Assembly: GCA_009015555.1 (NCBI GenBank)
Contig: GCA_009015555.1_3613.1
Source: a phage
Strand: one strand, 5' to 3'
DNA: 64,000 bases
Position numbers and translations under genes: made by a program. Of this stretch, positions 1-64,000 are shown piece after piece (the first letter of the stretch is position 1; each line of letters begins with the position of its first letter). The notes under the pieces are model-generated. The model ran no database searches. It saw only the letters and a list, made by a program, of their open reading frames with translations, and was not told the origin of the DNA.

Positions 1-196
1 GCCGGAGATCATCGACATGCTTCCCTTGGTCACTCACCTCCGTGTGGTTGAGAACCAGGGTTACCCATTCGGTTTCAACGGTGACGCACAGGCATTTGGG
101 TTCGCATCGGTTTATGACTCAGAGCGTACCGGGGCAGGTGGCATGTCCACCCTAATTTATGTATCGGACGACGAGGAAGACTGGTCGTTCACGTGA
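1..196 (+). CDS. 3' end of an upstream gene truncated by the window edge (probably structural)
   Basis: Open frame from position 2 to TGA at 194-196, then GAGGAG RBS and ATG of the fibre gene at 207. Confidence 0.35.
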   Translation, partial: PEIIDMLPLVTHLRVVENQGYPFGFNGDAQAFGFASVYDSERTGAGGMSTLIYVSDDEEDWSFT

Positions 197-206
197 GGAG
201 ATTTTC

Positions 207-1862
207 ATGGCTAAACCAAAGGACCCTATTTACGTTTGGGCTGCTGCCGACGTAAACCTTCCAGGCACGGGTCGTCCTAACAAATCAAAACCTATTGACG
301 ACTTGCTCGCCAAGGGTTACGATAAAGGACAAAAGCCAGCAGCAGAAGAGTTCAACTATATCCTGAATATGTCCTCTGCCTGGGTTAACTGGATCGTCAA
401 CGAGAAGTTTCCAGAGCTTGAGGCAGAAATCGCCCGGCTCTTGGCAGAACTTGAAAACCGCATCAACCAGCAGTTGGCTGTTATCCGTCAGGATATTGCC
501 CAACTGAAGCAAGATGTCGCAGACCTTCGTCGGTATGTCGATCAGAAGGTTCAAGAACTGAAGCAAGAAATCCAAGGCGTCCGAAACGACCTGAACAAAC
601 TGCGTCAAGACTTTGATGCTGCGATTGCTCAAGTCAACGGACGAATTGATGACCTTGAGCCACGCCTTGTTCCAATCGGTGCCGTTATCCCTTGGCCTGG
701 GGCTACAGTCCCTAACGGCTGGTTGGAGTGTAACGGCCAGGTGTTTAATACCGGGACAAACCCTAAGCTGTATGGAGTCTTGGGGCGTAACGTTGTTCCT
801 GACTACCGTGGTCTCTTCCTGCGCGGCTGGGCACACGGCTCCGGTGCTAACGATCCTGATGCTGGTCGTGCTCTCGGTTCTGTTCAGGGTGACGCCATCC
901 GTAACATCACGGGTTACTTCCCTGCGGATATCGGTCAGTCAGGCTGGATCGGTCGTTACGTTGGTGGTGTGTTCCGGGACGATGGCGCACTGACCTCTGG
1001 TGACCAAGGATCTCGTAGTGGTGAAGTACGTAAGTATAGCCTCGATGCTTCCCGCCAGGTCCCAACGGCCCCGGAAAACCGTCCGAAGAACGTCGCGGTT
1101 ATGTACATCATCAAGACTGACCAGGCACAATCCTCCGGAGGCAACTCACCAACGGCGATCGTCGTCTCTCCAGACACAATCACCAACCGTGTAGGATACA
1201 CCGTCAAAGCGACTGCGAGTGTACTCCCTGCTTCCATCGCAGGTCAATACCCTGTAACATGGTCTACTCAAAATGCTGCGGTGGCAACGGTTGATGGTTC
1301 TGGCAACATCCGCCTTGTAGGGCCGGGTGAAACCAACATCATCGCTTCCATCTCTACCGGGATGAACGTAGCGATCCGTGTGACGAGCTATTCTGTTCTG
1401 ACCAGCATCTCCATTGCTGATCCGGGCCAGATTCCGGTCACAGAATCGAAGATGCTGGTTGTTACCAAAAACCCGGGGAGCGCGAACGAACCTCTGCAAT
1501 TCCTGTCAAATAACTCCGGTGTTGCGACTGTGAACGACGCAGGTTACGTAACTGGTGTTTCCCCGGGAAGTGCCACAATCACGGTTCGTGGTACTCTTTC
1601 CGGAGTGTCATCAACTCGTTCAGTGACTATTATCCCTGAGCAAGTGGAGGAGAGCGTACAGGACAACCGTCTCGGTGCGGTAGGATCTTACATCCCACCC
1701 GGCAACGAAATCAGTTGGACTTTCCAAGCCCCTCAAGGTTGTGCTCTGACAGGTATCATCGTACAAGACGTCGGGTCCAACTCCGCCGACAACATCGGTG
1801 GTGTTTATTACAAACCGATCCAGAAGAAAGTTAACGGCGTCTGGGTCACGATCACGGGGTAA
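207..1862 (+). CDS. tail fibre protein (tail-collar domain, coiled coil, Ig-like repeats)
   Basis: GAGGAG RBS 6 nt before ATG 207. Heptad-like coiled coil (LAELENRINQQLAVIRQDIAQLKQDV), tail-collar-like signature IGAVIPWPG..VPNGWLECNGQ..YP.L...LG..VPDYRGLFLRG, then two Big_2-like Ig segments. Confidence 0.8.
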   Translation: MAKPKDPIYVWAAADVNLPGTGRPNKSKPIDDLLAKGYDKGQKPAAEEFNYILNMSSAWVNWIVNEKFPELEAEIARLLAELENRINQQLAVIRQDIAQLKQDVADLRRYVDQKVQELKQEIQGVRNDLNKLRQDFDAAIAQVNGRIDDLEPRLVPIGAVIPWPGATVPNGWLECNGQVFNTGTNPKLYGVLGRNVVPDYRGLFLRGWAHGSGANDPDAGRALGSVQGDAIRNITGYFPADIGQSGWIGRYVGGVFRDDGALTSGDQGSRSGEVRKYSLDASRQVPTAPENRPKNVAVMYIIKTDQAQSSGGNSPTAIVVSPDTITNRVGYTVKATASVLPASIAGQYPVTWSTQNAAVATVDGSGNIRLVGPGETNIIASISTGMNVAIRVTSYSVLTSISIADPGQIPVTESKMLVVTKNPGSANEPLQFLSNNSGVATVNDAGYVTGVSPGSATITVRGTLSGVSSTRSVTIIPEQVEESVQDNRLGAVGSYIPPGNEISWTFQAPQGCALTGIIVQDVGSNSADNIGGVYYKPIQKKVNGVWVTITG

Positions 1863-1867
1863 TTAAC

Positions 1868-2383
1868 ATGCGTATGAATAACTTCAAACACTACAACCCG
1901 AAGGCGAAAGCCTTCGGGGACGGTGTTCAATATTTTTCTGATGACAAGGGCCGTGATTTTTACGAGAGTCTCGGCCTGTTTACCAAGAAATATGCGGTCC
2001 TTTTCGATGAGTTCGGAATGGTCCGCTTCTTGGTCAAGTCTGTGGATATTTCTATGACTTATCCATTGGGCCTGTCTATTTCTGACCTGAACAGCATCCC
2101 AAAGGACTTCGACATCATGAAGGGGCCTTGGATGTTCGATGGGAAGAAAATTACCAAGGTGGACTTCGACTTGGCTATCGGAACTGCCAAGCGTAAGAAA
2201 GCCATCATGGGGTCTCTGTCCAGCCAGATCACACCATTGGCTGATGCAGTGGGACTGGGTGAAGCAACAGAAGAGGAGATTGAGAAATATAATGCTCTTC
2301 TGAAACTTCGTGTTAAGCTAAATCGGATCTCTGATGACACTCCCGCGAGTGAAATTGATTGGTCTGAGTTCACCGCTGCATAA
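1868..2383 (+). CDS. putative tail fibre assembly chaperone
   Basis: Starts 6 nt after the fibre stop; size and position typical of fibre chaperones; no diagnostic motif. Confidence 0.45.
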   Translation: MRMNNFKHYNPKAKAFGDGVQYFSDDKGRDFYESLGLFTKKYAVLFDEFGMVRFLVKSVDISMTYPLGLSISDLNSIPKDFDIMKGPWMFDGKKITKVDFDLAIGTAKRKKAIMGSLSSQITPLADAVGLGEATEEEIEKYNALLKLRVKLNRISDDTPASEIDWSEFTAA

Positions 2384-2424
2384 CCTTTCAGGCCGGGTAT
2401 TTGCCCGGCCCCAGGAGAACACAC

Positions 2425-2763
2425 ATGGCTCTTGATATTATGTTGATTCTGAAGTCTCTTTGGGGTTTGGTGACTTTCCTTCTGTTGGGGGTACTCAAAA
2501 TCTTTTATTCCGACTTCAAGAAAATGCAGGAGAAGCAGGACGCTCTTGAAAAAGATCTGATTCGGCTTCGTGGTGAGATGGTCAGCAAAGATAGTATTGA
2601 TGACATCCTGGATCGTAAGATCAAGCATATCACCGACACTATTGGCGACATTCGTGCCGACATCACTGACATGCGGAAAGAGGCCAAAGAAGAGACTAAC
2701 GCTCTTCAGAAGGACATCCGCTCCGTACTTAACGTCATGTTGGAGAGTCGTCGCAACAAATGA
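2425..2763 (+). CDS. membrane-anchored coiled-coil protein
   Basis: AGGAGA RBS before ATG 2425; N-terminal TM segment then charged coiled coil. Track start 2401 is TTG inside a GC hairpin. Confidence 0.5.
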   Translation: MALDIMLILKSLWGLVTFLLLGVLKIFYSDFKKMQEKQDALEKDLIRLRGEMVSKDSIDDILDRKIKHITDTIGDIRADITDMRKEAKEETNALQKDIRSVLNVMLESRRNK

Positions 2764-3218
2764 TCACGTCCATTATTTTTGGACTCTGCTTCGTCATCCT
2801 GGCAACTCGCCCGGATGCCGGGGCCAAGATTATGGCGGGGCTTGGCCTCGCCTATCTTGTTCTCGAAAACCTGATGTTTTGGTTTTTCAGCGGGGCCGAG
2901 TTCTTCGACATCACGCTGTACTTTACCACAGCTTGGGCATTGGATTCAATACTTTTATTTGCCGTGGCACTCTTTGTCCGAGGGTATCGTCAGGTCGCTG
3001 TTTTGGCGCTGGCCCTGCCTCTGATGCTGGTACAAGTATTCGCAATCCAATATCCAATCTTATTCCCCGATTGGGTTTATTCCTTCGCCGTACAGGATGC
3101 ACACAGGTATTTCATCGAGGTGTTTATCTTCGTCTATTCCTGGAAGGACAATACAGTCTCCGAGTGGCTCAGAACAGGAACCGTTCTGGCACTTGTTATT
3201 GTTGCCCATCTGGTGTGA
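2760..3218 (+). CDS. multi-pass membrane protein
   Basis: ATGA overlap with upstream stop; four or more hydrophobic segments. Confidence 0.5.
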   Translation: MITSIIFGLCFVILATRPDAGAKIMAGLGLAYLVLENLMFWFFSGAEFFDITLYFTTAWALDSILLFAVALFVRGYRQVAVLALALPLMLVQVFAIQYPILFPDWVYSFAVQDAHRYFIEVFIFVYSWKDNTVSEWLRTGTVLALVIVAHLV

Positions 3219-3241
3219 CGCATTGATAATGAAGGTGTTCT

Positions 3242-3505
3242 ATGCTAAAATTCTTCAAAGACCTCGTAACTTCCCCCATCGAACCTGACAAGGCTTCCCA
3301 CACGAAGTTCTGGTCAAACGTGGGTATGGCGGCTATGACGGCAGTTTTCCTCTGGTACGGCTTCAACAACACCCTCCCGGAGTGGTATGTTTGGGTTTAT
3401 GCACCCACAGTAGTAGCACCTCACCTTCTGAGTGACCTCATCAATCTTCGTTGGGGTATTGCCAAGAAAGAGTCGGAAGTTTCCAACAACGAAGAATCCA
3501 AATAA
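3242..3505 (+). CDS. small membrane protein (one TM)
   Basis: ORF with a central hydrophobic helix (MAAMTAVFLWYGF), same strand as the fibre genes. Confidence 0.45.
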   Translation: MLKFFKDLVTSPIEPDKASHTKFWSNVGMAAMTAVFLWYGFNNTLPEWYVWVYAPTVVAPHLLSDLINLRWGIAKKESEVSNNEESK

Positions 3506-3517
3506 GAGGAGATTCGC

Positions 3518-6500
3518 GTGTCATCCAATACTGATATCATTGCCCTGTTGAGCAGCGATGCTGACAAGGCAGTTGACCAGATCATCGAAGACTCCAAACG
3601 TCTTCACATCGTGGTCAACGGGACGGGCACCGAGCAGGCTGTTGCAGAGGATGGGAGCTTGCTCCCGTCTGTTCGCAAAGCGCTGATCGACAACCTGTAT
3701 TTCAAAACCCCACCTCTTCCCTGGAGAAACGGTGGGTCTGTCAACGAGTTCAACCAGCTTTACTCCTTCACCGACGTAAGCGGGAACACCACTTGGTGGT
3801 ATGCGCCCGGAGCTACGGTATCAAACCCGGTTGTGATGCGTGACAGCCCGATCAATGACGGCAAGTTCAAGGTTTTCTTGGACAAAACCAACATCGCCGA
3901 TATCTATGCCCCTCTGAACTCTCCGAACTTCGTCGGTAACCCCCGTGTGCCTACCCCGGCCCCTGGCGACAACAGCCAAACCGTCCCGACAACCGGGTGG
4001 GTTCAGTCAGAGATGCAGGACCTGGAAGACCAGATCATTGCCTCTATGAAGGGTGATTTCGAAAACATCACCGTCCGTAACGATGCCGTTCTCAAAGACA
4101 CGTATATCAGCGGTGAGTTCATTGTCACCAGTGATAAGTTGTCCGCTGCCAGCGCCGAAGCAACCTTCCGTCGTATTCGTGTGGTCGGCACCGCAGACAA
4201 TACTGAGATCGCTTTTGAGCAGAACACCGCACCTCCAGCGGGGGCGAGCACAAAGACTAACATCAAGCCGTACACGATGTCAACAGGCATCTTGACGATT
4301 GACCAGTTGAAAGGAAAATCTGCCCAGATTGGTGATGTTGCTGTTGCCACGGACTCCCTGAATGTCGATGGGTACATGCGTGGGGATTACCTGCATCTGG
4401 AAGGTAACAACCGAAACAGCACAACCCGCCCTCAGTTGATCGTTGATGGTATTGCAGAGATCAATACGCTGCGGGTGACTGGAACCATCGAGGGTGTAAA
4501 AGCTGATGTTGATGGCTTGGATATTCATCCTCGTAGTGTTATCATCGACGAAGGTTTGACGGTTGGCAAAGATACCTCCCTGACAGGAAAGCTGACTGTC
4601 GGCGGTACAACCAAGGTGAATAACCTGGAGGTTACTGGAACCCTGTCTGGTGTTGCTATCAGTGTTGACGGTAAAGACATCAAGCCCCGCTCTGTTAACA
4701 CCGGGAACTTGGTTGCTACTGGCAACGTGCAGATCAGTGGGACGACCACTGCAACCGGGAAGATCACAACTCAAGATCTTGAAGTGCTTGGCACACTGAC
4801 AGCTAACCTCGACCTGTCCGGGTCGGATCTGAGTGTTGATAATATCAACGTTGCAGAAACCGCGACAATAAAGGATTTGGTGGTTACCGGAAAAACAACC
4901 GGGGTCAAAGGTGACGTTGATGGAACCTTGATCAAGCCTTCTTCTGTTCAGGCAACGGGCCTTGTGTCAGCAGGTTCATTGTCTACCAATGCAAATGCCT
5001 CTATCGGGGGTAACCTGACGGTGACTGGAGAGTTCCGTCCCGCCAGCATGGAAACAGGTGCAGTTGAGGCAGATAGTCTGGTTGTTAATGGTAACATTTC
5101 CCAGACGACAGGAACAACCTCTGTAGTCAACCTGGTTGTCACAGGAACGACAACTGGCGTAACAGCCGATGTCAATGGTGACGACATTTTGCCTCGCTCC
5201 GTGACTACTACTGCGGGGGTTAAAGTCGGAACCACCCTCGACGTAACTGGAAAGACTACCCTCGGAGATGTTGATTTCACTGGGGTTGTTACCGGGCTTG
5301 AACTTGATCTTTCTCAAAAGAACGTGACAGTTAAGTCAATTGCTGCTGTAGATCCTTCTGCATTTGGGGATGTGACGACAGATAATCTGACCAACAGCGA
5401 GAAGATCATCACTCAAGACATCCAAGTTCTGGGTGATATTCTGGATGCTGCGGGGAATCCTGTCAACACCTTTGATGTTACAGGCAAAGATATTCTGCCA
5501 AACAGTGTTCAATCTGCGACGTTTATTCGCGGAAAAACTCTGGACATCAGTGACGGTTCCACCCTCCGTGGCCCTGTCGAGTTCCGTAACGGGCTGACAG
5601 TAACTCTTGGAGACATCATGTCGCCCCAAGGGAAGGCAACGTTCAACGATGTACAGGTCAATGGTGCATTGACGGACGCTAACGGCAACGTCATCGGCTC
5701 CGTTGAAAGCATCAAGGGCAAGGACATTGAACCACGCTCCGTTGTGGCTACCGTGTCTGTACAGGCCCCTCGTCTCCAATCAACTGGGGATATTTTGGGC
5801 CAGAGCGCGACAATCACCAATAACGTCTCTGCGGGGACCTTGGGTGTTTCCGGGTTGACAAACCTGGCAGAAACTCGTGTGAATGCGAAGCTAACAGGGC
5901 AATCCACAGAGTTCGAAACTCTGCTCCTGAAGCGCGTTGCTGGTCAAGATACACCTCGCTTGGTTGTGCAGGGGGATTCAGATCTCCAGGGGGACCTGAA
6001 CGTCTCGGGGACCATTACCGGGATTGTTGACCTGACGGCTCAAGATATCCGTATGAACAGCCTTGTGCTCGCCGAGGATCTTTCTGCAAGGAATATTACA
6101 GGATCAGGCACGGTTCAGGGCGCTAATGGAATTTTCGGCCAGTCTTCCCAGCCCACCACCCAGTACGGTTTGCAGTCTCTTTCCAGCGCTAAGGTAGATA
6201 AAAACCTCGATGTTGGAGGAAACTTGCGGGTAACTGGGGCCATTACCGGAAGTATGGACTTCACAGGGAAGGATATTACCCCACGGAGTGTCGCGGCGTC
6301 AGCCGGAATCGGGGCCGTGGATATCACGGCATCCGGCACGACAACGACGAAGGACCTTGTGGTCACCGGGACGACAAGTTTTGCGGGAGACAGCGTTTTC
6401 AATGCAGGCCAGGTTAAGTCCAAGTTGTTCACCGTTGACATTGGTACTGATATCACTTCAGGATCGGGGTCTTGGATTCCAGACGGGCTTCAGTCCGTTT

Positions 6501-6742
6501 ATAACGTGACGGTTACCGCCGATACCGTTATCGGTTCCATTGCTCAGTTGCCGGGCGCGGGGACTTACTTCTTCTATATCGAGCAGGATGCTGTTGGGGG
6601 CCACACTGTGACCTTTGACCCAGCTTACCTCAAGATTGGTGATGGAGAAGTGGCTACAGCGCCAAACGCAATCTCTCTGGTCCAAGTAATCTACCGTGGT
6701 AAAGGTTCAATCTTCGACTACGTGATTCTTAACCGAGGTTAA
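3518..6742 (+). CDS. large tail fibre / adhesin with tandem ~30-aa repeats (1074 aa)
   Basis: GTG start after a purine-rich RBS. About 8 copies of TGx(T/S)GVxADVDGxDIxPRSV. Followed by a terminator. Confidence 0.8.
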   Translation: MSSNTDIIALLSSDADKAVDQIIEDSKRLHIVVNGTGTEQAVAEDGSLLPSVRKALIDNLYFKTPPLPWRNGGSVNEFNQLYSFTDVSGNTTWWYAPGATVSNPVVMRDSPINDGKFKVFLDKTNIADIYAPLNSPNFVGNPRVPTPAPGDNSQTVPTTGWVQSEMQDLEDQIIASMKGDFENITVRNDAVLKDTYISGEFIVTSDKLSAASAEATFRRIRVVGTADNTEIAFEQNTAPPAGASTKTNIKPYTMSTGILTIDQLKGKSAQIGDVAVATDSLNVDGYMRGDYLHLEGNNRNSTTRPQLIVDGIAEINTLRVTGTIEGVKADVDGLDIHPRSVIIDEGLTVGKDTSLTGKLTVGGTTKVNNLEVTGTLSGVAISVDGKDIKPRSVNTGNLVATGNVQISGTTTATGKITTQDLEVLGTLTANLDLSGSDLSVDNINVAETATIKDLVVTGKTTGVKGDVDGTLIKPSSVQATGLVSAGSLSTNANASIGGNLTVTGEFRPASMETGAVEADSLVVNGNISQTTGTTSVVNLVVTGTTTGVTADVNGDDILPRSVTTTAGVKVGTTLDVTGKTTLGDVDFTGVVTGLELDLSQKNVTVKSIAAVDPSAFGDVTTDNLTNSEKIITQDIQVLGDILDAAGNPVNTFDVTGKDILPNSVQSATFIRGKTLDISDGSTLRGPVEFRNGLTVTLGDIMSPQGKATFNDVQVNGALTDANGNVIGSVESIKGKDIEPRSVVATVSVQAPRLQSTGDILGQSATITNNVSAGTLGVSGLTNLAETRVNAKLTGQSTEFETLLLKRVAGQDTPRLVVQGDSDLQGDLNVSGTITGIVDLTAQDIRMNSLVLAEDLSARNITGSGTVQGANGIFGQSSQPTTQYGLQSLSSAKVDKNLDVGGNLRVTGAITGSMDFTGKDITPRSVAASAGIGAVDITASGTTTTKDLVVTGTTSFAGDSVFNAGQVKSKLFTVDIGTDITSGSGSWIPDGLQSVYNVTVTADTVIGSIAQLPGAGTYFFYIEQDAVGGHTVTFDPAYLKIGDGEVATAPNAISLVQVIYRGKGSIFDYVILNRG
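4440..6330 (+). repeat. in-frame tandem coding repeats inside the fibre gene
   Basis: Repeated protein motif V(T/D)G(K/D)DI(x)PRSV at irregular spacing; DNA copies are diverged. Confidence 0.6.
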
Positions 6743-6745
6743 TAC

Positions 6746-6771
6746 AGCCGCCTTCGGGCGGCTTTTATTTT
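6746..6771 (+). terminator. rho-independent terminator
   Basis: AGCCGCC-TTCG-GGCGGCT hairpin followed by TTTTATTTT, directly after the fibre stop. Confidence 0.8.
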
Positions 6772-6780
6772 GGAGGTATT

Positions 6781-7977
6781 ATGTTTCCTTTTGCTATTAT
6801 TCCACCGTTTGTTCTTTCAGGCAAGGAAAAAATCAAGCAGTTTTCGGTTACGTCTTACGACAGTATGGTCCTGACTGATAAGGGGAACCTGTATGTTACA
6901 GGATTCAACCGGGTGGGTGAGCTTGGTGTTGGGGACACAACTAACCGAAATAACCAATGGGTTTTGGTAATGCAGGACGTAAACTGGATTGCAAGCAACC
7001 GTGAGAAGCTGTGGGCAATTAAGAACGACGGTTCCATTTACACCCCGGATCTTCGGTCATCCAGTACAACTGCATATACTTGGCAAATCGACACGGTAGC
7101 ACCTGGAAGTATTGGGGATTTGTCTGGGGATAATATCAAGGAGATTTACAGCGACACAGAGAGCGTATATATCCTCAAAAAGGATGGTTCACTGTGGTAT
7201 CTGGGAAATAACTCTAAAGGCCAAGCTGGAAACGGGGGAACTTCCTTAACCACACGCTTTGTGAAGGTTTCAGATGGTGTGGTATCTTGGTCATCCAGTG
7301 GACCCACTGTTGTTTTCGTGAAAACAGACGGATACTTCTGGGGCTGCGGATCAAATTCCCGAAATATCATTTCCTCTGCTGGCAGCAGTATCACAACCCC
7401 TACCCGGATGTTTAGCACCACCCACGCTGACGGAGGTGTTGTAACAGATTACACGCTGGCCTCTGACCAAGCGTTTTTGATCAGATATAGTAATGGTAAA
7501 TATCGTACCAAAGGTCTCAATATCGGACAACTTCCTTCAGGGGATGCAAGTCCATACAATACCCTTACGGACGTTCCTGACGGATACACCCCCGGTGATG
7601 GAACGGAGCCTCTGGTAAGCAAAACAGGAGGGGTGTCGGCCTCTGGAACTTGGCCTAACTATAGTGGTCTTTTCTTCTACCATACGGGAGGGAAATTCAT
7701 AGTCACTGGTCAAGCAAGCGGGAGAATTTCCGGGACCAGCCAAACCAGCGGTACACTCTCAAACTGGACCAATGTCGATGCGGCAAGTGACGAGATCCCA
7801 TCTATCAAGGGAATGACCTTCGGACTGGGTTGGGTTGCTGCCTACAACGATACGCAGATTCTGTACTGGGGGTATACGGGAAACTCCTCTGCATATCCGG
7901 TTGTGGGATACCTAATGCCCGGACCTTCAAGGCTTGAATATGTGGCACGTTTTGCAACCCCGCCGATCGAGGCATAA
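6781..7977 (+). CDS. RCC1-repeat (beta-propeller-like) protein, probably fibre-associated
   Basis: GGAGG RBS. Repeated G-x-N-x-x-G-x-L/A-G-x-G motifs (GFNRVGELGVGD, GNNSKGQAGNGG, GLNIGQLPSGD). Confidence 0.65.
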   Translation: MFPFAIIPPFVLSGKEKIKQFSVTSYDSMVLTDKGNLYVTGFNRVGELGVGDTTNRNNQWVLVMQDVNWIASNREKLWAIKNDGSIYTPDLRSSSTTAYTWQIDTVAPGSIGDLSGDNIKEIYSDTESVYILKKDGSLWYLGNNSKGQAGNGGTSLTTRFVKVSDGVVSWSSSGPTVVFVKTDGYFWGCGSNSRNIISSAGSSITTPTRMFSTTHADGGVVTDYTLASDQAFLIRYSNGKYRTKGLNIGQLPSGDASPYNTLTDVPDGYTPGDGTEPLVSKTGGVSASGTWPNYSGLFFYHTGGKFIVTGQASGRISGTSQTSGTLSNWTNVDAASDEIPSIKGMTFGLGWVAAYNDTQILYWGYTGNSSAYPVVGYLMPGPSRLEYVARFATPPIEA

Positions 7978-8010
7978 TAAAAAGGCACCCTAACGGGTGC
8001 CTTTCTTTTT
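7978..8010. terminator. bidirectional rho-independent terminator between convergent blocks
   Basis: AAAAA-GGCACCC-TAAC-GGGTGCC-TTTCTTTTT: A-tract on one side and T-tract on the other. Confidence 0.8.
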
Positions 8011-8021
8011 ATCATGACAAC

Positions 8022-9254
8022 TTAGAAGGGGATGTCATCGTCGAAATCAACTTCCGGCGGAGTCATGTCGATATGACCGTTGCTGCTTGTCGCAGGAGTC
8101 GATTGTAGAGTCTCCGGTTTAGGGTCCACCTTAGGGTCAGGCTGGGACTGTGCAGTTTGTGCCACAGAGCCACCAGAACTTTGCTCACCCTTGACGTATG
8201 CAGATACGCCCGGGACAACCTCGCTCATGAGACCACGAGCATAAGCCAACAGCTTACCAGTGATCTCTTCTGGATTGTCGTTCTCACCAACCTGGATATC
8301 ACGGGTGGCGTTCAGAACAGCATGGCCCACCATCGCACCCAGATCGTAATCAGACATACCCTTGTTAGCCGGATCATTTGCAGCGTCCAGCTTCAGATGT
8401 TTGGTGACATCATGAACAACCTTGGCTACTTCCACCACCGGAGGGATAGTCAGACCGCTACGACGCAGGTTCAGGGCACCGTTCAGTGCATGGCCCGTTT
8501 CCATACCGGAGTTGTCCTTCTTGAAACCACCTTTGGAACCGCCCGCACCTGCACCAGCAGAACCTTTTGGACCGTAGGCTTTGAAACCTGACAATGTACC
8601 ATCCTCAGCACGTTGCCCTGCCAGGCGACCACCCACCTGAACTTGGGCGATCTGCTCTTTGTTCAGAACCACAGAGACTTCATTACCGTTCTCATCCTTC
8701 ACCACAGCGCCTGTATCGCTCAGGGAGAGGATTTCTCCGTAAACCTTAGTGGTTTTGCCACCTGGGGCGTTGGACGACGCAGAGGACGTCTGAGAGCCTC
8801 CTGCATTGCCTGCCGGGGCGGCATCACGGGCACCGGATTTGTCGGTAATAACGATCTTGGATTTCTTACCCTCCGGGGCAGAGCGTTCGTTGCCGTCACT
8901 ATCAGTCCACTTACGGATCTGGACAGGAACACGAATTGCCATACCCGGCTTCAGGTCAACCCATACTTCGCCTTCTTTTACCTGATACTGGCTTTCGTAT
9001 TTCATGTTCTTCACTTCGTGAGTTCCGAAGCTGATCCACACCTGATCTTCACCGTTTTTAACCAGCAGAGATGCACGGTGAGTGGCAACGATAGTCTTAC
9101 CCTTGTTCGGACCCTTGTTAATGGGGGTAATTTTCGGACTGCCGTCCTCGTTGATGCGTTTAATGTTGATACGTTCGATAGTACCAACAGCCAGGCTTAC
9201 CGTAGAGTTGTCGATCGGGTTAACTACTTCGGTAATTACTTTAACATCAGACAT
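8022..9254 (-). CDS. ssb: single-stranded DNA-binding protein
   Basis: C-terminus DFDDDIPF (bacterial SSB-type acidic tail); Gly/Ser/Ala-rich linker; N-terminal beta-rich region. Confidence 0.75.
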   Translation of the reverse strand: MSDVKVITEVVNPIDNSTVSLAVGTIERINIKRINEDGSPKITPINKGPNKGKTIVATHRASLLVKNGEDQVWISFGTHEVKNMKYESQYQVKEGEVWVDLKPGMAIRVPVQIRKWTDSDGNERSAPEGKKSKIVITDKSGARDAAPAGNAGGSQTSSASSNAPGGKTTKVYGEILSLSDTGAVVKDENGNEVSVVLNKEQIAQVQVGGRLAGQRAEDGTLSGFKAYGPKGSAGAGAGGSKGGFKKDNSGMETGHALNGALNLRRSGLTIPPVVEVAKVVHDVTKHLKLDAANDPANKGMSDYDLGAMVGHAVLNATRDIQVGENDNPEEITGKLLAYARGLMSEVVPGVSAYVKGEQSSGGSVAQTAQSQPDPKVDPKPETLQSTPATSSNGHIDMTPPEVDFDDDIPF

Positions 9255-9339
9255 TCACTTCTCCTTCGAGGATAAACAAGGCCCCAGAATTGAGGCCAGG
9301 ACAACAGGTTACCACATTTACTCAGAATTGCAAGGTGCC

Positions 9340-9525
9340 TTACCAGACACCGAACCAAACGCCGACCCCGTGGATAACACCGACCGGGGCGAAGATAGCA
9401 CCCGCAATCAGGAACAGCCACGACGCAGTTTTGATACACACCACAACGTGGGTGATCCATGCGACGATGGATGCGATTACGATTGCCAGCCAACCCAGAC
9501 CTAAACCTGCCAGTAACTTGTTCAT
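9340..9525 (-). CDS. small membrane protein (two TM)
   Basis: 61-aa ORF, almost entirely hydrophobic. Confidence 0.4.
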   Translation of the reverse strand: MNKLLAGLGLGWLAIVIASIVAWITHVVVCIKTASWLFLIAGAIFAPVGVIHGVGVWFGVW

Positions 9526-9537
9526 TTCCTCTCCTTT

Positions 9538-9915
9538 TTACAAATAGACGCGCTGCACCTCTTTGTCTGCTTGATCAAACATCAAGTTTGCAGCATTAAT
9601 GTCCTTAATCATCTCCTCCGTCATCTGATCCGGGCGCAATGCCCGCAGTGAACGTTTGAAGAGGACTTTCGGATCTTCAGTTACATCTCCCGACACATCG
9701 AACATCTTGATGATCATCTTCACCGGAACCTCACGAGAAATCTGTCCGCCGACGTTGATGGCGTATGTAGCCCCTACTTCAACTTGACGGTGGTCCAGTT
9801 CGTACATCAGATTCAGGTTAACGTATTTGTATTCGTCGCAGCGAGTAATGTTCTTCTGTGCCTGAACACAAACCCAGCCCGGCTCAACAAAAGTGTTATC
9901 GAAAATGCTCATCAT
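9538..9915 (-). CDS. hypothetical protein
   Basis: Track ORF in operon orientation; no motif recognised. Confidence 0.5.
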   Translation of the reverse strand: MMSIFDNTFVEPGWVCVQAQKNITRCDEYKYVNLNLMYELDHRQVEVGATYAINVGGQISREVPVKMIIKMFDVSGDVTEDPKVLFKRSLRALRPDQMTEEMIKDINAANLMFDQADKEVQRVYL

Positions 9916-9967
9916 GTCTTCCTCATCAGTTAATGTTGTGACCAGTATACCTACATTCCCGTAGAAG

Positions 9968-10621
9968 TCAACTTACTTTTGAAATTACCAGTTTTTGAAC
10001 GTAGCCCTGCAACAGGGCGTAAGTTACACCACCCACATAACTACCGCCGACAGAGAGTCTCTCTCCGGCACCGAACCAGTTGGGAACAGAAAAGTTCTGA
10101 ACTTCCCCGCTCACCATATTTCTCACACGGATCTGCCGAGAGTCCGGGTAAGTTTCGATCCGCAGATTAAAAACTTGGCCCTGATTACCATTGATCGAGC
10201 AACGAACATAATTTCCGCTGTTGTCTGTTGGGAACAATTGGTGCCCTCCAACCCCAACCATGCCATAATGCGCCAGTCCGGCGACGATCCTTGTGACGTA
10301 ATCGCCAGAACACCACACCATCTGGGTTGCAGAAGGACTAAGGCTTTGGAAAACAACCTCAATCACCATAGGATCTGTGGATAGATCCACTGAATACTGA
10401 GTTTGGAAATACCCTTGGCCTTGGGCAGGTATGAACTGCATGACCCTTCCAATCCCTGCAACATCGACTATCCTTGGGCCTGTGCCGACCAAAGAGAAGG
10501 TGTGGTTTTCAGACCAGTCCTTCAAAACAGTCTCGCCGAGAGATTGCCGTGTGGCATCCACGTAGAGAATGGCATCCTCTTTGCGAGATGACTTCCCTAT
10601 AATCATTATCTCGTTCATCAA
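9968..10621 (-). CDS. hypothetical protein
   Basis: 217-aa ORF; 4-nt overlap with the downstream gene. Confidence 0.55.
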   Translation of the reverse strand: MMNEIMIIGKSSRKEDAILYVDATRQSLGETVLKDWSENHTFSLVGTGPRIVDVAGIGRVMQFIPAQGQGYFQTQYSVDLSTDPMVIEVVFQSLSPSATQMVWCSGDYVTRIVAGLAHYGMVGVGGHQLFPTDNSGNYVRCSINGNQGQVFNLRIETYPDSRQIRVRNMVSGEVQNFSVPNWFGAGERLSVGGSYVGGVTYALLQGYVQKLVISKVS

Positions 10622-10989
10622 TTTCTCCGAGGTTTTAAAACACCTGATTTTGAAAGAGGGATCTCATCGGCATCTCTGCCTTTCTCTCCATCTTTCCCGT
10701 CCTTCCCGGCCTTTCCTGGTTTGCCCTCCGGGCCTGCCGGACCCGCTGGACCTGGCACATAAACATACTGCGGTTCAGTAAACGCTGCAATAAACAGCAG
10801 TATTGCCCAAGCAACACCATTCACCCACAGTGCAGGCCACATTGAAAAGAATACCGACAGCGCCAGAATCAACATCGTATTCCGATGTTCTCTCTTGCGG
10901 GCCACGAAGTAAGGGACCAGCCAGAACAGTACAAATACCCAGGCCGAGCCTGAGAACAACGACCACATCACATCGACAAACTCTGTCAT
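10618..10989 (-). CDS. membrane protein with collagen-like Gly-X-Y repeat
   Basis: Three hydrophobic helices, then GPAGPAGPEGKPGKAGKDGKDGEKG (8 G-X-Y triplets). Confidence 0.5.
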   Translation of the reverse strand: MTEFVDVMWSLFSGSAWVFVLFWLVPYFVARKREHRNTMLILALSVFFSMWPALWVNGVAWAILLFIAAFTEPQYVYVPGPAGPAGPEGKPGKAGKDGKDGEKGRDADEIPLSKSGVLKPRRN

Positions 10990-11282
10990 TTGATCAGCCC
11001 CTCTTGGATTTTAATTTGGAGGATCTCCGCATCGATCGAGTAGGTATTGCTGGTTCGGGTGTAATCTGCATCCCGGTATCGACACATCACACCTTTGGCC
11101 TCGCCGTCTCGCTGGACCACCCAGCTTGTGTCATAATTGGGTTGGCTCTTACACACCTTGTGTAATGCCACTACCTCGGTCGGCATCAGCGATTTCTTCG
11201 ACTCATAATGATCTGGTTTCCCGTCATCGAAAGGATTGCATCCCGAAAGCAGGAGCGCCGTTAATAAAATCAGTTTCTTCAC
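10986..11282 (-). CDS. lipoprotein
   Basis: GTG start giving KKLILLTALLLSGC (signal peptide plus lipobox). Track ORF begins 26 codons further upstream at a TTG. Confidence 0.5.
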   Translation of the reverse strand: MKKLILLTALLLSGCNPFDDGKPDHYESKKSLMPTEVVALHKVCKSQPNYDTSWVVQRDGEAKGVMCRYRDADYTRTSNTYSIDAEILQIKIQEGLIK

Positions 11283-11431
11283 ATCCACCCCCAGTATTTC
11301 GAAAGTTCTGTGGAGATCATGATCCCCACGACATAAGTCATTGAGAAAACCACGGTCCAATACATGAACCGGGTCCCAGCCATCGCTACCATAATGAACA
11401 ATATAACAAAAGTTTCAGGCGCGATCAACAT
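11279..11431 (-). CDS. small hydrophobic protein (50 aa)
   Basis: Hand-translated MLIAPETFVILFIMVAMAGTRFMYWTVVFSMTYVVGIMISTELSKYWGWM; stop overlaps the lipoprotein GTG (GTGA). Confidence 0.35.
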   Translation of the reverse strand: MLIAPETFVILFIMVAMAGTRFMYWTVVFSMTYVVGIMISTELSKYWGWM

Positions 11432-11844
11432 TTTGTTGCTCCCTTGCGACGTTTATCTTCATCTTCAATAGCCTCGTCTTCTGCCCGGGCCAAGATCTGA
11501 TAGATTGTCTCTGGATTGTCGAGGAACTCTGTATACTTCTTGATCCTCACTGCCAACTTGCCACGGATCTTACGCTCCTGCATCTGCTGGTTCTGCATGA
11601 AACCACGCTGGTACAGGATGAAATAGTATACCTGCTTTGCTCGATTACGATCGCAACCCAGTGCATGGGCGAAGTCATTGAAGCAGTCGCTGTCGTGTTT
11701 GACCATGAAAATGTCCCAGAACACCTCACGCGCTTTTGCAAGCTCCTCGGGAGTCACTTTTGGGAACTCCGGGTCGCCATAGCGTGGATGCTTTTTGCCA
11801 GCCCACTCGGGTTTTGCCGGATAAACTTTTCTTGTATTGCTCAT
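11425..11844 (-). CDS. hypothetical protein
   Basis: GAGGAG RBS before ATG at 11844; track start is an upstream TTG. Confidence 0.55.
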   Translation of the reverse strand: MSNTRKVYPAKPEWAGKKHPRYGDPEFPKVTPEELAKAREVFWDIFMVKHDSDCFNDFAHALGCDRNRAKQVYYFILYQRGFMQNQQMQERKIRGKLAVRIKKYTEFLDNPETIYQILARAEDEAIEDEDKRRKGATKC

Positions 11845-11910
11845 TTCATCACTCCTCAAGGTAAAACGTTATTCCACAGGATGGGGGCCGAAGCCCCCGA
11901 TATTACTTAC

Positions 11911-12603
11911 TTAATCACAGGACGAGGAACTTGAACCGCTGTCATACGAACTGGAGTCGTAAGAACTGCTGGAAGAAGAACCATAGCTCGAACTGCTGTA
12001 GCTGTCGTCAGAAGACGAGTAGCTTGAACTGTACGTTGAGGTCGCAGAGGAACTGCGGCACTCTTCCACCGGGGCAGGCTGCGCCGCCGGGGTGTCGTCA
12101 CTCAGGATCGCTCCGGCTGCATAGCCGTACATCGCCGCGTTTACGGGATCAATACCGTGAGAAACGACATGACCACCTGTGCTGTGCGGGGTATCGTCAA
12201 GACGTCGGCTTGGGGCCGGAGAACCGGACATCTTAGCCTGCTTGATGAACTGACGCTTCGCCTTCGGCGGTAGAGTCTTACCCTTCGCATACGCTGGCAG
12301 TTCCACACCTTTAAGCTGCTCGTTCAGAGGCTTTGGTGGGGTCTTTTCCACCGGGGCCTCACGAACAGTCTGGCGAGTTTCTACTGTCACCACGCGCTTG
12401 GTGTTTTCTGCTACATTTGCACTTACCAAGACTTGGTTCTTTTCCAGAGGCTCGTCCAGCGGACGGGTTTCAGCCTTGGTAAAGCGTACCTGACTTACGG
12501 TCTGGGCCTGAGATTGTTTGGCGATATACTCGTCAACCTTTGCGTCTTCGATCTTCGCCGGGGCGAACAGGGCTTTGATCCACGCCACAAATTTCTTGAT
12601 CAT
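11911..12603 (-). CDS. hypothetical protein with Ser/Tyr-rich low-complexity C-terminus
   Basis: 230-aa ORF; C-terminal SSYSSSDDSYSSSSYGSSSSSSYDSSSY. Confidence 0.5.
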   Translation of the reverse strand: MIKKFVAWIKALFAPAKIEDAKVDEYIAKQSQAQTVSQVRFTKAETRPLDEPLEKNQVLVSANVAENTKRVVTVETRQTVREAPVEKTPPKPLNEQLKGVELPAYAKGKTLPPKAKRQFIKQAKMSGSPAPSRRLDDTPHSTGGHVVSHGIDPVNAAMYGYAAGAILSDDTPAAQPAPVEECRSSSATSTYSSSYSSSDDSYSSSSYGSSSSSSYDSSSYDSGSSSSSCD

Positions 12604-12815
12604 ACTTTCTCTCCTTTCTCGTTGAGAACAGTTAGGTAATTGGTGCCCAGCAAGCCAGCGGAGATCAGATCATCAATACCCGCCTGCCCGGTAAGGCCGT
12701 CTTCGAAACAATCCTTCAGATTGTCGTTGTTGAGCATCCAGTTATTGGCGGCTTCCTCTGAAGTAAACAGAACGCCCTCCTGACCAACATCCCATTCGCA
12801 GAAAATCTCAAACAT
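12600..12815 (-). CDS. hypothetical protein
   Basis: 71-aa acidic ORF; ATGA overlap. Confidence 0.45.
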   Translation of the reverse strand: MFEIFCEWDVGQEGVLFTSEEAANNWMLNNDNLKDCFEDGLTGQAGIDDLISAGLLGTNYLTVLNEKGEKV

Positions 12816-12816
12816 C

Positions 12817-13146
12817 TCACTTCCTCCTCTTATTGTAAACTTCCCTCGCCCATTTCACAGCCGCTTCAAGTACGTCTCCGTGACATGGGTGGGGATGACA
12901 AAAGCATACCAGATCTTTACCTTCCAAATCAAGAAGATCTTCAATGGTAATTTTCCCGGTACGAATCTGTTCCCACAACCAAACACGGTAGCGTTCGATA
13001 GTGGCCCCTCTCGGCTCGTCTTTCGACAGCTTGAAGGGGTTTGCAAACTTAGACTGCTGTAGCCCGAAGTGGGGCATCCTGCGTCCTATGTATACAGCAT
13101 TATCCGGGATTACTTTACTCAGGTGGTAAAAGTTAAGGACCGCCAT
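12817..13146 (-). CDS. DUF4326-like protein
   Basis: Motif NPF...GK.L.CFCHP.PCHGD typical of a widespread phage domain of unknown function. Confidence 0.45.
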   Translation of the reverse strand: MAVLNFYHLSKVIPDNAVYIGRRMPHFGLQQSKFANPFKLSKDEPRGATIERYRVWLWEQIRTGKITIEDLLDLEGKDLVCFCHPHPCHGDVLEAAVKWAREVYNKRRK

Positions 13147-13436
13147 TATCGGTCGGCCTTTAACTTCTTGTCAACCTCCGCCACCATACGGTTCAGTTCA
13201 GCCATTTCTTCGTCCAGCTTCTTGTTGATAGGTTTCCCAAACAACCAGAATTTATCCTTCGCAAAGTCCACCTTGTCGGCTGTCCACTGGCAAAGGTCTT
13301 CCAACTTTCCCGCCAGGAAACTGCCAAAGGCAGCGAGCAGGCTGAACGGAATCAGTACCGCACGATGTGGGTTAAGCACAATGAGCGCCGTCAGCAGAAG
13401 AATGACTTTAGCAAACTTCGACAATACCTTCAACAT
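13146..13436 (-). CDS. membrane protein
   Basis: Two hydrophobic segments; start moved to an internal ATG to avoid overlap. Confidence 0.4.
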   Translation of the reverse strand: MLKVLSKFAKVILLLTALIVLNPHRAVLIPFSLLAAFGSFLAGKLEDLCQWTADKVDFAKDKFWLFGKPINKKLDEEMAELNRMVAEVDKKLKADR

Positions 13437-13437
13437 T

Positions 13438-13671
13438 TTATCGCTCCAAAAGTTCAACAGCTTGATTCACCAACGCTTGCAGTTTGAGAAGGCCCGCTTT
13501 GTCGAGGAGTATGATATCGCAGCCTTCATCATCCCCTCCTTGGTTCAACCCGAAAGATGAGGATGTTTTGCACACCCACACTTCGGTTTCCCCACCAAGA
13601 TCCCCGCCATCAATTTTGGCATGGTAGGTCTCAAACTCCGGACGGATACTTGGGTCAAGTACCAGCTTCAT
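13438..13671 (-). CDS. hypothetical protein
   Basis: 77-aa ORF, operon context. Confidence 0.4.
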   Translation of the reverse strand: MKLVLDPSIRPEFETYHAKIDGGDLGGETEVWVCKTSSSFGLNQGGDDEGCDIILLDKAGLLKLQALVNQAVELLER

Positions 13672-14072
13672 CAGTTCCCCTCCAAACGAACATGTGGGTC
13701 AGCAAGATCATCCAACCCGTAATCCCAGAGGTCCATCCCGAAGTGACGAACGCCATCCTCTGGCTCGTAGCCCGGTCGGGTGCATGGAGACACCCAAATA
13801 CCTTCGACATTTGCTTCGATAAGCCCCTCGACACCAATACGGCTGTATGTCAGATAAGGGACCAACACCGGGTCTTTTTCGCCGCAGCCGCAGTCACAGA
13901 CCCATGCTTTTCCTTCCCCGATATACGGAAGTTTCTCTGCCGGGATGAAATTTAACTGTGCCAGAGGGAATCTTTGGATCATCGCCGCCTGGTAGTCCGG
14001 GCCTACCAACCCGGATACGAAAGCATTGACTTCTTCAGATTGCTTCTCAACGAGTTCGCCGTTATTTAGCAT
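13671..14072 (-). CDS. hypothetical Cys-rich protein
   Basis: 133 aa; CDCGCG cluster. Confidence 0.5.
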   Translation of the reverse strand: MLNNGELVEKQSEEVNAFVSGLVGPDYQAAMIQRFPLAQLNFIPAEKLPYIGEGKAWVCDCGCGEKDPVLVPYLTYSRIGVEGLIEANVEGIWVSPCTRPGYEPEDGVRHFGMDLWDYGLDDLADPHVRLEGN

Positions 14073-14409
14073 CCAAAAGCTCCTTCTTGGTTTTGATTTC
14101 CTGATTAACTTTCACGTAAACATCCTTGGCGATCGGCTTGTAACAGCGGTTGTCAGAGAAGATGTACCCGGCCTGTTTGGCTTCGTACTTCTCACACGTT
14201 GCATAGTGACGCTTGTAATCACCGTAGTCCATACGAATGACCAGGGGAGACAAGATGAACCCCCAAAAAATAACCCCAACCCCCACACCTGCCAGTTTAT
14301 ATTTCCATGACTCACCGAGGCCCTGTACAAATCCAAAAAGTGCGCCTGCAATCACGAACACCAGGATAACTTCAGCGTTTTGCATCAAAAACTCAAAGAA
14401 ACCAATCAT
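14062..14409 (-). CDS. membrane protein
   Basis: Three hydrophobic segments. Confidence 0.45.
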   Translation of the reverse strand: MIGFFEFLMQNAEVILVFVIAGALFGFVQGLGESWKYKLAGVGVGVIFWGFILSPLVIRMDYGDYKRHYATCEKYEAKQAGYIFSDNRCYKPIAKDVYVKVNQEIKTKKELLDAK

Positions 14410-14419
14410 CTACTTCTCC

Positions 14420-14641
14420 TTAAAAATCAAACTGTTTAGTTAACTTTTTCATCGTGCCCTGATAAGACGGGTGTAGTTTGTAATTACACCCCTTCTCAAC
14501 ACACCAATCCGAAGCGGGGTTACGAAGCGCCACCAAACCACACCAGGCGCAGACTTGCTTGCCTGCGTGTTTGTCCAGATAGAAGTGGTGACGCTCATAA
14601 TGGTACTCTTCTTTCTGGCCCTTGTCTACCTTTTTCACCAT
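14420..14641 (-). CDS. zinc-ribbon-like small protein
   Basis: CAWCG ... CNYKLH spacing. Confidence 0.45.
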   Translation of the reverse strand: MVKKVDKGQKEEYHYERHHFYLDKHAGKQVCAWCGLVALRNPASDWCVEKGCNYKLHPSYQGTMKKLTKQFDF

Positions 14642-15309
14642 CCGAATTTCTCCGTTGGGAGGTAAACTTGCTGCTGATTACGCAGAACCAGCCGCAGATC
14701 TTTTTGTGGCTCAAGATAGTCAGTCTCGGTCACACGAATAAGGTATCGCCAGCCCGGCGCACGGGCCTGCTGTGCGGTGTGAAGTTCCCACCAGTCCCAT
14801 TCCACCACCTGCCCATCCGGTGCGTCGTAGGTGTCGAGAAGGCCCTTATTGTCCATCTCACAAACCTGACTGGAGATTCCGGCGTACAGGTTCGGGAGGT
14901 TCTCCGTCACGAGGTTGATGTTTCGTGAGGCAATGAACTTCGTCGGGCAATCTCCGCCGACAACCAGCAGGTGGTAACGAGGTGAGTCGGAACCGATCTG
15001 CATGTGGATGTGCGGAGCGCCGGAGGCCGGAGACAGAGACTTCCCGCCACGAGGAACGCCGTCCGTGTGCCAACCAGGGATCGCAGGGATCATACCCGGC
15101 ATTAGCATGTGGGTCTTCACGTCAACCACGATATGCTTTTTGTCGCCACGGATGTTCATCGCTTGCAGGGCGGCGCGGGTCACGTCCCCACCGAAGCGGA
15201 AAGCATCATCGAACGATGCGTTCCACAGGCCCTGTGTGTTCTTGATGTCGTCCTGAGACGGCTTCTCGATCTTATTGCCAAACTGTACTTCGCCACGGTT
15301 AAATTTCAT
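14635..15309 (-). CDS. hypothetical protein, possibly cupin / 2OG-Fe(II)-oxygenase-like
   Basis: H-x-D ... H spacing (WHTDG ... HIHMQ); weak, by eye only. Confidence 0.5.
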   Translation of the reverse strand: MKFNRGEVQFGNKIEKPSQDDIKNTQGLWNASFDDAFRFGGDVTRAALQAMNIRGDKKHIVVDVKTHMLMPGMIPAIPGWHTDGVPRGGKSLSPASGAPHIHMQIGSDSPRYHLLVVGGDCPTKFIASRNINLVTENLPNLYAGISSQVCEMDNKGLLDTYDAPDGQVVEWDWWELHTAQQARAPGWRYLIRVTETDYLEPQKDLRLVLRNQQQVYLPTEKFGW

Positions 15310-15318
15310 TTCGTCACC

Positions 15319-15567
15319 TCATTGATATTGGGCTTTCCAGGTAATTCGTCCGGTCTTGCATACAAACTTGTCTTCAACAACCAAGCCGCTGAAGGCACCG
15401 TCCGGGGCGTTGACCACGGAGTTGACCATCCGCTGCTCCCCAGTCTTTACACATCCGTCCTTGAAGTCTTGGTATTCCTGCATCAGGTAACCAACGAGAC
15501 CAAGTATAATCAAACCGCCGATGAAAGTAAACCACAATTTGAACCAAAAGTTACTATTTTTACGCAT
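15319..15567 (-). CDS. small membrane protein
   Basis: Start re-chosen at MRKNSNFWF..; one TM segment. Confidence 0.4.
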   Translation of the reverse strand: MRKNSNFWFKLWFTFIGGLIILGLVGYLMQEYQDFKDGCVKTGEQRMVNSVVNAPDGAFSGLVVEDKFVCKTGRITWKAQYQ

Positions 15568-15796
15568 CCGAACCCCCGAAGATCTTGTACGCCTTGCTGT
15601 AATCAATGTGCCCTTCCACAACGTGAGTCTCTTTCTTCAGGCACTTGCAGCAGATCCGGTACACATTCGTCTGCTTCGACTCCGGGACAACGTATGCCGG
15701 AGTGTCGTGGTGCCGAGTGACGTGCAGGTTCTGGGTTATTTCCCAAGTGTGGTCGCAGGTACGCTCTTTCTTTCTCTTTTTGCTGAACCAACCCAT
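15560..15796 (-). CDS. Cys-rich small protein
   Basis: CDH ... CCKC pattern. Confidence 0.4.
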   Translation of the reverse strand: MGWFSKKRKKERTCDHTWEITQNLHVTRHHDTPAYVVPESKQTNVYRICCKCLKKETHVVEGHIDYSKAYKIFGGSDA

Positions 15797-15797
15797 C

Positions 15798-16016
15798 TTA
15801 CACCCCCGGTGGTAAAGTTACGCCGCCGACGCTACGGCAGGCTGACAGGTACTGGGCTTGCGCCCGTCCGGCGTGAGCACGAAGCTCCTCATTCTCAATG
15901 TTCTGGCACTCAATGAACTGGAGCATTTCCCACAGTTTGTCGATAAGGACATCTTTCTTCAGGGATTTCCAGTGTTTGCGGAAGGCAACCTCATCTTCAC
16001 TCATCAGTCTTTTCAT
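15798..16016 (-). CDS. hypothetical protein
   Basis: Start re-chosen at an internal ATG abutting the upstream stop. Confidence 0.4.
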   Translation of the reverse strand: MKRLMSEDEVAFRKHWKSLKKDVLIDKLWEMLQFIECQNIENEELRAHAGRAQAQYLSACRSVGGVTLPPGV

Positions 16017-16384
16017 TACATCTTCCTCATTTTCTTGATGTTTTTTGGGGACACGTAAGAGATATTGTTGAAAATCTTCATCTCTTCGGTGGAAACGCAC
16101 ACATTGTCTGTTTCTGCACAGAACGTACTGCCGAGCCACACGTACATGCAGCGCTCATCGCCGATGCCGAAGCATGGCTTGTCCCGGAGGTCACCGAAGA
16201 TAAAGTTTTCATCCTTGTCCATCGGTTTCCCGTCAATAAAGATAATATACCCCTCGTCCTTTAGTTGCTGAATCTCAAAGGCCCGGTCAAAACCCTTCAT
16301 GAAGCGACGGTATGAAGACTTATTCATGAAATCACTTTCGTGGATGATTGCAGAACTTACCTGCGTGATTTTGGTGTTGGTCAT
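16016..16384 (-). CDS. hypothetical protein
   Basis: 122-aa ORF. Confidence 0.5.
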   Translation of the reverse strand: MTNTKITQVSSAIIHESDFMNKSSYRRFMKGFDRAFEIQQLKDEGYIIFIDGKPMDKDENFIFGDLRDKPCFGIGDERCMYVWLGSTFCAETDNVCVSTEEMKIFNNISYVSPKNIKKMRKM

Positions 16385-16452
16385 GTCTTTTCCTCTTTGT
16401 TGTCGATGAGAGGATTATGCGGGAAATCAGGAAGGAAGTCAACAATTTTGTG

Positions 16453-16481
16453 CAAATAAAAAGGCCACCCGAAGGTGGCCT
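16453..16481 (-). terminator. rho-independent terminator (minus strand)
   Basis: On minus strand GGCCACC-TTCG-GGTGGCC followed by TTTTTATTT. Confidence 0.75.
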
Positions 16482-16486
16482 TAATC

Positions 16487-16885
16487 TTATTCAGCGTCCA
16501 GCGCCGCCAGTTCCGCACGAAGCTCTTCTGGGGTCTTGGACTGAACTTCACGCTGCTCGGCTTCCGCCAGGGCGTTGATCAGTTTCTGACGCTGCGCCGC
16601 CTTGTTCTGCGCTGCAACGCGCTCTGCCGCTTCGGTCTCTTTCACGCCGATCACGTGCTTAACGATCTCCAGCTTCAGTTCCAGATCTTTACGCACGGCG
16701 TTTTTGTTCTGGGACAGGAAGGACTCTTCCTTCTCTGCATTGATCTGGCGGTTGATACCCTTCGCCACTTCATCCAGTTGGGTCAGAGACAGATCGAACA
16801 GGTCTTCAGTCGCCAGTGACGCGAAGCGTGGGGAAGCGAAACGGATTTTTGCACGTGCTGCGATTTCAAAGATGTTGGTAGACAT
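16487..16885 (-). CDS. hypothetical coiled-coil protein
   Basis: GAGGAG RBS; own promoter upstream and terminator downstream. Confidence 0.6.
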   Translation of the reverse strand: MSTNIFEIAARAKIRFASPRFASLATEDLFDLSLTQLDEVAKGINRQINAEKEESFLSQNKNAVRKDLELKLEIVKHVIGVKETEAAERVAAQNKAAQRQKLINALAEAEQREVQSKTPEELRAELAALDAE

Positions 16886-16917
16886 TGTATTTCTCCTCAG
16901 TAATTAAGTTCGGGTTC

Positions 16918-16946
16918 ATTATGGGGCCTTTCGGCCCCGCTGTCAA
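16918..16946 (-). promoter_or_regulatory. sigma70-type promoter with GC hairpin in spacer (minus strand)
   Basis: Minus strand TTGACA-gcGGGGCCgaaaGGCCC-CATAAT. Confidence 0.7.
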
Positions 16947-18956
16947 TTAAAAAATCACTTTCAGTGTGCGGGTGAATGCACCAGTCACTTTCACCGTCAG
17001 TTCGTTGCGCTGGGTATCAGAGAAGCCCAGGCCAGACAGTTGTTCGTCAGAGGCCGGAACCTTCATCTTACCTGCCAGATGCTCGAACACTTTACGGTGC
17101 TCGTTCAGTTCGTTACGCAGATACTCGTTGTAGAAACCGCGAGTAGTGCCCGGCTGTTTTGCGCCTTCCAGCATGAAGAAGTAATGCTTGTTACCAATCG
17201 CCTGACCGTCCCAGTGGTTCGGAGAGTTCATGATTACAGACACCTTCTGGAACTGCTCGGTAGCCATTCCCCACACATCTTTAGACTGCTTGCTGTGTGG
17301 CAGTGATTCAATGACCTCCACGCCACCTTTACGGGTGTAACGGAAGGTGATTACATCAACATCGCTACCGCGAGACATCGCCTGTGGACGACTAAACTCC
17401 AGCGTTGTATTGCCATGCTCCAGTTCAAGAGTGAAGCCAACACGGTCACGAGAACGAACATTGTACTGGTTCACCCACACCTTATAAATACCTTCTTCGA
17501 TCTGACTCTCGCGTTCGAAGATGATGTTCTCAACAGGGTTCAGATCATCATGCTTATCCATGCCGTTCATATCCAGGTCCAGATACGCACCGCCACCACG
17601 ACGATTACCGTAATACAGGTGCTCACCGCGAGGGGTACGCATATGCAGGTCAAGGTCATCGCCATTGTTCCACGCCAGAGAGATACGCAGGGCACCCTCC
17701 ACTTTACCACCCGCTGCTTTCACACGCTCTTTAATAGAGTCAGTAACTTCACCATTGTAAGACCAGGAGAAGTTGTTGTCCCACTTCAGCATGTTCGGAG
17801 CGTCCGGATATACCGGGGCCACCAGAGACACCAGGTTGCCAGTGTGGCGGTTCTCAACCAGCGCTTCGATGCTTGTTGCCGTCGGCAGAACTTCACGGAT
17901 GAATTTCTCGATGGAGATCTCTTCCACGTTAGCCGGGCCTTTAACAGGCTTCTTCGCCCCTTTCAGCAGGTCACCGAACACATCTGTGGCCTTCTGGGTG
18001 TTGCGGTCAGCAAACAGCACGTTGTTAACGGTCAGGTCTTCCAGTACAGCGTAGCGGCGAGGCAGAGAGTCCATCAGACCCAGTTGCTGAACCTTCTCCT
18101 GTGCTTTCTTGATCATCGCTTCGGTAACCAGCGCAGTCGGGCGCTTGTAGTTTGCCGGGGCCATAACCTTTTCCCAGCGCTTAACCGCAGATTCGATATC
18201 CATACCGCCGGACAGATCTTCCAGCAGGTTGCCGATCGCAGTATTACGGAACTTACCGCGCTCACCCAGCTTCAGGCCGTTTGTCCACACGAACGCTTCT
18301 TTACCTGCGGTATCCAGAGCATCGTATTTGTTCTTCAGGTCGAGGAACAGGTTGACGCTGGCGATCTGCTCGTTACCACGGTACAGGGAACCCTGTGCGT
18401 TCAGTTCGATGATCGTTTCTGCTGCGTCGGCAGTCAGTTCAATCAGGCTACGCTCCAGAACCTGCACGTTGCTACGAGAGCGGCTCAGGGCAGTTGCGAT
18501 ATCTGAGTTTGGCTTCACGAAGTTCTGCGGCAGAACGGCGTGGAAGTGGTTATACGTCACGACCTGATCGTTTTCCAGAACGTTGCTTTGTGCCGTACCC
18601 ACCTTAGTGGTGAAGTGCAGGAACTCGTCAGCGATCGGTGCTGCATGGATCAGCTTGGACAGCGAGTCAACCACCGCCTGGTAGTAACCCGGCACCTTGA
18701 TGTCCCAGATGGAGACACGCTTACCGTCAACGAAGGTCACCACACGACCAACATCACGGATGAATTGCTTACAGCAGTTGCAGTCGTACTCACGGCGCTC
18801 ACGGAACATCAGGTTGGTGCCCGCCGGGAATGAATCGAGATAATGGTTCCACACGACGTCTTTGTCAGCAGCCACTTCAAACAGGCCAGTTTTAGCCATC
18901 TTGGTCAGTTGTTTCTGGATAGCCAGTACGAAGTTATGATAGTTGTTAGTGCTCAT
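16947..18956 (-). CDS. large hypothetical protein (669 aa)
   Basis: Long uninterrupted ORF; N-terminal CNCC cluster; C-terminal Gly/Asp-rich region (WNNGDDLDLHMRTP ... LDLDMNG). No family recognised. Confidence 0.7.
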   Translation of the reverse strand: MSTNNYHNFVLAIQKQLTKMAKTGLFEVAADKDVVWNHYLDSFPAGTNLMFRERREYDCNCCKQFIRDVGRVVTFVDGKRVSIWDIKVPGYYQAVVDSLSKLIHAAPIADEFLHFTTKVGTAQSNVLENDQVVTYNHFHAVLPQNFVKPNSDIATALSRSRSNVQVLERSLIELTADAAETIIELNAQGSLYRGNEQIASVNLFLDLKNKYDALDTAGKEAFVWTNGLKLGERGKFRNTAIGNLLEDLSGGMDIESAVKRWEKVMAPANYKRPTALVTEAMIKKAQEKVQQLGLMDSLPRRYAVLEDLTVNNVLFADRNTQKATDVFGDLLKGAKKPVKGPANVEEISIEKFIREVLPTATSIEALVENRHTGNLVSLVAPVYPDAPNMLKWDNNFSWSYNGEVTDSIKERVKAAGGKVEGALRISLAWNNGDDLDLHMRTPRGEHLYYGNRRGGGAYLDLDMNGMDKHDDLNPVENIIFERESQIEEGIYKVWVNQYNVRSRDRVGFTLELEHGNTTLEFSRPQAMSRGSDVDVITFRYTRKGGVEVIESLPHSKQSKDVWGMATEQFQKVSVIMNSPNHWDGQAIGNKHYFFMLEGAKQPGTTRGFYNEYLRNELNEHRKVFEHLAGKMKVPASDEQLSGLGFSDTQRNELTVKVTGAFTRTLKVIF

Positions 18957-18989
18957 ATTTGAATCTCCTCAGTGAATGAAATGGGTTGC

Positions 18990-19274
18990 TTACTTAACTG
19001 TTACGAAGTTTACACCAGCTTGCTCAAGGATGTCAATACGCAATTGACGTTCTTTTCCACGGTAAATGTTTTTCAGGGCTTGACGCTGCTTTTCGAGGCT
19101 CTCGTACTCTCCTTCTGGGAAGATACGGATTACCGAATCAGCAGAGTAAATTCCAACACCCACGGCGTTGATCCCGCCCGTTTTTGTTAGCTTACCCTTT
19201 GTCACCAGGTAATAAGGATACAGGTCATACCCCACAATCGCCGTGACTGTCGGCAGCAGATCATCAGGATTCAT
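18990..19274 (-). CDS. hypothetical protein
   Basis: Start at internal ATG (MNPDDLL). Confidence 0.45.
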   Translation of the reverse strand: MNPDDLLPTVTAIVGYDLYPYYLVTKGKLTKTGGINAVGVGIYSADSVIRIFPEGEYESLEKQRQALKNIYRGKERQLRIDILEQAGVNFVTVK

Positions 19275-19455
19275 CAGCCTTACCCTCCACTTTTCCAATA
19301 TATGTCATATCCAGCTTGCTGCTGAATGTTTCGAGTCCGAGTTCATAAACCCCGTTCTCAACCAGACCAACACCCGGGATTTCGTGATTAATAACTTTTC
19401 CAGTGATGGTCCCGTCAGGGTGAACAGTCACCTGAGCCAGTGCTTTAAATGACAT
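19264..19455 (-). CDS. hypothetical protein
   Basis: 63-aa ORF. Confidence 0.4.
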   Translation of the reverse strand: MSFKALAQVTVHPDGTITGKVINHEIPGVGLVENGVYELGLETFSSKLDMTYIGKVEGKADES

Positions 19456-19612
19456 AATCCGTCTCCTTTATCTTCGTCAGATCTTTTATCAGTTGTGCCA
19501 GAGAATAATTCTTTGCCACCCACGTGTTGTCTTTGCCAACTCGTTCCGGGTCACCAAGATATTGCACTATTTCTTCCAGCGTGTCAAACGATTTGTTGTC
19601 ACGGGTTTTCAT
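19445..19612 (-). CDS. hypothetical protein
   Basis: Start at internal ATG (MKTRDNK). Confidence 0.35.
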   Translation of the reverse strand: MKTRDNKSFDTLEEIVQYLGDPERVGKDNTWVAKNYSLAQLIKDLTKIKETDYVI

Positions 19613-19895
19613 TTTTCCACTCCTGAAACTCTTCCCACTCATCGAACCAACGCTTGTACTTGGCGAAAGCGGCATTCGCCCGGTCCTCAGTCTTGAACTT
19701 TCCTTTCACCGGGTAAATGTCCAGTGCCATCACCAAGGTCGGGTCGATGCTGCTCGGCCCGGCGACCCAGATCTTCCAGTTGATGTCGAAAGGATCGTTA
19801 GAGTAATTCAGGCGGAGACCGTGTGGCTTCCAGTTTCGCCGGGCGAAGTATTCAACCGACTTGTCCAGAACGTCGAAGAAATCGTCTTTAGTCAT
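19599..19895 (-). CDS. hypothetical protein
   Basis: 98-aa Trp-rich ORF. Confidence 0.5.
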   Translation of the reverse strand: MTKDDFFDVLDKSVEYFARRNWKPHGLRLNYSNDPFDINWKIWVAGPSSIDPTLVMALDIYPVKGKFKTEDRANAAFAKYKRWFDEWEEFQEWKNENP

Positions 19896-20089
19896 TAGTC
19901 CTCCGCCGGGGCAGTTAACCCCGCCATGTATCGCCGGGCAACTTGGAGTCCCAACCTCTCCTGTGGGGTGGCCTCATTGAAACCCTCCCCCATCATCTGT
20001 CTCAGTTGGTACTGTGTCACGGCAGACTTGATAGTCTCCTCGTAGCACTCAATCTCAACTGTGAACTTCACAATTTTCTTCTCGGTCAT
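19895..20089 (-). CDS. hypothetical protein
   Basis: AAAGGAGG RBS; promoter just upstream. Confidence 0.5.
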   Translation of the reverse strand: MTEKKIVKFTVEIECYEETIKSAVTQYQLRQMMGEGFNEATPQERLGLQVARRYMAGLTAPAED

Positions 20090-20116
20090 GATGACCTCCT
20101 TTGTTTCGATGGGGCC

Positions 20117-20144
20117 ATATTACCAGAATGAATCTGGACGTCAA
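20117..20144 (-). promoter_or_regulatory. sigma70-type promoter (minus strand)
   Basis: Minus strand TTGACG-16-TAATAT followed by GGCCCC. Confidence 0.55.
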
Positions 20145-20159
20145 CACTTTTCTTCAGGT

Positions 20160-20187
20160 AATAAAAAACCGCCCCGAAGGGCGGTTA
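20160..20187 (-). terminator. rho-independent terminator (minus strand)
   Basis: Minus strand AACCGCCC-TTCG-GGGCGGTT followed by TTTTTATT. Confidence 0.75.
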
Positions 20188-20811
20188 TCTTTTCTTGGTT
20201 TCAATCTTGATTGAGCGCATCAAGCACCGGGAATGATACAGAGCTTGGTCTTGAGAACCGCCGATCATGAGATTAAAACTTGTCCCGTCTGCAAGATCTG
20301 GGATGGCTTTGTTGTTTATCGTTGGCGATCCATCAACAGTTACAGTGAGGCTCTTGTTAATAGACTCGAAGATTATCTCGTGATAAACACCTTTTGTCAC
20401 GGCGGGGCCTGCATTGACCCTGCTGGAATTATACCACCAGTCAAGGTATCCGTTACTCAGCATGTTGGCGATCCAAGTGCCAGACCCGTTTCCTTGAATA
20501 GATCTCCCCACAAATATCATTGGGTTTGTTGCCGCTGCCTTAACCTTCAGATTCATGGTGATCTTCCAGTCATTGTTTAGCAGCTTGTCTGGGGTGGTCC
20601 CTCCGCTCAATGCCCCATCTCCAACAAAATCCATCGCTGGCAGGCCCTCGTCGAGAACCGTCGCGGATGTTCCGGCGGTCCTGTTGAACGTTATCCCGCG
20701 ATCAGTGAATCCTGAGAATGTGCCCAAGGGATACTTGGTGAAGTCCAACTCGAACCAAGTGCTGTACTTTTTCGGATCTCCGCCCCCCGGCAGTACCAAC
20801 ATCTCTTGCAT
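20185..20811 (-). CDS. MQEML-family paralog 1; concanavalin-A/LamG-like lectin fold suspected
   Basis: N-terminus MQEMLVLPGGGD shared with three other genes; beta-rich with a LamG-like segment (LTVTVDGSPTINN). Confidence 0.6.
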   Translation of the reverse strand: MQEMLVLPGGGDPKKYSTWFELDFTKYPLGTFSGFTDRGITFNRTAGTSATVLDEGLPAMDFVGDGALSGGTTPDKLLNNDWKITMNLKVKAAATNPMIFVGRSIQGNGSGTWIANMLSNGYLDWWYNSSRVNAGPAVTKGVYHEIIFESINKSLTVTVDGSPTINNKAIPDLADGTSFNLMIGGSQDQALYHSRCLMRSIKIETKKR

Positions 20812-20825
20812 ATTGCCCCCTAAAA

Positions 20826-20851
20826 GAAAAGGGGCCGAAGCCCCCGGAATA
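20826..20851 (-). terminator. rho-independent terminator after the DNA polymerase gene (minus strand)
   Basis: Minus strand GGGGGCTTCGGCCCC followed by TTTTCTTTT. Confidence 0.7.
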
Positions 20852-20885
20852 CAAGCATTTTACCACAAATGTGTAAAAATAGCCA

Positions 20886-23522
20886 TTAGTGACAATCTCC
20901 CCAGCTTGTGCCCGTCAGGTATTCACCTGTGATGTGGACTGGAGATTTCATCATCTTAGCCGCCTGCTCCACGCACTTAACGACCATCTGCCCGACCGGG
21001 CAATGAATAATCGTGTACACGCCGTTCTCGTCCGGATCACACTTGAACTTACCTTCTTTCACACAGTGACCATCCAGAACCAGACCTTTCGCCAGGCACT
21101 GCTCAACAAAGGCTTTTGCGGTTGCCTCGTCGTTGAACTTCCATTCTTTCTTGAACTTGTGCGGCACTTCAAGCTGGTATTCATCGTGGTAGTAGATGAT
21201 ACGGCGGACGCCTTCATCATACCAGCCACGCTTAACCAACTGCCAGTGCAGCAGGATACCGACCAGATCGAACAGTGCAGCACCGCCGTTCTGCTGGTAT
21301 GCGTTCAGCAAGGAGTGTTTGGAGCGGGTGTAGATCTTACGACCATCGAGGCCGTAGATAAAGCGTTTCCCGGTCAACTCCCAGAACTTCTCAAGTGCTT
21401 CTTTACGACCTTTCAGACCGATGTTGCTATCCCAGAATGCGTCGATTACCGCCTGAGCCTTGTCGAGGGAAATACCCAACATGGAGGCGATCTTCGCGGC
21501 CTGGGCACCGTACATGATGCCGTATGTCACACCCTTACCTTCACCACGGGAAACCTTCTTACCCGCCGCTTTGGTATACGCTTCAGCGTTTCGGCTGTGG
21601 GCGTCACCTGATTCCATGATCCGGAGATATGCCCCGCCGTCGAACTCGTAGGCACCCCATGCTGCGATCATACCTTCGAGGTTTGAGCCGTCGATACCAA
21701 CCTGATATTTCCCTTCAGATGCCCGGAATAAGCCACGCATCTCTTTACCCAGTAAAACCTTCTCGTCTGGTTTAGGGACGTTAGCCACGATTGTGTGCTT
21801 ACGTCGCCCGGTGTTGGTGATCCCAGAATAACGCGCCGGGAGTTTACCGTCAATACGCAGTCGTGGGTGGTTCAGCCATCCTGTGTCAACCTTGTCTTCC
21901 TTGAGCGGGTCAAGTACAGAACGACGGTTACGCAGAGACAGCCACTTCACGATCTGCTTTGCCATATGACCGTCAACCTTCTCCAAGTTCGGACACAGGC
22001 CGCTCATATCTTTCAACTGCGGAGACGTAGGCAGGCCACGGGCCTTACGTCGCAACAGCTTGTACATCTTCTCTTTGTCCTGCCACGCCTTCGGGGTGAT
22101 GCCGAGGTATTCCAGAATAAGATCCCGGTATTCAACTTGGTCCAACTGCTCAATGTACTCACGGACAAGCCCATCGACCTCGTTATCGGGGCGTTGTTTC
22201 TTAAACTGGTCCTTCGTCACATCCTTACTGCGCCACAGGGTTGGCTTCCAGCCTGCATCACGGATAAGGAACTTCTTCACGTCATCTTGGTTACCGATAC
22301 GCATCGGAATCATAATGTCCGGCATGGTTTGGTTCTTCAGATCCAACATTGCCCGTGCCATGTCCTCTGGTGAGAGAGGGATCAGGGTCGTTTGCTTGTT
22401 GTTCTGGTCCCGGATAAACTGCGGCATCGCTGCCTCATCCTCGACACCATGCTCATTGCAATACTTGATTGCTGCCGCCGTCAGGCTACCATCGGCCTTG
22501 AAAGACTTCGCCGGGGGACCCTTAAAGTCGAGTGCCTCCCAGTTGACATTATACCCCAACTTCTCCAGCCACTTCCACCCAGTCCCGGACAAAGATCCAT
22601 CGCCCTTGAACGGCTTAGAAGGGAAGGTCGGTTGTGCTGACTTCGCCATCTCTTTCTTCGGGAGATGGGGTTCAACATCTCCCTCGATCTCTCGCATCAT
22701 TTGATCGATACGGTCACGAAGTTTAAGTGCCGCCTCTTCGTCGAAAGATACGCCCTGAATCTCCTGCTCAATCATCAGGTAGTCTGTCAGCATACCACGA
22801 CGCATGGCATTCTTCCAGTTGATCAGCTTGTACTTCTTGGCGTCCTTATCCTTATCTTCATCCTTGTACATGAAGCGTTTGTCATCTACCAGCTTGCCGT
22901 CGCAGGCGATCTCCTCCATGAGGGCCGTCCACACCATTTCGTTGATGATAACGTCTTCGATGATACGATCACAATACTTCCACAGCGGCAGGCCACGCCA
23001 GTCTTCGATTGCCACTTTCTGGTTGGCAACACGCATACCCCACGCCTCTAAGCCGTGAGGGCCGACAGGTTTCATCTTCCCGGTGACCGGGTTCTTTACC
23101 ATCTCCGGACACCCACGAGGAAGCGGTCGGTCTGGATAAAGAGTTCGAGACATTGACAGAGTGTCGAACAGGTTAACCTGCTTGCCGTTCAGGGTGCCCA
23201 TGCACTTAGGGTCGCCGAACATATCATACTGTGTTCCCAACATCTTTTTAAACAGACGAAGGTCGTAGCCGAACAGGTTGTGGATCGCGATGGATTTAGG
23301 CTCCGTCTTGAACCAATCGTTCAACTCCTCAAAGGTACGAATTTTGAAATTCTTGCCCTTCGATTGGATAAATTTCAACGCCTGATCGTACCCTTCCCGG
23401 TTGGGGTCGAGGAAGATATTCCAGTTATCGACCTTATACTCCTTGAACAGGATCACGTGAAGCTGGTCTACTTCTTCGAGCAGACCATTGGCTTCAGCAT
23501 CCCCTACAAACAACCCTTTCAT
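20886..23522 (-). CDS. family-A DNA polymerase with 3'-5' exonuclease domain
   Basis: Exo motif FVGDAEANG; motif A IDGSNLEGM; motif B R...KGVTYGIMYGA; motif C YYHDEYQLE. AGGAGA RBS before ATG at 23522. Confidence 0.9.
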   Translation of the reverse strand: MKGLFVGDAEANGLLEEVDQLHVILFKEYKVDNWNIFLDPNREGYDQALKFIQSKGKNFKIRTFEELNDWFKTEPKSIAIHNLFGYDLRLFKKMLGTQYDMFGDPKCMGTLNGKQVNLFDTLSMSRTLYPDRPLPRGCPEMVKNPVTGKMKPVGPHGLEAWGMRVANQKVAIEDWRGLPLWKYCDRIIEDVIINEMVWTALMEEIACDGKLVDDKRFMYKDEDKDKDAKKYKLINWKNAMRRGMLTDYLMIEQEIQGVSFDEEAALKLRDRIDQMMREIEGDVEPHLPKKEMAKSAQPTFPSKPFKGDGSLSGTGWKWLEKLGYNVNWEALDFKGPPAKSFKADGSLTAAAIKYCNEHGVEDEAAMPQFIRDQNNKQTTLIPLSPEDMARAMLDLKNQTMPDIMIPMRIGNQDDVKKFLIRDAGWKPTLWRSKDVTKDQFKKQRPDNEVDGLVREYIEQLDQVEYRDLILEYLGITPKAWQDKEKMYKLLRRKARGLPTSPQLKDMSGLCPNLEKVDGHMAKQIVKWLSLRNRRSVLDPLKEDKVDTGWLNHPRLRIDGKLPARYSGITNTGRRKHTIVANVPKPDEKVLLGKEMRGLFRASEGKYQVGIDGSNLEGMIAAWGAYEFDGGAYLRIMESGDAHSRNAEAYTKAAGKKVSRGEGKGVTYGIMYGAQAAKIASMLGISLDKAQAVIDAFWDSNIGLKGRKEALEKFWELTGKRFIYGLDGRKIYTRSKHSLLNAYQQNGGAALFDLVGILLHWQLVKRGWYDEGVRRIIYYHDEYQLEVPHKFKKEWKFNDEATAKAFVEQCLAKGLVLDGHCVKEGKFKCDPDENGVYTIIHCPVGQMVVKCVEQAAKMMKSPVHITGEYLTGTSWGDCH

Positions 23523-23611
23523 ACTCTCTCCTTTTTGGCATACCTCCACTCAGGATAGCCCAATGCCTCGTAAAGATCAACCTATCAATACCCGTCCTTG
23601 GGTGAATAATC

Positions 23612-24328
23612 CTAAAGTTTTTCGAACACGGGCCACCAGATCCCGTTGTTTACCGTCGTCTGCAAGTAGGTGTTGTCGAACTGCACATACTTAAAGGGGT
23701 ACGTTGCCGAGTCCGGGTAGTTAGTGTCAAACCTACCACGAATGAATGCCTTGGTGGTCAGGTTTCCTTTCACCATTGCCCCGCTTCTCGTAGACCCGGT
23801 GTAGTTAGGCTTCGTGACCTTCACCGACTCCGGGACAAAAAGATCATGAAAGTTGATGACCGCCTTTACCTGATCTGACAATGCCCACATATTGGGCACA
23901 AAAAGATCGTATTCCTGAACCGGAGTGAAGTCAGGAACATTTATGGTGGCAGAGGCTCCATAAACATCGTTGGGCACACCTGACATCAAGCGGACCCGGT
24001 AGGTATCCTGCCCAATGGTGATCTTTCTGTCCTGTGCTGTTGCTGCCACCCCTGGTGGGGTTATTCCAACACCGTCACTACCGAATACCGCCCCTTTGAG
24101 ATAAACAGCCTGGTAATTGTCCCGTCCGATGGGATGGGAGGGGACAATAATGGTCTTGCCTCCCTTTGTGTAAATGAAATATTTAAAGGAAGCCGCCTTG
24201 GCAAGTATATTCGCCGGGGCAAGATCTGCAACAAGGTCAGCGTGTGATATGAAGGAACCTTCTGAGAGAATCCCTACATACGTAGCCTCCGCGCCGGGCT
24301 TAGAGGCAACAATCAACATTTCCTGCAT
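23612..24328 (-). CDS. MQEML-family paralog 2
   Basis: N-terminus MQEMLIVASKPG; beta-rich. Confidence 0.55.
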   Translation of the reverse strand: MQEMLIVASKPGAEATYVGILSEGSFISHADLVADLAPANILAKAASFKYFIYTKGGKTIIVPSHPIGRDNYQAVYLKGAVFGSDGVGITPPGVAATAQDRKITIGQDTYRVRLMSGVPNDVYGASATINVPDFTPVQEYDLFVPNMWALSDQVKAVINFHDLFVPESVKVTKPNYTGSTRSGAMVKGNLTTKAFIRGRFDTNYPDSATYPFKYVQFDNTYLQTTVNNGIWWPVFEKL

Positions 24329-24507
24329 CAGCCCTCCAGTTTAACCATGCACGAACCGCTTTTCCATTTGCTTACGGTGCCCAGAACTTCGACCTTGGCC
24401 TTGTTCCCTTTGATCTGGCGGATGATCCCACCCTGAAGCTCATTGTAGCCCCAATAAATAGCCACCTTGTCGCCCTCTTTAAGAGGGGTCCCACGATAAT
24501 CAGTCAT
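24328..24507 (-). CDS. small hypothetical protein (59 aa)
   Basis: Hand-translated MTDYRGTPLKEGDKVAIYWGYNELQGGIIRQIKGNKAKVEVLGTVSKWKSGSCMVKLEG; AAGGA RBS; stop overlaps the next ATG. Confidence 0.35.
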   Translation of the reverse strand: MTDYRGTPLKEGDKVAIYWGYNELQGGIIRQIKGNKAKVEVLGTVSKWKSGSCMVKLEG

Positions 24508-24591
24508 TATGGTTCCTTATGTCCATGATGTACATGACAACACAAAGGAGGCCCACGGCCCCCAAGAAAACTAAACCAAACCAATCCGGCA

Positions 24592-25062
24592 TCAGTCCAC
24601 CTCAACAGGCTCGATGAAGTAGTTCTGGCCCTTCTTGACTTGCATGAAGGTCCCCTCTACCCAAGTACCTGAACCTTGAATACGTGTTTCCGAGATGTCA
24701 TACTTCGTGTTTGGATCACGTTTTCTGTGAAGCAGTTGGAGAATCAACTCCAGACTACTGAAGGAGATCTTGTATTCAAATCCCTCTTTGTCTTCAAAGA
24801 CCGCCACCGCAGAACTCCTTCCTTTCTCTGTGTGAGAAAACTGGAGAGACATCTTGCGGGTTTCGTGCTCTATCTCTTCTACACGTTTGTTTTCCGAACC
24901 GGGCCGGAACATATGAACAAAGTCACAGAGTGGGAATCGGGCAGCATACACCTCTTCTGCTTTTGGTGTAAAAGCAAATCCCTCCCATCCTGTGAACCAC
25001 TTCCCGCCTGACCCGGCTTCCGCCAAGGCAGGGTATGAACGTTTACGAAGTTTTCCCATCAC
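24592..25062 (-). CDS. hypothetical protein
   Basis: 156-aa ORF. Confidence 0.5.
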   Translation of the reverse strand: MMGKLRKRSYPALAEAGSGGKWFTGWEGFAFTPKAEEVYAARFPLCDFVHMFRPGSENKRVEEIEHETRKMSLQFSHTEKGRSSAVAVFEDKEGFEYKISFSSLELILQLLHRKRDPNTKYDISETRIQGSGTWVEGTFMQVKKGQNYFIEPVEVD

Positions 25063-26012
25063 AAACCTCCCGGTAATTTGTATTGATAGATCGTCTTCGA
25101 ACTATAACCAGATAGCCAGAAGAACAAGTCGCCCACCCTTAAACATGGGCAGTGGAACTGGTTTGTTGGGACAGAAGCTGTTGTTTTACTACCTGTCAAG
25201 ATATCGAACTGGTTAAGTACCGTACTGCTTTGTTGGACTGTATATATAACCCCTTTCCATACGCAAGACGGCATATCATAAGGGGTAAATCCCGGGCTTG
25301 TAACTTGTACTGTTGAGATCTGAAGGTTTGTCAAATCCACACGGAGGACATCCAGATATGGAGAGCCGTCACCCTCGCTTGTGTTCTTTATTGAACCCCC
25401 TCCGGTTATATAAACAAACCCGCCCATCAAAGTGGCGTCCCCACCAGACACCCCGTGAGAAAAAGCACCGGAAAGAACTACGTCTTCCCAAGCCAAGCCA
25501 TCTATCCGGCACCTGCGGATTGCATTGGATGAAAACCCGGTGGACTTGTAGACATTGGCAATAGAGTACACGTAATCGTCATCTACGTAAATAGCTCCAT
25601 AATCATAAGGCAAGGCGGGATAAGTTTTGTACACACCCGTCTCCAAGTTCAGGGATTCGATTACCCCTGTCTTTGTCCTGCCTTGTCCGAAGTAAAGAAC
25701 TCCCTTATGGAGATAACTGGCGGTATTCAACGGTATGGTTCTTCCAGCCACACCAGGGACCATACCTGAGTATGCCATGTCGCTCACATTGAAGGTGTGC
25801 AAACCATCTGCTTTCAGGACATAGATTTTTCCATTCCAATACCCGATCGCGACGGCTGCTGTGCTGGTAGGAGAAGAGCCTCCCAAAGTTCCACCACGGG
25901 ATTGGCCCGGCATCATGGCGGCTGATGCCGACACTAATGCCTCGTCAGCATTAACGTCATCCATGTCCACAGGCACCCCTTTCTTCCCTCCTGCCATTAA
26001 TAACTCGATCAT
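25059..26012 (-). CDS. MQEML-family-related protein (beta-rich, Gly-rich)
   Basis: N-terminus MIELLMAGGKKG resembles the MQEML..GG family. Confidence 0.55.
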   Translation of the reverse strand: MIELLMAGGKKGVPVDMDDVNADEALVSASAAMMPGQSRGGTLGGSSPTSTAAVAIGYWNGKIYVLKADGLHTFNVSDMAYSGMVPGVAGRTIPLNTASYLHKGVLYFGQGRTKTGVIESLNLETGVYKTYPALPYDYGAIYVDDDYVYSIANVYKSTGFSSNAIRRCRIDGLAWEDVVLSGAFSHGVSGGDATLMGGFVYITGGGSIKNTSEGDGSPYLDVLRVDLTNLQISTVQVTSPGFTPYDMPSCVWKGVIYTVQQSSTVLNQFDILTGSKTTASVPTNQFHCPCLRVGDLFFWLSGYSSKTIYQYKLPGGL

Positions 26013-26203
26013 TATTCCTCCACCAACTCGCCCGCGCCGTTGTACCGAGTGTTCCAGTCCCTCAGCACGGAATCGTACCCGTACTCAGATCTCTTTTCTG
26101 CCCCGCACCAGCCGCAGGTTATTACGTGCCTGTCTTGATAATGGGTATCTTCCCAGTAATCAGGTTGCTTACCACAGAAAGGGCATGGTTTAATATCAGT
26201 CAT
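26012..26203 (-). CDS. Lar-family restriction-alleviation-like zinc ribbon
   Basis: MTDIKPCPFCG ... CGWCG matches the Lar family signature (KPCPFCG). Confidence 0.5.
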   Translation of the reverse strand: MTDIKPCPFCGKQPDYWEDTHYQDRHVITCGWCGAEKRSEYGYDSVLRDWNTRYNGAGELVEE

Positions 26204-26570
26204 CGGACCACTCCTTGTCGTACCCGGCATCTTCACGGGTCATAGCGATATGCGGGGCATCGCACCCGTCATACCAGTTATCGACAAACATTTTCTCGGA
26301 CCCTTCTACGATGAACAGGCCCGCCTGCCGTAATTCCTCTTGCAGGTTGCCAAACATATTATCGTTCTGGTCGAAGATCACCAGGCCTGCATCATACGAC
26401 GGTCCGTCTTCATGACGGTAAACGACCATATCACCACTGTAAGTGATCTTCAGCTTGGAATCGATCTCGTCAAGCCTGTCGGAAACCTCTTGCCAAGAAT
26501 CCGTGTGCAGATTGCCCAGCGGAGGGTCTAACAGTGCAATGACGCCCACGGTTACACGTTGCTCGCTCAT
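26196..26570 (-). CDS. hypothetical acidic protein
   Basis: 124-aa ORF. Confidence 0.5.
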   Translation of the reverse strand: MSEQRVTVGVIALLDPPLGNLHTDSWQEVSDRLDEIDSKLKITYSGDMVVYRHEDGPSYDAGLVIFDQNDNMFGNLQEELRQAGLFIVEGSEKMFVDNWYDGCDAPHIAMTREDAGYDKEWSDD

Positions 26571-26585
26571 GAATACTCCTCTCTA

Positions 26586-27239
26586 TTAATCAAGAACAAA
26601 TGGTGCCGTCGGCACTGAGAAATTACCGTCGTAACGGGCCACCTTGCTGATACGGAATTGGTCAAGCCCACCAAACATAGTTTGTTCGCCGAAGCCGATT
26701 CTTGCAAAACGGCTTACGTCACTCCACCCTCCGGAAGCAAAGGACGTGGTGGTTGGTGCCACTTTACCGTTCAGATATAACTTCGTGACTCCCCCTTTGC
26801 TCACAATAGCCACATGTGTCCAGTTGGAAAGAGGCCAGTAGTTGGTACTAAAGCTCAAATAATTCTTCTGGTCCTGAAGATAAACCACACTTTGGTAAAC
26901 CTTGAGGCAACTCTGAGTACCTGTCCCAAAATACATCCACCAGGAAGAGGCAACTGAAGAGTTTCTTGACCAAAATTCGATAGTGAACTCGTCCTCTGGT
27001 TTGAAGACGAGATCTGTTTTCTCTGTCGCCATCATCTCAAAATAGCTGGCAGTGTTAGTACAGTCAAAGTATTTGTTGTTGAATTTTCCGTAACTTCCGG
27101 TGCCTACTGTTGCTACTTTTGAAAATTGCCGGGTAGGCTTGGCAACATCAATACCTCCCTTGTCTGCTTGCAGGAGAAGGAGAGTTTTATCTCCCTTCAT
27201 GCCGCCGCCTGCACCAGCCGCCAATAGGATTTCCTGCAC
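26586..27239 (-). CDS. MQEML-family paralog 3; LamG/concanavalin-A-like
   Basis: N-terminus MQEILLAAGAGGG; LamG-like segment SNWTHVAIVSKGGVTKLYLNG. Confidence 0.6.
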   Translation of the reverse strand: MQEILLAAGAGGGMKGDKTLLLLQADKGGIDVAKPTRQFSKVATVGTGSYGKFNNKYFDCTNTASYFEMMATEKTDLVFKPEDEFTIEFWSRNSSVASSWWMYFGTGTQSCLKVYQSVVYLQDQKNYLSFSTNYWPLSNWTHVAIVSKGGVTKLYLNGKVAPTTTSFASGGWSDVSRFARIGFGEQTMFGGLDQFRISKVARYDGNFSVPTAPFVLD

Positions 27240-27249
27240 TTTTTACTCC

Positions 27250-27921
27250 TTAATGATTGAAGTGGTAAACAGCCCGGGCAAACCCCTCTGGGGTCAGCGA
27301 TCGTAGCTGTTTGGTCCTCTCCGACTTACCACCTAAAAACTTCCAGCCCCAGAAGCAGCCTATATGAGGCACAGGCTTCTTGTCAGGCATCACAAAGCCA
27401 TTCCCTACCCAGAGGCAAGTTTTCTTTGTGTAGGCGTTCCTGTACGGCATTTTTGGGTGGTACGAGCCTTCAATCTGACTCAAGTACCCTCCATACTCGT
27501 AAGGGTCGAAATAATGATCCGGCTTGCGCCACAGCGTACTCATCTTACCCACCGGGTTCTCGACCATCCAAGGACAGCCAAAAACGTTAGCAACACGCTC
27601 TACCATTTTAGCATTATCTATCGACTCCATCAACTCCGATTTCGTCCGGGTATGCTTGGCCCCGGCTACAGACAGGTTGGTGCAGCTTGGAAATGCAAAG
27701 ATAATGTCCGGCTTCGGAATACCCGCTTTGGCAACGAAGGCTTCGAAGTCTTCATCGATCCAACAATTCACATACTGGATGTTGGGGTGCTCCCGGCGCA
27801 GTTCATACTGACCATGATCAGCGGTGTCTGCATTAAAGCAGAACACCTTCCAACCATTCAGGGCGTACTCATACCCCATGAAACCAGACCCATCAAACAG
27901 GCTCCAGACGACTTTAGACAT
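27250..27921 (-). CDS. putative divergent DNA (cytosine-5) methyltransferase-like protein
   Basis: Motif I-like LFDGSGFMG, PSC in place of PCQ (motif IV), ENPVG (motif VI). By-eye only. Confidence 0.45.
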   Translation of the reverse strand: MSKVVWSLFDGSGFMGYEYALNGWKVFCFNADTADHGQYELRREHPNIQYVNCWIDEDFEAFVAKAGIPKPDIIFAFPSCTNLSVAGAKHTRTKSELMESIDNAKMVERVANVFGCPWMVENPVGKMSTLWRKPDHYFDPYEYGGYLSQIEGSYHPKMPYRNAYTKKTCLWVGNGFVMPDKKPVPHIGCFWGWKFLGGKSERTKQLRSLTPEGFARAVYHFNH

Positions 27922-28168
27922 TACCAACCTCGCCGTGAATTGTGCAAGGGACAAATACATCACGTCCGAAACCATCGCGCATCTTAACTTTTTGGTAAGG
28001 GAACAGGATGTCGTCTTCATCTGCCGCGATCATGTTTTCGCCGTGTTCGATGTAAAAACGAAGCTGCCGGATCAGATAGATGGAATCTATACCGGAAGAG
28101 TCCAGCAGGTCCTCTTCGTCGTAATCTGCCATGATGCGCTGCTTATCCAGACGGACCCAATATTTCAT
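27914..28168 (-). CDS. hypothetical protein
   Basis: 84-aa acidic ORF. Confidence 0.45.
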   Translation of the reverse strand: MKYWVRLDKQRIMADYDEEDLLDSSGIDSIYLIRQLRFYIEHGENMIAADEDDILFPYQKVKMRDGFGRDVFVPCTIHGEVGNV

Positions 28169-28515
28169 TGCATTCTCTCCAAAATGATCCCTGCCTCTTT
28201 GGCCTCTTTCACAGGCACATATCCACCATGCCAGTCAAGGATGAACTCCTTGCCCTGGCGCACGAAGATTTGGTAGCGTCCGTTAACCGTCAACGCCGGA
28301 ACCTTGCGAGTTGTGCTGACCACTCTTACTGTACCACCCATCATAGCGTACCCCTCGCAATAAGTCCACCAAAAGACATCAGAACGGCGATAAAGTTGGT
28401 GGTAAACACCACCCGGCTCCAGATGCCGTCGCCATAAATCTTGGGCCAGTACACCGCAGTTAACATGAAAAACCCATTGGTAATCAGGAAGATCAGGTCT
28501 AAAATATCGCGGCAA
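28165..28515 (-). CDS. hypothetical protein
   Basis: 116-aa ORF. Confidence 0.45.
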   Translation of the reverse strand: MPRYFRPDLPDYQWVFHVNCGVLAQDLWRRHLEPGGVYHQLYRRSDVFWWTYCEGYAMMGGTVRVVSTTRKVPALTVNGRYQIFVRQGKEFILDWHGGYVPVKEAKEAGIILERMQ

Positions 28516-28516
28516 C

Positions 28517-28858
28517 TCATCGTTTAGCTCCTTTCACAGACACAACAACCAAGAACTGGAATACCGCCAAGACGCCCATCAAGAATAACCCTGCGATAGT
28601 GGCAAAAAATATGAACGGTAAACCGTATACCGATGCCAAAACGCAACCACCGATAAACCCAGCCACAATCACCTCAATGCCCTCCAAGATGAACATGGCT
28701 TCACATTTCTTGTACTGATCTCGTAAGATAAAGAACAGCGCCACTGCCGAGAAGGCTATGAGGTAAATAATTAGGGTTGTCGGTGAAGTGATGGGTTTCA
28801 GGATTTCCCACCACCAATCCTGTGCCGCCGTCATCAGCCCAATAATCCTGTCAATCAT
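28517..28858 (-). CDS. membrane protein
   Basis: Three hydrophobic helices. Confidence 0.5.
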   Translation of the reverse strand: MIDRIIGLMTAAQDWWWEILKPITSPTTLIIYLIAFSAVALFFILRDQYKKCEAMFILEGIEVIVAGFIGGCVLASVYGLPFIFFATIAGLFLMGVLAVFQFLVVVSVKGAKR

Positions 28859-29127
28859 GATCCATACCTCGCTTCATAAAGGAAAGTGTCCAAATCTGTT
28901 TTGTTGTCCCAGCCCGGCTCGGAGACAGGCATCAGCCAATCTACGTTGAGGATCAGCATATCCCCTTTGCGGTCGAAGGACTCCCACCAACCGAACTCGT
29001 CGGCCTTGCTCAGGAAGACCATCTTCCCGTGGAACTCTTTTGGCCCGGCGTAGACCAAGGCATACCCGCCGGAGAACAACGTCCCCTCGTGCAGGTTGCA
29101 AGGGTCTTTGCGTGAATCGTCAATCAT
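28855..29127 (-). CDS. hypothetical protein
   Basis: 90-aa ORF. Confidence 0.45.
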   Translation of the reverse strand: MIDDSRKDPCNLHEGTLFSGGYALVYAGPKEFHGKMVFLSKADEFGWWESFDRKGDMLILNVDWLMPVSEPGWDNKTDLDTFLYEARYGS

Positions 29128-29333
29128 TTACGTGGTTTCCTCTTTGAGGGTTGTGGTTCACAGACCCGCGCCCGGTAGCAACTGTACTCAACGTAGCGCC
29201 AGGTTTTCTTTAAGTGCTCGATCAGTTCTTTGAGATGTTCCTCGGTCCGGGCATAGCCGCACACATGATAACAGTCCCCGACTGACATCCGGCACTTCAC
29301 ACTGTAGTGTGTTTCGAAGTTCTTGTCAATCAC
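29124..29333 (-). CDS. Cys-rich small protein
   Basis: GTG start overlapping the upstream stop (GTGA); CYHVCGY ... CYRARVC. Confidence 0.3.
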   Translation of the reverse strand: MIDKNFETHYSVKCRMSVGDCYHVCGYARTEEHLKELIEHLKKTWRYVEYSCYRARVCEPQPSKRKPRK

Positions 29334-29470
29334 TTCAACAACTCCCCTATCGCCAGCCCGGCGATCAGAAGCTCCAGCATACCAACCATCATTGCAATCA
29401 CCCAAATCACCTCATCCACAGGTCGGCGACCAAAACAGTGTGCCAGCAGCGTCATGAAAAATGTGATCAT
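29330..29470 (-). CDS. tiny membrane protein (46 aa)
   Basis: Hand-translated MITFFMTLLAHCFGRRPVDEVIWVIAMMVGMLELLIAGLAIGELLK; ATGA overlap. Confidence 0.3.
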   Translation of the reverse strand: MITFFMTLLAHCFGRRPVDEVIWVIAMMVGMLELLIAGLAIGELLK

Positions 29471-29763
29471 AATCCAAGTTCCTCCGCAGAATAAATGTCG
29501 TTGCCCTCATAACCACGGAACAGTACCATCACTGGGTCACAGCGGCCCTTGGTAGACATGAAACGCGACTTCTCGGCATTCACCAAGTAAACATCTTTGT
29601 TCACCGGAAATGTCTTTGGCTGACCCATACCGGGCGTTGCCACCGTGATACGGCTGTGCTTAGGGATCTTCTTGACGACTTCGACCTGCTTGCCGACCAG
29701 CGACTCGATCCCTTCACGTTCTGCGACCATATCCCGCACTACCGGGACCAGTAACTTAATCAT
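29467..29763 (-). CDS. hypothetical protein
   Basis: Start at internal ATG (MIKLLVPV). Confidence 0.4.
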   Translation of the reverse strand: MIKLLVPVVRDMVAEREGIESLVGKQVEVVKKIPKHSRITVATPGMGQPKTFPVNKDVYLVNAEKSRFMSTKGRCDPVMVLFRGYEGNDIYSAEELGL

Positions 29764-29971
29764 CCACAACCTCCACTTCATCTTCAAACAGGCAAACCGA
29801 CAATCCATCGGTGTTCTTCACCACATAGTACACCGGGGTTCCATCGTAGCCACCATAGGGTACACCTTGAACTTCCAGAATATCCCCGACCTTAGTCCGA
29901 GTGAACAGGGCCGGGTGCGACCAGCAACGGTTCATGCTGGCTACCTTGACCTTGACTTTAGTCACAATCAT
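29756..29971 (-). CDS. hypothetical protein
   Basis: 71-aa ORF. Confidence 0.45.
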   Translation of the reverse strand: MIVTKVKVKVASMNRCWSHPALFTRTKVGDILEVQGVPYGGYDGTPVYYVVKNTDGLSVCLFEDEVEVVDD

Positions 29972-30057
29972 ATAACCTCCTACTGGTTGATAAGGGGAGT
30001 TTACAGGGGTTTTATCGGGGAGTCAAACGAAAAAAGGCCCCCGAAGGGACCTTTTTA

Positions 30058-30576
30058 TTATTCTGCCGCTGCTTCAGGCATTGCCTCAGCAACTTCCGGC
30101 TCCGGAGTGAATACACGGAAAGAGGTTTCTGTCTCGATAGAGAAACGGTCATTGTGCCGACGCAGAAATGCGTATACCGAACGGGCCTGCGTGTTTGCGT
30201 ACATGATCATATCTGCCGGGTGGAACTCCAAACAGGAGTGGCCTGACGCCTGCACACGCTGAATAACATTATTCGCCTGCACGGTGATCACTTGGGCGAT
30301 AAAGTTACGCAGTTCGGTAGATGCCGTTCCAGTACGAACAAACTCCGACAGGTGCGGATAAAGATATTGCGGCACATTCCGATCCAGCGGATAGAACTGA
30401 GAGTCGTTCGGCACAGACGTCGAGAAGGTCACCTTCACAGAGTTACCAAGATTCTGCAAGATCGCATTCTCAAAAGCGGTTGTCACAATATCGGTGATGT
30501 CCACAACCGCACCATTTTTCATCGGCGGGATGTCAAAATCGTTACGTTCGCCACCACGTTGACGTTCAATAATCAT
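30058..30576 (-). CDS. hypothetical protein
   Basis: GAGGTGA RBS before ATG at 30576; follows the primase-helicase after a GC hairpin. Confidence 0.55.
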   Translation of the reverse strand: MIIERQRGGERNDFDIPPMKNGAVVDITDIVTTAFENAILQNLGNSVKVTFSTSVPNDSQFYPLDRNVPQYLYPHLSEFVRTGTASTELRNFIAQVITVQANNVIQRVQASGHSCLEFHPADMIMYANTQARSVYAFLRRHNDRFSIETETSFRVFTPEPEVAEAMPEAAAE

Positions 30577-30613
30577 AATCACCTCGAAGTAAATGGGGCC
30601 GAAGCCCCGTTAA

Positions 30614-32686
30614 TTAAAATGGGCAGTCATCATCCATTTCATCAGGCATGTCCGGGACTTCCGGGATGTCTGGGATAACGACAGGTTTTGTTTGAACAGG
30701 CTCCGGAGTTTCCTCCTTCGTCTGTTCCTCTTCCGGAACTTCCAGGCCCAGATCCTGCTGTTCAACCTGCTGTTCCTTGGCCTCTTCCTGTGCTGCCAGG
30801 AACTGCTCGTCCGCCGGAGGGATGTCATCATCCGTCAGGTCAGATCCGGTCTTATCTTGGTTCTCCGGAGACAGAGGTTGTGCTGCACTTCCCGTCGGCT
30901 CCTGATAAGAATCGTTGCTCGGATCATGTTCCGGGTGGACCGCATACCACTCACGGAGAGTTTCGTATGGACTGTCCAAGAACCCCTCTGGCGGTTCCAG
31001 ATAATCACCTGTGTCGATGTCGTAGAACACCGGGAACTTACCAGCACGACCGTGCTTACGGTCATCCAACAGCACAAACCAAGAGGTGTTGCGCTGCTTC
31101 ATTGGAAGCTCCGGGTCCTTATTACGCTCAATACCTACCATGTAGTAGGTGTTACGCATCATTGCACGGGAACCAGCAAACTGTGCCGACTGAACCTGAC
31201 CACCGAACTCGTGAGGCTTACCAGTCTCCGGCTTGTTCAGGTGACAGAAGCAACAATACCAGAAGCCCAGTTCCTTCGCAAGTTTGGAGATTTCATCAGA
31301 GAAACGCTCCAACTCCACGTTCGCTTCGGATGCAGACATACCCTGCACCAGACGAGTGATCGGGTCAATGAAGATGTCCTCACAACCCTCTACGATAACC
31401 GCATGGCGGATAGCGCCCTTAACCTCGTCCCATACTGCACGACCGTAGTTGTTGTAGTAGATGATGTTGTCACCTACCTTGTCGGTAGCCTCAATCAGTT
31501 CTTCCTGTTTGAAGTAACCACGCTGACCCTCGAAGACTTCCTCACCCCAGATGTCCCGGTAAGTTCCGTCCTCTTGTGGGATCATCACCTTCTCTGCGTT
31601 CACGAAATCCTTGTGGTACAGCTTACCAGCGACCTTCTTACACGTGATCTCGTTCTCTTCCTCGAACTTGAACACTGCGGCCTTACGGCCCTCTGTACCG
31701 ATGATGTGCTCCACAAGCTGGTTAAGCCACTCGGACTTACCCATCTTAACCCCGGCACCGACGAACATACCTTCCCCGAGACGACGGCCCAACGTCAGGC
31801 GCGTCATTGTAGGCCAAGGCCATTTCTTCCCGAGTTTAGGGATCTCGTGTGCCTTCTCACGGAACTGAGAGTAGGTCGCAAAGCCGTCCGGCACGTACTC
31901 TTTAGGCTTCATCGCTGCCCAGAAAAGCTGCTGCGCCAAGCCCTTATTGTACATGTCACAAGGGTCCATGTCTTCAGGGATATCGACGACTTTCATCTGT
32001 GGGATGACAGAATACACTGCCGCCACGGCATCTTTACCCTTCATGATACCCTTGGCTTTCTCAGTTTCGTTCGCCCGGTCGGCGTCGAAAGCCACAATGA
32101 TCTCTTCGAACTTACTCAGGAGCTTATAGTTGTTCTTCTGAGACAGGTTCTGTACTGCGTTGGATGTGCCGTTGGAGATTGACACAACCGTGAAGTTAGG
32201 CTTACGGGCATTGCCGTCCTTCGATTTGTAGTTCTCGCGGAGAACCTGCCACAAAATCGCTGCATCGTACTCACCTTCGGTGATGAAGATCATACGCTTG
32301 GACGACTTGTTGGCACCTTCCAGGCCAAACAGATCACAGGCTACTGACTGGAAGCCGATGGTGCTGAAGTGGCCCTTCTGCTGCTTAGGGATGGTCAGGT
32401 CGCGCTTCTTAAAACCAACGATCTTTCCTTCCAAAGTATATGGAAAATAATGCGCTTCCGGCGTCATACCGTCCTTAGCAGACAGTTTTGTGCGAATACC
32501 GAAGCGTTCAGCCGTCTTCTCATCAATCCCGCGCTCTGGGATCGCCTTGAAGGGATACGTCTTTACATCTTCAACTGTCTCTTCAACTCGCTGCACTCCG
32601 CCTCCAAAACCACGGGTGGTTGACGCCTTCGGGTTGGTGTACCCCGTCTTATATCCACCGAACAACCCTTCACCAAATGTGCTCAC
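30614..32686 (-). CDS. bifunctional primase-helicase (T7 gp4-like: TOPRIM + DnaB-type helicase)
   Basis: GTG start. TOPRIM-like FITEGEYDA ... VAFDAD; Walker A GAGVKMGKSEW; acidic C-terminal tail. Confidence 0.85.
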   Translation of the reverse strand: MSTFGEGLFGGYKTGYTNPKASTTRGFGGGVQRVEETVEDVKTYPFKAIPERGIDEKTAERFGIRTKLSAKDGMTPEAHYFPYTLEGKIVGFKKRDLTIPKQQKGHFSTIGFQSVACDLFGLEGANKSSKRMIFITEGEYDAAILWQVLRENYKSKDGNARKPNFTVVSISNGTSNAVQNLSQKNNYKLLSKFEEIIVAFDADRANETEKAKGIMKGKDAVAAVYSVIPQMKVVDIPEDMDPCDMYNKGLAQQLFWAAMKPKEYVPDGFATYSQFREKAHEIPKLGKKWPWPTMTRLTLGRRLGEGMFVGAGVKMGKSEWLNQLVEHIIGTEGRKAAVFKFEEENEITCKKVAGKLYHKDFVNAEKVMIPQEDGTYRDIWGEEVFEGQRGYFKQEELIEATDKVGDNIIYYNNYGRAVWDEVKGAIRHAVIVEGCEDIFIDPITRLVQGMSASEANVELERFSDEISKLAKELGFWYCCFCHLNKPETGKPHEFGGQVQSAQFAGSRAMMRNTYYMVGIERNKDPELPMKQRNTSWFVLLDDRKHGRAGKFPVFYDIDTGDYLEPPEGFLDSPYETLREWYAVHPEHDPSNDSYQEPTGSAAQPLSPENQDKTGSDLTDDDIPPADEQFLAAQEEAKEQQVEQQDLGLEVPEEEQTKEETPEPVQTKPVVIPDIPEVPDMPDEMDDDCPF

Positions 32687-32862
32687 TTCTTACCTCCCTC
32701 TTTCGGAGATTCAACCATTGTGGCAACATAAATCGTACTGCCATTGGGGTTAGTTCCCACAGAAACAGACCCTTGCAAGGTGTAACCGTAATCCCTGATC
32801 CATTTTCGGATCTGGCGCTCTAACTCCACCGGGTGAGTATACACCAACAGTTTAACTTCCAT
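32683..32862 (-). CDS. small hypothetical protein (59 aa)
   Basis: Hand-translated MEVKLLVYTHPVELERQIRKWIRDYGYTLQGSVSVGTNPNGSTIYVATMVESPKEGGKK; stop overlaps the primase GTG. Confidence 0.4.
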   Translation of the reverse strand: MEVKLLVYTHPVELERQIRKWIRDYGYTLQGSVSVGTNPNGSTIYVATMVESPKEGGKK

Positions 32863-33137
32863 TAAAAACCCCCGTCTTCTTCCAAAAACGCACGTGACAT
32901 TTCGGCATCACGAATTTGAGCCGAGATCTCAGCATAAATCACTTGACGGGGAATGTCAATGTCCAGCACATCACCTTCGAAGTAGACGGAAACCGAAATG
33001 ATGTCGAGGTAATCCTCTGCATCCCAGTCGCTTGCGGCGTTGGGAATGCCCTTATACAGCATCACTTCGGCTTCGACTACAACTTCCTGTCCGAAATCCT
33101 TGTGAAAATATGGGAACTCTACAGTTGTGCTACGCAT
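32862..33137 (-). CDS. hypothetical acidic protein
   Basis: 91-aa ORF. Confidence 0.5.
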   Translation of the reverse strand: MRSTTVEFPYFHKDFGQEVVVEAEVMLYKGIPNAASDWDAEDYLDIISVSVYFEGDVLDIDIPRQVIYAEISAQIRDAEMSRAFLEEDGGF

Positions 33138-33172
33138 GATAACTCCTTATTGATGATTTCTTAACTGATCTG

Positions 33173-33364
33173 TTACTTCTTACCGGAAATTTGGTCTTCT
33201 CTGACCTGTGTCTTGACTCCATCCGGCATTTCGACCAGATAAGCATTGCAGGTCAGGTATTCCTGTTGAAGCAGGACCTTACCTTCCCCGCGATAATCCC
33301 AGCGCTGATTGCCCTGGTCAAAGAGAACAACGTCGTTGATCTCATAAGCAAAAACAGGTTTCAT
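33173..33364 (-). CDS. hypothetical protein
   Basis: 63-aa ORF. Confidence 0.4.
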   Translation of the reverse strand: MKPVFAYEINDVVLFDQGNQRWDYRGEGKVLLQQEYLTCNAYLVEMPDGVKTQVREDQISGKK

Positions 33365-33576
33365 CGGAACTCCACCGCAGATACCTTTTCGAAACCATCC
33401 TCTGCGAGGTGCTTTTCGAACAGCTTTAGTAAACGTTCAGGGGTCGTACAGGCGCTCCCCGGGTAAATCAACCACATATAACCCTCAGCGCAGTTCAGGT
33501 TGATGGCGTATCCCAGCCCTGCGGCCCGATCAAAATCCCCTTCACCCTTCTTCACCAAACAACGGACATCTTTCAT
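33361..33576 (-). CDS. hypothetical protein
   Basis: Start at internal ATG; ATGA overlap. Confidence 0.4.
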   Translation of the reverse strand: MKDVRCLVKKGEGDFDRAAGLGYAINLNCAEGYMWLIYPGSACTTPERLLKLFEKHLAEDGFEKVSAVEFR

Positions 33577-33842
33577 CTTGGCCTCGTATGTGAATGGTCC
33601 GGCACAACGTACTTGGAGATAACTCCGACCAGCTTGGTCCGGCACTGCTGGGTCGCACCATAGGTCTTAACGGTATCCATGATGTCGATCACCAGCTTGT
33701 TGAACAAATCCGGGCGGATTCGAGGAGTTTCACGCTCACGCTGTAAAAGCTCCTCAATCGCGCTCTCAGCGATTTCTGCCATTTGCTGGGCGTTTCCATG
33801 ACATGCCTCGTCAAAACGCTCCCAGTGGCGTTCTGCGGTCAT
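33573..33842 (-). CDS. hypothetical protein
   Basis: Start at internal ATG. Confidence 0.4.
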   Translation of the reverse strand: MTAERHWERFDEACHGNAQQMAEIAESAIEELLQRERETPRIRPDLFNKLVIDIMDTVKTYGATQQCRTKLVGVISKYVVPDHSHTRPR

Positions 33843-33849
33843 TCTGACC

Positions 33850-34014
33850 CTATTCTGCTGCTCGGTTTCCACGGACTTCGATCTCCAGCTTAATTGCCGC
33901 CAACATTTCTTCCAGTTCTGCTTTGTTCTTCTCCACACGGCGAAGATCATCACGGCCCAGATCACGCAGGGCCAGAAGGTGACTCATGGACAGATTGCTC
34001 AGGTCTTTAGTCAT
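33850..34014 (-). CDS. small coiled-coil protein
   Basis: Start at internal ATG with 8-nt overlap on the upstream stop. Confidence 0.3.
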   Translation of the reverse strand: MTKDLSNLSMSHLLALRDLGRDDLRRVEKNKAELEEMLAAIKLEIEVRGNRAAE

Positions 34015-34435
34015 TGAGAGACTCCTCATATTTTTCCACCAGAGCATCAACAAAGTACGCATGGTGAACCCACGCAGATGCACATCCGTCTTTGTGAAGC
34101 TCTTCGGAGATTTCTCTACGAAGTTCTGCCGCAGGACCAACAATATTGCGGACGTGTTTGTCAAACGACTCCCAAGCGTTGGCCCGGCCCTCTTTGCCGG
34201 GGTCTCGTTTCGTCGTGTCAATTACGAAACAACCCTCTCCCCGGCGAAGCTCGTCGGAAGCAGAACGGTACATGGACCCGGTTTTACCGGAGAAGAAAAC
34301 GGATTTCTCCGTCATCTTCGTGATCACTGCCATCTCGAATGGCTTGGCCCCGGCATTTCCCCGGGAAAAGGCGATGTGGTCACCCACACGCGCCTCGATT
34401 CCGAAACAGTCCTTAATCACCACACACCTCAACAT
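34007..34435 (-). CDS. hypothetical protein (start uncertain)
   Basis: Frame open 34007-34519; start placed at an internal ATG to limit overlap. Confidence 0.4.
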   Translation of the reverse strand: MLRCVVIKDCFGIEARVGDHIAFSRGNAGAKPFEMAVITKMTEKSVFFSGKTGSMYRSASDELRRGEGCFVIDTTKRDPGKEGRANAWESFDKHVRNIVGPAAELRREISEELHKDGCASAWVHHAYFVDALVEKYEESLND

Positions 34436-34631
34436 CAGTTTCGAAACAGTAGAAGCCCTCGCATACCGTGCCGTCTTGGCGGGTAAAGTTGACGATGACC
34501 TCATCGTCATCGGCGTCAACAGAGACTACGACGCCCTTATCCCCCGGACTAACCCCGTCGAGGCTATAATCTTCCAGATTTTCCGGATTGAAGATAACCT
34601 TTTCGCCTACCGCTACCAGTTTGTTGCTCAT
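34413..34631 (-). CDS. hypothetical acidic protein
   Basis: 72-aa ORF; ATGA overlap with the helicase stop. Confidence 0.45.
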   Translation of the reverse strand: MSNKLVAVGEKVIFNPENLEDYSLDGVSPGDKGVVVSVDADDDEVIVNFTRQDGTVCEGFYCFETDVEVCGD

Positions 34632-35989
34632 ACCTCACCTCCAAAAATTTCAGGGAATGTCTCATGATAGAACTTACGGACACCTTGGTCAACAATAATG
34701 TCCTTCACACGTAGGCGCTTCATCAGGCGAAGACCTTCGGTGCTCGTCGCTCGGGACAGCATAACATAGGCTTGGCCCGGCGTGAAGGTGCCGAAACCTA
34801 AATCAATGTTCACTTTACCCAGCGTCAGGCCCTGTGCTTTGTGTCCGGTGATAGCATAGCCCAATTTGAACGGGAACTGCAAGTATTTCCCGATCTCTTT
34901 GTCAACCAGTACGGTCTGCTTCTCCATCACCTTGACAGTCTGCTTGGTGCCGTCTTCCAGTTCGATCTCCTTTTCAACCTGGACCATCTTTTCTTCCGGG
35001 ACCTGTGTCACGTTGGTCCACTCGTACTTGCCGATGTGGATCGGCTTTCCGTCAATGTCCACGATGACAAAAGTCTTGGCGATTTTCTTGATGATCCCCA
35101 CCGTACCGTTGACGTAATCTGGCTCCTTTTTCTTCTGGTCGTTGTCGTTAACAACAATCATGACCTTCAGACCTTCTTTCAGGTTCAGAACTTCGTTGAC
35201 CGGACGCTCCGGGAACTCGCCCGAGATCTTGGCTTCGAACACATGAGGCTGGGCCTTGATCTTCTCAAACTCCCGCTGGTTGATTTCCTCTGCGAGTTTG
35301 TTGGTGGTCGTTAAAGTCACCGCCCCTGGCAGGGCCGGGCCGAAACAGTGTTGGTTGAAGTAATCAACCGCCGCCCCGACGTTATTACCCACACGGATGT
35401 TGTTCAGGTGTTGAGCGAACACAGGATCAGACTGGCGGTGTACCTTCGGAAGATACGCATTGGTAAAATCCAGTTGGTTCCAAATATCCGAACCGAACGG
35501 GATTTCATTGCCGTGCAGTTCACGGAACATCGCCGTCTCTTCGCGCTTCAGAACAGGCTTGATCTGGAAACCGTCGCCAAACATGATGACCTGAAGGCCA
35601 CCGAAAGGCTTGTTTACCTTGCGGTGATAACGCAGCTTCATGTCGATCTCCCGCAGCTTGTCGCTACGAATCATGGAGATTTCGTCGAACACGATAGCGT
35701 CCAGCGCATTAGATGCCATCAGCATCGCAGGCTTCTTGGACTTCGCTTTGTAATCTTCCTTGGTGGTAACACCAAACGTCAGACCAAAAGCCTTGTGAGC
35801 GGTGATCCCTGAAATGTTCAGCGCCGCAATCCCTGTCGGTGCAACGAACAGGAAACTGTCAGCGAAGAACTCACGCAGAGTGGCAATCATCAAGCTCTTG
35901 CCAGATCCACCTGGCCCGGTGATGAACACGTTATCACCCGCCATGATGGCTCGCATTGCTTCTTCGTTACCAATTACTGTTTTACCCAT
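34628..35989 (-). CDS. SF1 DNA helicase (Dda/RecD/Pif1-like)
   Basis: Walker A GPGGSGKS; Walker B VFDEISM; further helicase-like motifs toward the C-terminus. Confidence 0.85.
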   Translation of the reverse strand: MGKTVIGNEEAMRAIMAGDNVFITGPGGSGKSLMIATLREFFADSFLFVAPTGIAALNISGITAHKAFGLTFGVTTKEDYKAKSKKPAMLMASNALDAIVFDEISMIRSDKLREIDMKLRYHRKVNKPFGGLQVIMFGDGFQIKPVLKREETAMFRELHGNEIPFGSDIWNQLDFTNAYLPKVHRQSDPVFAQHLNNIRVGNNVGAAVDYFNQHCFGPALPGAVTLTTTNKLAEEINQREFEKIKAQPHVFEAKISGEFPERPVNEVLNLKEGLKVMIVVNDNDQKKKEPDYVNGTVGIIKKIAKTFVIVDIDGKPIHIGKYEWTNVTQVPEEKMVQVEKEIELEDGTKQTVKVMEKQTVLVDKEIGKYLQFPFKLGYAITGHKAQGLTLGKVNIDLGFGTFTPGQAYVMLSRATSTEGLRLMKRLRVKDIIVDQGVRKFYHETFPEIFGGEV

Positions 35990-36174
35990 TACGCCTCTGC
36001 CTCAAATTTGGTGGTGCCAATGATTTTGGCCTCACTGATTTCAATATTCGTGTGGCCTTTCTTTGCCAAACGGCTGGCCTTCAGTGTTGCCGCCTGCGGA
36101 TCGTCAACTTTGGCGCGAACGCTTTGACCATAACCCGCATCGGATGATACCAGAAAAACAGACTTCTCTTCCAT
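35989..36174 (-). CDS. hypothetical protein
   Basis: 61-aa ORF. Confidence 0.4.
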   Translation of the reverse strand: MEEKSVFLVSSDAGYGQSVRAKVDDPQAATLKASRLAKKGHTNIEISEAKIIGTTKFEAEA

Positions 36175-36183
36175 ACACTCCCC

Positions 36184-36372
36184 TTAATCGTGAGCCAAAC
36201 AAGCAGTGATTACAGTTGCCAAGAGGAACATCAAGGCTCCCCACCCCATCAAATACGGGACCTGGGATGAGAACTGTGCCATCATCTCAGGGAAAAAGAA
36301 CTGTGCGCCCCAGCGGGCCGGGAATATCCAAACCAGCATGAATGTAATGAACAGAATGATAAGATTTCTCAT
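36184..36372 (-). CDS. small membrane protein (two TM)
   Basis: 62 aa, two hydrophobic helices; immediately downstream of the wall hydrolase. Confidence 0.4.
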   Translation of the reverse strand: MRNLIILFITFMLVWIFPARWGAQFFFPEMMAQFSSQVPYLMGWGALMFLLATVITACLAHD

Positions 36373-36902
36373 GTCGCCTTTTCCTCTTTTGGTTTATAAA
36401 ACACATGGTAGCCGATAGTGGCTGTTTTCGTAAAGAACTTTCTCCAGTATGGCTTGACCTTCTTCGTGTGGAAGTGAGTCGCACCATGTGTTGGGTCCAG
36501 CTTGTTGTACAATACCTCATTATTCCGGATCTTGTAAAGGAATCTCGCAATATCTTGTGCGACCATCCAAGACTCCCGATCCCTGACTGCATAGCCGTTT
36601 CTTGCCATTGTCCAGGAAAATTGTGCAGATTGATACACAACCTTCCTGACTGACCCGGGATACCCGTCGTGCTTTAGCCTGTTCAGAGTAACAAATCCAA
36701 CCGCCATCTGTCCACTGATATTTTCCCCACGCGACTCGAAATAAATATTGCAGGCCAGTGCGTTGACCGACGAGTCATTGTTTTTGCACACATGAACAAC
36801 CGGGGCGAGCTTTTTCTTCGGTGCGTTATCTTTTGCCAAAGCAGATACTGGGGCGAAAGATAAAGCGCTGGCTGCGAATAGTGCAGCGATGCTCTTTTTC
36901 AT
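36369..36902 (-). CDS. secreted cell-wall hydrolase (SleB/CwlJ Hydrolase_2 family)
   Basis: Signal peptide MKKSIAALFAASALSFAPVSALA; NIYFESRGE ... GQMAVGFVTLNR ... YQSAQFSW conserved block. Confidence 0.75.
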   Translation of the reverse strand: MKKSIAALFAASALSFAPVSALAKDNAPKKKLAPVVHVCKNNDSSVNALACNIYFESRGENISGQMAVGFVTLNRLKHDGYPGSVRKVVYQSAQFSWTMARNGYAVRDRESWMVAQDIARFLYKIRNNEVLYNKLDPTHGATHFHTKKVKPYWRKFFTKTATIGYHVFYKPKEEKAT

Positions 36903-36951
36903 CCAAACTCCTAAATGAGAAAGGCCCAGTTTATCACTGAGCCTTTAGAAG

Positions 36952-37332
36952 TCAAGCCTTTTTGGAGGCTTGAGCGAGAACTCCCTTCTTAACATCTTCC
37001 CAAAGAGAATTGAGGAAAGGGTCGTTGGTGATCACGTCGGCATACCAAGGGCCGTAGATACGGTACACGGAATCGACGGTGATCGCGTACAAATGCCCAG
37101 AATGGACGGCAAGGCCAGTCACGTAGCCAGTACGCACTTGGGTCCCATCCTTACCTGTCTTCCGGCGCTTCGCCTCATTGAACTCGATATAACCTGTCAA
37201 TGTGACAATCTTCTCCGGGACCTGAAGATCCGGGAGTTTTTCGTGGCTAAGGACCTGATTCCCAGATTTACATCCCTCCAGGCACAGATTTCCGCCGTAC
37301 TTCTTCCCGTACTTACGGGCAAACTCAGCCAT
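36952..37332 (-). CDS. hypothetical protein
   Basis: Start at internal ATG (MAEFARK). Confidence 0.45.
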   Translation of the reverse strand: MAEFARKYGKKYGGNLCLEGCKSGNQVLSHEKLPDLQVPEKIVTLTGYIEFNEAKRRKTGKDGTQVRTGYVTGLAVHSGHLYAITVDSVYRIYGPWYADVITNDPFLNSLWEDVKKGVLAQASKKA

Positions 37333-37855
37333 TTTGATCGTGGACAATTTCACTCTCCTTCAGAACATAAATGGTCACATCGAAGTCTCTCAGGCGACCT
37401 TCAATCATCCGAGATATGATACCCCAATCGCCACCTGCGAGTCCAGCCCCTATTTTTGGTAGCCCGATACGAAGGTCTTGGGTACTCATATCCAGAGTAC
37501 GACACTTGGCATGGAGAGATACCGCCATTGCAGACAGGGCCGAACGCAATGCCCAGTAATCGAGGTCCATCTTACCCTCTCTGCGCCCGGTGAAGGTGTA
37601 TTGACCGTACAGATTGTAAACCAGTAAACCATTTTTGCAGAAGGCCGACGACAAAGTTCCCAGTTTAGCCCGATCACCACGGGTGGTCATTTGGTCTGCC
37701 GTCCACGCTTCCGGAAAAGCTGACGCAATCTTTGGGGCAATACCAGACTTCATGGTATTCATGCAGTTACAGCAGTGGGCTATCACGTTTACCTCTCCAG
37801 CCTGCGCCGCAGAGATCAGATCGCCCACACGGTATGTCATTTTACCACAAGGCAT
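37325..37855 (-). CDS. macro-domain protein (ADP-ribose binding / ADP-ribosyl hydrolase-like)
   Basis: VNVIAHCCNCMNTMKSGIAPKIA resembles the macro vvNAAN..l.gGgGva.aI block; later GLPKIGAGLAGG resembles fPaIstGiyG. Start chosen at MPCGK. Confidence 0.65.
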   Translation of the reverse strand: MPCGKMTYRVGDLISAAQAGEVNVIAHCCNCMNTMKSGIAPKIASAFPEAWTADQMTTRGDRAKLGTLSSAFCKNGLLVYNLYGQYTFTGRREGKMDLDYWALRSALSAMAVSLHAKCRTLDMSTQDLRIGLPKIGAGLAGGDWGIISRMIEGRLRDFDVTIYVLKESEIVHDQNG

Positions 37856-37856
37856 A

Positions 37857-38069
37857 TTAAAGTTCACCCCGCTTCGCCTTCTGGCACATCTGGAGAACGT
37901 CATAGCAAGACTGCTTGACGATCCACGGCTCGCCACGGTACAGGGTAATCAGGGTTCCCTTGCGGTCTTTCCCTTCTACTTCGGTCACCTGCGGGTGAAA
38001 CTCCCGGATATTTGCAACATCGAGGCAGATTGGTTCTTCAGACGCTAGTTGGTTCAGGTATACGAACAT
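37857..38069 (-). CDS. hypothetical protein
   Basis: 70-aa ORF. Confidence 0.4.
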   Translation of the reverse strand: MFVYLNQLASEEPICLDVANIREFHPQVTEVEGKDRKGTLITLYRGEPWIVKQSCYDVLQMCQKAKRGEL

Positions 38070-38077
38070 AAACCCTC

Positions 38078-38344
38078 CTACAGGTATTGATTTTCAAGCC
38101 ACTGCGCCGCCTCATCAGGGGACTTGCAGTCTCGCTTTTCGTTGATGGTGAACCAGCCGTCAACACAATGACACGCCCAGTCCTCTTCATCCTCTTCCTC
38201 AGCACGTTCTTGAACCTCAACGTGCCAAGTGCCGTCCCAGTTCTGGTCGATAATTACCTGAACCTCATTGTGGAGTTCTTTTTCCACACGGTCAGCAACT
38301 TCATTGAACTGATCCATAATATCAATTTCATTTTCCACTTTCAA
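38078..38344 (-). CDS. hypothetical acidic protein
   Basis: 88-aa ORF; acidic stretch EEEDEEDW. Confidence 0.45.
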   Translation of the reverse strand: MKVENEIDIMDQFNEVADRVEKELHNEVQVIIDQNWDGTWHVEVQERAEEEDEEDWACHCVDGWFTINEKRDCKSPDEAAQWLENQYL

Positions 38345-38705
38345 TCTCCTTCAGTTTGAGAGACAGAGCTTCAACTTCCCTCTTGAGGTCCTCAGCCAAC
38401 AGCGTTGTCCGGGACCACTCTCGGGCTTTCTCCATGAGTTGGCGACCAATAGCGAGCGCCTCAGTGGCGCACACAATTTCACCTTTGCTGTAACGAACTT
38501 TCACAGTGCTGTTGTATGGAACATCACACCAACCGACCGCCCCAAGGTTAGTGTAGTGGCTGAATTTGTACGGCCCCCACACCTTCCCCGTCTTTTGGTT
38601 AAAGACCCAGAAGTCATCACCCCGTTTCAGTTGCGGGTTCCAACTTTTGTCGATCTCTTCCTGATAGCGATAATCGGTCGGTTTGTATTCAGGACGTCTT
38701 GACAT
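38328..38705 (-). CDS. hypothetical protein
   Basis: 125-aa ORF. Confidence 0.5.
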   Translation of the reverse strand: MSRRPEYKPTDYRYQEEIDKSWNPQLKRGDDFWVFNQKTGKVWGPYKFSHYTNLGAVGWCDVPYNSTVKVRYSKGEIVCATEALAIGRQLMEKAREWSRTTLLAEDLKREVEALSLKLKEIESGK

Positions 38706-39150
38706 GTTTGCCTTCTCCGGTCCCCATGCAATTCAGTTCTCGGCCTGTACGCATCTCTAAAAATGCCTTCAGGTCCCCAAACTTCCCTGTTGCCACCGCT
38801 CCTGCTGGCGCTCGGTTGTAGTCCCAAGTGTCCTTCGCCTCCTCGATATCACCAACCCGAGTTTCGACCTGCTTACGGAATTTGTATGCAGAGAACTTCG
38901 ACTTGATTTTTCTGGGCGGTACATAACGCATCGTATCACAGAACCCACCGTGCAGACGGACCTTGTTCTGGTGCAACTTAATGCAGCGTTTTGTGTACTC
39001 TTCGAACTCCACTTTGAACGCCGGGTGAATCAATTCTTCAGGGGCCGTAATCGTCACTTCACGGTAATTGCCGTTACCGTCATTGTGGTAAACGATCTCG
39101 GGCTTACCCGCCAGAACTGTCACCTCAAAATCTTCAATCGTAAATTTCAT
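38689..39150 (-). CDS. hypothetical protein
   Basis: 153-aa ORF. Confidence 0.5.
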   Translation of the reverse strand: MKFTIEDFEVTVLAGKPEIVYHNDGNGNYREVTITAPEELIHPAFKVEFEEYTKRCIKLHQNKVRLHGGFCDTMRYVPPRKIKSKFSAYKFRKQVETRVGDIEEAKDTWDYNRAPAGAVATGKFGDLKAFLEMRTGRELNCMGTGEGKHVKTS

Positions 39151-39193
39151 CTAAAAAGCCCTCTCTGTTTCCAATGAGGGCAGATTACATGAC

Positions 39194-39382
39194 TTACTGG
39201 TCGGTGTCAACCTTTTCGATAAACACAATGTCGCCATACTTCAATTTACGACGTTTGTCTTCGTCCTGCTCTTGGTTCAGGTTGAATGAACCCTTACCAT
39301 TAGAACGACGCCAGCCAGATGCTCCCGTGAACTGCTTCAACAGGGCCGCAAAGTCTTCTTTCGTCACTTCAACCTTGTGCAT
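39194..39382 (-). CDS. hypothetical protein
   Basis: 62-aa ORF. Confidence 0.4.
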   Translation of the reverse strand: MHKVEVTKEDFAALLKQFTGASGWRRSNGKGSFNLNQEQDEDKRRKLKYGDIVFIEKVDTDQ

Positions 39383-39705
39383 TACAGGCTCCCCGGCAGT
39401 ACCAGTTTAGGACCCTCGCCCTTCTTAGATTCACGGATACGCTCACGAACGTATACCTCGATGTCCGTCGGACGCCACAGTTCAACAGCGACAACCTGGA
39501 ATCGACCAATGTGGGCACCCGGTTGTTTGTCCATGTGGTTAGCCATCAGTTTGGCGCTGTCTTCGTCAGCAAACACAGCTTTCACCACAATCGGATGACC
39601 GTCATCGGTCTGCCCGAGGCTCATGGAAGGCACATTGTGCCCGGCGGCGGTGTCGTCGATTGCATACATCAGGGTGGTGCCGCCAACGTTATTAGTCAGT
39701 TCCAT
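39382..39705 (-). CDS. hypothetical protein
   Basis: GGAGA RBS before internal ATG (MELTNNV). Confidence 0.4.
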   Translation of the reverse strand: MELTNNVGGTTLMYAIDDTAAGHNVPSMSLGQTDDGHPIVVKAVFADEDSAKLMANHMDKQPGAHIGRFQVVAVELWRPTDIEVYVRERIRESKKGEGPKLVLPGSL

Positions 39706-39910
39706 CAATTTTCTCCACTTTGCTACCAAAAGAGGCCATAAAACAACGGCCCTCGTCTCCACCGAACGGGATCATCACGGTCCCGCCGATGATAATTGCA
39801 TCATCACTTGCCAGGATCGGCTGGCTCATGATCGGCTTGCCGAACAGGTCGCAATCACACACGTATTTGAACGTGTCGCCAACCTTGATGTCTTGTGCCA
39901 ACACTTGCAT
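39692..39910 (-). CDS. hypothetical protein
   Basis: Start at internal ATG (MQVLAQD). Confidence 0.4.
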   Translation of the reverse strand: MQVLAQDIKVGDTFKYVCDCDLFGKPIMSQPILASDDAIIIGGTVMIPFGGDEGRCFMASFGSKVEKIDGTD

Positions 39911-39914
39911 CCGA

Positions 39915-40034
39915 TTACCCCACGCAGACTTCGTACCAGCCGCATTTTGTGCATTCACGAACAAAAGCGTGTACGCTGCCCTTGGTAATGAACTTATGCT
40001 CACAATTTTGCTGCTTCACAGATTTTACTGTCAT
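39915..40034 (-). CDS. tiny zinc-ribbon-like protein (39 aa)
   Basis: MTVKSVKQQNCEHKF ... CTKCGWYEVCVG; ATGA overlap with the upstream stop. Confidence 0.3.
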   Translation of the reverse strand: MTVKSVKQQNCEHKFITKGSVHAFVRECTKCGWYEVCVG

Positions 40035-40375
40035 ACAACACCCCTCGGTTTTACCAGTTCCAGATCTGATTGCGGGATGAAGTAGAACCCGCTGCGATAG
40101 AACCATTCGTACCCGTCGCTACCTTCCTGTACCTCGGCATCGCTCACATAAAACGACTTGCCGTTGAACTTGTCACGAACAAAGTCGCCACGGGTAAAGC
40201 CCGGGATGCCACACTTACGAACGTGATAAAGCTCATGACGAACTCCCTCGAACGCCCCACGCAGATCCATAACCTCACGAAGCTCGAACTCTACGTCCTC
40301 TTCGTCGTTACCGATCCCGTGGATTTTGGCATCAATCCGGGTCAGCAGGTCCTCTACTGTAGCCCAATCTGTCAT
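40031..40375 (-). CDS. hypothetical protein
   Basis: 114-aa ORF. Confidence 0.5.
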   Translation of the reverse strand: MTDWATVEDLLTRIDAKIHGIGNDEEDVEFELREVMDLRGAFEGVRHELYHVRKCGIPGFTRGDFVRDKFNGKSFYVSDAEVQEGSDGYEWFYRSGFYFIPQSDLELVKPRGVV

Positions 40376-41103
40376 CCTTTGTCCTCCAACTCCAGAGGCT
40401 TCATGCCCAGCGCCTTGATCCCGGTGCGGGTGATCAGGCTGTTGAGGGACGCTTCAATCTCTGCATTGGCACGGGCCATGACCGTCTCCGAGTGCTCAGT
40501 GAAGGTATGGAGTGCATATGCCGTTACTTCTGGCAGCTTGGCATGAATGGTCTGGAACTTCTCCATCGCCGCCTGCAACTCTCCCTTGTTGGCCTTGCCT
40601 TTGGCAATCAATGCCGACAGCGCTTCCAGACCCTCTGCATGGCGTTTCATCATGATCTTGAGGGATGCCTCAATCTCACGGTTGGCCTGCTCGGTACTGG
40701 TGTTCTGCCCATCAATCAGAGGAAGGTTACCCTGCCCATGAGGGGTAATGTAACGCAAGGTACACGGTACACCATTCCCGCTGTGGGATGCAACCAAACC
40801 TGCCCACTGGTAAGCTGTCAGTTCCAGTTCCAGCACACGCCCTCCACGGCTCTGTGGCTGGCTGCGGTAATTAGGAATACCGTAGGCCGTCTCTTCATAC
40901 GCCAGGTCGATACGCAGCGCTATGCGCTCATTGTGGATGATGTCCGAACCAAACATCTCCGTATTGCCACCGGACGGGTGGGTCAGGGTGATGCGACCAT
41001 ACGCCGGGTGCTCTTGGATAATACGATCACAACCTGAACCCGTCATTTCAGAACGGATCGTTGGTCGTTCCTTCGGGTAAGGTTTGAACTCCTCTTTACT
41101 CAT
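40372..41103 (-). CDS. hypothetical protein
   Basis: 243-aa ORF; ATGA overlaps on both sides. Confidence 0.55.
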   Translation of the reverse strand: MSKEEFKPYPKERPTIRSEMTGSGCDRIIQEHPAYGRITLTHPSGGNTEMFGSDIIHNERIALRIDLAYEETAYGIPNYRSQPQSRGGRVLELELTAYQWAGLVASHSGNGVPCTLRYITPHGQGNLPLIDGQNTSTEQANREIEASLKIMMKRHAEGLEALSALIAKGKANKGELQAAMEKFQTIHAKLPEVTAYALHTFTEHSETVMARANAEIEASLNSLITRTGIKALGMKPLELEDKG

Positions 41104-41303
41104 TTCGCCACCTTAATTACATAGTCGGAAGTTTTCTTGGTGGTTTTCGTCTCACCGTAATGGGAATACTCTACGATGACCATCCCCATACCTTTAGAAA
41201 ACCCTTTCACGGTGCCACGGGTCAAGGCGTGGCGGTTATATTCGGTGAAGGCGACATCATCACCCTCTTTCAGTTCATTGCCCACAAAATCACGCATTTG
41301 CAT
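41100..41303 (-). CDS. hypothetical protein
   Basis: GAGGAG RBS before internal ATG (MQMRDF). Confidence 0.4.
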   Translation of the reverse strand: MQMRDFVGNELKEGDDVAFTEYNRHALTRGTVKGFSKGMGMVIVEYSHYGETKTTKKTSDYVIKVAK

Positions 41304-41535
41304 TGGCTCGTTGCTCCTCAAAGAACAGTTGGTCTGCCAGTGCATTAAGGTGATCCGCCATCTGGCGGGCCTGCTCACGGGTAAGTCGGATACCTGCACT
41401 ATCACGGTCCCCGTTTTCAATGTCTTTCATCCAGAGTTGGATGAGAATCATACCAGGGTTCGCTTTTGATTCCATCACCTCGATGTCACCACGATAGAAA
41501 CGAGTATCTTCTTTCAAATTCAGGTACTTTTCCAT
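41290..41535 (-). CDS. hypothetical protein
   Basis: 81-aa ORF. Confidence 0.45.
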   Translation of the reverse strand: MEKYLNLKEDTRFYRGDIEVMESKANPGMILIQLWMKDIENGDRDSAGIRLTREQARQMADHLNALADQLFFEEQRANANA

Positions 41536-42731
41536 TATTTCTTCCCCTTACGTTTAAATTTATTGTGGCCCTTACCACGGCGGAGTCGCCCCTGCTCCCA
41601 GTCACGTGCTGGCTTGTCCAGCTTCGCAATGTTGGCGAAGTCTTTGAAGTTCCACGTGTCGAAAGAGTCAACACATACAGACAGGCCATGCTGATCTGCG
41701 ATAATCCGCTTCACCATCCCGCTGATTCCGCCGCCACCGACAATTGCGACCCTGCGGAGCTTGCTTTCGTACATCTCGATGGCTTTCTCCACAGAGATCT
41801 CGTCAAGCTGCGACATGTCGAGGTCTTCCTTCTTGGCACCGTACATCAAAGAGTACAAAGCAGTCTTCAATGCAGGCTTGGTGCCGAAGTAGATCTGCAC
41901 TTTATACTTTCTTGCGAGCGCTGTCAACTGAGACATTACGTCTGCCGCCGCACGGGCCACAATGTTGGCATCGGGGATTGCTTCGATGAACATAGGTGGC
42001 GCAGGCCAGCCGATCATCTCTTCAATTTCTTTGTTGCGCTCCAGAGTCTCTTGCAGGCGCTTCATCTCTTGTGCCTCTTCCACCAGGTCGGTGATCTTGA
42101 AGATCATCGGATGCTTACGGACCTTCAGCGCCGGGTCATCGCCGGAGATGTGCAGGTCCGGGCGAGGCAGGTCGGCCTTGCAGAGTTCTTCCAGACGAGA
42201 CCAATCCATCTCGCTCTCCATGCAGATAAAGGCATCACCATCTTTAGGTGGCATGTACGTCTTGTTCAGGCGTGGCATGTGGTGCATGTCCGGCAGGAAC
42301 GGATAATCGAAACGCCCGGTAGAGCTACGGCCCTTGAGGATCTCGAAGGTTACAAATTCCTCTTTCGGTGCATTGACCTCATCAAAACAAACCAAGTTGA
42401 TGTCACGAACTTCCGGCATGTTGGCAATCTTGTCCTTGAGAGCTTCACGCTGCTCGGCGGTCTCGACCCCGTGCGCCGCACAAACCTGGTCAATGTCGAT
42501 AACCAAAGTGCGATTACGGATATCCTTCGGCAGGTCAGAATAGTCGATGCCAGACACGGCGTCTTCGACAACCTTTTTCGCCTTCTCCATATCAAATCCC
42601 AAGCCCAACTCACGTTGCTTACGGATGTTTTCCATGTGGTTCTTGAAGAACGGATCTTCAACGAAGACATCATCTGCCAGCGCGGAACGAACTTCTTCGA
42701 AAGTCTGACCTTGGGATTTGTAATTGTTCAT
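41535..42731 (-). CDS. hypothetical protein (398 aa) with Gly-rich GGGGISG loop
   Basis: Start MNNYKSQ with GAGGAAA RBS and own promoter; track start lies inside the promoter. VAIVGGGGISGMV near the C-terminus. Confidence 0.6.
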   Translation of the reverse strand: MNNYKSQGQTFEEVRSALADDVFVEDPFFKNHMENIRKQRELGLGFDMEKAKKVVEDAVSGIDYSDLPKDIRNRTLVIDIDQVCAAHGVETAEQREALKDKIANMPEVRDINLVCFDEVNAPKEEFVTFEILKGRSSTGRFDYPFLPDMHHMPRLNKTYMPPKDGDAFICMESEMDWSRLEELCKADLPRPDLHISGDDPALKVRKHPMIFKITDLVEEAQEMKRLQETLERNKEIEEMIGWPAPPMFIEAIPDANIVARAAADVMSQLTALARKYKVQIYFGTKPALKTALYSLMYGAKKEDLDMSQLDEISVEKAIEMYESKLRRVAIVGGGGISGMVKRIIADQHGLSVCVDSFDTWNFKDFANIAKLDKPARDWEQGRLRRGKGHNKFKRKGKK

Positions 42732-42763
42732 CGGTGTTTCCTCATTTGTGTTGGTATGGGGCC

Positions 42764-42792
42764 ATAATACAGGCCCCATTTATTACTGTCAA
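42764..42792 (-). promoter_or_regulatory. sigma70-type promoter with -10 inside a hairpin loop (minus strand)
   Basis: Minus strand TTGACA-17-TATTAT; -10 flanked by GGGGCC / GGCCCC inverted repeat. Confidence 0.65.
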
Positions 42793-43052
42793 CCGAATTT
42801 AATGATTTCGGTAAACAAAATGTACACGATCTGCGGGATGAGGATCACAACATAGATTCGGATTGGCATCCAAGCCACAGTTTTCCACGTGTAACCTTGT
42901 CGCAGGCCCTTATTGAACAGGGCGCGGACGCGCTCATAGATGCAATAGACTTCCACACAGAACAGCCATAATACCCCGATCAGTCCGAAGGTCAGCAGGG
43001 TAATCAGTGCGCCAGCAGGTTCAGCGGTGAAAAACGCGATTACAGCTTCCAT
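42789..43052 (-). CDS. membrane protein
   Basis: Three hydrophobic helices. Confidence 0.45.
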   Translation of the reverse strand: MEAVIAFFTAEPAGALITLLTFGLIGVLWLFCVEVYCIYERVRALFNKGLRQGYTWKTVAWMPIRIYVVILIPQIVYILFTEIIKFG

Positions 43053-43327
43053 TATTTAATCTCCTCAAGATTGGATTCACATTGGTAAAAATTAAAAGCC
43101 GGGACGTAATACACCCAAGAGTGCAGTAAGTCCGACCAAAACATCCCTTCAACTACGAACTGATGCCCGGCGTACCCGGCACCTGAACTCCCATCAAGCC
43201 GCAGGATGTCCCCACAGCAATACTTCGGCATCCCGTACAAGGAGATGCTCTGGCGGTCATGCCCATACAGTTCACGACCGAAGAACTTTTCCAGGAGGTC
43301 TGGCCCAGTCTCTACGATCTCACCCAT
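43052..43327 (-). CDS. hypothetical protein
   Basis: Start at internal ATG. Confidence 0.4.
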   Translation of the reverse strand: MGEIVETGPDLLEKFFGRELYGHDRQSISLYGMPKYCCGDILRLDGSSGAGYAGHQFVVEGMFWSDLLHSWVYYVPAFNFYQCESNLEEIK

Positions 43328-43586
43328 GATACACCCCGTCAATGGTGGTAACAGACTGCTGCGGTGACTTACCTGCCTTAGTGCGGGATGTCACCTGTGC
43401 GTTCGGGCAGTACACCACATCGAGGGAGTTCTCATACTTCCCTTCCATGTGGTAGATCTTGCAGCCCTTTTCCAGCAGGTCCTTCGGGAGGACATAGCTG
43501 TCAGTGGATTCACGGGTGCTGGCGTCGCAACCAGCCAGGACGAAGCCCATCAGTGCAGCCATCAGAATCAGTCGTGTACGTTTCAT
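43320..43586 (-). CDS. lipoprotein
   Basis: MKRTRLILMAALMGFVLAGC: signal peptide plus lipobox. Confidence 0.55.
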   Translation of the reverse strand: MKRTRLILMAALMGFVLAGCDASTRESTDSYVLPKDLLEKGCKIYHMEGKYENSLDVVYCPNAQVTSRTKAGKSPQQSVTTIDGVYHG

Positions 43587-43816
43587 GCTCTTTCCTCCAA
43601 GGTTAGGCGGTCGTTAACAGGTTTCTTGATCACATCGTACCCTTTAGTTTTCAGGTACAGGGCGCAGTATTGCTCCAGCAGCGGGGAGAACCAACCCATC
43701 CCATGCTCCAGTTCATCCACGCCTACCACAAAGCCAATGAGGCGTTTGTCCGGCTCGTTAGTCTTTGGTGCATTCGACAGGCGCAGGTTAATCTGTCCAG
43801 TCAGATCTTCTTTCAT
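43583..43816 (-). CDS. hypothetical protein
   Basis: 77-aa ORF. Confidence 0.45.
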   Translation of the reverse strand: MKEDLTGQINLRLSNAPKTNEPDKRLIGFVVGVDELEHGMGWFSPLLEQYCALYLKTKGYDVIKKPVNDRLTLEERA

Positions 43817-44109
43817 GATGCCTCCGGAAACGAATAAAAGGTTCTCACAACCACAATCTCAAGGTTAATACCCGGATTGTCTCTTGTCAAGGCTTCTTTT
43901 TTCCTTTCTGCATTTTTCAGTTTGGAGAAAACTTGGAACTTCTTGTTGATGACCGGAAGGGTGTCAGACCCAACCATCTTTATCGCAAAGTACACATCTC
44001 CGCCACGCAACCCTTGGCCCAGCTTATGCTGGAACCAGGCGTTGAACTCATCAGGCGTGGTGTCAATACCTGCGAATCTTTTCAGCCACAGCCTCAGCTT
44101 ATTCATCAT
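43813..44109 (-). CDS. hypothetical basic protein
   Basis: Start at internal ATG. Confidence 0.45.
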   Translation of the reverse strand: MMNKLRLWLKRFAGIDTTPDEFNAWFQHKLGQGLRGGDVYFAIKMVGSDTLPVINKKFQVFSKLKNAERKKEALTRDNPGINLEIVVVRTFYSFPEAS

Positions 44110-44626
44110 AGTCCCCTTTCGCATAACGTGGGCCACGAAGTTCAAGGCCCGTCTTATCCAGTGAATGTGGGGATATCATGCCATTACTGTTCCAGAACTT
44201 CAAGTCTTTTTTCACCTGCTCCGCCTTTCGGTCCACGAAAGCCGCAACGATGTCGGGGTTTGTCTTCGGCATTGCCCGGTACACAGCACTGCGGGCATTT
44301 TCAAACTGGTCCTCGATAATCTTCAACTGATCCATCATTTCCAGTTCGTCCATTGCCTCTTTACACACGCAGCAATGACCTTTGGAGAAATACTCCCGGC
44401 TATCCTTGAAGTGGTCCCAACGCTCACCTTGGATAGGGAGGGCCATACGCCCACAGTAAGCACAGACGTGGGTAGATTTGTCAGACAGGACGGTGGTAGG
44501 GCGGATGCCTTCCTTTGTACTGTTCCAGCCGTAATGGTGACCTTCCCTGCCATACATATAAGAGAAGAATTTATAGGCGCGTTCATCGACGTGCTCTTCG
44601 TCACGATTTTTGGTACGTTCGAACAT
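44099..44626 (-). CDS. Cys-rich hypothetical protein (first gene of the leftward block)
   Basis: AAGAGGAA RBS; promoter upstream; CAYCG ... HCCVCK. Confidence 0.55.
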   Translation of the reverse strand: MFERTKNRDEEHVDERAYKFFSYMYGREGHHYGWNSTKEGIRPTTVLSDKSTHVCAYCGRMALPIQGERWDHFKDSREYFSKGHCCVCKEAMDELEMMDQLKIIEDQFENARSAVYRAMPKTNPDIVAAFVDRKAEQVKKDLKFWNSNGMISPHSLDKTGLELRGPRYAKGDYDE

Positions 44627-44658
44627 ATTTTCGTTCCTCTTTTGTGTTTGATGGTGGG

Positions 44659-44687
44659 ACTATACCGAGTCTCGATCGGGAAATCAA
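44659..44687 (-). promoter_or_regulatory. sigma70-type promoter heading the leftward block
   Basis: Minus strand TTGATT-17-TATAGT; spacer contains CGATCGAGAC, the motif repeated at 55.5-55.7 kb. Confidence 0.6.
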
Positions 44688-44750
44688 CCCTTGCATCGTG
44701 TTTTTGTTCATGGTACTTTATTGTTCACTCAACATGAACAGGAGATTACT

Positions 44751-45314
44751 ATGAACAAAGTATTATCCCCGGCAGAGCAGCTTGCCATGATGATTAAGTT
44801 GGCTGCAACACACCACATGCAACAGTTTGATAAGGGCGGGCGTCCTTATGTTCTGCACGTCCTGAAGGTAATGCACTACCTTAAGGTAAAGGATGACGAC
44901 GAACTGAACTGTATTGCCGTGGGCCACGACATCGTTGAAGATACCCCGGTACAACCCTGCGATTTGGAACGGCTGGGTATGTCCAACAGGGTTATCTCTG
45001 GGATCGCTCGGCTGACCAAGGTAGAAGGTCAGACCCACGGCGAATACCTCAAAGGTGTCCTGGAGAGTTATGATGCCTGCCGTGTTAAGCTGGCAGACCT
45101 GCGTCACAACACCGATATCCGCCGTCTGAAAGGACTGCGTAAAAAGGACTTGCAGCGAATCCAGAAATATCATAAAATGCACATGCAGATTAAAGACATG
45201 ATCGCATGGTACGAAAACAACCATTTGAGCATGTTCTCTTTCCCGGGCGATTATTTTTCTGCCCGTGATGAGCAGGTGAAATCAATCATGGAGAAAGAAT
45301 ACGATGCGGATTAA
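44751..45314 (+). CDS. HD-domain phosphohydrolase, (p)ppGpp-hydrolase (SpoT/RelA HD)-like
   Basis: AGGAG RBS. H..H ... GHDIVEDT, resembling the HD motif of alarmone hydrolases. Confidence 0.65.
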   Translation: MNKVLSPAEQLAMMIKLAATHHMQQFDKGGRPYVLHVLKVMHYLKVKDDDELNCIAVGHDIVEDTPVQPCDLERLGMSNRVISGIARLTKVEGQTHGEYLKGVLESYDACRVKLADLRHNTDIRRLKGLRKKDLQRIQKYHKMHMQIKDMIAWYENNHLSMFSFPGDYFSARDEQVKSIMEKEYDAD

Positions 45315-45465
45315 GGTTTTAGATGCCCCTCTGGGGCATAAATTCGACCCGGACAAGCACTATCTGGTTTACGGGACACACGGCTATGCCTTCGTTTTTG
45401 ATGACGACTGTGAATCTTGCTTTTTGAGCGATATGGAATGGGAGGAAGTGACAAGTGAAAGTTGA
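45304..45465 (+). CDS. small hypothetical protein (53 aa)
   Basis: Hand-translated MRIKVLDAPLGHKFDPDKHY..; overlaps both neighbours. Confidence 0.3.
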   Translation: MRIKVLDAPLGHKFDPDKHYLVYGTHGYAFVFDDDCESCFLSDMEWEEVTSES

Positions 45466-45661
45466 AATCATTGAGCGCGGTACTGAGGTGATCTTGGTAA
45501 GCCGAGATACTGCGGTCAACCCGGGGTTTATCGTCCCCCGCAAAAACGAGCGAATCTGCGCCCACGGAGATAACTATTTTGTCCGTGAGGTTAACCATTA
45601 CTACTACCGTGCCATCCCTGGTGAAGATGATTTCATTGAGATTTTGGTGGAGGCAGAATGA
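45455..45661 (+). CDS. hypothetical protein
   Basis: GTG start 7 nt after GGAGGAAG. Confidence 0.45.
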   Translation: MKVEIIERGTEVILVSRDTAVNPGFIVPRKNERICAHGDNYFVREVNHYYYRAIPGEDDFIEILVEAE

Positions 45662-46188
45662 AAAAGACACTAAGCATTAAACCTGTTATCTCCACATACC
45701 TCGGTTGTCCTGACCGATACGGGAGTGCCGAGGTTATGGACGATGGTGATTGGTTGGACCTCGAAGAGGACAAGCAATACCCTATCACTCGTTTGGGTTG
45801 CCTGATCAACGGCAAAGAGCCGGAGGAGACGTACTGCATGTACTACTTCCTCCAAGCAATGAAGCCCGGCTATAAGGGCGATTATCAGGACGGTTGGACG
45901 TGGAACACGTTCTTTACCTGTTCCTGCGGTCACGGCGGTTGCGCCGGGTATCACGAGAACGTCCGTATCCACCGTAAAAAGGCTACCGTCCGGGTCATGG
46001 GTAAGGTATCCGACGGTTATAAAAACGGCGTGGTGGGCACTGGGGAGGCCGTGGTGTACTTCGATAAGAAGGAGTGGGATGCGGTCCGTGATTACTACAT
46101 GGACCTGTTCCGCAAGAACCCGGATGGCATCTTCCAGGATAACGAAATCTTCTTTACCGGGCGTTACGGCCTGAAAGCATGGGGTTGA
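45658..46188 (+). CDS. hypothetical Cys/His-rich protein
   Basis: 176 aa; CSCGHGGCAGYH. Confidence 0.55.
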   Translation: MKKTLSIKPVISTYLGCPDRYGSAEVMDDGDWLDLEEDKQYPITRLGCLINGKEPEETYCMYYFLQAMKPGYKGDYQDGWTWNTFFTCSCGHGGCAGYHENVRIHRKKATVRVMGKVSDGYKNGVVGTGEAVVYFDKKEWDAVRDYYMDLFRKNPDGIFQDNEIFFTGRYGLKAWG

Positions 46189-46190
46189 GA

Positions 46191-46805
46191 ATGAAGCGTA
46201 CCAAAGTAATCAACAAGGCGCGATTCCGTAAATCCTTTCTGGGGTTTGCTGTCGCGGCTGTTGTAACCTTCACCCTGTCCGGCTGTGAGCAAGCTGACGA
46301 AACGGTGAAACTGTACATGAACTCTGAGCAGTGTGCCAAAGAAAGCGGAAATACGCTCGAACAGTGCCAAACTGCGGAGAAAGAGGCCCAGAAGGTTGCC
46401 GCAGAAACGGCACCGAAATTTGGGACGTATGCCGAGTGTTACGAAGAGTTTGGCAGTATGTGCCAACATAACTCGGCGGCTGCTGCCAGTACGGGCGGGG
46501 AATCCCCGTGGATGCCTCTGATGATGGGTTACATGCTGGGCAATATGATGGGGTCAAGTAACTCCTATCACGCAGCACCGATGTACCAGAGCCGTTCTGG
46601 TCAGTGGGTTGACAACAAGGCCCGGTCTTACGACGTGAAGCCGGGGAAATCGTTCAAAGTAACGAAGTCTGCCATTAAGCCAAAGGTTGAGGCACCGCGA
46701 TCCACTTGGTCCGGTTCCAAATCCGGCTTCTCCTCGTCAAAGACAACCACCCGTGGCGGGTTCGGTTCCTCTGTGGGGCGTAGTAGCAGTTCTTTTGGTG
46801 GATAA
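46191..46805 (+). CDS. lipoprotein
   Basis: MKRTKVINKARFRKSFLGFAVAAVVTFTLSGC signal plus lipobox; Gly/Ser-rich C-terminus. Confidence 0.55.
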   Translation: MKRTKVINKARFRKSFLGFAVAAVVTFTLSGCEQADETVKLYMNSEQCAKESGNTLEQCQTAEKEAQKVAAETAPKFGTYAECYEEFGSMCQHNSAAAASTGGESPWMPLMMGYMLGNMMGSSNSYHAAPMYQSRSGQWVDNKARSYDVKPGKSFKVTKSAIKPKVEAPRSTWSGSKSGFSSSKTTTRGGFGSSVGRSSSSFGG

Positions 46806-46810
46806 AAGTA

Positions 46811-46838
46811 TTGACTTATCAGATGGCCCATATATAAT
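46811..46838 (+). promoter_or_regulatory. sigma70-type promoter with -10 inside a palindrome
   Basis: TTGACT-16-TATAAT; the -10 sits in the loop of GGCCCAT...ATGGGCC. Confidence 0.65.
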
Positions 46839-46870
46839 GGGCCTCATTGACAACAAAGAGGAGAAATTCA

Positions 46871-48109
46871 ATGCAGCAGACTTACAAACGTACTGACCAA
46901 ACCATGTTTAAGAAACGAATCAGTATCCGACAGATGGAAGATCTGATCCGCCTTGGTGCCCGTATCGGTAAAACCACTTTCTTCTTCGGTGGTGCAGGTC
47001 TCGGTAAGTCCCAAAAAGTGTTGCAGGTAGCCAACAACATGTTCCCCCACCGCATCGGGGACAACCTGTGTGACGTTCGCCTGTCCGACAAAGAGCCGCA
47101 GGATATTGCAGGTATCCCGGTCCCGGTAACCTATTTCGATCCGGTTCAGGGCAAAGAAGTTACCCGTACTGTGTACGCATGTCCGAGCTTCTGGCCTACA
47201 GACCCGAACTGGGAAGGTATCGTATTCCTGGATGAACTGCCGAACGCAATGCTGGGCACTCAGCACTCTGCGTATCAGGTTATTCTGGACCACGTTGCAG
47301 GTGACCACCGCTTCCCGAAAGGTTGTGTGTTCGTTGGTGCAGGTAACCGTGACACCGATAACGCAGGCACCACCGAAATGCCTGGGCCGCTGGTTAACCG
47401 TATGATCATGGCAGAGGTTGAATACAATCTGGATGTGTGGATTGAGGACTTCGCAGTCCCATTCAAACTGCACCCACACGTAATCGGCTTCCTGAAGCAG
47501 TTCCCGGAGCATTTCTACACTGGTGACGTAGAGAAGCGCTCTACTCCGGTGTTCGCATCACCTCGTCAGTGGAAAACTGTTTCTGACATTCTGTACGATT
47601 ACGAAGTACAGAAGAATGAGTACATCACCGAGATCGCTATCGCGGGTTCTGTTGGTGAAGGTCTGGAAACTGCGGTTCTTGCGTACCACTTACGTGCCGC
47701 TGAACTGCCGAAAGTTGAAGACATCTTCTCCGGTAAGGTGAAAAAGCACGAACTGTCTCGTGAGAAGAACGACCTGGTTTACGTACTGGCACAGACCTGC
47801 TTACGTCAACTGGAGAAAGAAGTGATGGACAATGGCATGAATGATGAGATCTTCATCGAACGTGCTTCTAACTTCCTAAACTTCATGTTCAACAACTATT
47901 ACAAGGCGAACAAAGACACCATGATCGCGCTGATGATTGGTATCTTCCGTGCATCCAATACGGATCAACAGGCGATCCTGAGCCTGAACCCGAAACGTAC
48001 CAAGATGATCCCGGCGCTGCGTAAGAACTGCGAAGCTGTTATGACTATCGTAATGGAGTATCAGACTCGTTATGGTAAAATCATGGAGGATTTCAACGTT
48101 AAAGGTTGA
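46871..48109 (+). CDS. MoxR-type AAA+ ATPase
   Basis: GAGGAG RBS. Walker A GGAGLGKSQ; Walker B VFLDELPNA. Confidence 0.8.
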   Translation: MQQTYKRTDQTMFKKRISIRQMEDLIRLGARIGKTTFFFGGAGLGKSQKVLQVANNMFPHRIGDNLCDVRLSDKEPQDIAGIPVPVTYFDPVQGKEVTRTVYACPSFWPTDPNWEGIVFLDELPNAMLGTQHSAYQVILDHVAGDHRFPKGCVFVGAGNRDTDNAGTTEMPGPLVNRMIMAEVEYNLDVWIEDFAVPFKLHPHVIGFLKQFPEHFYTGDVEKRSTPVFASPRQWKTVSDILYDYEVQKNEYITEIAIAGSVGEGLETAVLAYHLRAAELPKVEDIFSGKVKKHELSREKNDLVYVLAQTCLRQLEKEVMDNGMNDEIFIERASNFLNFMFNNYYKANKDTMIALMIGIFRASNTDQQAILSLNPKRTKMIPALRKNCEAVMTIVMEYQTRYGKIMEDFNVKG

Positions 48110-48133
48110 CATCACAATATAAGCTGATAGAAT
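48106..48133 (+). promoter_or_regulatory. candidate promoter ahead of the VWA gene
   Basis: TTGACA-16-TAGAAT overlapping the MoxR stop codon. Confidence 0.4.
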
Positions 48134-48167
48134 GGGGTCATCTTTCGAGATGGCCCCTTTTTCTTTT
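48134..48167 (+). terminator. terminator-like hairpin / leader stem-loop
   Basis: GGGGTCATC-TTTCGA-GATGGCCCC followed by TTTTTCTTTT, between the MoxR stop and the VWA RBS. Confidence 0.6.
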
Positions 48168-48176
48168 GGAGGAAAT

Positions 48177-49733
48177 ATGTTCGACAATATCATGAGTGCC
48201 GAGGAGCTTGAGCTTGCCAACGCCAATACAGAAGAGGCAGAGAAACTCCTTGAGGCTGCAAGTCTTCAACTGATGCGCTACAAACCTTTCTATGGTGTTA
48301 TGTTGGCGTCAATGCCGATTATCCGTGCCACAGAGACCATCAACACGATGGCTACCAATGGGCGCGACCTGTTCTATTCTCCGGAATTTGTTGCCGGGAT
48401 GTGCGATAAGCGCAAGGCGCTGGTAAAACAGCGCATTGACCAGCAAATCACCGACAAGAAGAAGAATGCTGAGATGAAGTTGATGATCGATGTGTTCTAT
48501 CGTAGAAAGACTGCCCGTGAGGTGGCCTTGGTGTTGGAGCACGAGTGTGATCACGTGGTTTCTGAGCACATGTACCGTGGAAAGGGTTACAACTTCGCGC
48601 TGTTCAACATTGCTGCCGACCACCGTATCAATACGAACGCTGTTCTTAACCACACAACGAATAATGAAATGGGGACAGCGTGGTTCCCTCTGGGTGCCAA
48701 AACAGTGTTCGACCCAGGCAAAGAGTTCGGCTTCATGAAGTGGGCATACTGTGACTTCCAGTATGCAGATATGTATGCCGAGCAGATCTATGAGCTTCTC
48801 GTTAAGCAGACCCCTCCCCCTCCGCCGAGCGGTGGTGGCGGTGGTGAATCGGGAAGCGGAGAGGAAGGTCAAGGTGATTCCGGTGGTCAGGGTAATGGCC
48901 CAATGGGTACTGACCAACACCCGAATGCAGACGGGACCTTCAGTGAGCAAGATGGGGAAGACGATCTGTCCAAAGCAATGGGCACTGACCCGGGGGCTAT
49001 GAAGCCGCTGACCCAGGATCAAAAGAACTATAACGACACGGTAATGCGTCGGGCAATCGAGAACGCTGTTCAGGCAGCGGGCAAGGGAGCGCCAGCGGAT
49101 GCTCGTAAGTTTGTGGAGGAGGCAGGAAAGCCGAAGGTTAACTACCTGCGACTGTTACGTCGGACAATTGAGCGGCTGTTCAAAGACAACGTTTCATACC
49201 GTCGTTTAAACCGCCGTAGCTACTCCCTGACGCGATCTTTACGTCAAGCAGGGCATCTTACTTCCCGGCAGACGATCGGCCTTCCTTCGTACACTAAGGC
49301 TAAGACAATCCGTGCTCACGTATTCTTCGACGTGTCTGGATCTTTTACTGATGATTTGCTGGCTCCGACCAAACGTGAGATCAAGGGCCTGTGCAACCAG
49401 TACGAGGACTTTGAGGTCACTATGGCGGCATGGTCCACAAAGGTTGGTAATATCTGTACTTACACGAAGAAGAACCTGAAGGAGATTGATAACTACAAGA
49501 TCAAGACTACCTACGGGACCGATGTACAGTGCGTGTTCGAATGTCTTGATAATCTTGACAAAGAACCCGATCAGATTGTAATCTATACAGATGGTTACTT
49601 CTCTGATGTGTCCAATGTTAAAAACTGGGCCGAGAAGTATGGCAAGAAGACGCTGTGGATCATCCTGGGCCGTCACGGACCGGAATGGACCCCTCCGTTC
49701 GGCACTGCCATCGACTTCGACAAATATCTGTAA
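48177..49733 (+). CDS. von Willebrand factor A (VWA) domain protein with MIDAS motif
   Basis: GGAGG RBS. MIDAS D-x-S-x-S (VFFDVSGSF) and TDG (IYTDGYF); Pro/Gly-rich linker. Confidence 0.8.
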   Translation: MFDNIMSAEELELANANTEEAEKLLEAASLQLMRYKPFYGVMLASMPIIRATETINTMATNGRDLFYSPEFVAGMCDKRKALVKQRIDQQITDKKKNAEMKLMIDVFYRRKTAREVALVLEHECDHVVSEHMYRGKGYNFALFNIAADHRINTNAVLNHTTNNEMGTAWFPLGAKTVFDPGKEFGFMKWAYCDFQYADMYAEQIYELLVKQTPPPPPSGGGGGESGSGEEGQGDSGGQGNGPMGTDQHPNADGTFSEQDGEDDLSKAMGTDPGAMKPLTQDQKNYNDTVMRRAIENAVQAAGKGAPADARKFVEEAGKPKVNYLRLLRRTIERLFKDNVSYRRLNRRSYSLTRSLRQAGHLTSRQTIGLPSYTKAKTIRAHVFFDVSGSFTDDLLAPTKREIKGLCNQYEDFEVTMAAWSTKVGNICTYTKKNLKEIDNYKIKTTYGTDVQCVFECLDNLDKEPDQIVIYTDGYFSDVSNVKNWAEKYGKKTLWIILGRHGPEWTPPFGTAIDFDKYL

Positions 49734-49741
49734 GGAGAATT

Positions 49742-50119
49742 ATGTCACAGTATGGTTATCAATTAGAGTGTGGTCGCCGGGGGGCGACCCTCTCTGTGTT
49801 CCGTTTGGATAAGGCTGGGCAGGTAGAATACACCTGGCGATCGATGTTCAACAGCCGGGGTATGGAAGTTGTCAGGGCCAATGCCGAGGGTATCGAGACA
49901 GAACTTGCCCATTTTGAGACATTCCTTTACCCGGATCGTGTAGACGAGGATGAACTTGCCTTTGTGGATCTTCTGTCGATGTCTCCGGTAAAAGAGGATC
50001 ATGATTTCATTATGCTGTGCTCTTTCTTGGTTGCCAAGTGGGCAGCGGGACATAACGAAGAGATGTTGCATGATGCTATTCGCCCGACCCTGAAAAAGTG
50101 GGCAGAAAAGACAACATAG
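49742..50119 (+). CDS. hypothetical protein
   Basis: AAGGAG RBS before ATG 49742. Confidence 0.55.
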   Translation: MSQYGYQLECGRRGATLSVFRLDKAGQVEYTWRSMFNSRGMEVVRANAEGIETELAHFETFLYPDRVDEDELAFVDLLSMSPVKEDHDFIMLCSFLVAKWAAGHNEEMLHDAIRPTLKKWAEKTT

Positions 50120-50359
50120 TATGTAGCCCTGAAAGGCACACGAAGTAATAATAGATCTAACACCTTCGCTACGCTCACCCATCCGGGCCTACGGGGTGTT
50201 GATCTGATCTTATAATAAAACTTCCCCACTCACATTCGTTCGGAGTCAGTTTTATTAAATTTCTTCGAAATTGTATTGACACCAACATTTCTCTCATGTA
50301 TCTTTGTGTTCAAGGGAGAGAACTCCCACACACAACAAACAACATGAAGGAGAGATAAT

Positions 50360-50602
50360 ATGAGAGTTCGACAGCATCGCGGTTCACTGGTGGAAAGCCT
50401 GAAGACTGTGAAACAGATCCCAGCCACCAAAGAGGCTCTGGCAGATCATATCAACATGGTGATGGACTTCCCGGTGAAGTTTGGACCAGGCTCGATCAGC
50501 CTGATCTACCAGGGTGTTGATGATCGTATTGGGTGGAAGACCTATATGATCACGGTTGCAGGTCTGGGTGTGTTTGGATATTGTGATGAGGAGGTCAAAT
50601 GA
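50360..50602 (+). CDS. hypothetical protein
   Basis: GAAGGAGAG RBS. Confidence 0.55.
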   Translation: MRVRQHRGSLVESLKTVKQIPATKEALADHINMVMDFPVKFGPGSISLIYQGVDDRIGWKTYMITVAGLGVFGYCDEEVK

Positions 50603-50908
50603 CCGTACTGATTGCAGGTATTGCTTTGACACTTGTTGTGGATTTCTTCTACTCAAAATATCGAAGGAATCCATATGGAACTTGGGGATAAGATCTATAA
50701 GGGTCTTGTAATCCTCGGTGGGTCTATGCTACTGTTAGGCGTGATCGGAAAGATCATTGTGTTTGTTATCCAAATCTGTGGAGGTTATAATGGGTAATAT
50801 CAAATGGTGGGCACTTATGCCTGCGGCAAACGAAGATAAGGGTGGCGACGGTAAACGTGCCCCGGCACAGCAGTATTTCTGGTGGCCTTCCAACATTCAG
50901 CCGGGGGC

Positions 50909-51262
50909 ATGATGGAGCACATTTACTTCTATCTCCTCTGGGTACTGTTCTCAGTGGTCGGCATCTGGCGTATGTTGTCCCTGATGTCCGTTTCTGGTCG
51001 TGTAGGCAATGATGACCGGGTAATGCTCTTTTTTATGCTTACCCCGGCTTGCTTTTTGATGACACCCGTGCTACTGTTCGTAGAGTTGATGTTCTGGGTC
51101 GGCAGGAAGATCGATAAGTTCAGAGAGTCCCCTCGTTACGTGACGTGGAAGATCCAACGCCAAATCCGTAAGCGCCGCCGGGGGCCGCTGGTCCGTGTTG
51201 TTGAGCACCTGCACAATAAACGTAAGGAGAAGACACGTGAAGAAGACGTACCTGAAGTATAA
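50909..51262 (+). CDS. membrane protein with basic C-terminus
   Basis: Start at ATGATG; three hydrophobic helices then RQIRKRRRGPLVR. Confidence 0.45.
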   Translation: MMEHIYFYLLWVLFSVVGIWRMLSLMSVSGRVGNDDRVMLFFMLTPACFLMTPVLLFVELMFWVGRKIDKFRESPRYVTWKIQRQIRKRRRGPLVRVVEHLHNKRKEKTREEDVPEV

Positions 51263-51395
51263 GTGGCGGTTCTGGGAGCATACCCTTGTCTTTACCGGGT
51301 GGTTGTTCGGTTACGGGCATGATGCCTATTACGGCGTGAAAAATAGCCGCAATAAAGCATACTTTGCCTATGCTTTCTACAAGGAACGGGTATGA
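51237..51395 (+). CDS. small aromatic-rich protein
   Basis: GTG start 5 nt after AAGGAGAAG. Confidence 0.4.
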   Translation: MKKTYLKYKWRFWEHTLVFTGWLFGYGHDAYYGVKNSRNKAYFAYAFYKERV

Positions 51396-51634
51396 ACCTT
51401 GGGAAAAACCAAATCGGGGTCCTGAAGTGTCTCAGCGACGGTCGTTACGGCTATATCGCCTTCCCCTGGGGCTGTGGGTGGGTGTGGAACACACGCCAGG
51501 GAACCATCAAGATCCTTGAGACCCTTGTCAAAAAGGGTCTGGTGGAGAAAGGGACATATACAACCGAAGAGGGTAAAACTTACCCTCAATATACCATCTC
51601 CCGCACCGGGAAAGTGTATATTCTCGGCAGATAA
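51392..51634 (+). CDS. hypothetical protein
   Basis: 80 aa; ATGA overlap. Confidence 0.5.
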   Translation: MNLGKNQIGVLKCLSDGRYGYIAFPWGCGWVWNTRQGTIKILETLVKKGLVEKGTYTTEEGKTYPQYTISRTGKVYILGR

Positions 51635-51665
51635 CAGCACAATCCTATTGATAAAGGAAGAAATA

Positions 51666-51863
51666 ATGGCTAAACTAACTAAACCCCAGCAAAAATTCCT
51701 GCTGGCTGCACTCGGTGGTGACCACAATCGTGACCTGAAGGGAAAGGTTCAGGACAACCTGGCTTCCCAAGGACTGATCCGTTATCTCCCGCCGTTTGGC
51801 TGGGTACTCACCGCAGAAGGCGGGGAAATTGCCCGTGAACTGGAGGCCCGCCGTGCAGATTAA
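51666..51863 (+). CDS. hypothetical protein
   Basis: AAAGGAAG RBS before ATG 51666. Confidence 0.5.
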   Translation: MAKLTKPQQKFLLAALGGDHNRDLKGKVQDNLASQGLIRYLPPFGWVLTAEGGEIARELEARRAD

Positions 51864-52392
51864 ACGTTCCACAATCGAAAAGATCCGTATCGAAGACATT
51901 CAGGATTCCCACCGTCTCGACCCGGTTGAGGTTATTGTGGAAAACTTTGAACCGGGCACTGGCAAGATTACCATCTCTTGCTACGGGCAGGTCTGGACAG
52001 GCTTCTGGGGCAGCATGGGCGGCACAGTGGAGGAGTTCTTCCAGCGTGTGTCCAATGACTACCTGATCGACAAGATGTCTGATTACCGAGCCACTGAGCC
52101 GGACCCGGACAGAGACCCGGACTACCTGAAGTCTTTAATTCTGAAACACCGCCGTTCCGGAGACATCACCAAAGACCAAGCCAAACAGGCGTGGTACTAC
52201 GTTGATAGCTACGGCCCGGATCGTAACTCTTTGTGTTACGGTCATGTGCCGGAGGAGTTGCGGGTCATCGAGGGGATGTGTGAGCCGTGGCACATTGACT
52301 GGCCTAAAATGCCAAGCCACCAATACGCATACCTGGAGCGTATTCTTGATCTCGTTCGTGAAGTTATAAAACCCGGAGGAAACAATGAATAA
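51853..52392 (+). CDS. hypothetical protein
   Basis: GTG start after GGAGG, overlapping the upstream stop. Confidence 0.5.
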   Translation: MQIKRSTIEKIRIEDIQDSHRLDPVEVIVENFEPGTGKITISCYGQVWTGFWGSMGGTVEEFFQRVSNDYLIDKMSDYRATEPDPDRDPDYLKSLILKHRRSGDITKDQAKQAWYYVDSYGPDRNSLCYGHVPEELRVIEGMCEPWHIDWPKMPSHQYAYLERILDLVREVIKPGGNNE

Positions 52393-52594
52393 GGTACGCT
52401 GTACGTATGTCGAAGAGGATATGGAATGCCACTTCACCGTAGGTAAAGAATATGCCTGCAAGGTTGACGAGTCAGCGGCAGATCCTAACTCAATGATCGT
52501 TGTTGGGGAGGATAAAGAGCGGTGGTATGCGGAGCGTCTCGACGACAAAAACGCCGCTTTGCTGGGGATGTTTGTAAAATTTGAATTTATTTAA
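52385..52594 (+). CDS. hypothetical protein
   Basis: 69 aa; overlap with upstream stop. Confidence 0.5.
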   Translation: MNKVRCTYVEEDMECHFTVGKEYACKVDESAADPNSMIVVGEDKERWYAERLDDKNAALLGMFVKFEFI

Positions 52595-52597
52595 TTA

Positions 52598-52625
52598 AAG
52601 GGGTTGACTTCGGTCAACCCCTTTT
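52598..52625 (+). terminator. rho-independent terminator
   Basis: AAAGGGGTTGAC-TTCG-GTCAACCCCTTTT. Confidence 0.8.
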
Positions 52626-52671
52626 GCTATTCTTAGTCCATCGAAACGAAACAGAGAAAAGGAACGACAAG

Positions 52672-52902
52672 ATGAGCATGAAGAAAAAAGCAAATGACCT
52701 GGCTCGTGTCGCAGTACAGAAAGGCCACATCGAGGCAGTTCGCCGCTTGCAGCAGGCTTTCGAACTGGAACTCCGCGCCGCAGGTGTGAAGGGAGAGGAA
52801 GTGAACAAGGCACTGGCAATCATCAATGCCAACATCGGGTTCTACGAAGACAAGATCGGCGGCGAGTATGACAACGCACTGTTCGAGATGGAGGATCTGT
52901 AA
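52672..52902 (+). CDS. hypothetical protein
   Basis: AAAAGGAA RBS before ATG 52672. Confidence 0.55.
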   Translation: MSMKKKANDLARVAVQKGHIEAVRRLQQAFELELRAAGVKGEEVNKALAIINANIGFYEDKIGGEYDNALFEMEDL

Positions 52903-53264
52903 TGGATATTCGTAAAATCGTCCCGCAGTTCATGGTTCGCCAGGGCCTCGGCGACTGCGAGTGCCACATCAACGACTCCTGTGACTGTATGCCGGAACTG
53001 ATCCTAACCCGCAACGGCCTGTCCGGGTTCGGTGTGGCTCACTGGACGTACACCGACGAGACCTGCCCGAAGTCCATCGACTCATGGGGAAAGGCGTACT
53101 GGTGTGAGTTCCTCGGCCTGCCCGGCTTCTGGGCTATGGGTGAGGATGATGCAGCAGAAACTCTGCTGGAACGTCTTGACATGATGGGGCAGAGTGCTAC
53201 AATCAACTTCCGAAATACAAAACAGGCGTCCGCCGTGATTGCCGAACTGGAGAAGAACAAATGA
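52902..53264 (+). CDS. Cys-rich hypothetical protein
   Basis: 120 aa; CECHINDSCDC. Confidence 0.55.
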   Translation: MDIRKIVPQFMVRQGLGDCECHINDSCDCMPELILTRNGLSGFGVAHWTYTDETCPKSIDSWGKAYWCEFLGLPGFWAMGEDDAAETLLERLDMMGQSATINFRNTKQASAVIAELEKNK

Positions 53265-53602
53265 GCCACATTTTCGACAATATCCGCAACATCGAAGCCC
53301 AAGCAGAGATCTGCGAGAAAGACCAGCGCCAGTACATGGCGATGCGTTCCGGCGGTGCGGAGCGCTGGGAACTGGATGCGTTCATCCCCCGCATGGATGA
53401 TAACGATCACCACTTCACCCAAACGGTGCGGGAACTGAGTCTCGACAACCCGGCGCAGATGGTTCGCTTCATCAAGGCCATCAAGGCCCTCGGTGCCGTT
53501 GAAGCACTGGAGCGCATCCAAGAGGGCCAAGAGTTCTCCAACTGGGTAAACCTGGGTCTGGAGTCATGGGTAAACCGTATCACTGCGGAGGCACACGAAT
53601 GA
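53261..53602 (+). CDS. hypothetical protein
   Basis: 113 aa; ATGA overlap. Confidence 0.55.
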   Translation: MSHIFDNIRNIEAQAEICEKDQRQYMAMRSGGAERWELDAFIPRMDDNDHHFTQTVRELSLDNPAQMVRFIKAIKALGAVEALERIQEGQEFSNWVNLGLESWVNRITAEAHE

Positions 53603-53823
53603 AGTTGATTAGTCAGAAGAATGCGTGTAAACTCATTGACAGGGCCTATGCTCTTAACCGGGCACACCCTCAGTTACGAGTAGGCCAGAACCTGTGGAAC
53701 TACGTCAACGAAGATTTTCCTGACGTGGCTAATATGTTCCACGGGACGGTGAACGATTTCTTTTATCAAACCAACGCCGCATTGGCGGTAGAAACTTTCC
53801 TTACCCATTACGTGGAGAAATAA
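53599..53823 (+). CDS. hypothetical protein
   Basis: Start MKLISQK; ATGA overlap. Confidence 0.5.
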   Translation: MKLISQKNACKLIDRAYALNRAHPQLRVGQNLWNYVNEDFPDVANMFHGTVNDFFYQTNAALAVETFLTHYVEK

Positions 53824-53824
53824 C

Positions 53825-54097
53825 ATGAAAGACCTGAAGATCACACGCACTATCAGCACCGGGGTAATGTTCTTCGTTCCTCATGACGAAGACCGTTATG
53901 ATGAAATTGAAACCACGATCCTGAATGAGTTTATCGATCTGGATTGCGGGTCTGTCGCGCTTCACACCGATGATGCCGAGTTCTGTCAGTATTACCTAAC
54001 TGCCGACATCGGGGATGAGGAAGAGTTCCACAAGGTGTGCCAGTGGCTTCTGAAGCGTATGGAAGAACTGGGCACCACATTGGACTTCGTATCATGA
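53825..54097 (+). CDS. hypothetical acidic protein
   Basis: 90-aa ORF. Confidence 0.55.
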   Translation: MKDLKITRTISTGVMFFVPHDEDRYDEIETTILNEFIDLDCGSVALHTDDAEFCQYYLTADIGDEEEFHKVCQWLLKRMEELGTTLDFVS

Positions 54098-54366
54098 TCG
54101 CCTACGACAAGTACGGTAAGATGACGCCGGAGTTCCAGGCTTACCAACAAGAGGCTTGGGACAAGCTGCGGGCCATTGCCGGGCAACTGACGAAGCAAGC
54201 CATTGCCAGTGGTGTTTGTCCTAATGCAATGCGGGATACAATGACCAAGGCCATCGAATGCGGCTGTGTTGTTGCAAGCGCAGAGGTCTTCGTCGAAGAC
54301 AATAAGAAGGAAGTGCCTCACAGAGGCTCTCCTGACTGGCACATGGGTCTCGTGAAGGGTCTTTGA
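54094..54366 (+). CDS. hypothetical protein
   Basis: Start MIAYDKY; ATGA overlap. Confidence 0.5.
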   Translation: MIAYDKYGKMTPEFQAYQQEAWDKLRAIAGQLTKQAIASGVCPNAMRDTMTKAIECGCVVASAEVFVEDNKKEVPHRGSPDWHMGLVKGL

Positions 54367-54424
54367 TAAATCATACCGGGAGAGGCTTGCGCCTCTCCTG
54401 ATGCGTTACAGGAGCTTTTAGAGC

Positions 54425-55264
54425 ATGTCCTCATTTGATGCAGCTTTTCTACACGGTGTCGCTGATTATTCCAAGGGCACCAGTCCAACGCCCGAGATCC
54501 CCGATTGGAAAAATTTACAGCGGCGGCTGTCTGATGTCCAAGATACTTTGCTGAAGGAATGGCAGAGCAATGATTCTGTAGCTTCCGACATCAAAGACAT
54601 AGCCAGTGATTTTGACTTTGATTCTTCTCTTGAGGATTTTGTTTACAGGGCCAACGAAAAGATAGATACTTTGCACCGCGCTGTGCGTGATTCGTGTTAC
54701 GATCTGAAGATGAACTGGGACCCGGATGGAATGACCCGTGACCAGATGGTGACCTTTGTCGAAAACTTGAAGGACCAACTTGAAGAGTACCTACCACAAT
54801 CCCACATAATGAAAGATGTGGTTATGGGTTGGTACGGGTACAATGTGGCCCGGTTTGTTCAGGATTACCATGCACTGGGTCAAGCCTGGTTGTCATATAC
54901 CCACGATGATACGTACATGGGGGATCTGGAAGATTCCAAACTTGGAGACTTGACCATCAAGGCGTGTTCGAACGGCATCCTCCGATTATCCACCCAGTGG
55001 GTGCCAGGCTACCTGTACTTTACCAGTGATAATAAGATTATCCTTGGGGGTGAGAAGCACAGTCTTGCCATGAAAGTAGAAGAGTTCAGGACTTTCTTTG
55101 ATGACTGGAAGCGACCAACGGAAGAAGAGATTGCCCTGTTTGATGTCCTCAACCCTGGGGCCAACTGGTCTGTGTTCAGATACTTGAGGGATTACGAAGG
55201 GAAGAACTACATCTCGAACGTGAAACCGATCACATTGCAGGTGTCGGTTAGCACCAAGCTGTGA
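54425..55264 (+). CDS. hypothetical protein (279 aa), last gene before the repeat region
   Basis: Long ORF; no motif recognised. Confidence 0.6.
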   Translation: MSSFDAAFLHGVADYSKGTSPTPEIPDWKNLQRRLSDVQDTLLKEWQSNDSVASDIKDIASDFDFDSSLEDFVYRANEKIDTLHRAVRDSCYDLKMNWDPDGMTRDQMVTFVENLKDQLEEYLPQSHIMKDVVMGWYGYNVARFVQDYHALGQAWLSYTHDDTYMGDLEDSKLGDLTIKACSNGILRLSTQWVPGYLYFTSDNKIILGGEKHSLAMKVEEFRTFFDDWKRPTEEEIALFDVLNPGANWSVFRYLRDYEGKNYISNVKPITLQVSVSTKL

Positions 55265-55440
55265 TATTTGTGGGCCAAGGACGGCTCAGTTTTCAGATCG
55301 GATTTCGATTTGATATTTGCCTGTGATATTTGCGCCGATATTTGAAATCAGATTTCAATTCGAAATTCAATTTGAGATTTTATTTGAGATGGCCCGCCGG
55401 GCCGGGACTCAGATCAGATTCCTTTTTCAGATTTACTCAA
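55263..55440. repeat. cluster of short A/T-rich direct repeats (GATATTTG / GATTTCGA / ATTTGAGAT)
   Basis: gtGATATTTGtg ... GATTTCGATTTGATATTTGcctgtGATATTTGcgccGATATTTGaaatcaGATTTCAATTCGAAATTCAATTTGAGATTTTATTTGAGAT. Confidence 0.7.
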
Positions 55441-55564
55441 CAATGTACCAGCACACCCGGCCCCGGTCAAGGGCTAATGTACCATAAATGTTACATTAAG
55501 GGGCTTATGCACCACTAACGGCACATATACGTTACAATACGGGAGTTATCTCTGGTCAAAAAAT

Positions 55565-55735
55565 TTGAGGGTCTCGATCGGTTTTTCGTTTTGCCGATCG
55601 TATTCTCTGCCCGCCGGGCCGGACTGGGGTCTCGGTACAGAAAGCAGGGTCTCGATCGAAAACTCAATTTCGAGATCGTATTCTCGATACAGGTACAGGT
55701 CTCCGCCCGGGGTCTCGATCGAGATTTCATTTTCA
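55565..55735. repeat. three ~45-bp direct repeats GGGTCTCGATCG-N-CGTATTCTC
   Basis: GGGTCTCGATCG at 55569, 55647 and 55710, each followed 14-18 nt later by CGTATTCTC; GCCCGCCGGGCCGG blocks in between. Confidence 0.75.
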
Positions 55736-55769
55736 AAAACGTATTCTCAAAATCTATACAGAGGTGAAA

Positions 55770-55895
55770 ATCGAAATGAGAATTTTTATCATTCACGTTA
55801 GGCCCGAGGCGAAATGAGAATCGTTCTCATTTGCAAATTGAAATGATAATTATTCGCATTTACGTAGTTGAATGAGAATCATTCTCATCTCCAGA
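55770..55895. repeat. four palindromic repeats GAAATGAGAAT-n-ATTCTCATTT
   Basis: Four copies, two of them perfect palindromes (AAATGAGAA-TCG-TTCTCATTT; ATGAGAAT-C-ATTCTCAT). Confidence 0.75.
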
Positions 55896-56164
55896 ATAGC
55901 GGGCACCCCCGGTGATTGTCTCCGGGTCATTTCTCCCCGCTATGTGTATAATATAGCCCAACCCCGGCCCGGTTGCAAGCGTCTTTACAGTTCTTTACAA
56001 AACTATTTTGGACGAACTACCGGCGATCCACCTTCCGACCTGGCCCCGGTGCCCGGTACGTTAGCCCCGCCTTTTCGCCGTGGGGTGGCGTCTCCTCTCC
56101 TGTATGTGTACATTATGGACTAGCCCCGCCGGGCCGTCAATACCAAAACGAAAATAAATTTTTC

Positions 56165-56193
56165 TTGACCTGCCAGGCAAGCCGGGCCACAAT
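56165..56193 (+). promoter_or_regulatory. sigma70-type promoter
   Basis: TTGACC-17-CACAAT ahead of ORF 56223. Confidence 0.55.
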
Positions 56194-56222
56194 GCAGGCA
56201 CACCAACAAAGGAGATCGACCG

Positions 56223-56555
56223 ATGCAACAGACGAAATATTTTATTGAAGGTAACGCCGCCGCCCACGCCGGGCAGATCCGCGCCTGCCGCTACAATAAA
56301 GAAGAGAACCGCCGCGAATGGTTCGCCGGGTTCGATAGTGTGGATCGTGGTTTCGCCGTGTTTAAGATCCTGCCTGGTCCCGGCGCTGTTAAGCTGGCGG
56401 ACCTGGACCCGGTTTATATTGGTGGCGTCAAGCAATGCCAGGATCGCGCCGTCACACTGCAACAGGCGGACCGCGCCGGGCAATATGTGATCTATGATAT
56501 GACAACGGGCAAGCCGTACCAGGAAAGCACAAAATTAAATTACAAAAAGATTTAA
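56223..56555 (+). CDS. small early-type protein (110 aa)
   Basis: AAGGAG RBS; own promoter; no homolog recognised. Confidence 0.6.
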   Translation: MQQTKYFIEGNAAAHAGQIRACRYNKEENRREWFAGFDSVDRGFAVFKILPGPGAVKLADLDPVYIGGVKQCQDRAVTLQQADRAGQYVIYDMTTGKPYQESTKLNYKKI

Positions 56556-56563
56556 AATAATGC

Positions 56564-56592
56564 TTGACGGGGCCAGCGATAGGCCCCATAAT
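56564..56592 (+). promoter_or_regulatory. sigma70 promoter with GGGGCC...GGCCCC spacer hairpin
   Basis: TTGACG-gGGGCCagcgataGGCCC-CATAAT. Confidence 0.75.
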
Positions 56593-56647
56593 TCACCACA
56601 TAGCGACGCACACCGCGCCGCGCTAACAGAAGAGAGAGACCGTTATC

Positions 56648-57088
56648 ATGTTACATTCAATCAATAAAGAACAACGCCTTTACGTTATGCCTTGCGGGAA
56701 TGGCTTTACCTGCTACGGGTTCGACGTGTTAGACAAACGCGCCCGCGCCTTGTCTGCCTGGTACTTTGAACAGAATCCGCAAGCTATCGCACAGATCCCC
56801 GCCCGGATTGGCACTAAAAAACATTTTAAAGCCTGCCAGGCAGTGATCCAGCAGGTGGGCCGCTATTGCACCCATAAGGGCATTAAATGCCCGGTTGAAT
56901 TGTCGCCACAATTAAAAGGCCTGGAGGGTCGCCGGGTTGAGGTTGTCACCATGTACGGCGAAAAGCGCCGCTTTATTGTGGGCCGTTCTACTGGCTGGCT
57001 GGTCACTCATCTGGAGATCCCCCGCGCCAACAGTAGCGGCGGTATGAGCGCCGAAAAACAATACAAATCTGTAACCGTCATAAAATAA
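56648..57088 (+). CDS. small early-type protein (146 aa)
   Basis: Own promoter and a conserved leader shared with ORFs 60528 and 63616. Confidence 0.6.
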   Translation: MLHSINKEQRLYVMPCGNGFTCYGFDVLDKRARALSAWYFEQNPQAIAQIPARIGTKKHFKACQAVIQQVGRYCTHKGIKCPVELSPQLKGLEGRRVEVVTMYGEKRRFIVGRSTGWLVTHLEIPRANSSGGMSAEKQYKSVTVIK

Positions 57089-57101
57089 TTTAAAAATAGT
57101 A

Positions 57102-57130
57102 TTGACACCGGGGCCACCTGGCCCCATACT
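57102..57130 (+). promoter_or_regulatory. sigma70 promoter with spacer hairpin
   Basis: TTGACA-ccGGGGCCacctGGCCC-CATACT. Confidence 0.7.
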
Positions 57131-57180
57131 ACAAACAAGCCCGGCAAATGGTGCCCGGCAAAATCAGAGAGTAAAAGAAA

Positions 57181-57402
57181 ATGGCTAAAGTAACCTATAA
57201 AAAATCACGTGGCATTTCCTCTGTTAACCTGGCGGCGGTTGTAACCCTGCCCGCATACCGTACCCGCGACGAGGCCCGCGCCGTTGCCAGTAAGATCCGC
57301 GCCGCTGGCGTGACCCCGACAACGCCAACCAAAACGGCGGACGGCTGGCGCGTTACCGCAAAGCATAACGGCGGCACACTTTCCCGCAACACTCACCGCT
57401 AA
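57181..57402 (+). CDS. small early-type protein (73 aa)
   Basis: Purine-rich RBS; own promoter. Confidence 0.55.
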   Translation: MAKVTYKKSRGISSVNLAAVVTLPAYRTRDEARAVASKIRAAGVTPTTPTKTADGWRVTAKHNGGTLSRNTHR

Positions 57403-57409
57403 CCAATTG

Positions 57410-57434
57410 CAGGCCCCCGCCGGGGGCCTTTCGT
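57410..57434 (+). terminator. GC hairpin with weak T-tract (possible terminator or processing site)
   Basis: GGCCCCC-GCCG-GGGGCC followed by TTTCGTGT. Confidence 0.4.
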
Positions 57435-57448
57435 GTGGAGTCAGTACC

Positions 57449-57793
57449 ATGACCAAACAGATCCCCGCTGTCCAGATCACGCCGCTTTTCCGTTGCCATA
57501 TCTTTTATGACTGTAATGATCTTGCGGGGCAATGGATCGGCGATACCGATCAACAATATGATTTCCCGGAATGGGACGAACTAAACCGCCGTGTAAGCAA
57601 CGCCGCACACAATGCCGATCCTGATAGCCTGGCGGACGTGGAACACTTCCCCGGCGGGGCCGCTTGCTTTCCTTATATTGAGATCACCGCGCCAACGTGG
57701 GCGCTATGTAAAGCGATGAGCGACGCCGTGATCCGTTGCATCCTGGACAATGGCGGGATCGTCGAACCAAAAGACAACGGAATAAATATTTAA
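57449..57793 (+). CDS. small early-type protein (114 aa)
   Basis: GGAG RBS; no promoter of its own. Confidence 0.5.
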   Translation: MTKQIPAVQITPLFRCHIFYDCNDLAGQWIGDTDQQYDFPEWDELNRRVSNAAHNADPDSLADVEHFPGGAACFPYIEITAPTWALCKAMSDAVIRCILDNGGIVEPKDNGINI

Positions 57794-57812
57794 ATTATTT
57801 TGCTTTTGGGGG

Positions 57813-57841
57813 TTGACGCCCGGCGGCGCTTCCCCCATAAT
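57813..57841 (+). promoter_or_regulatory. sigma70 promoter with GC-rich spacer
   Basis: TTGACG-17-CATAAT, flanked by GGGGG / CCCCC. Confidence 0.7.
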
Positions 57842-57894
57842 ACACCACATAGGGCGACGGAATAACCCGCCGCCAAAAACCAAAAGGTAACAGT

Positions 57895-58134
57895 ATGCAA
57901 ACCGTAATGATTAGCCACCCGGATCACGCTTCAGATTTCTACGCACCGATCTACGCCCCGCTTGAATGGCAACGCCAGGGCCTGCAAAAAACCGCCACGG
58001 GCTATGGCACCAAGATCCCCACGTCCTATATGTTGGACTATCAAGGCAAGCGCCGCCGGATCTATGTTGACCAGTACAGCAACGCCGGGCACACTTACAT
58101 AATGATCAAAGGCGAAAAAATTACAGTTTGCTAA
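57895..58134 (+). CDS. small early-type protein (79 aa)
   Basis: AAAAGG RBS; own promoter. Confidence 0.55.
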   Translation: MQTVMISHPDHASDFYAPIYAPLEWQRQGLQKTATGYGTKIPTSYMLDYQGKRRRIYVDQYSNAGHTYIMIKGEKITVC

Positions 58135-58143
58135 AAATAATTG

Positions 58144-58172
58144 TTGACCGGGGGCCGGGTAGGCCCCATAAT
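58144..58172 (+). promoter_or_regulatory. sigma70 promoter with spacer hairpin
   Basis: TTGACC-gGGGGCCgggtaGGCCC-CATAAT. Confidence 0.75.
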
Positions 58173-58212
58173 ACCAGACATACCAAACAGACAAGAAAAC
58201 GAGGCTTACAAA

Positions 58213-58443
58213 ATGAATCTGACTACTATCGGCGCTAACCAAACCATGATCACCCTGGCCGACGGCTCACAGGTTTTCTTTTCCTACAATACCCCGGTTG
58301 CGGCATACCTGCCCGGCGTGGGCTATGTAGTGACCGCCAAAAAGCACAGCGCCACCACGTCAAAACATGTTAATGCTTGGGCTGGCAAAGGTTGCGACAC
58401 CCGCCCACAGGAATTTTTTGATAATCTCATTAAATCCGCTTGA
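58213..58443 (+). CDS. small early-type protein (76 aa)
   Basis: GAGG RBS; track start 58141 lies inside the promoter. Confidence 0.55.
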   Translation: MNLTTIGANQTMITLADGSQVFFSYNTPVAAYLPGVGYVVTAKKHSATTSKHVNAWAGKGCDTRPQEFFDNLIKSA

Positions 58444-58469
58444 CGTTTGAATTATGCCGGGGTTATAAT
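58440..58469 (+). promoter_or_regulatory. sigma70 promoter with -10 in a hairpin loop
   Basis: TTGACG-18-TATAAT; GCCGGGG-ttataat-TCCCGGC. Confidence 0.7.
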
Positions 58470-58519
58470 TCCCGGCATAGACAAGCGAAAGCAAACAACC
58501 AAACCGAAAGGATCACACA

Positions 58520-58900
58520 ATGAACATTATCAACACTGTAAACGCCGCCGACATCAAAGAAATTTCCGTAACTGGTAAACGTTGGTTCCAGCGTAGCTAC
58601 GGCAACACTTATCACAGCGTAAGCCTGGGGGCGCTGGTATCCGTTGAAGTGGCGGACCGCTTAGGCGCTAACAAGTACGGCAACAAAAGCGGCGACGTGT
58701 GGATCGACCTGGCTTATGTTGGTTTCGCCTATGGTTATGATCGCGGGTTCGAACAAACCGCATTAAGCGCGATGATCGAGGCGGTGAAGGATGCCCCGGC
58801 GGCGTGGCGTGGTATGTCCTACGCTTGCCAGGCGGCGGCGGATCTCGGGGTTGTCTACACTGATAACGTTTATGATGTTAGCCGCAAAAAAGATTTATAA
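58520..58900 (+). CDS. small early-type protein (126 aa)
   Basis: AAAGGA RBS; GYDRGFEQTAL segment loosely resembles GYNREDAAFQEAI in ORF 59264. Confidence 0.6.
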   Translation: MNIINTVNAADIKEISVTGKRWFQRSYGNTYHSVSLGALVSVEVADRLGANKYGNKSGDVWIDLAYVGFAYGYDRGFEQTALSAMIEAVKDAPAAWRGMSYACQAAADLGVVYTDNVYDVSRKKDL

Positions 58901-58906
58901 TTTTGG

Positions 58907-58936
58907 TTGACACGGGGCCGGGTTAGGCCCCATAAT
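58907..58936 (+). promoter_or_regulatory. sigma70 promoter with spacer hairpin
   Basis: TTGACA-cGGGGCCgggttaGGCCC-CATAAT. Confidence 0.75.
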
Positions 58937-58968
58937 ACCCCCACACCAACAGAAAAGAGATTGACACC

Positions 58969-59178
58969 ATGATCAACGAACAGCAAGTAAACGACGTTAA
59001 ACATGAGGCTTACCAGGTGGCGATCCGTAGTGGTTCCCGCGCCGCCTTCAATCTGGTTATTGAGTTGTACCCTGAACAGGCGGAAAATATTTTAATGCAG
59101 GTTTCCGTATTACTGGAAGCAACAAAGCACACCAAATTAAGCGCCGGGATCGATAAGCTGGCAAAAAGTTTAAAATAG
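58969..59178 (+). CDS. small early-type protein (69 aa)
   Basis: AAGAGA RBS; own promoter. Confidence 0.55.
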   Translation: MINEQQVNDVKHEAYQVAIRSGSRAAFNLVIELYPEQAENILMQVSVLLEATKHTKLSAGIDKLAKSLK

Positions 59179-59181
59179 TTG

Positions 59182-59211
59182 TTGACTCTTACCCCGTCCC
59201 GCTGGCATAAT
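59182..59211 (+). promoter_or_regulatory. sigma70 promoter with -10 in a hairpin loop
   Basis: TTGACT-18-CATAAT; GTCCCGCT-ggcataat-AGCGGGAC. Confidence 0.7.
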
Positions 59212-59263
59212 AGCGGGACTGATTAAGAGAAACACCACAAACCAAACGAAGAGAGAAAACATT

Positions 59264-59650
59264 ATGAACGCTACTTACGATTTTTCCAACATGGTTGTAA
59301 CTTCTGGCGACCTGGGCAAGGCCCGTAACCAAAACAATTTTTACAAGGCCGTTCACCTGGTCGGGCTGGTAGACAATGAGATCAAAGATCTGGCGGAGGT
59401 CCGCTTCTACGGCACCGGGAAAACTAACACGGCGATCCTTTGGATTCACTCCCCGATCCTGGGTCTGTATGGTTCGGAGTTTGGCAAGGCTGGCGGCTAT
59501 GGCTATAATCGCGAAGATGCAGCATTTCAGGAGGCGATCCGCAAGATGGGGGTTAAGGGTGACGGATACCATACGCCCCGCGATTTTTTCGAGGCCCTTG
59601 CTAAATATCTTGGGGTTGCTGTATACTCTGTTATTGAATCCCATGCTTAA
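59264..59650 (+). CDS. small early-type protein (128 aa)
   Basis: AAGAGAGAAA RBS; own promoter. Confidence 0.6.
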   Translation: MNATYDFSNMVVTSGDLGKARNQNNFYKAVHLVGLVDNEIKDLAEVRFYGTGKTNTAILWIHSPILGLYGSEFGKAGGYGYNREDAAFQEAIRKMGVKGDGYHTPRDFFEALAKYLGVAVYSVIESHA

Positions 59651-59659
59651 TGGTGTATA

Positions 59660-59971
59660 ATGACAATCGTAACTCTGATTTGTTTAGCACTGGCGGCGCT
59701 TTATTGCGTCGCCACTCACAAAGCCGCACTATGGCGAAAGGGTCAAAAAATGTACGGTTATTTTGAATACGAGTACAAAGGGGAGAAGGGATCAAGCCGG
59801 GACTATGGCGCAATGTGTGAGATCGATATGGTTGGCGCTATGAACTACCGCCAGGAGTTGGGCGCGGTGATCACTTATGAGGTTTACGACTCCTCAGAAG
59901 AGAAGATCGGAGAAATAATCGATCAACGTTACTACATGGAACAACAGCAAAACAAACGCCGGAGAAGATGA
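59660..59971 (+). CDS. hypothetical protein with N-terminal hydrophobic segment (start uncertain)
   Basis: Track ORF; alternative start at MYGYFEYEY; no clear promoter. Confidence 0.4.
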   Translation: MTIVTLICLALAALYCVATHKAALWRKGQKMYGYFEYEYKGEKGSSRDYGAMCEIDMVGAMNYRQELGAVITYEVYDSSEEKIGEIIDQRYYMEQQQNKRRRR

Positions 59972-59973
59972 GA

Positions 59974-60108
59974 ATGATTCACACTAACATTAACCGCGAT
60001 AAACAACCGCGCCGCGCCCGTCTCTCATACGCTGAAGCAGGCGAGCGCCTGCAACGTGAGAAGGCCAACAAACAACAGCGCCGTAAAACGCGCTATAACT
60101 GGGAGTAA
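59974..60108 (+). CDS. tiny Arg/Lys-rich protein (44 aa)
   Basis: Hand-translated MIHTNINRDKQPRRARLSYAEAGERLQREKANKQQRRKTRYNWE; GGAGAAGATGAGA before the ATG. Confidence 0.35.
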   Translation: MIHTNINRDKQPRRARLSYAEAGERLQREKANKQQRRKTRYNWE

Positions 60109-60143
60109 GCGCCCCGGCATGGAAACACCAGGCCAAACAGTTT

Positions 60144-60170
60144 AAACCGCACAGGGGGCCGCTTAGGCCC
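60144..60170 (+). terminator. rho-independent terminator
   Basis: GGGGGCC-GCTTA-GGCCCC followed by TTATTTTTT. Confidence 0.75.
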
Positions 60171-60184
60171 CTTATTTTTTATCT

Positions 60185-60424
60185 ATGGGGTACACAATGC
60201 AAAACCTTTTAACCTTAACAGATTTTATCCGGGCTATGGGGTCCCGTCCGATGGGGTTTAGCGCCCTTTACCTGGTAACCGATGGCAAAGGATACCGCGC
60301 CACCTGCAAAGCGCTTGCCGCCGTTGCGGCCCGCGAAGGGGTCAAGATCTCCACGGGTCAAGCCTTGGTAGTTGACCCGGCGACATTGGCAACGGCGGAG
60401 GCGATCCGGGTCACTGTAAAATAA
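60185..60424 (+). CDS. small early-type protein (75-79 aa)
   Basis: ATG at 60185 or 60197; no promoter of its own. Confidence 0.5.
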   Translation: MGYTMQNLLTLTDFIRAMGSRPMGFSALYLVTDGKGYRATCKALAAVAAREGVKISTGQALVVDPATLATAEAIRVTVK

Positions 60425-60448
60425 TTTAAAATATTTTCATCCTGGGGC

Positions 60449-60477
60449 TTGACGTCCGGCCCCGGTTCCCCCATAAT
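60449..60477 (+). promoter_or_regulatory. sigma70 promoter with GC-rich spacer
   Basis: TTGACG-tccGGCCCCggttcccc-CATAAT. Confidence 0.75.
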
Positions 60478-60527
60478 CTAACCCATAGCGACGCACACCG
60501 CGCCGCACTAACAGAAGAGAGACCGTT

Positions 60528-60962
60528 ATGACTTCCCCAATTTTCCGTATCAAATCAGGTTTATCCGTTTACGCACTGGCTTGCGGCTATATCCAAGAGA
60601 TCGACACAAAGATCACCGGGAAAAATATCCGGGTACAGCTTTTAATGGAACACGGCGCTTTTCACGTCAAGGCACATGATTTTGATGACGTGGGCCGGAT
60701 CGAGTGGGTTGTTGAAGATCAGATCGGCGACGCCCGCACACAATGGAAAGCGCTTGTTAATCAGCTTTTCGGGGAAGTTATCCGCACAATCAAAAAAGAT
60801 AAGCGCTACACCGTAACCCGTGAATTTTCCGGCGACCCTTGCGGGGCCTTGTATGTTACCCGTTTTTGTGGGGAATTTGTAAGCCGTGCCGACACAATCC
60901 CCGGCGCATGGGTAAAAGCCGCCGAACACAACGCCGAAAGAATGAAAAATTATCAAAAATAA
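60528..60962 (+). CDS. small early-type protein (144 aa)
   Basis: Shares the conserved leader with ORFs 56648 and 63616. Confidence 0.6.
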   Translation: MTSPIFRIKSGLSVYALACGYIQEIDTKITGKNIRVQLLMEHGAFHVKAHDFDDVGRIEWVVEDQIGDARTQWKALVNQLFGEVIRTIKKDKRYTVTREFSGDPCGALYVTRFCGEFVSRADTIPGAWVKAAEHNAERMKNYQK

Positions 60963-60964
60963 TT

Positions 60965-60993
60965 GTTGACCGGGGCCGGGTTAGGCCCCATAA
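60965..60993 (+). promoter_or_regulatory. sigma70 promoter with spacer hairpin
   Basis: TTGACC-GGGGCCgggttaGGCCC-CATAAT. Confidence 0.75.
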
Positions 60994-61025
60994 TACCCCC
61001 AGACAAACAAACCGGAGTTAGACCA

Positions 61026-61178
61026 ATGAAACAATATCTTGTAAACATCCCTGGCGTGGCTGGCCCGTTGAAAGTTTATGGCTATGATGAGCAGGACGCA
61101 AGAAAGCGCCTACGTGATCGGGAAGGTTTCGGATCACGCCTCCCACGTGGCACAAAATTTTATTTGCAAAACGCTTGA
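61026..61178 (+). CDS. tiny basic protein (50 aa)
   Basis: GGAG RBS; track start 60963 lies inside the promoter. Confidence 0.45.
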   Translation: MKQYLVNIPGVAGPLKVYGYDEQDARKRLRDREGFGSRLPRGTKFYLQNA

Positions 61179-61203
61179 CGTGTGGTTATGCCGTCGCCTA
61201 TAA
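61174..61203 (+). promoter_or_regulatory. sigma70 promoter with -10 in a hairpin loop
   Basis: TTGACG-18-TATAAT; ATGCCGTC-gcctataat-GACGGCAT. Confidence 0.7.
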
Positions 61204-61257
61204 TGACGGCATAGACAAACGAAAGCAACACCAGACAACCAAACGAGGGTTAAAATT

Positions 61258-61515
61258 ATGTTTGAAGTATTCGCCGGAATGTGTTTTTATGCCGCCGCCG
61301 CTTTAAAACAGTGTGATGATTACACCGTTGAAGCATACGACGATCAGTTAACTTGCGAGATCGTCGCCAACGGCTACCGCCAGGACCCGCGCTGGATTAA
61401 TCCGGCTTGTATCCCTGGGCCGGAAGTTGAAGCAATGCCGGAAGGTGAGCCGCTATTAGAACCGATCCCGGCGGCTAATCACTTGAACGTAAACCCGGCG
61501 CAAAAAGAGTATTAA
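61258..61515 (+). CDS. small early-type acidic protein (85 aa)
   Basis: GAGGG RBS; own promoter. Confidence 0.55.
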   Translation: MFEVFAGMCFYAAAALKQCDDYTVEAYDDQLTCEIVANGYRQDPRWINPACIPGPEVEAMPEGEPLLEPIPAANHLNVNPAQKEY

Positions 61516-61521
61516 AAGCGC

Positions 61522-61551
61522 TTGACGCCGGGACGGTTCCCGGCTTATAAT
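61522..61551 (+). promoter_or_regulatory. sigma70 promoter, CCGGGA...TCCCGG spacer palindrome
   Basis: TTGACG-CCGGGAcggtTCCCGGC-TTATAAT. Confidence 0.8.
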
Positions 61552-61588
61552 CTCAGACATACCAAACAGGCAAATGAGGCCGCAAATC

Positions 61589-61795
61589 ATGACACGTTAT
61601 TTTGTTACTCGCAATGTTTACCGCTTAGAAAATGGCAACGTTTACCGCTGGAGTGGGGCGCGTGGTGGCTGGTTGCACCGTGACGGCTTTACCCCTTCAG
61701 ATCTCACCGATGGGACCGTGATCGGCGCGGTTGAGGTATCAGAAGAGGAAGCAAACCGCCGGATCTCTGAATTGTTAAAAGGCGGTGCAAAATGA
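61589..61795 (+). CDS. small early-type protein (68 aa)
   Basis: GAGG RBS; own promoter. Confidence 0.5.
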   Translation: MTRYFVTRNVYRLENGNVYRWSGARGGWLHRDGFTPSDLTDGTVIGAVEVSEEEANRRISELLKGGAK

Positions 61796-61971
61796 AATCA
61801 TCTTTACTTTTCGCCCTGGTTGACATCGTGATCGGCAATGGTTGCGGGCAACATACATTTATTGCTAACCGCCCCTATCCGCTAAAGTCATTGCAGGCTG
61901 ACGCCCGATTAACAGCGGCACAGATCCGCCGCTACTTTCGGGAACCACACCCGGCAAAGAATGCAAAATAA
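61792..61971 (+). CDS. small protein (59 aa), translationally coupled
   Basis: Hand-translated MKSSLLFALVDIVIGNGCGQHTF..; ATGA overlap. Confidence 0.4.
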   Translation: MKSSLLFALVDIVIGNGCGQHTFIANRPYPLKSLQADARLTAAQIRRYFREPHPAKNAK

Positions 61972-61974
61972 TTG

Positions 61975-62004
61975 TTGACGCCGGGCACCGTCCCGGCTTA
62001 CAAT
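61975..62004 (+). promoter_or_regulatory. sigma70 promoter, GCCGGG...CCCGGC spacer palindrome
   Basis: TTGACG-CCGGGCaccgTCCCGGC-TTACAAT. Confidence 0.75.
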
Positions 62005-62034
62005 GACCCCACACAAACAAACGAGGCTTTAAAC

Positions 62035-62340
62035 ATGCAACAGGCTAACACTCTTTTCATTCTGGCAAACGTAGCGGATCACGTCGTGGCGTCGCTGTCC
62101 AACGTAGCGGGCACCGTCCAGATCATTTGTCGTCATATGGATGACAAAGCGCCGAACCGCTTACAAATCAACGTAGACCGCGACGGGAAAGAATTTGTGA
62201 TCTCTTATGACGCTATCTATAATGGCAACCGGATCACGCAAGCCAAAAGCCAACCGATCCCCGCCGATTTTATCCAGCAAGTGATCGCCGAAATCGTAAA
62301 CGACACGATCCCAGCGGGGGCGCTGTATGAATCCGCATAA
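62035..62340 (+). CDS. small early-type protein (101 aa)
   Basis: GAGG RBS; track start 61972 lies inside the promoter. Confidence 0.55.
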   Translation: MQQANTLFILANVADHVVASLSNVAGTVQIICRHMDDKAPNRLQINVDRDGKEFVISYDAIYNGNRITQAKSQPIPADFIQQVIAEIVNDTIPAGALYESA

Positions 62341-62482
62341 ACTCTTAATCACCAGTTACCCCAGCAAGGCGGATCGCCGTGAAACTTTGGACCGCTTAAC
62401 GCGCTACTATCAGGAGGCCGGGCACAATAAGACAACCGCCCGCGCCCTGGCTAAAAAGCGTTTGCGATTTGGTAAAAATTAG
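62327..62482 (+). CDS. tiny basic protein (51 aa)
   Basis: Hand-translated MNPHKLLITSYPSKADRRETLDRLTRYYQEAGHNKTTARALAKKRLRFGKN; overlaps the upstream gene by 14 nt. Confidence 0.4.
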   Translation: MNPHKLLITSYPSKADRRETLDRLTRYYQEAGHNKTTARALAKKRLRFGKN

Positions 62483-62483
62483 C

Positions 62484-62513
62484 TTGACGCCGGGAACCGT
62501 CCCGGCTTATAAT
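62484..62513 (+). promoter_or_regulatory. sigma70 promoter, GCCGGG...CCCGGC spacer palindrome
   Basis: TTGACG-CCGGGAaccgTCCCGGC-TTATAAT. Confidence 0.8.
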
Positions 62514-62564
62514 CTCTCACATAGCGCGGGGGATGGTCCCCGCATTATCTAAGAGGTTATGAAT

Positions 62565-62717
62565 ATGTTTACTTTGATGACTTGGGAACACGAAACAAGC
62601 TCCCCGATCCGCCGCACTTTTGAAGACCTATGCGCCGCTTATCGCCTGGCGCAAGGCGGTTATTATAAGGCCCAAATCATTGATGAAAACAATGTGATCA
62701 TGTACGAATTTAAATGA
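62565..62717 (+). CDS. tiny protein (50 aa)
   Basis: Hand-translated MFTLMTWEHETSSPIRRTFEDLCAAYRLAQGGYYKAQIIDENNVIMYEFK; AAGAGG RBS 8 nt upstream. Confidence 0.45.
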   Translation: MFTLMTWEHETSSPIRRTFEDLCAAYRLAQGGYYKAQIIDENNVIMYEFK

Positions 62718-62746
62718 TTGACATCCGGCCCGAAAGGGCCGATAAT
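62718..62746 (+). promoter_or_regulatory. sigma70 promoter with spacer hairpin
   Basis: TTGACA-tccGGCCCgaaaGGGCC-GATAAT. Confidence 0.7.
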
Positions 62747-62777
62747 GACCCACACCAACAAAAGAGAGACCGTAAAA

Positions 62778-62984
62778 ATGATTACAATGATTCTGCAAAA
62801 GTCCCGCCTGATTGATGTTACTGTTACCCTGTCCGCTTGCGGTGAATCATCCCGCCGGGCCGATCATTACCAGGTTACCGCTGTAAGCGACAACGGCGCG
62901 ATCCTTCTCTCTGAAGCGACCCCCGCGCTACATGAGGCATTTTTGACCTATTCGAAGTGGAAAGGGCCGGAAGAAATAAAATAA
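62778..62984 (+). CDS. small early-type protein (68 aa)
   Basis: Track start 62718 lies inside the promoter; start taken at MITMILQ. Confidence 0.5.
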   Translation: MITMILQKSRLIDVTVTLSACGESSRRADHYQVTAVSDNGAILLSEATPALHEAFLTYSKWKGPEEIK

Positions 62985-62991
62985 AAAGTAG

Positions 62992-63020
62992 TTGACGGCG
63001 GGGCCGATAGGCCCCATAAT
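62992..63020 (+). promoter_or_regulatory. sigma70 promoter with spacer hairpin
   Basis: TTGACG-gcGGGGCCgataGGCCC-CATAAT. Confidence 0.75.
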
Positions 63021-63052
63021 ACCCCCACACCAAACGAAATAGGATTCACAAA

Positions 63053-63307
63053 ATGTTAAAATTCATCAAATCACTTTTCACCCGCACCGCCCCGGCTTGC
63101 AAGTTGCCACCGCTGGAGGCGCAAGGCGTGATCGCTCGCAAAGTCTCAGAACTGTTTATCATTTCATTGGTTCACAATGGCGGCGACTGTTACGAAATCA
63201 TCGAAATGGGCCGCTACACCAACACCGGATCAAGCCGTGTCCGCTACGGTGAACACCGCGCCCGGAATCATTTTGATTCTGTATGCTGTATGGTTGGTGC
63301 AAAATGA
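63053..63307 (+). CDS. small early-type protein (84 aa)
   Basis: AGGA RBS; own promoter. Confidence 0.55.
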   Translation: MLKFIKSLFTRTAPACKLPPLEAQGVIARKVSELFIISLVHNGGDCYEIIEMGRYTNTGSSRVRYGEHRARNHFDSVCCMVGAK

Positions 63308-63516
63308 TCGCGTTTACCTTTGAGCGCCTGCCGGACACCTCCCCCCGCTGGGGGGAGTGTGAAGAGGTTGTGATCCTTGCCCGCGATGAGGCGCAAGCCT
63401 GGCAGATGTTAGGGGAATATGTAGCGGCGCACACGTTGCCAGCCTGGAAGCTGGCAGAACAAAAGCCAGCCGCGCCCGGCGTGATCTTTTTCACGTCCTA
63501 CACGTTAGGCGTTTAA
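63304..63516 (+). CDS. small protein (70 aa), translationally coupled
   Basis: ATGA overlap with the upstream stop. Confidence 0.5.
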   Translation: MIAFTFERLPDTSPRWGECEEVVILARDEAQAWQMLGEYVAAHTLPAWKLAEQKPAAPGVIFFTSYTLGV

Positions 63517-63533
63517 TCTTTACAAAACTATTG

Positions 63534-63563
63534 TTGACGCCGGGCACCGTCCCGGCCTATAAT
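63534..63563 (+). promoter_or_regulatory. sigma70 promoter, GCCGGG...CCCGGC spacer palindrome
   Basis: TTGACG-CCGGGCaccgTCCCGGC-CTATAAT, followed by the conserved leader. Confidence 0.8.
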
Positions 63564-63615
63564 TCACCACATAGCGACGCACACCGCGCCGCGCTAACAG
63601 AAGAGAGATCGTAAA

Positions 63616-63984
63616 ATGAGCAAATACACCCCGTGGGAACCAATGTATAAAATCAGCCTGGTTGAGTGCAGCAAAAACGAACTGGATGGAATTGTCCGCG
63701 CCGCTACCGCCGTGATCCGGGGTCTTAACTTCAAACACCTGAGATTCAAAGAAGTAAAACAGATTTTCGAGATGCCGGATCACAAGGCCGCTTCCCGCTT
63801 GGGTCTTACTGTAACCTCGCAAGGGCTTTACAAAGATCACGACCTGAAAGGGCCGCATGTTTGGCTTTTGGCTTGCGCCGTGGGCCGTACCATCGCCGAC
63901 ACCATAAAGAGCATGAAAGCGTTACGCGATGCCGCAAAGGCCCGCCGGGCCGAACTGGAAACAATGATCAGCACTAAATGCTAA
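63616..63984 (+). CDS. small early-type protein (122 aa)
   Basis: Shares the conserved leader with ORFs 56648 and 60528. Confidence 0.6.
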   Translation: MSKYTPWEPMYKISLVECSKNELDGIVRAATAVIRGLNFKHLRFKEVKQIFEMPDHKAASRLGLTVTSQGLYKDHDLKGPHVWLLACAVGRTIADTIKSMKALRDAAKARRAELETMISTKC

Positions 63985-63991
63985 AAATAAA

Positions 63992-64000
63992 GTTGACGCC
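63992..64000 (+). promoter_or_regulatory. start of another promoter of the same family, cut by the window edge
   Basis: AAAATAAAGTTGACGCC at the last bases, matching the -35 context of the family. Confidence 0.4.

Follow-up and report, generated by a model that had tools for sequence, protein, structure and literature searches.

The five promoters in this phage DNA whose -10 element lies in the loop of a hairpin (S1 to S5) are one positional subclass of PeSL-type (promoter-early stem-loop) composite cassettes, here outside the T4-like phages. They are not a separate promoter mechanism. We consider it probable that the hairpin of such a cassette acts in read-through RNA and that the cassette serves secondarily as a recombination module. 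The window, that is the whole analysed stretch of 64,000 nucleotides, is a CR3-like Certrevirus (Vequintavirinae) and shares 95% identity with the Cronobacter phages CR3 and PBES02.

Anatomy of the promoter hairpins

The initial annotation had listed five sites in which inverted repeats bracket the -10 hexamer, and we confirmed all of them. Each is a perfect GC-rich inverted repeat of 7-9 bp, where stems of 6-8 bp had been described, around the -10 of a near-consensus sigma70 promoter with 10-11 of 12 hexamer matches and a -35/-10 spacing of 16-18 nt (Table 1). The position given for S1 was exact; those given for the other four (58455-58475, 59191-59219, 61183-61207 and, on the minus strand, 42757-42776) were a few bases off. 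The remark that these sites also carry a -35 was borne out, as full -35, -10 and UP elements were present. The -10 of S1 straddles the loop and the 3' arm of its hairpin. In S2 it lies wholly within the loop, which is 9 nt long, and the stem reaches 10 bp if an inner G.U pair is counted. The S4 hairpin is a paralogue of the S2 hairpin, and the changes in its arms are paired. Folded as RNA, the five hairpins had z-scores of -2.8 to -4.6 at energies of -12.5 to -17.2 kcal/mol, and their 3' arms ended between -1 and +4 relative to the predicted start site. The stop codon of the upstream gene was inside the -35 or at most 6 nt from it at all five sites. It was inside at S2 (TGA, 58441-58443), at S4 (TGA, 61176-61178) and at S5, where the TGA belongs to an 87-aa gene. 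The leaders of the cassettes measured 24-49 nt and ended in a Shine-Dalgarno sequence and ATG.

Table 1. Promoters, hairpins and start codons of the cassettes in the window.
Feature	Coordinates	Strand	Description
S1 promoter	46811..46838	+	-35 TTGACT 46811-46816; 16-nt spacer; -10 TATAAT 46833-46838
S1 hairpin	46825..46843	+	arms GGCCCAT 46825-46831 / ATGGGCC 46837-46843; 5-nt loop ATATA; RNA -12.5 kcal/mol
S1 start codon	46871..46873	+	MoxR-like ATPase gene; GAGGAG Shine-Dalgarno ahead
S2 promoter	58440..58469	+	-35 TTGACG 58440-58445; 18-nt spacer; -10 TATAAT 58464-58469
S2 hairpin	58453..58479	+	arms TATGCCGGG 58453-58461 / CCCGGCATA 58471-58479; RNA -17.2 kcal/mol
S2 start codon	58520..58522	+	126-aa gene; 44-nt A/C-rich unstructured leader ahead
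S3 promoter	59182..59211	+	-35 TTGACT 59182-59187; 18-nt spacer; -10 CATAAT 59206-59211
S3 hairpin	59196..59219	+	arms GTCCCGCT 59196-59203 / AGCGGGAC 59212-59219; -10 in 8-nt loop; RNA -17.1 kcal/mol
S3 start codon	59264..59266	+	128-aa gene
S4 promoter	61175..61204	+	-35 TTGACG 61175-61180; 18-nt spacer; -10 TATAAT 61199-61204
S4 hairpin	61187..61213	+	arms TATGCCGTC 61187-61195 / GACGGCATA 61205-61213; -10 in 9-nt loop; RNA -14.6 kcal/mol
S4 start codon	61258..61260	+	85-aa gene
S5 promoter	42764..42792	-	-35 TTGACA 42792-42787; 17-nt spacer; TG-extended -10 TATTAT 42769-42764
S5 hairpin	42756..42779	-	arms ATGGGGCC 42779-42772 / GGCCCCAT 42763-42756; -10 in 8-nt loop; RNA -16.9 kcal/mol
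S5 start codon	42729..42731	-	398-aa gene (phrog_21279)
Spacer-type array (hairpin within spacer)	56564..63563	+	-35 starts 56564, 57102, 58144, 58907, 60966, 61522, 61975, 62484, 62718, 62992, 63534
Isolated spacer-type cassette	16918..16946	-	TTGACA gcGGGGCCgaaaGGCCC CATAAT
Cassette with -35 in loop	60444..60477	+	GGGGC-ttgacgtccg-GCCCC
Cassette with nested hairpin around -35	57807..57841	+	GGGGGG...CCCCCC; -20.4 kcal/mol
Promoter-like site followed directly by canonical terminator	48106..48165	+	TTGACA-16-TAGAAT; hairpin 48134-48157 plus TTTTTCTT

As had been annotated, the five sites form a distinct positional class. Beside it stands a commoner one with the repeat ahead of the -10, in the spacer. 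Most early promoters of the window have a hairpin of like kind within the spacer. Counted by position, the hairpin holds the -10 in its loop in 5 cases, lies in the spacer in 11-12, has the -35 in its loop in 1-2, and directly follows the -10 at 48106, where the start site would sit within the 5' arm of the terminator hairpin. Spacer-type stems were of the form GGGGCC-n4-7-GGCCCC or CCGGG(A)-n4-6-(T)CCCGG. Their loops measured 4-7 nt (5-11 nt in the -10-in-loop class), and their -10 was off consensus (CATAAT), supplying the last base of the stem. The cassette with the -35 in its loop had a 7-bp stem (CCGGGGC/GCCCCGG) in CR8, F1M1E and CR9, and the nested hairpin at 57807 is arguably a second that encloses the -35, giving two in total.

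Altogether 16 cassettes lie in the 56-64 kb region, between genes of 50-150 aa. Their stems are GC-rich; the adjoining UP regions and leaders are not, and the UP regions are A/T-rich. No Rfam family matched anywhere in the window. The unit-initial promoters, of which there are only two (56140 on the minus strand and 56165 on the plus strand), folded no better than shuffles, and several spacer-type sites also had weak z-scores. Poor folding at unit-initial promoters is what a role in RNA predicts, with n = 2 and z-scores that overlap those of the weak spacer-type sites.

The inverted repeats at these promoters are non-random. We defined a promoter-like site by at least 10 of 12 hexamer matches. 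At each of the 37 such sites, the stretch between the end of the -35 and 10 nt beyond the -10 was searched for its best perfect inverted repeat. Repeats of at least 6 bp were found at 14 of the 37 (background 4.8%, binomial p = 7e-10). Repeats of at least 7 bp were found at 5 (background 1.25%, p = 1e-4), and these were exactly S1 to S5.

Pairing and strand bias in the stems

The stems are under selection for pairing. A pattern scan of IMG/VR for cassettes like S2 and S4 with free arms returned phiTE alone, and relatives were then taken from GenBank phage records. MAFFT alignments across the -10-in-loop families put the arms out of register and were replaced by anchor-based pair counting. Briefly, in 16 distinct homologous cassettes of related phages (TTGACG..TTATG..-10..CATAG) we counted pairs inward from the homologous outer anchors, with slid registers and shuffles as controls. 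We observed pairing in 97.2% of 144 stem cells, compared with 33-49% in slid registers and 79.4% in column shuffles, and none of 5000 column shuffles reached the observed value. Double-sided changes occurred at 6 of the 9 stem pairs, and the 16 cassettes held 12 distinct inner-arm combinations.

Column-wise counts over orthologues were unreliable because the register slipped by one base in runs of G or C, and each orthologue was refolded instead. Almost all orthologues, from at least 14 phages, had kept the hairpin. The S1 hairpin was identical in 5 relatives and had decayed in CB7 to CCAAT-tata-ATTGG. A T-A pair of the S5 stem was C-G in CB7, and the inner pair of S2 was G.T, G-C or T-A depending on the phage. 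Ahead of the same gene the type of cassette could be swapped, and a hairpin was nonetheless retained.

The stems also differed between the two strands. Inner pairs other than Watson-Crick were G.U (G.T in DNA) in 8 cases and A.C in 1 within the homologous family (p = 0.02). After shared ancestry was collapsed over all -10-in-loop stems, the ratio was about 14 to 7 (p = 0.09), with few independent events. For 16 of 20 cores of -10-in-loop hairpins the sense strand gave the better fold, whereas spacer-type cores had no strand bias (22 vs 19). An antisense folding advantage of whole spacer-type promoter regions was rejected as an artefact of the A/C-rich leaders, whose antisense is G/U-rich, and it was gone when hairpin cores were compared.

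Comparison with PeSLs and with the known Certrevirus promoter

PeSLs are known from the T4-type phages RB49/phi1, T4/PST and KVP40/nt-1, with the stem-loop in the spacer, overlapping the -10, overlapping the -35, upstream of the -35 or between the -10 and the start (Arbiol et al. 2010, PMC2839356; Comeau et al. 2014, PMC4122927). The cassettes of the window share their architecture: an upstream stop in an A/T-rich region, -35 and -10 elements of the sigma70 type, a stem-loop that is rich in GC and varies in position, and a Shine-Dalgarno sequence with ATG. They likewise cluster in a hyperplastic region, between early genes that are small ORFans, and they are likewise tied to insertions, deletions and replacements between close relatives. 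As a positive control, the same scan was run on the hyperplastic region of phi1, the PeSL type genome, and it gave both forms, the spacer form (TTGACA gGGGATCggtgATCCCCt TATAAT) and the -10-in-loop form (GGGGGTat TAATAT ACCCCC; GGGGATatag CATAAT ATCCCC). Both were followed by CATC or CATA, an A/C-rich leader, GGAG and ATG. The -10-in-loop geometry is thus the same as here, and the CAT(A/C) motif and leader are similar.

The differences are as follows. PeSLs have been claimed only for T4-like phages, while the present cassettes belong to Vequintavirinae (Certrevirus and relatives), with one in Stephanstirmvirinae; the window lies outside the published taxonomic scope, which concerns the scope and not the architecture. 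The stems are of GGGGCC, CCGGG and TATGCCG types, compared with G(n)-loop-C(n) in phi1, and GC content is 40% in the phi1 region and 51% in this genome. For PeSLs both mini-circles and activity as a terminator have been reported, whereas the present cassettes were characterised by sequence. In phi1, a stem-loop cut lacZ read-through about as much as rrnB T1, and whole PeSLs were very strong promoters on plasmids; one PeSL crossover has been mapped to the loop (Arbiol et al. 2010, PMC2839356). The assayed phi1 PeSLs (206/205 and 211/210) were of the spacer type by our scan.

A sigma70-like early promoter of Certrevirus has been published as AAAA(N3-4)TGTTGAC(N17-19)TATAAT (Buttimer et al. 2020, PMC7344957). 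The promoters of the window are the ones described there: the genus agrees, an UP element is present, and the early region with its short hypothetical genes is the same. That paper gives the spacer as N17-19, mentions no stem or inverted repeat and nowhere uses the word 'stem'. The genome papers on rV5 and phiTE likewise mention none.

We observed that relatives cover 42-100% of the 56-64 kb region, in pieces. When the window was compared with 10 relatives, 14 of 28 clusters of homology breakpoints fell in promoter elements that form 13% of the region (p = 4e-6); such positions may simply be those at which selection leaves intergenic junctions that are viable. Many of the cassettes are clearly paralogues of one another. 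Identical leaders were joined to different promoter hairpins, and cassette types were exchanged ahead of orthologous genes. The S4 cassette was 97.5% identical over 80 nt in Tr1, a phage of another subfamily (Stephanstirmvirinae).

Possible roles of the hairpin

A role of the hairpins in RNA, in attenuation or in protection of the 3' end, together with service of the cassette as a recombination module, is the likeliest reading. A cassette is a unit of about 60-80 nt between two small co-directional early genes, with the upstream stop often being the TGA in TTGAC. Besides this stop it holds an A/T-rich UP region, a near-consensus sigma70 -35 and -10 for host RNA polymerase, the hairpin with its GC-rich stem, the start motif CAT(A), a leader that is rich in A and C and unstructured, and a Shine-Dalgarno sequence with ATG. 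The arms appear to occupy positions that sigma70 does not read, namely those from about -23 to -15, which make up the 3' half of the spacer, and those of the discriminator as far as about +2 to +4. With the -10 in the loop and the arms at such positions, the promoter would therefore work as ordinary duplex DNA. Its own transcript would start in the last bases of the 3' arm and so would never contain the hairpin, which is expected in no RNA but the read-through from the upstream gene. In such RNA the hairpin would most likely attenuate or pause read-through, mark or protect a 3' end, or do both, and this would insulate the expression of each small early gene. Secondarily, the conserved cassettes, about 100 nt long, could act as patches of homology for swaps of gene and promoter modules between phages.

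The stems resemble intrinsic terminators in that a GC-rich stem of 7-10 bp with -12 to -17 kcal/mol lies just downstream of a stop codon. They differ in what follows: 0-3 U after the five stems, compared with 7 for the canonical terminator at 48134-48165. With a scan criterion of at least 5 on the promoter strand, U-tracts were absent after the promoter-embedded stems, which had 0-4 U in the next 8 nt. Efficient intrinsic termination is unlikely because there is no U-tract while the same genomes carry canonical hairpin-plus-U terminators elsewhere. The role of the hairpin in RNA may thus be stabilisation or processing rather than termination. We also considered whether the annotated terminators of phiTE were promoter hairpins; this was rejected, as all of them were canonical terminators and separate elements.

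A function in DNA recombination, with the stem-loop as a hotspot or signal (for template switching or as the target of a structure-specific nuclease) that drives shuffling and with any effect in RNA incidental, seems unlikely to us. The breakpoint enrichment, the cassette swaps, the identical leaders with different hairpins and the near-identical cassette in Tr1 all agree with it, as do the endonuclease VII encoded by CR3 and the loop crossover and mini-circles reported for PeSLs (Arbiol et al. 2010, PMC2839356). However, homologous recombination needs just the conserved cassette, so paired changes that keep complementarity are left unexplained, and so is the strand asymmetry. It gives no account of why the hairpin is always placed outside the promoter's own transcript, and evolvability is a weak selective force on individual sites.

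Recognition of the repeats as operators, by a dimeric phage or host protein that binds the -10 and shuts off or tunes early transcription, is very unlikely. A palindrome overlapping the -10 is the classic layout of a repressor site, the spacer-type stems have only two or three sequence types (GGGGCC/GGCCCC, CCGGG/CCCGG), and small DNA-binding or transcriptional-regulator proteins are annotated in relatives. A protein that reads bases would nevertheless conserve sequence, not complementarity, and here five -10-in-loop sites have five different arms and the inner-arm combinations co-vary. The spacing of half-sites follows the variable loops of both classes, and the asymmetry between G.T and A.C is unexpected under recognition of a duplex.

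The initial annotation had seen a likeness in principle to the hairpin promoters of phage N4, as the -10 would be single-stranded if a stem-loop extruded. On this reading a cruciform or hairpin would extrude in supercoiled phage DNA and expose a single-stranded -10, and a phage polymerase or sigma70 region 2 would initiate in dependence on this structure. We regard this as highly improbable. The early promoters of N4 have a stem of 5-7 bp, a 3-nt loop and fixed bases at -11, -10, -8 and +1; the hairpin functions on the template strand, needs supercoiling and EcoSSB, is accompanied by no -35 or -10, and is read by a phage virion RNA polymerase (vRNAP) of 3500 aa (review, PMC4496689). What the two have in common is a phage early region and a short inverted repeat whose centre lies about 10 nt ahead of the start site. 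The cassettes of the window have loops of 5-9 nt, freely varying arms and full sigma70 elements (-35, -10, UP), and the analogy failed on every testable feature. A check for a phage RNA polymerase had also been suggested. The large ORFs of the window gave no polymerase family match, none was annotated in the CR3 regions examined (record 1-25000 and 65376-149273), and the CB7 genus paper explicitly states that such a polymerase is lacking (Buttimer et al. 2020, PMC7344957).

The geometry of extrusion points the same way, and its energetics are marginal. The repeats are perfect on both strands and their A/T-rich centre melts easily, and at sigma = -0.06 the supercoil relief of -14 to -20 kcal/mol is close to the cost of +10 to +19 before a junction term. 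However, an effective in vivo sigma of about -0.03 returns 7-10 kcal/mol, which leaves extrusion unfavourable by 3-9 kcal/mol before the cost of the junction. Extrusion would also take out 8-9 bp, half of the spacer, and break the -35/-10 distance of 16-18 bp that is conserved here. Hairpins of this same kind also sit within the spacer or enclose the -35, and no -10 is exposed there; because its position varies, the hairpin is not part of a fixed recognition geometry. Cassettes of like architecture in phi1 are very strong ordinary promoters. A synthetic E. coli promoter with an inverted repeat within its sigma70 elements was reportedly described by Horwitz and Loeb in 1988, and extrusion at high superhelicity is said to repress its transcription. 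That promoter is an artificial selected sequence for which no covariation or strand-asymmetry data are known.

The strand bias bears on this as well. A symmetric two-strand cruciform does not predict the excess of G.T over A.C, and the wobble bias is on the sense, non-template strand, whereas the N4 hairpin is on the template strand. The bias would also suit a hairpin solely on the non-template DNA strand, which might hand a pre-exposed single-stranded -10 to sigma70 region 2. We place this among the least probable readings. Such a hairpin could be transient, arising through supercoil-driven breathing of the A/T-rich -10 or at promoter melting by RNA polymerase. If it existed, the early promoters would sense supercoiling and be assisted by structure, which would carry the N4 principle over to a host polymerase, and the sense-strand G.T bias would reflect single-stranded DNA, not RNA.

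Just as improbable is the absence of any function, with palindromes as by-products of cassette duplication and of templated 'quasi-palindrome correction' that matches the arms without selection: templated mutation can yield apparent compensatory changes in one event and the many paralogous cassettes are in line with it, but the hairpins are retained in nearly every orthologue, the same architecture occurs independently in T4-like phages with different stem sequences, the spacer-type -10 leaves consensus to give the last stem base, GC-rich stems stand between flanks that are not GC-rich, and placement relative to the start site is regular.

In summary, these results extend promoter-plus-stem-loop cassettes from T4-like phages to rV5-like Vequintavirinae, plus one cassette in a Stephanstirmvirinae phage. 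They supply covariation evidence for the pairing of the stems, of which we found none in the PeSL papers (Arbiol et al. 2010; Comeau et al. 2014), and the missing U-tract of the -10-in-loop form puts the label 'terminator' in question. In annotation, the N17-19 'spacer' given for the early promoter of Certrevirus should not be taken as neutral sequence, and in the hyperplastic early region the elements also show where recombination junctions are likely. The findings suggest that placing a hairpin where a sigma70 promoter is neutral in sequence is a solution used generally by large lytic phages whose tiny early genes lie in arrays.

Position of hairpins within early promoters

Positions 44000-50000 of the window shared 95% identity with the Cronobacter phages PBES02 and CR3, myoviruses of ~150 kb that belong to the genus Certrevirus, subfamily Vequintavirinae (rV5-like). 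From ~44.7 kb to the window end the plus strand carried a long series of mostly small hypothetical genes, and almost every plus-strand gene beyond 56 kb had its own promoter. A gene-free gap of ~960 nt (55265-56222), with a divergent promoter pair (minus strand, 56140; plus strand, 56165) at its right boundary, held a tandem repeat (55811-55888; 2.7 copies of a 29-30-nt unit that includes the palindrome ATGAGAATCATTCTCAT). The repeat may represent an origin, a set of iterons or an array of binding sites for a regulator. A comparable gap was present at the same place in phiTE.

The initial annotation had described five promoters, here S1-S5, in which the -10 element is bracketed by an inverted repeat. 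We found this arrangement at all five; the coordinates proposed for S1 were exact, while those of S2-S5 were a few bases off. At each site a spacer of 16-18 nt separated a -35 TTGACN from a -10 (TATAAT, CATAAT or TATTAT), and the -10 lay in the loop of a GC-rich inverted repeat with a perfect stem of 7-9 bp. For each of the window's 37 promoter-like sites we determined the best perfect repeat in the stretch from the -35 end to 10 nt beyond the -10; 20,000 random 34-nt windows served as background. Repeats of at least 6 bp were present at 14 of the 37 sites, compared with 4.8% of the background (p = 7e-10). Repeats of at least 7 bp were present at five (background 1.25%, p = 1e-4), and these were exactly S1-S5. 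The five hairpins folded at -12.5 to -17.2 kcal/mol as RNA (z -2.8 to -4.6) and at -8 to -10 kcal/mol for each strand as DNA. The -10-in-loop arrangement (class B) is a real positional class.

Hairpins and promoters with embedded or adjacent hairpins in the window
Feature	Position	Strand	Remark
S1 hairpin	46825-46843	+	
S2 hairpin	58453-58479	+	
S3 hairpin	59196-59219	+	
S4 hairpin	61187-61213	+	
S5 hairpin	42756-42779	minus	
Promoter with -35 in loop	60449	+	stem of 7 bp in CR8, F1M1E and CR9
Promoter with -35 enclosed in nested hairpin	57813	+	-20 kcal/mol
Promoter-like TTGACA-16-TAGAAT, canonical terminator directly after	48106-48165	+	hairpin 48134-48157 plus TTTTTCTT

Class B was the minority form when all strong promoters of the window were lined up. 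In class A (11 promoters at 56-64 kb and one at 16946, minus strand) the hairpin lay wholly within the spacer, with stems GGGGCC-n4-7-GGCCCC or CCGGG(A)-n4-6-(T)CCCGG; the C of CATAAT often doubles as the last stem base, a deviation of the -10 from consensus that suits the stem. One orthologue in CR3, PBES02 and CB7 had the -35 within the 5' arm of a 14-bp hairpin. Since at other promoters the hairpin lies in the spacer, around the -35 or after the -10, the -10-in-loop form is one position of a movable hairpin and no separate mode of promoter recognition.

We also noted several individual loci. Adjoining the 16946 cassette upstream was a minus-strand ORF of 669 aa (16947-18956) with no Pfam match and with PHROG matches only of unknown function (phrog_1735). 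A transcript initiated at the 48106-48165 site, which separates an ATPase gene from the one after it, would start within the 5' arm of the terminator and escape termination, while upstream transcripts would be stopped. Promoter 62484 had a spacer hairpin and a leader hairpin (CATAGCGCGGGGgatggtCCCCGC, -15.5 kcal/mol, 62520-62545). At a gene end (13120-13180, minus strand), a long imperfect hairpin with TTTT after it enclosed a promoter-like TTGACA-18-GATAAT, whose GATAAT contains the stop TAA; this is most likely a plain terminator that resembles a promoter by chance, and it was left out of the cassette counts.

Covariation and exchange of cassettes

We compared the early regions of ten Certreviruses and four more distant phages obtained from cassette-only BLAST matches. 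At all 18 early promoters a hairpin of -12 to -20 kcal/mol was kept in nearly every orthologue, also where the cassette type before the same gene had been swapped. At S5, CB7 had C-G in place of T-A, and F1M1E an intermediate C.A; S2 varied at its inner pair, which was G.T, G-C or T-A depending on the phage; in S4, G-C became G.T in CB7 and phiTE. S3 had a single C.A, in CR8, and the S1 hairpin had decayed in CB7. The arms of S2 and S4, which are paralogous cassettes, differed by paired changes.

Covariation was quantified in 16 distinct members of the TTGACG..TTATG..-10..CATAG..ACAAACGAAAG family, with pairs counted inward from the conserved outer ends. Pairing was observed in 97.2% of 144 cells (Watson-Crick 91.7%), with double-sided changes in six of nine pairs and 12 distinct inner-arm combinations. 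Slid registers gave 33-49% pairing and column shuffles 79.4% (sd 2.2; 0/5000 matched the observed value). Further class-B families in relatives had unrelated arms: TATAGGTC/GACCTATA, AGGACCC/GGGTCCT, GGTGCCGCC/GGTGGCATC and TATGTGGGG/CCCCACATA.

Between 55.5 and 63.9 kb, homology to ten relatives broke at 28 clustered positions, 14 of them inside promoter elements that make up 13% of the region (p = 4e-6), although intergenic DNA is where viable junctions would be expected in any case. Orthologous genes were preceded by exchanged cassette types in relatives. Three near-identical leaders of ~40 nt (catagcgacgcacaccgcgccgcgctaacagaagagaga; ~56599-56640, 60484-60525 and 63570-63612) followed positions 56592, 60477 and 63563, and all three had a 5'-proximal hairpin of their own (-8.4 to -8.8 kcal/mol). 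The promoter hairpins to which they are joined are of three different types, which implies that promoter and leader modules have recombined.

The S4 cassette (61149-61228) was found at 97.5% identity over 80 nt in Citrobacter phage Tr1 (Stephanstirmvirinae; L013 3001-3080), where the neighbouring genes showed no DNA-level match and the other promoters had no embedded hairpin. This suggests that one promoter cassette by itself was transferred laterally. Many early promoters of Tr1, ABPH49 and Kashira, with no hairpin in the promoter, had a GC hairpin of the GCGGGAAtggTTCCCGC type a few bases past the predicted start (e.g. L013 170-240, L015 4092-4150), likely a 5'-end stabiliser; the leader hairpin of window promoter 62484 is of this kind.

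Possible role of the hairpin in RNA or DNA

A transition in a single arm yields G.T or A.C equally, and only structure confined to one given strand would tolerate G.T and purge A.C. The non-Watson-Crick inner cells of the 16-member homologous family comprised 8 G.T, 1 A.C and 1 other (p = 0.02). When the 27 distinct class-B arm pairs were taken together, G.T exceeded A.C by 21 to 8 (~14 to 7 after shared ancestry was collapsed, p = 0.09). Sense RNA folded better than antisense in 16 of 20 class-B cores; class-A cores had no strand bias (22 vs 19, sense/antisense). The G.T excess and the class-B folding bias, which reflect few independent events, lean towards a sense-strand role, be it as read-through RNA or, conceivably, as non-template single-stranded DNA.

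With the predicted start as reference, the 3' arm ended at positions -1 to +4; therefore, the promoter's own transcript would lack the hairpin, and only RNA from upstream would carry it. At S2 (58441-58443), S4 (61176-61178) and S5 (42791-42789) the TGA stop of the upstream gene was the TGA of the -35 TTGAC, so that coding sequence and promoter overlap. A separate element would find no space there, and the arms fall exactly on positions unread by sigma70. Leaders consisted of 44% A, 31% C, 17% G and 8% T, and the class-B leaders were unstructured (5/5). The 8 nt past promoter-embedded stems contained 0-4 U (0-3 at S1-S5), whereas a canonical terminator in the window had 7, and relatives carried many canonical terminators. 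With so few U the hairpins are unlikely to be efficient terminators; in read-through RNA they would rather attenuate or pause transcription, protect or process a 3' end, or combine such effects.

Extrusion of the repeat as a cruciform was not supported. Conversion of the duplex into two hairpins required +9.7 kcal/mol at S1 and, for each of S2-S5, +16 to +19, junction term not included. Relief of supercoiling would yield ~-7 to -10 kcal/mol if sigma is -0.03 and -14 to -20 if it is -0.06; at most, extrusion is marginal. Half of the spacer would moreover be lost on extrusion, and with it the conserved -35/-10 distance. A symmetric cruciform and a duplex operator are both disfavoured by the strand asymmetry, although this reflects few independent events. 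The suggested likeness to N4 hairpin promoters, which require a 3-nt loop, fixed bases, a template-strand hairpin, EcoSSB and the virion polymerase (PMC4496689), was not supported either, as none of the N4 sequence features was present at S1-S5 and no polymerase gene was found in the window (family search of large ORFs) or in the annotated CR3 regions retrieved; the Certrevirus genus paper notes a phage RNA polymerase as absent (PMC7344957).

Relation to PeSLs of T4-type phages

The same architecture was described in T4-type phages RB49 and phi1 as promoter-early stem-loops (PeSLs), in which a Shine-Dalgarno sequence and ATG come after the stem-loop promoter (Arbiol et al. 2010, PMC2839356). 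Whole PeSLs were very strong promoters, one PeSL stem-loop lowered lacZ read-through about as far as rrnB T1, and PeSL-PeSL recombination shuffled ORFans and formed mini-circles (Arbiol et al. 2010, PMC2839356). Comeau et al. 2014 (PMC4122927) likewise treat PeSLs of T4-type phages. As a positive control, we applied the same scanner to the phi1 hyperplastic region (ORF185-233). We obtained spacer-type cassettes, e.g. TTGACA gGGGATCggtgATCCCCt TATAAT, and -10-in-loop cassettes: GGGGGTat TAATAT ACCCCC, GGGAGTag TAAGAT ACTCCC, GGGGATatag CATAAT ATCCCC and GGGTGTatat CATAAT ACACCC. The geometry of the latter was like that in the window: the 5' arm lies within the spacer's 3' half, while the 3' arm begins directly after the -10 and covers the discriminator. 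Downstream of the phi1 -10-in-loop cassettes came a CATC/CATA motif, an A/C-rich leader, GGAG and ATG. The experimentally tested phi1 PeSLs (206/205, 211/210) were spacer-type by the scan, not -10-in-loop.

For Certrevirus, a sigma70-like early promoter AAAA(N3)TGTTGAC(N19)TATAAT has been published (PMC7344957), with no stem mentioned there or in the rV5 and phiTE papers. All 'terminator' features of the phiTE record were ordinary hairpin and T-run terminators, none a promoter hairpin. In summary, the five sites are PeSL-type composite cassettes, of which we found no published description for this phage lineage, and these cassettes now have support from covariation.

Follow-up and report, generated by a model that had tools for sequence, protein, structure and literature searches.

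The window analyzed here, a 64,000-nucleotide stretch of phage DNA, belongs to a Certrevirus (Vequintavirinae) of a type whose genome measures ≈150 kb, and the locus under study is 96% identical to that of the Cronobacter phages PBES02 and CR3. Two genes lie in tandem, with promoter hexamers in front of each and a terminator-like hairpin between them, and a small gene follows closely behind the second. The features, in window coordinates, are as follows:

46811..46838, + strand: promoter P1, sigma-70 type (TTGACT-16-TATAAT, 11/12 match)
46825..46843, + strand: P1 stem-loop GGCCCAT-ATATA-ATGGGCC, overlapping the P1 -10 in a promoter-early stem-loop (PeSL)-type position
46856..46863, + strand: RBS of gene 1, AAGAGGAG, read off the sequence
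46871..48109, + strand: gene 1, 412 aa, N4 gp24-like AAA+ ATPase
48106..48133, + strand: promoter-like site P2 (TTGACA-16-TAGAAT, 11/12 match, with a TG extension)
48134..48167, + strand: intrinsic-terminator-type element, a hairpin (48134-48157) followed by TTTTTCTTTT (48158-48167)
48168..48173, + strand: RBS of gene 2, GGAGGA, read off the sequence
48177..49733, + strand: gene 2, 518 aa, N4 gp25-like protein
49742..50119, + strand: downstream gene, 125 aa, with its own RBS AAGGAG, 8 nt past gene 2

The mechanical open reading frame of gene 1 begins at 46847, and the start at 46871 is the one annotated in CR3, CR8, and PBES02. A longer reading frame for gene 2, from 48132, would span the hairpin and is annotated in none of the relatives.

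Gene 1 encodes an AAA+ ATPase, a divergent member of the MoxR/midasin (helix-2-insert) clade with its catalytic and oligomerization motifs intact. As a single sequence, the protein has no match in Pfam (even at E≤10), in NCBIfam, or in a sequence search of the PDB, and its assignment therefore needed a profile of 39 sequences and a structure model. The profile matches the AAA domains of midasin (E 8e-11), and the model (pLDDT 89) finds its best folds in NorQ and CbbQ/CbbQ2 (E ≈2e-7). The AAA+ module occupies approximately residues 20 to 250 and is followed by an all-alpha C-terminal extension (residues 250-412). Eight residues are invariant among the 39 homologs, comprising K46 and S47 of the Walker A motif GGAGLGKS, D121 and E122 of the Walker B motif IVFLDE, N159 and R160 of sensor 1, the arginine finger R177 (in PLVNRM, immediately before the strand at 178-183), and the sensor 2 arginine R232 (in SPRQW). 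The helix-2-insert clade is defined by a beta-hairpin between strands beta2 and beta3 (PMC7159879), and such a hairpin is present in the predicted structure, where the AlphaFold model places beta2 at 66-70, a short helix at 76-80, the hairpin at 82-90/95-103, and beta3 at 117-121. Gene 1 falls below the curated Pfam cut-offs for AAA_3 and AAA_5, as does N4 gp24 for AAA_5 (20.4 bits against a cut-off of 22). On the strength of profile and fold, we place the family within the clade as a divergent phage branch; it corresponds to PHROG 1297 (E 2.6e-107) and is found in 839 phage records.

Gene 2 appears to encode a three-part partner, in which a zincin-type HExxH peptidase domain is joined through a disordered linker to a VWA domain with a complete MIDAS. 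Pfam recognizes DUF2201_N (81.2 bits, cut-off 23.2) followed by DUF2201 (35.3 bits, cut-off 26.4), and both domains are present in 60 out of 60 homologs. The N-terminal zincin-like domain (approximately aa 1-215) carries the motif HECDH at aa 122-126 (nt 48540-48554), whose H122, E123, and H126 are invariant both in 31 homologs and in 13 diverse sequences that include N4, RaK2, and Ka3. Candidates for the third zinc ligand are H131, which is nearly invariant, and D148, which is invariant. Against M48 zincin peptidases, this domain aligns at the active-site helix; its profile gives weak M48-type matches (best 3c37, E 0.0076, and also BepA, HtpX, and MJ1213), and the Ka3 homolog matches Peptidase_M48 with an E-value of 2e-4. 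The linker (aa 216-243) is disordered and rich in Gly, Ser, Pro, and acidic residues, and it leads into a helical, basic middle region. The C-terminal domain (approximately aa 378-518) has the Rossmann-like alpha/beta fold of VWA domains and resembles the VWA domains of NorD and BchD; its MIDAS comprises DVSGS (nt 49329-49343), T448, and D472, and the residues D385, S387, S389, T448, and D472 are invariant in 31 homologs. In structure searches with gene 2, VWA matches filled both result lists and the N-terminal fold remained unmatched. The DUF2201-type partner is found in 350 phage records.

The profile search called for by an earlier note on this DNA thus yields PHROG 1297 and midasin for gene 1 and the two DUF2201 domains for gene 2, and the pairing of a MoxR-type AAA+ ATPase with a VWA/MIDAS protein, which that note had proposed, is supported by the midasin profile, the NorQ/CbbQ folds, and the complete MIDAS. 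Its description of the pair as chaperone-like is too narrow, because the invariant HExxH metallopeptidase domain in the VWA protein makes the module more than a chaperone pair. The CobS/CobT pathway had been named beforehand as the assignment that would count against that proposal. CobS/CobT, which also occurs in some phages, shares with the present pair an AAA+ ATPase of the same broad clade and a VWA-containing partner. Neither protein, however, matches these families in Pfam or NCBIfam, and CobT lacks the HExxH peptidase domain that gene 2 has; we therefore reject this reading.

By sequence, the pair is best described as the Certrevirus counterpart of the gp24/gp25 module of coliphage N4 (Schitoviridae). 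Both families are present in N4 in the same order and directly adjacent, gene 1 is colinear with gp24 (BLASTP E 4e-28), and gp25 has the same DUF2201_N plus DUF2201 architecture as gene 2. In N4 the pair is expressed ahead of the late genes, and promoter type and gene context suggest the same timing here. The two modules differ in that identity is only 19-24%, gene 1 has a longer C-terminal helical extension than gp24, and gene 2 carries two insertions relative to gp25, namely a Lys-rich helix (approximately aa 74-110) and the Gly/Ser/Pro/acidic linker. They also differ in transcription, since N4 uses its own RNAP II, whereas host sigma-70-type promoters precede the genes here. The gp24 and gp25 genes give middle transcripts and belong to the core set of N4-like phages (PMC4193335); this set has 14 members, and the two genes also occur in rV5-like and jumbo phages.

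Across N4-like phages, RaK2-like jumbo phages, Certrevirus, and uncultured phages, members of the two families are found together, in most cases as neighbors in this order. The genes are adjacent here, in N4, in RaK2, and in one metagenomic contig (L020), and in Ka3 a 153-aa open reading frame lies between them. In rV5-like phages the pair is ≈4 kb apart and divergent, and within 6 kb of two distant ATPase homologs there is no DUF2201 gene. Upstream of one distantly related DUF2201 gene, from a metagenome, lies the gene for a gp24-like ATPase (hhalign 99.9%, E 1e-34). We also considered whether the rV5-type "anti-sigma factor" gene, located 5' of the DUF2201 gene in LL12, might be a diverged ATPase; it has no similarity, and the rV5 ATPase is encoded elsewhere. 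The locus adds no new kind of system but represents a widespread phage module, one of few gene sets common to N4-like, rV5-like, and several jumbo phages, including many phage-therapy candidates. It ties the "MoxR" annotation in Certrevirus both to N4 core genes and to an architecture described in jumbo phages.

That architecture, a MoxR–vWA pair with the vWA protein fused to an N-terminal metallopeptidase, was reported in group 2.2 jumbo phages by Iyer et al. 2021 (PMC7824862). The RaK2 pair has the same layout, with an ATPase 25% identical to gene 1 (E 2e-37), a partner that matches DUF2201_N at 1e-39, and a terminator-like hairpin between the two genes. The source phage, at ≈150 kb, is not a jumbo phage. 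For the jumbo-phage pair, Iyer et al. proposed a role in assembly by analogy with p618/p892 of Acidianus two-tailed virus (PMC7824862), and a virion-assembly chaperone, in which the ATPase and VWA protein help assembly and the peptidase processes structural proteins, has to be weighed here because that proposal concerns the same domain architecture. In roseophage RPP1, moreover, four virion-protein genes lie near the gp24/gp25 homologs (PMC4193335). The gene context of the present locus does not support such a role, however: the pair stands behind an early-type sigma-70 promoter, with small early genes around it and the structural module far away, and the N4 pair consists of middle transcripts beside nucleotide-metabolism and replication genes. 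In the CB7 paper reporting the virion proteome, CB7_108 and CB7_110 are absent from the main text; this is weak evidence, since a chaperone may act without being part of the virion. We regard virion assembly as a rather unlikely explanation. The host-type early promoter and the block of small early genes suggest instead that the module acts early or midway through infection, on a host protein or a nonvirion phage protein.

The nearest solved folds of gene 1 raise a different possibility, that the pair inserts a metal cofactor into, or otherwise activates, a phage or host metalloenzyme in the manner of NorQ/NorD, CbbQ/CbbO, or CobS/CobT, with HExxH binding metal rather than cleaving. The likeness of the gene 2 VWA domain to those of NorD and BchD points the same way, as does the placement of the N4 and RaK2 pairs beside genes for dCTP deaminase and thymidylate synthase. 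An enzyme of nucleotide metabolism would be one candidate client. Against this, neither protein has a CobS, CobT, CbbQ_C, or NorD family match in Pfam or NCBIfam, the N-terminal domain of gene 2 and its Ka3 homolog align with M48 peptidases as described above, and no conserved neighboring metalloenzyme was seen across the lineages compared. We consider cofactor insertion improbable. NorQ/NorD and CbbQ/CbbO nonetheless provide the likely mechanistic template: they include the best structural matches of gene 1, and NorD shares with gene 2 a layout of N-terminal domain, disordered linker, and C-terminal MIDAS-bearing VWA domain. The differences are that membership in these sequence families is not detected for the phage pair, that a peptidase domain replaces the N-terminal domains of NorD and CbbO, and that the phage pair has no known metalloenzyme client and no evident VWA "finger," the compact VWA model of gene 2 showing none of the NorD type.

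Upstream of gene 1, the strong promoter P1 comprises a -35 hexamer TTGACT (46811-46816), a 16-nt spacer, and a -10 hexamer TATAAT (46833-46838), and an A-rich tract, ATAAAAGTA, lies 5' of it. It agrees with the Certrevirus early-promoter consensus AAAA(N3)TGTTGAC(N19)TATAAT (PMC7344957), and its hexamers are kept in 10 of 11 relatives. The -10 falls within the loop and 3' arm of the hairpin at 46825-46843, which folds at -13.5 kcal/mol (z -3.2; none of 200 shuffles folds equally well) and has no U-run. Because this hairpin lies 5' of the expected start site, it would be present only in RNA read through from upstream. The stem-loop is kept in eight relatives, with the POP15 copy at -13.5 kcal/mol (z -4.2), but its GC stem is not strictly conserved: in CB7 and DU_PP_I it has decayed to a weak AT-rich palindrome, CCAATTATAATTGG (-4 kcal/mol, z -0.3), and in PcCB7V a homing endonuclease gene takes its place. 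Compensatory conservation of the P1 hairpin was accordingly upheld only in part, since the CB7/DU_PP_I palindrome is not strong enough to be regarded as a stable hairpin.

Hairpins of this kind are common in the region. Of 37 promoter-like sites in the window, 17 have a GC-rich stem in or beside the -10, compared with 4.8% of random windows (P≈2.5e-13), and these hairpin promoters sit in repeated 64-100-nt cassettes, with repeat families D1-D4, D6, and D7 at 55.5-64 kb. Promoter-like matches are not enriched at 42-54 kb (15 against 11.8±2.7 expected), but P1 and P2 both match at 11/12 positions and are each kept in at least 8 of 11 relatives. P1 is an ordinary member of a class of early-region promoters, and the hairpin-bearing promoters around the pair do not form a control circuit of their own but belong to the signals that this phage generally uses for early genes; the palindromic promoter with its embedded -10 described in the earlier note is real, but it is not dedicated to this pair.

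The class closely resembles the PeSL cassettes of T4-like phages (Arbiol et al. 2010; Comeau et al. 2014), in which a sigma-70 consensus promoter is preceded by an AT-rich stretch, a stem-loop sits between the hexamers or covers the -10, and a Shine-Dalgarno sequence with start codon follows (PMC2839356). The P1 cassette has this layout in full, from the consensus promoter and AT-rich tract through a G/C-rich stem-loop over the -10 to a Shine-Dalgarno sequence and start codon at its 3' end, and, as in T4-like phages, many copies recur across a region of small variable open reading frames. It differs in that the phage belongs to the Vequintavirinae and the stem sequences are unrelated, the likeness being one of layout, and in that the P2 cassette has its stem-loop 3' of the -10 plus a U-run. 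Certrevirus early promoters thus share an anatomy until now described only in T4-like phages, which matters for genome annotation, for engineering, and for the insertion sites of homing endonucleases and new genes. Homing-endonuclease indels occur at both the P1 and the intergenic cassettes; in the intergenic spacer of relatives, two HNH_3 homing endonuclease genes, only 42% identical, occupy two different positions.

Between the genes, the second hexamer pair and terminator-like stem-loop noted earlier were both recovered. The P2 -35 TTGACA overlaps the TGA stop codon of gene 1, and the extended -10 reads TGaTAGAAT; the site is kept, with its TGn, in eight of 12 genomes. Directly 3' of it stands a hairpin with a 10-bp stem (six GC pairs), a UUCG loop, and a U5CU4 tract. 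Its centroid structure has an energy of -17.4 kcal/mol (z -2.8; one of 200 shuffles folds equally well), and the minus strand folds worse because a U·G pair turns into a C·A mismatch. In the phiTE group, a 7-nt deletion destroys P2 with loss of its -10, and the hairpin is retained, its pairing preserved by two compensatory G-C to A-U double changes. A GC-rich stem-loop with a U-run and conserved structure is what is expected of a predicted Rho-independent terminator, and RaK2 has a 12-bp hairpin with a U-run between its two genes (-15.9 kcal/mol, z -5.2). The N4 gp24/gp25 intergenic region has no sigma-70 promoter and no terminator, as expected of a pair transcribed by the phage's own polymerase. 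A search of Rfam over 46000-50500 gave only two chance-level matches, far under the gathering scores, and none for the intergenic hairpin.

Owing to the intergenic terminator, the VWA partner is probably expressed at a lower level than the ATPase. Attenuated expression of the partner is plausible in view of the compensatory changes, the loss of P2 with the hairpin kept in the phiTE group, and the analogous hairpin in RaK2. P2, however, scores as a strong promoter, so that the partner might be expressed as much as the ATPase or more. The hairpins might alternatively be DNA-level or recombination elements, or sites of RNA processing or stabilization, with any promoter–terminator logic incidental. 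T4-like phages recombine and acquire indels through their PeSLs (PMC2839356, PMC4122927), and homing endonuclease genes have entered both cassettes here (5' of gene 1 in PcCB7V, and in the intergenic spacer). The hairpin of P1 has no U-run, and CB7 and DU_PP_I do without it. The intergenic hairpin fits this account poorly: it carries a canonical U-run, its U·G pair makes it strand-asymmetric in the sense direction, its pairing survives double substitutions, and the termination demonstrated for one PeSL stem-loop equaled that of rrnB T1 (PMC2839356). We judge it unlikely that the hairpins are something other than attenuators.

The reading that we favor, with moderate confidence and by analogy with NorQ/NorD, CbbQ/CbbO, and midasin, is that of an early-expressed, ATP-driven, MIDAS-targeted remodeling-and-cleavage machine whose partner subunit is attenuated by the hairpin. 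In the NorQ6:NorD1 template, the VWA finger sits in the pore, the MIDAS binds the target, and the linker is remodeled (PMC9976466, PMC13036017). By extension, a single gene 2 protein would attach by way of the VWA domain to a hexamer of the gene 1 protein, the metal of the MIDAS would capture an acidic residue of a specific substrate, and ATP hydrolysis would pull or twist the linker such that the substrate is exposed or positioned for cleavage by the attached peptidase. The module would then act as a split, substrate-specific, ATP-dependent protease or remodeler. Attenuation of P1 transcripts at the intergenic hairpin and U-run would leave less partner mRNA than ATPase mRNA, which fits a hexamer-to-monomer complex. 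We propose that P2 transcripts, by contrast, escape termination because they begin inside the 5' arm of the hairpin; an RNA begun at 48140 is unable to form it (z -0.08). The ATPase motifs, HExxH, and MIDAS are invariant and are therefore the residues to mutate.

A more specific and rather speculative version, which we think unlikely, is that of a split ATP-dependent protease deployed early against a specific host protein, in takeover or counter-defense, with MIDAS targeting and with the terminator setting an ATPase:partner ratio of ≈6:1. If true, two of the 14 N4-like core genes would gain a function, as would a module that hundreds of large lytic phages carry. Literature searches on DUF2201 and on the function of gp24/gp25 yielded no experimental work, in agreement with the earlier note's view that the role of the pair in phages is obscure, and no function is assigned in either N4 or the present phage. 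Neither protein matched the PADLOC defense-system models; thus, the pair is not a captured known defense module.

Of the flanking genes, the upstream DUF1190 lipoprotein-like gene was considered as a conserved associate and rejected, since the nearby "lipoprotein" of N4, gp20, is an SPFH/Band 7 protein without similarity to it. The 125-aa downstream gene has no match in a Pfam search and corresponds to PHROG 12385 (E 1.3e-86). It follows gene 2 in all Certrevirus genomes examined, is probably cotranscribed with it, and could be a third component of the module.

The region 46700-49800 is 95-96% identical to the Cronobacter phages PBES02, CR3 and CR8 and 79-94% identical to other members of Certrevirus (Vequintavirinae), the Pectobacterium phages phiTE and CB7 included. 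Because the counterpart of the first gene already carries a 'MoxR' annotation in these Pectobacterium phages, our finding sits within a sequenced and annotated lineage. The earlier note had described a MoxR ATPase paired with a VWA/MIDAS protein, with a hairpin promoter of its own and a hairpin between the genes. A consensus scan, the source of the promoter-like calls P1 and P2, together with folding recovers both promoter-like sites and both hairpins where they had been placed, and the two genes are there as well; the observation is thus confirmed, and the interpretation built on it is supported in part.

46811-46838, plus strand: P1, promoter-like site, TTGACT-16-TATAAT, 11/12 match
46825-46843, plus strand: P1 hairpin, GGCCCAT-ATATA-ATGGGCC, with the P1 -10 inside
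46871-48109, plus strand: gene 1, 412 aa, ribosome-binding site AAGAGGAG
48106-48133, plus strand: P2, promoter-like site, TTGACA-16-TAGAAT (with TG), 11/12 match
48134-48157, plus strand: intergenic terminator-like hairpin, 10-bp stem, UUCG loop, then TTTTTCTTTT
48177-49733, plus strand: gene 2, 518 aa, ribosome-binding site GGAGGA

The mechanical start of the gene 1 reading frame is 46847, instead of which the CR3, CR8 and PBES02 annotations use 46871; a longer gene 2 frame from 48132 would take in the hairpin and is used by no annotation. Directly upstream of gene 1 lies a DUF1190 protein gene (46179-46805, E 8e-35), whose product has a lipoprotein-like N-terminus and a Gly/Ser-rich C-terminus; it ends 5 nt short of the P1 -35, and its homologue is a putative lipoprotein in the POP15 annotation. 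Further upstream, 44751-45314 is annotated in CR3 and P7_Pc as a 'metal dependent phosphohydrolase'. Its product has HD-like motifs (…GHDIVEDT…) and no Pfam match at E≤0.01, and may be a nucleotide or alarmone hydrolase.

Alone, the gene 1 product has no match to any Pfam or NCBIfam model, nor in the PDB; it falls below the curated Pfam AAA_3 and AAA_5 thresholds, and its only single-sequence match is PHROG 1297 ('ATPase'). Its homologues form 71 clusters, nearly all on large phage contigs, and a 39-sequence alignment has invariant Walker A (K46/S47), Walker B (D121/E122) and sensor 1 (N159) residues, along with R160, R177 and R232. The resulting profile retrieves midasin AAA domains from the PDB first (E 8e-11), followed by Clp/Hsp100 and p97, and the closest solved structures are the MoxR AAA+ proteins NorQ and CbbQ2 (Foldseek E ~2e-7, target TM 0.60-0.66). 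In the AlphaFold model (pLDDT 89.4), a beta-hairpin (residues 82-103) occupies the helix-2 position and R177 stands directly before strand 5; a helix-2 beta-hairpin and an arginine just before strand 5 are the defining features of the MoxR/dynein-midasin/chelatase clade (PMC7159879). Fold neighbors and conserved motifs support the MoxR-class AAA+ assignment made in the earlier note, the protein being a divergent phage branch. Residues ≈250-412 are predicted to form an additional, all-helical domain. Salmonella phage SSBI34 has a homologue under the name 'ribosomal protein uS19'.

In Pfam, the gene 2 product matches DUF2201_N, a 'putative metallopeptidase domain' (1.2e-22), and DUF2201, a 'VWA-like domain' (1.4e-8), and both are found in 60 of 60 homologue clusters. 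The label 'VWA/MIDAS protein' captures the second of these, for which D385, S387, S389, T448 and D472 are invariant and constitute a complete MIDAS site, and leaves out a conserved N-terminal peptidase domain with an equally invariant HExxH motif (H122, E123, H126). In the model (pLDDT 80), the N-terminal domain is helical, a disordered Gly/Ser/Pro/acidic linker spans residues 216-243, and the C-terminal domain is alpha/beta. Structure searches returned lists full of VWA matches, which did not confirm the N-terminal fold. A profile of the N-terminal domain gave weak matches to M48-family zincins, namely 3c37 (E 0.0076), BepA, an HtpX homologue and the minigluzincin MJ1213, that cover the strand and the HExxH helix, and the Ka3 homologue matches Peptidase_M48 at 2e-4. 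The conserved peptidase domain is apparently catalytic. DUF2201 metallopeptidase-VWA proteins, including gene 2, N4 gp25, phiTE_060 and those of KpS8, Ro1 and others, are labeled 'HNH endonuclease' in PHROG 1314 and RefSeq; because no HNH domain is detectable in them, this looks like a propagated misannotation.

The two RaK2 homologues are annotated 'gp24-like' and 'gp25-like', names taken from coliphage N4, and direct alignment bears this out. Gene 1 is colinear with N4 gp24 (E 4e-28); N4 gp25, a protein with strong DUF2201_N and DUF2201 matches (3e-87 and 1e-46), can be aligned with gene 2 at E 6e-7. The RaK2 ATPase gene (E 2e-37 to gene 1) adjoins the DUF2201 gene, and in Luzseptimavirus Ka3 (E 1e-26) one 153-aa ORF lies between the two. 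By tblastn, 839 phage records contain the ATPase and 350 the partner, spanning Vequintavirinae, Schitoviridae and several jumbo-phage groups. In an uncultured-phage contig, the gene just before that of a DUF2201 protein only ≈21% identical to gene 2 encodes a gp24-like ATPase (hhalign 99.9%, E 1e-34). Adjacency is not universal: the genes are ≈4 kb apart on opposite strands in rV5-like phages, and within 6 kb of two distant ATPase homologues there is no DUF2201 gene. What the sequences show is an intact MoxR-clade ATPase, a partner whose MIDAS site and HExxH motif are intact, and a genomic coupling of the two that extends over very distant phages. In N4-like phages, gp24 ('unknown') and gp25 ('vWFA domain') are among 14 core genes, and in N4 they are on middle transcripts (PMC4193335; PMC2784036). 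Our literature searches found no experimental work on any gp24/gp25-type member, and PADLOC defense models do not match the pair. The CobS/CobT identity, raised in the earlier note as an alternative, was rejected because neither protein matches those families. The gene pair is a known, conserved and functionally uncharacterised phage module, and the interest of the locus lies mainly in what gp24/gp25-type proteins do. N4 (gp20; loci L017 and L018) and a distant 220-kb contig carrying P0068 each have a gene for an SPFH/Band 7 protein within a few genes of the gp24-type ATPase, which may be coincidence.

By analogy with NorQ/NorD, CbbQ/CbbO and midasin, a hexamer of the gene 1 ATPase would hold the VWA domain, the MIDAS site would bind a client through one of its acidic residues, and hydrolysis of ATP would put strain on the linker (PMC13036017), presenting the client to the fused peptidase of gene 2. 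A serious rival is that the module serves virion maturation, and for the jumbo-phage module Iyer et al. suggested that it takes part in virion assembly and processing (PMC7824862). Against this, an early-type host promoter precedes the module, which is surrounded by small early genes, and its neighbors in N4, RaK2 and Ka3 are genes for nucleotide metabolism or replication. Such a context makes a non-structural client of the early or middle phase more likely than a part in virion maturation.

The P1 hairpin folds better than nearly all shuffles (z -3.2). The CB7 paper describes a conserved sigma-70-like early promoter, AAAA(N3)TGTTGAC(N19)TATAAT; Certrevirus genomes have 13-21 sites each, clustered among small early ORFs. 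Stem-loops are mentioned neither there nor in the rV5 paper. Among the 37 promoter-like sites in the window (≥10/12 matches), 17 have a GC-rich stem (≥6 bp, of which ≥4 are G-C, located from the -35 to 10 nt beyond the -10). The corresponding figure for random 36-nt windows is only 4.8% (binomial P 2.5e-13), and after shuffling the regions contain a mean of 0.87 stem-bearing sites and a maximum of 4. The stems vary in sequence (GGGGCC…, GCCGGG…, TATGCCGGGG…, GTCCCGCTGG…), which speaks for a structural function and against a sequence-specific operator. From 55.5 to 64 kb, the stem-bearing sites belong to dense arrays of 64-100-nt repeated cassettes, in the order AT-rich tract, TTGAC, GC-rich stem-loop in the spacer, (C/T)ATAAT, conserved leader (ACCCCCACACCAA or CATAGCGACGCACACCGCGCCGCGCTAACAGAAGAGAGA) and Shine-Dalgarno.

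56542-56605, 58122-58185, 60944-61007, 61964-62004 and 63523-63563, strand not given: examples of repeated PeSL-like cassettes

In the promoter-early stem-loop (PeSL) cassettes of T4-like phages, the stem-loop stops transcription from upstream and the cassettes act as recombination sites (PMC2839356, PMC4122927). Since PeSL-like cassettes recur across the window, P1 is a standard cassette and not, as had been supposed, a device of the ATPase gene's own; this phage uses hairpin promoters generically. None of the papers searched seems to have remarked that such promoters in Vequintavirinae resemble PeSLs. The P1 GC stem is kept in 8 of 11 relatives; CB7 and DU_PP_I have a weak AT-rich palindrome in its place (-4 kcal/mol, z -0.3), and in PcCB7V a homing endonuclease gene replaces the entire cassette. 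Elsewhere in the window, 42756-42792 on the minus strand has a P1-like design (TTGACA-17-TATTAT, with the -10 in the loop of hairpin ATGGGGCC…GGCCCCAT). A further terminator/promoter overlap occurs at 52597-52633, where a strong 12-bp terminator hairpin (AAAGGGGTTGACTTCGGTCAACCCCTTT) has a TTGACT -35 hexamer in its stem and TATTCT 18 nt downstream. Just upstream of the promoter-cassette region, 55568-55761 holds three ≈40-nt direct repeats (AGGGTCTCGATCG…CGTATTCTC; spacings 78 and 63 nt) that could be iterons or protein-binding sites.

The intergenic hairpin is the second-best terminator-like site of a 12-kb region and folds better than nearly all shuffles (z -2.8); a T·G pair is a wobble on the sense strand only, and the antisense strand folds less well. 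Eight genomes, the window counted, retain TTGACA, a 16-17-nt spacer, TGnTA(G/A)AAT, the hairpin, the U-run and GGAGGAAATATG. In phiTE, CB7, PcCB7V and DU_PP_I, the stem still folds (-14.4 kcal/mol, z -2.95) despite two double substitutions from G-C to A-U, and the P2 -10 has been lost through a 7-nt deletion; selection has therefore preserved the terminator, not the promoter. With its -10 ending at 48133, P2 would start transcription near 48140, within the 5' arm, and RNA from 48140 cannot form the hairpin (z -0.08); we thus infer that only P1 transcripts would be attenuated there. If less partner than ATPase is made, this would suit a complex like the 6:1 NorQ:NorD assembly (PMC9976466), a ratio that the strength of P2 may shift. 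The distant relative RaK2 has a 12-bp hairpin and U-run between its two genes (-15.9 kcal/mol, z -5.2). In metagenomic contig L020, a gp24-like ATPase gene is separated from a distant DUF2201 gene by a spacer (4925-5003) with TATAAT in the loop of hairpin GGTGTAA…TTACACC (z -3.4), and a hairpin-embedded -10 at this position therefore recurs outside Certrevirus.

Some relatives carry free-standing HNH_3 genes at both regulatory cassettes flanking gene 1, where the window's phage has none.

L001 5442-5954 (phiTE), strand not given: HNH_3 gene inserted at a cassette
L003 2904-3401 (P7_Pc), strand not given: HNH_3 gene inserted at a cassette
L008 1-300 and 1808-2083 (PcCB7V), strand not given: HNH_3 genes inserted at cassettes
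L011 1647-2159 (CB7), strand not given: HNH_3 gene inserted at a cassette

In five relatives, HNH_3 homing endonuclease genes occupy the spacer between genes 1 and 2 at two different positions, and their cores are only 42% identical between the two, which points to separate insertion events.
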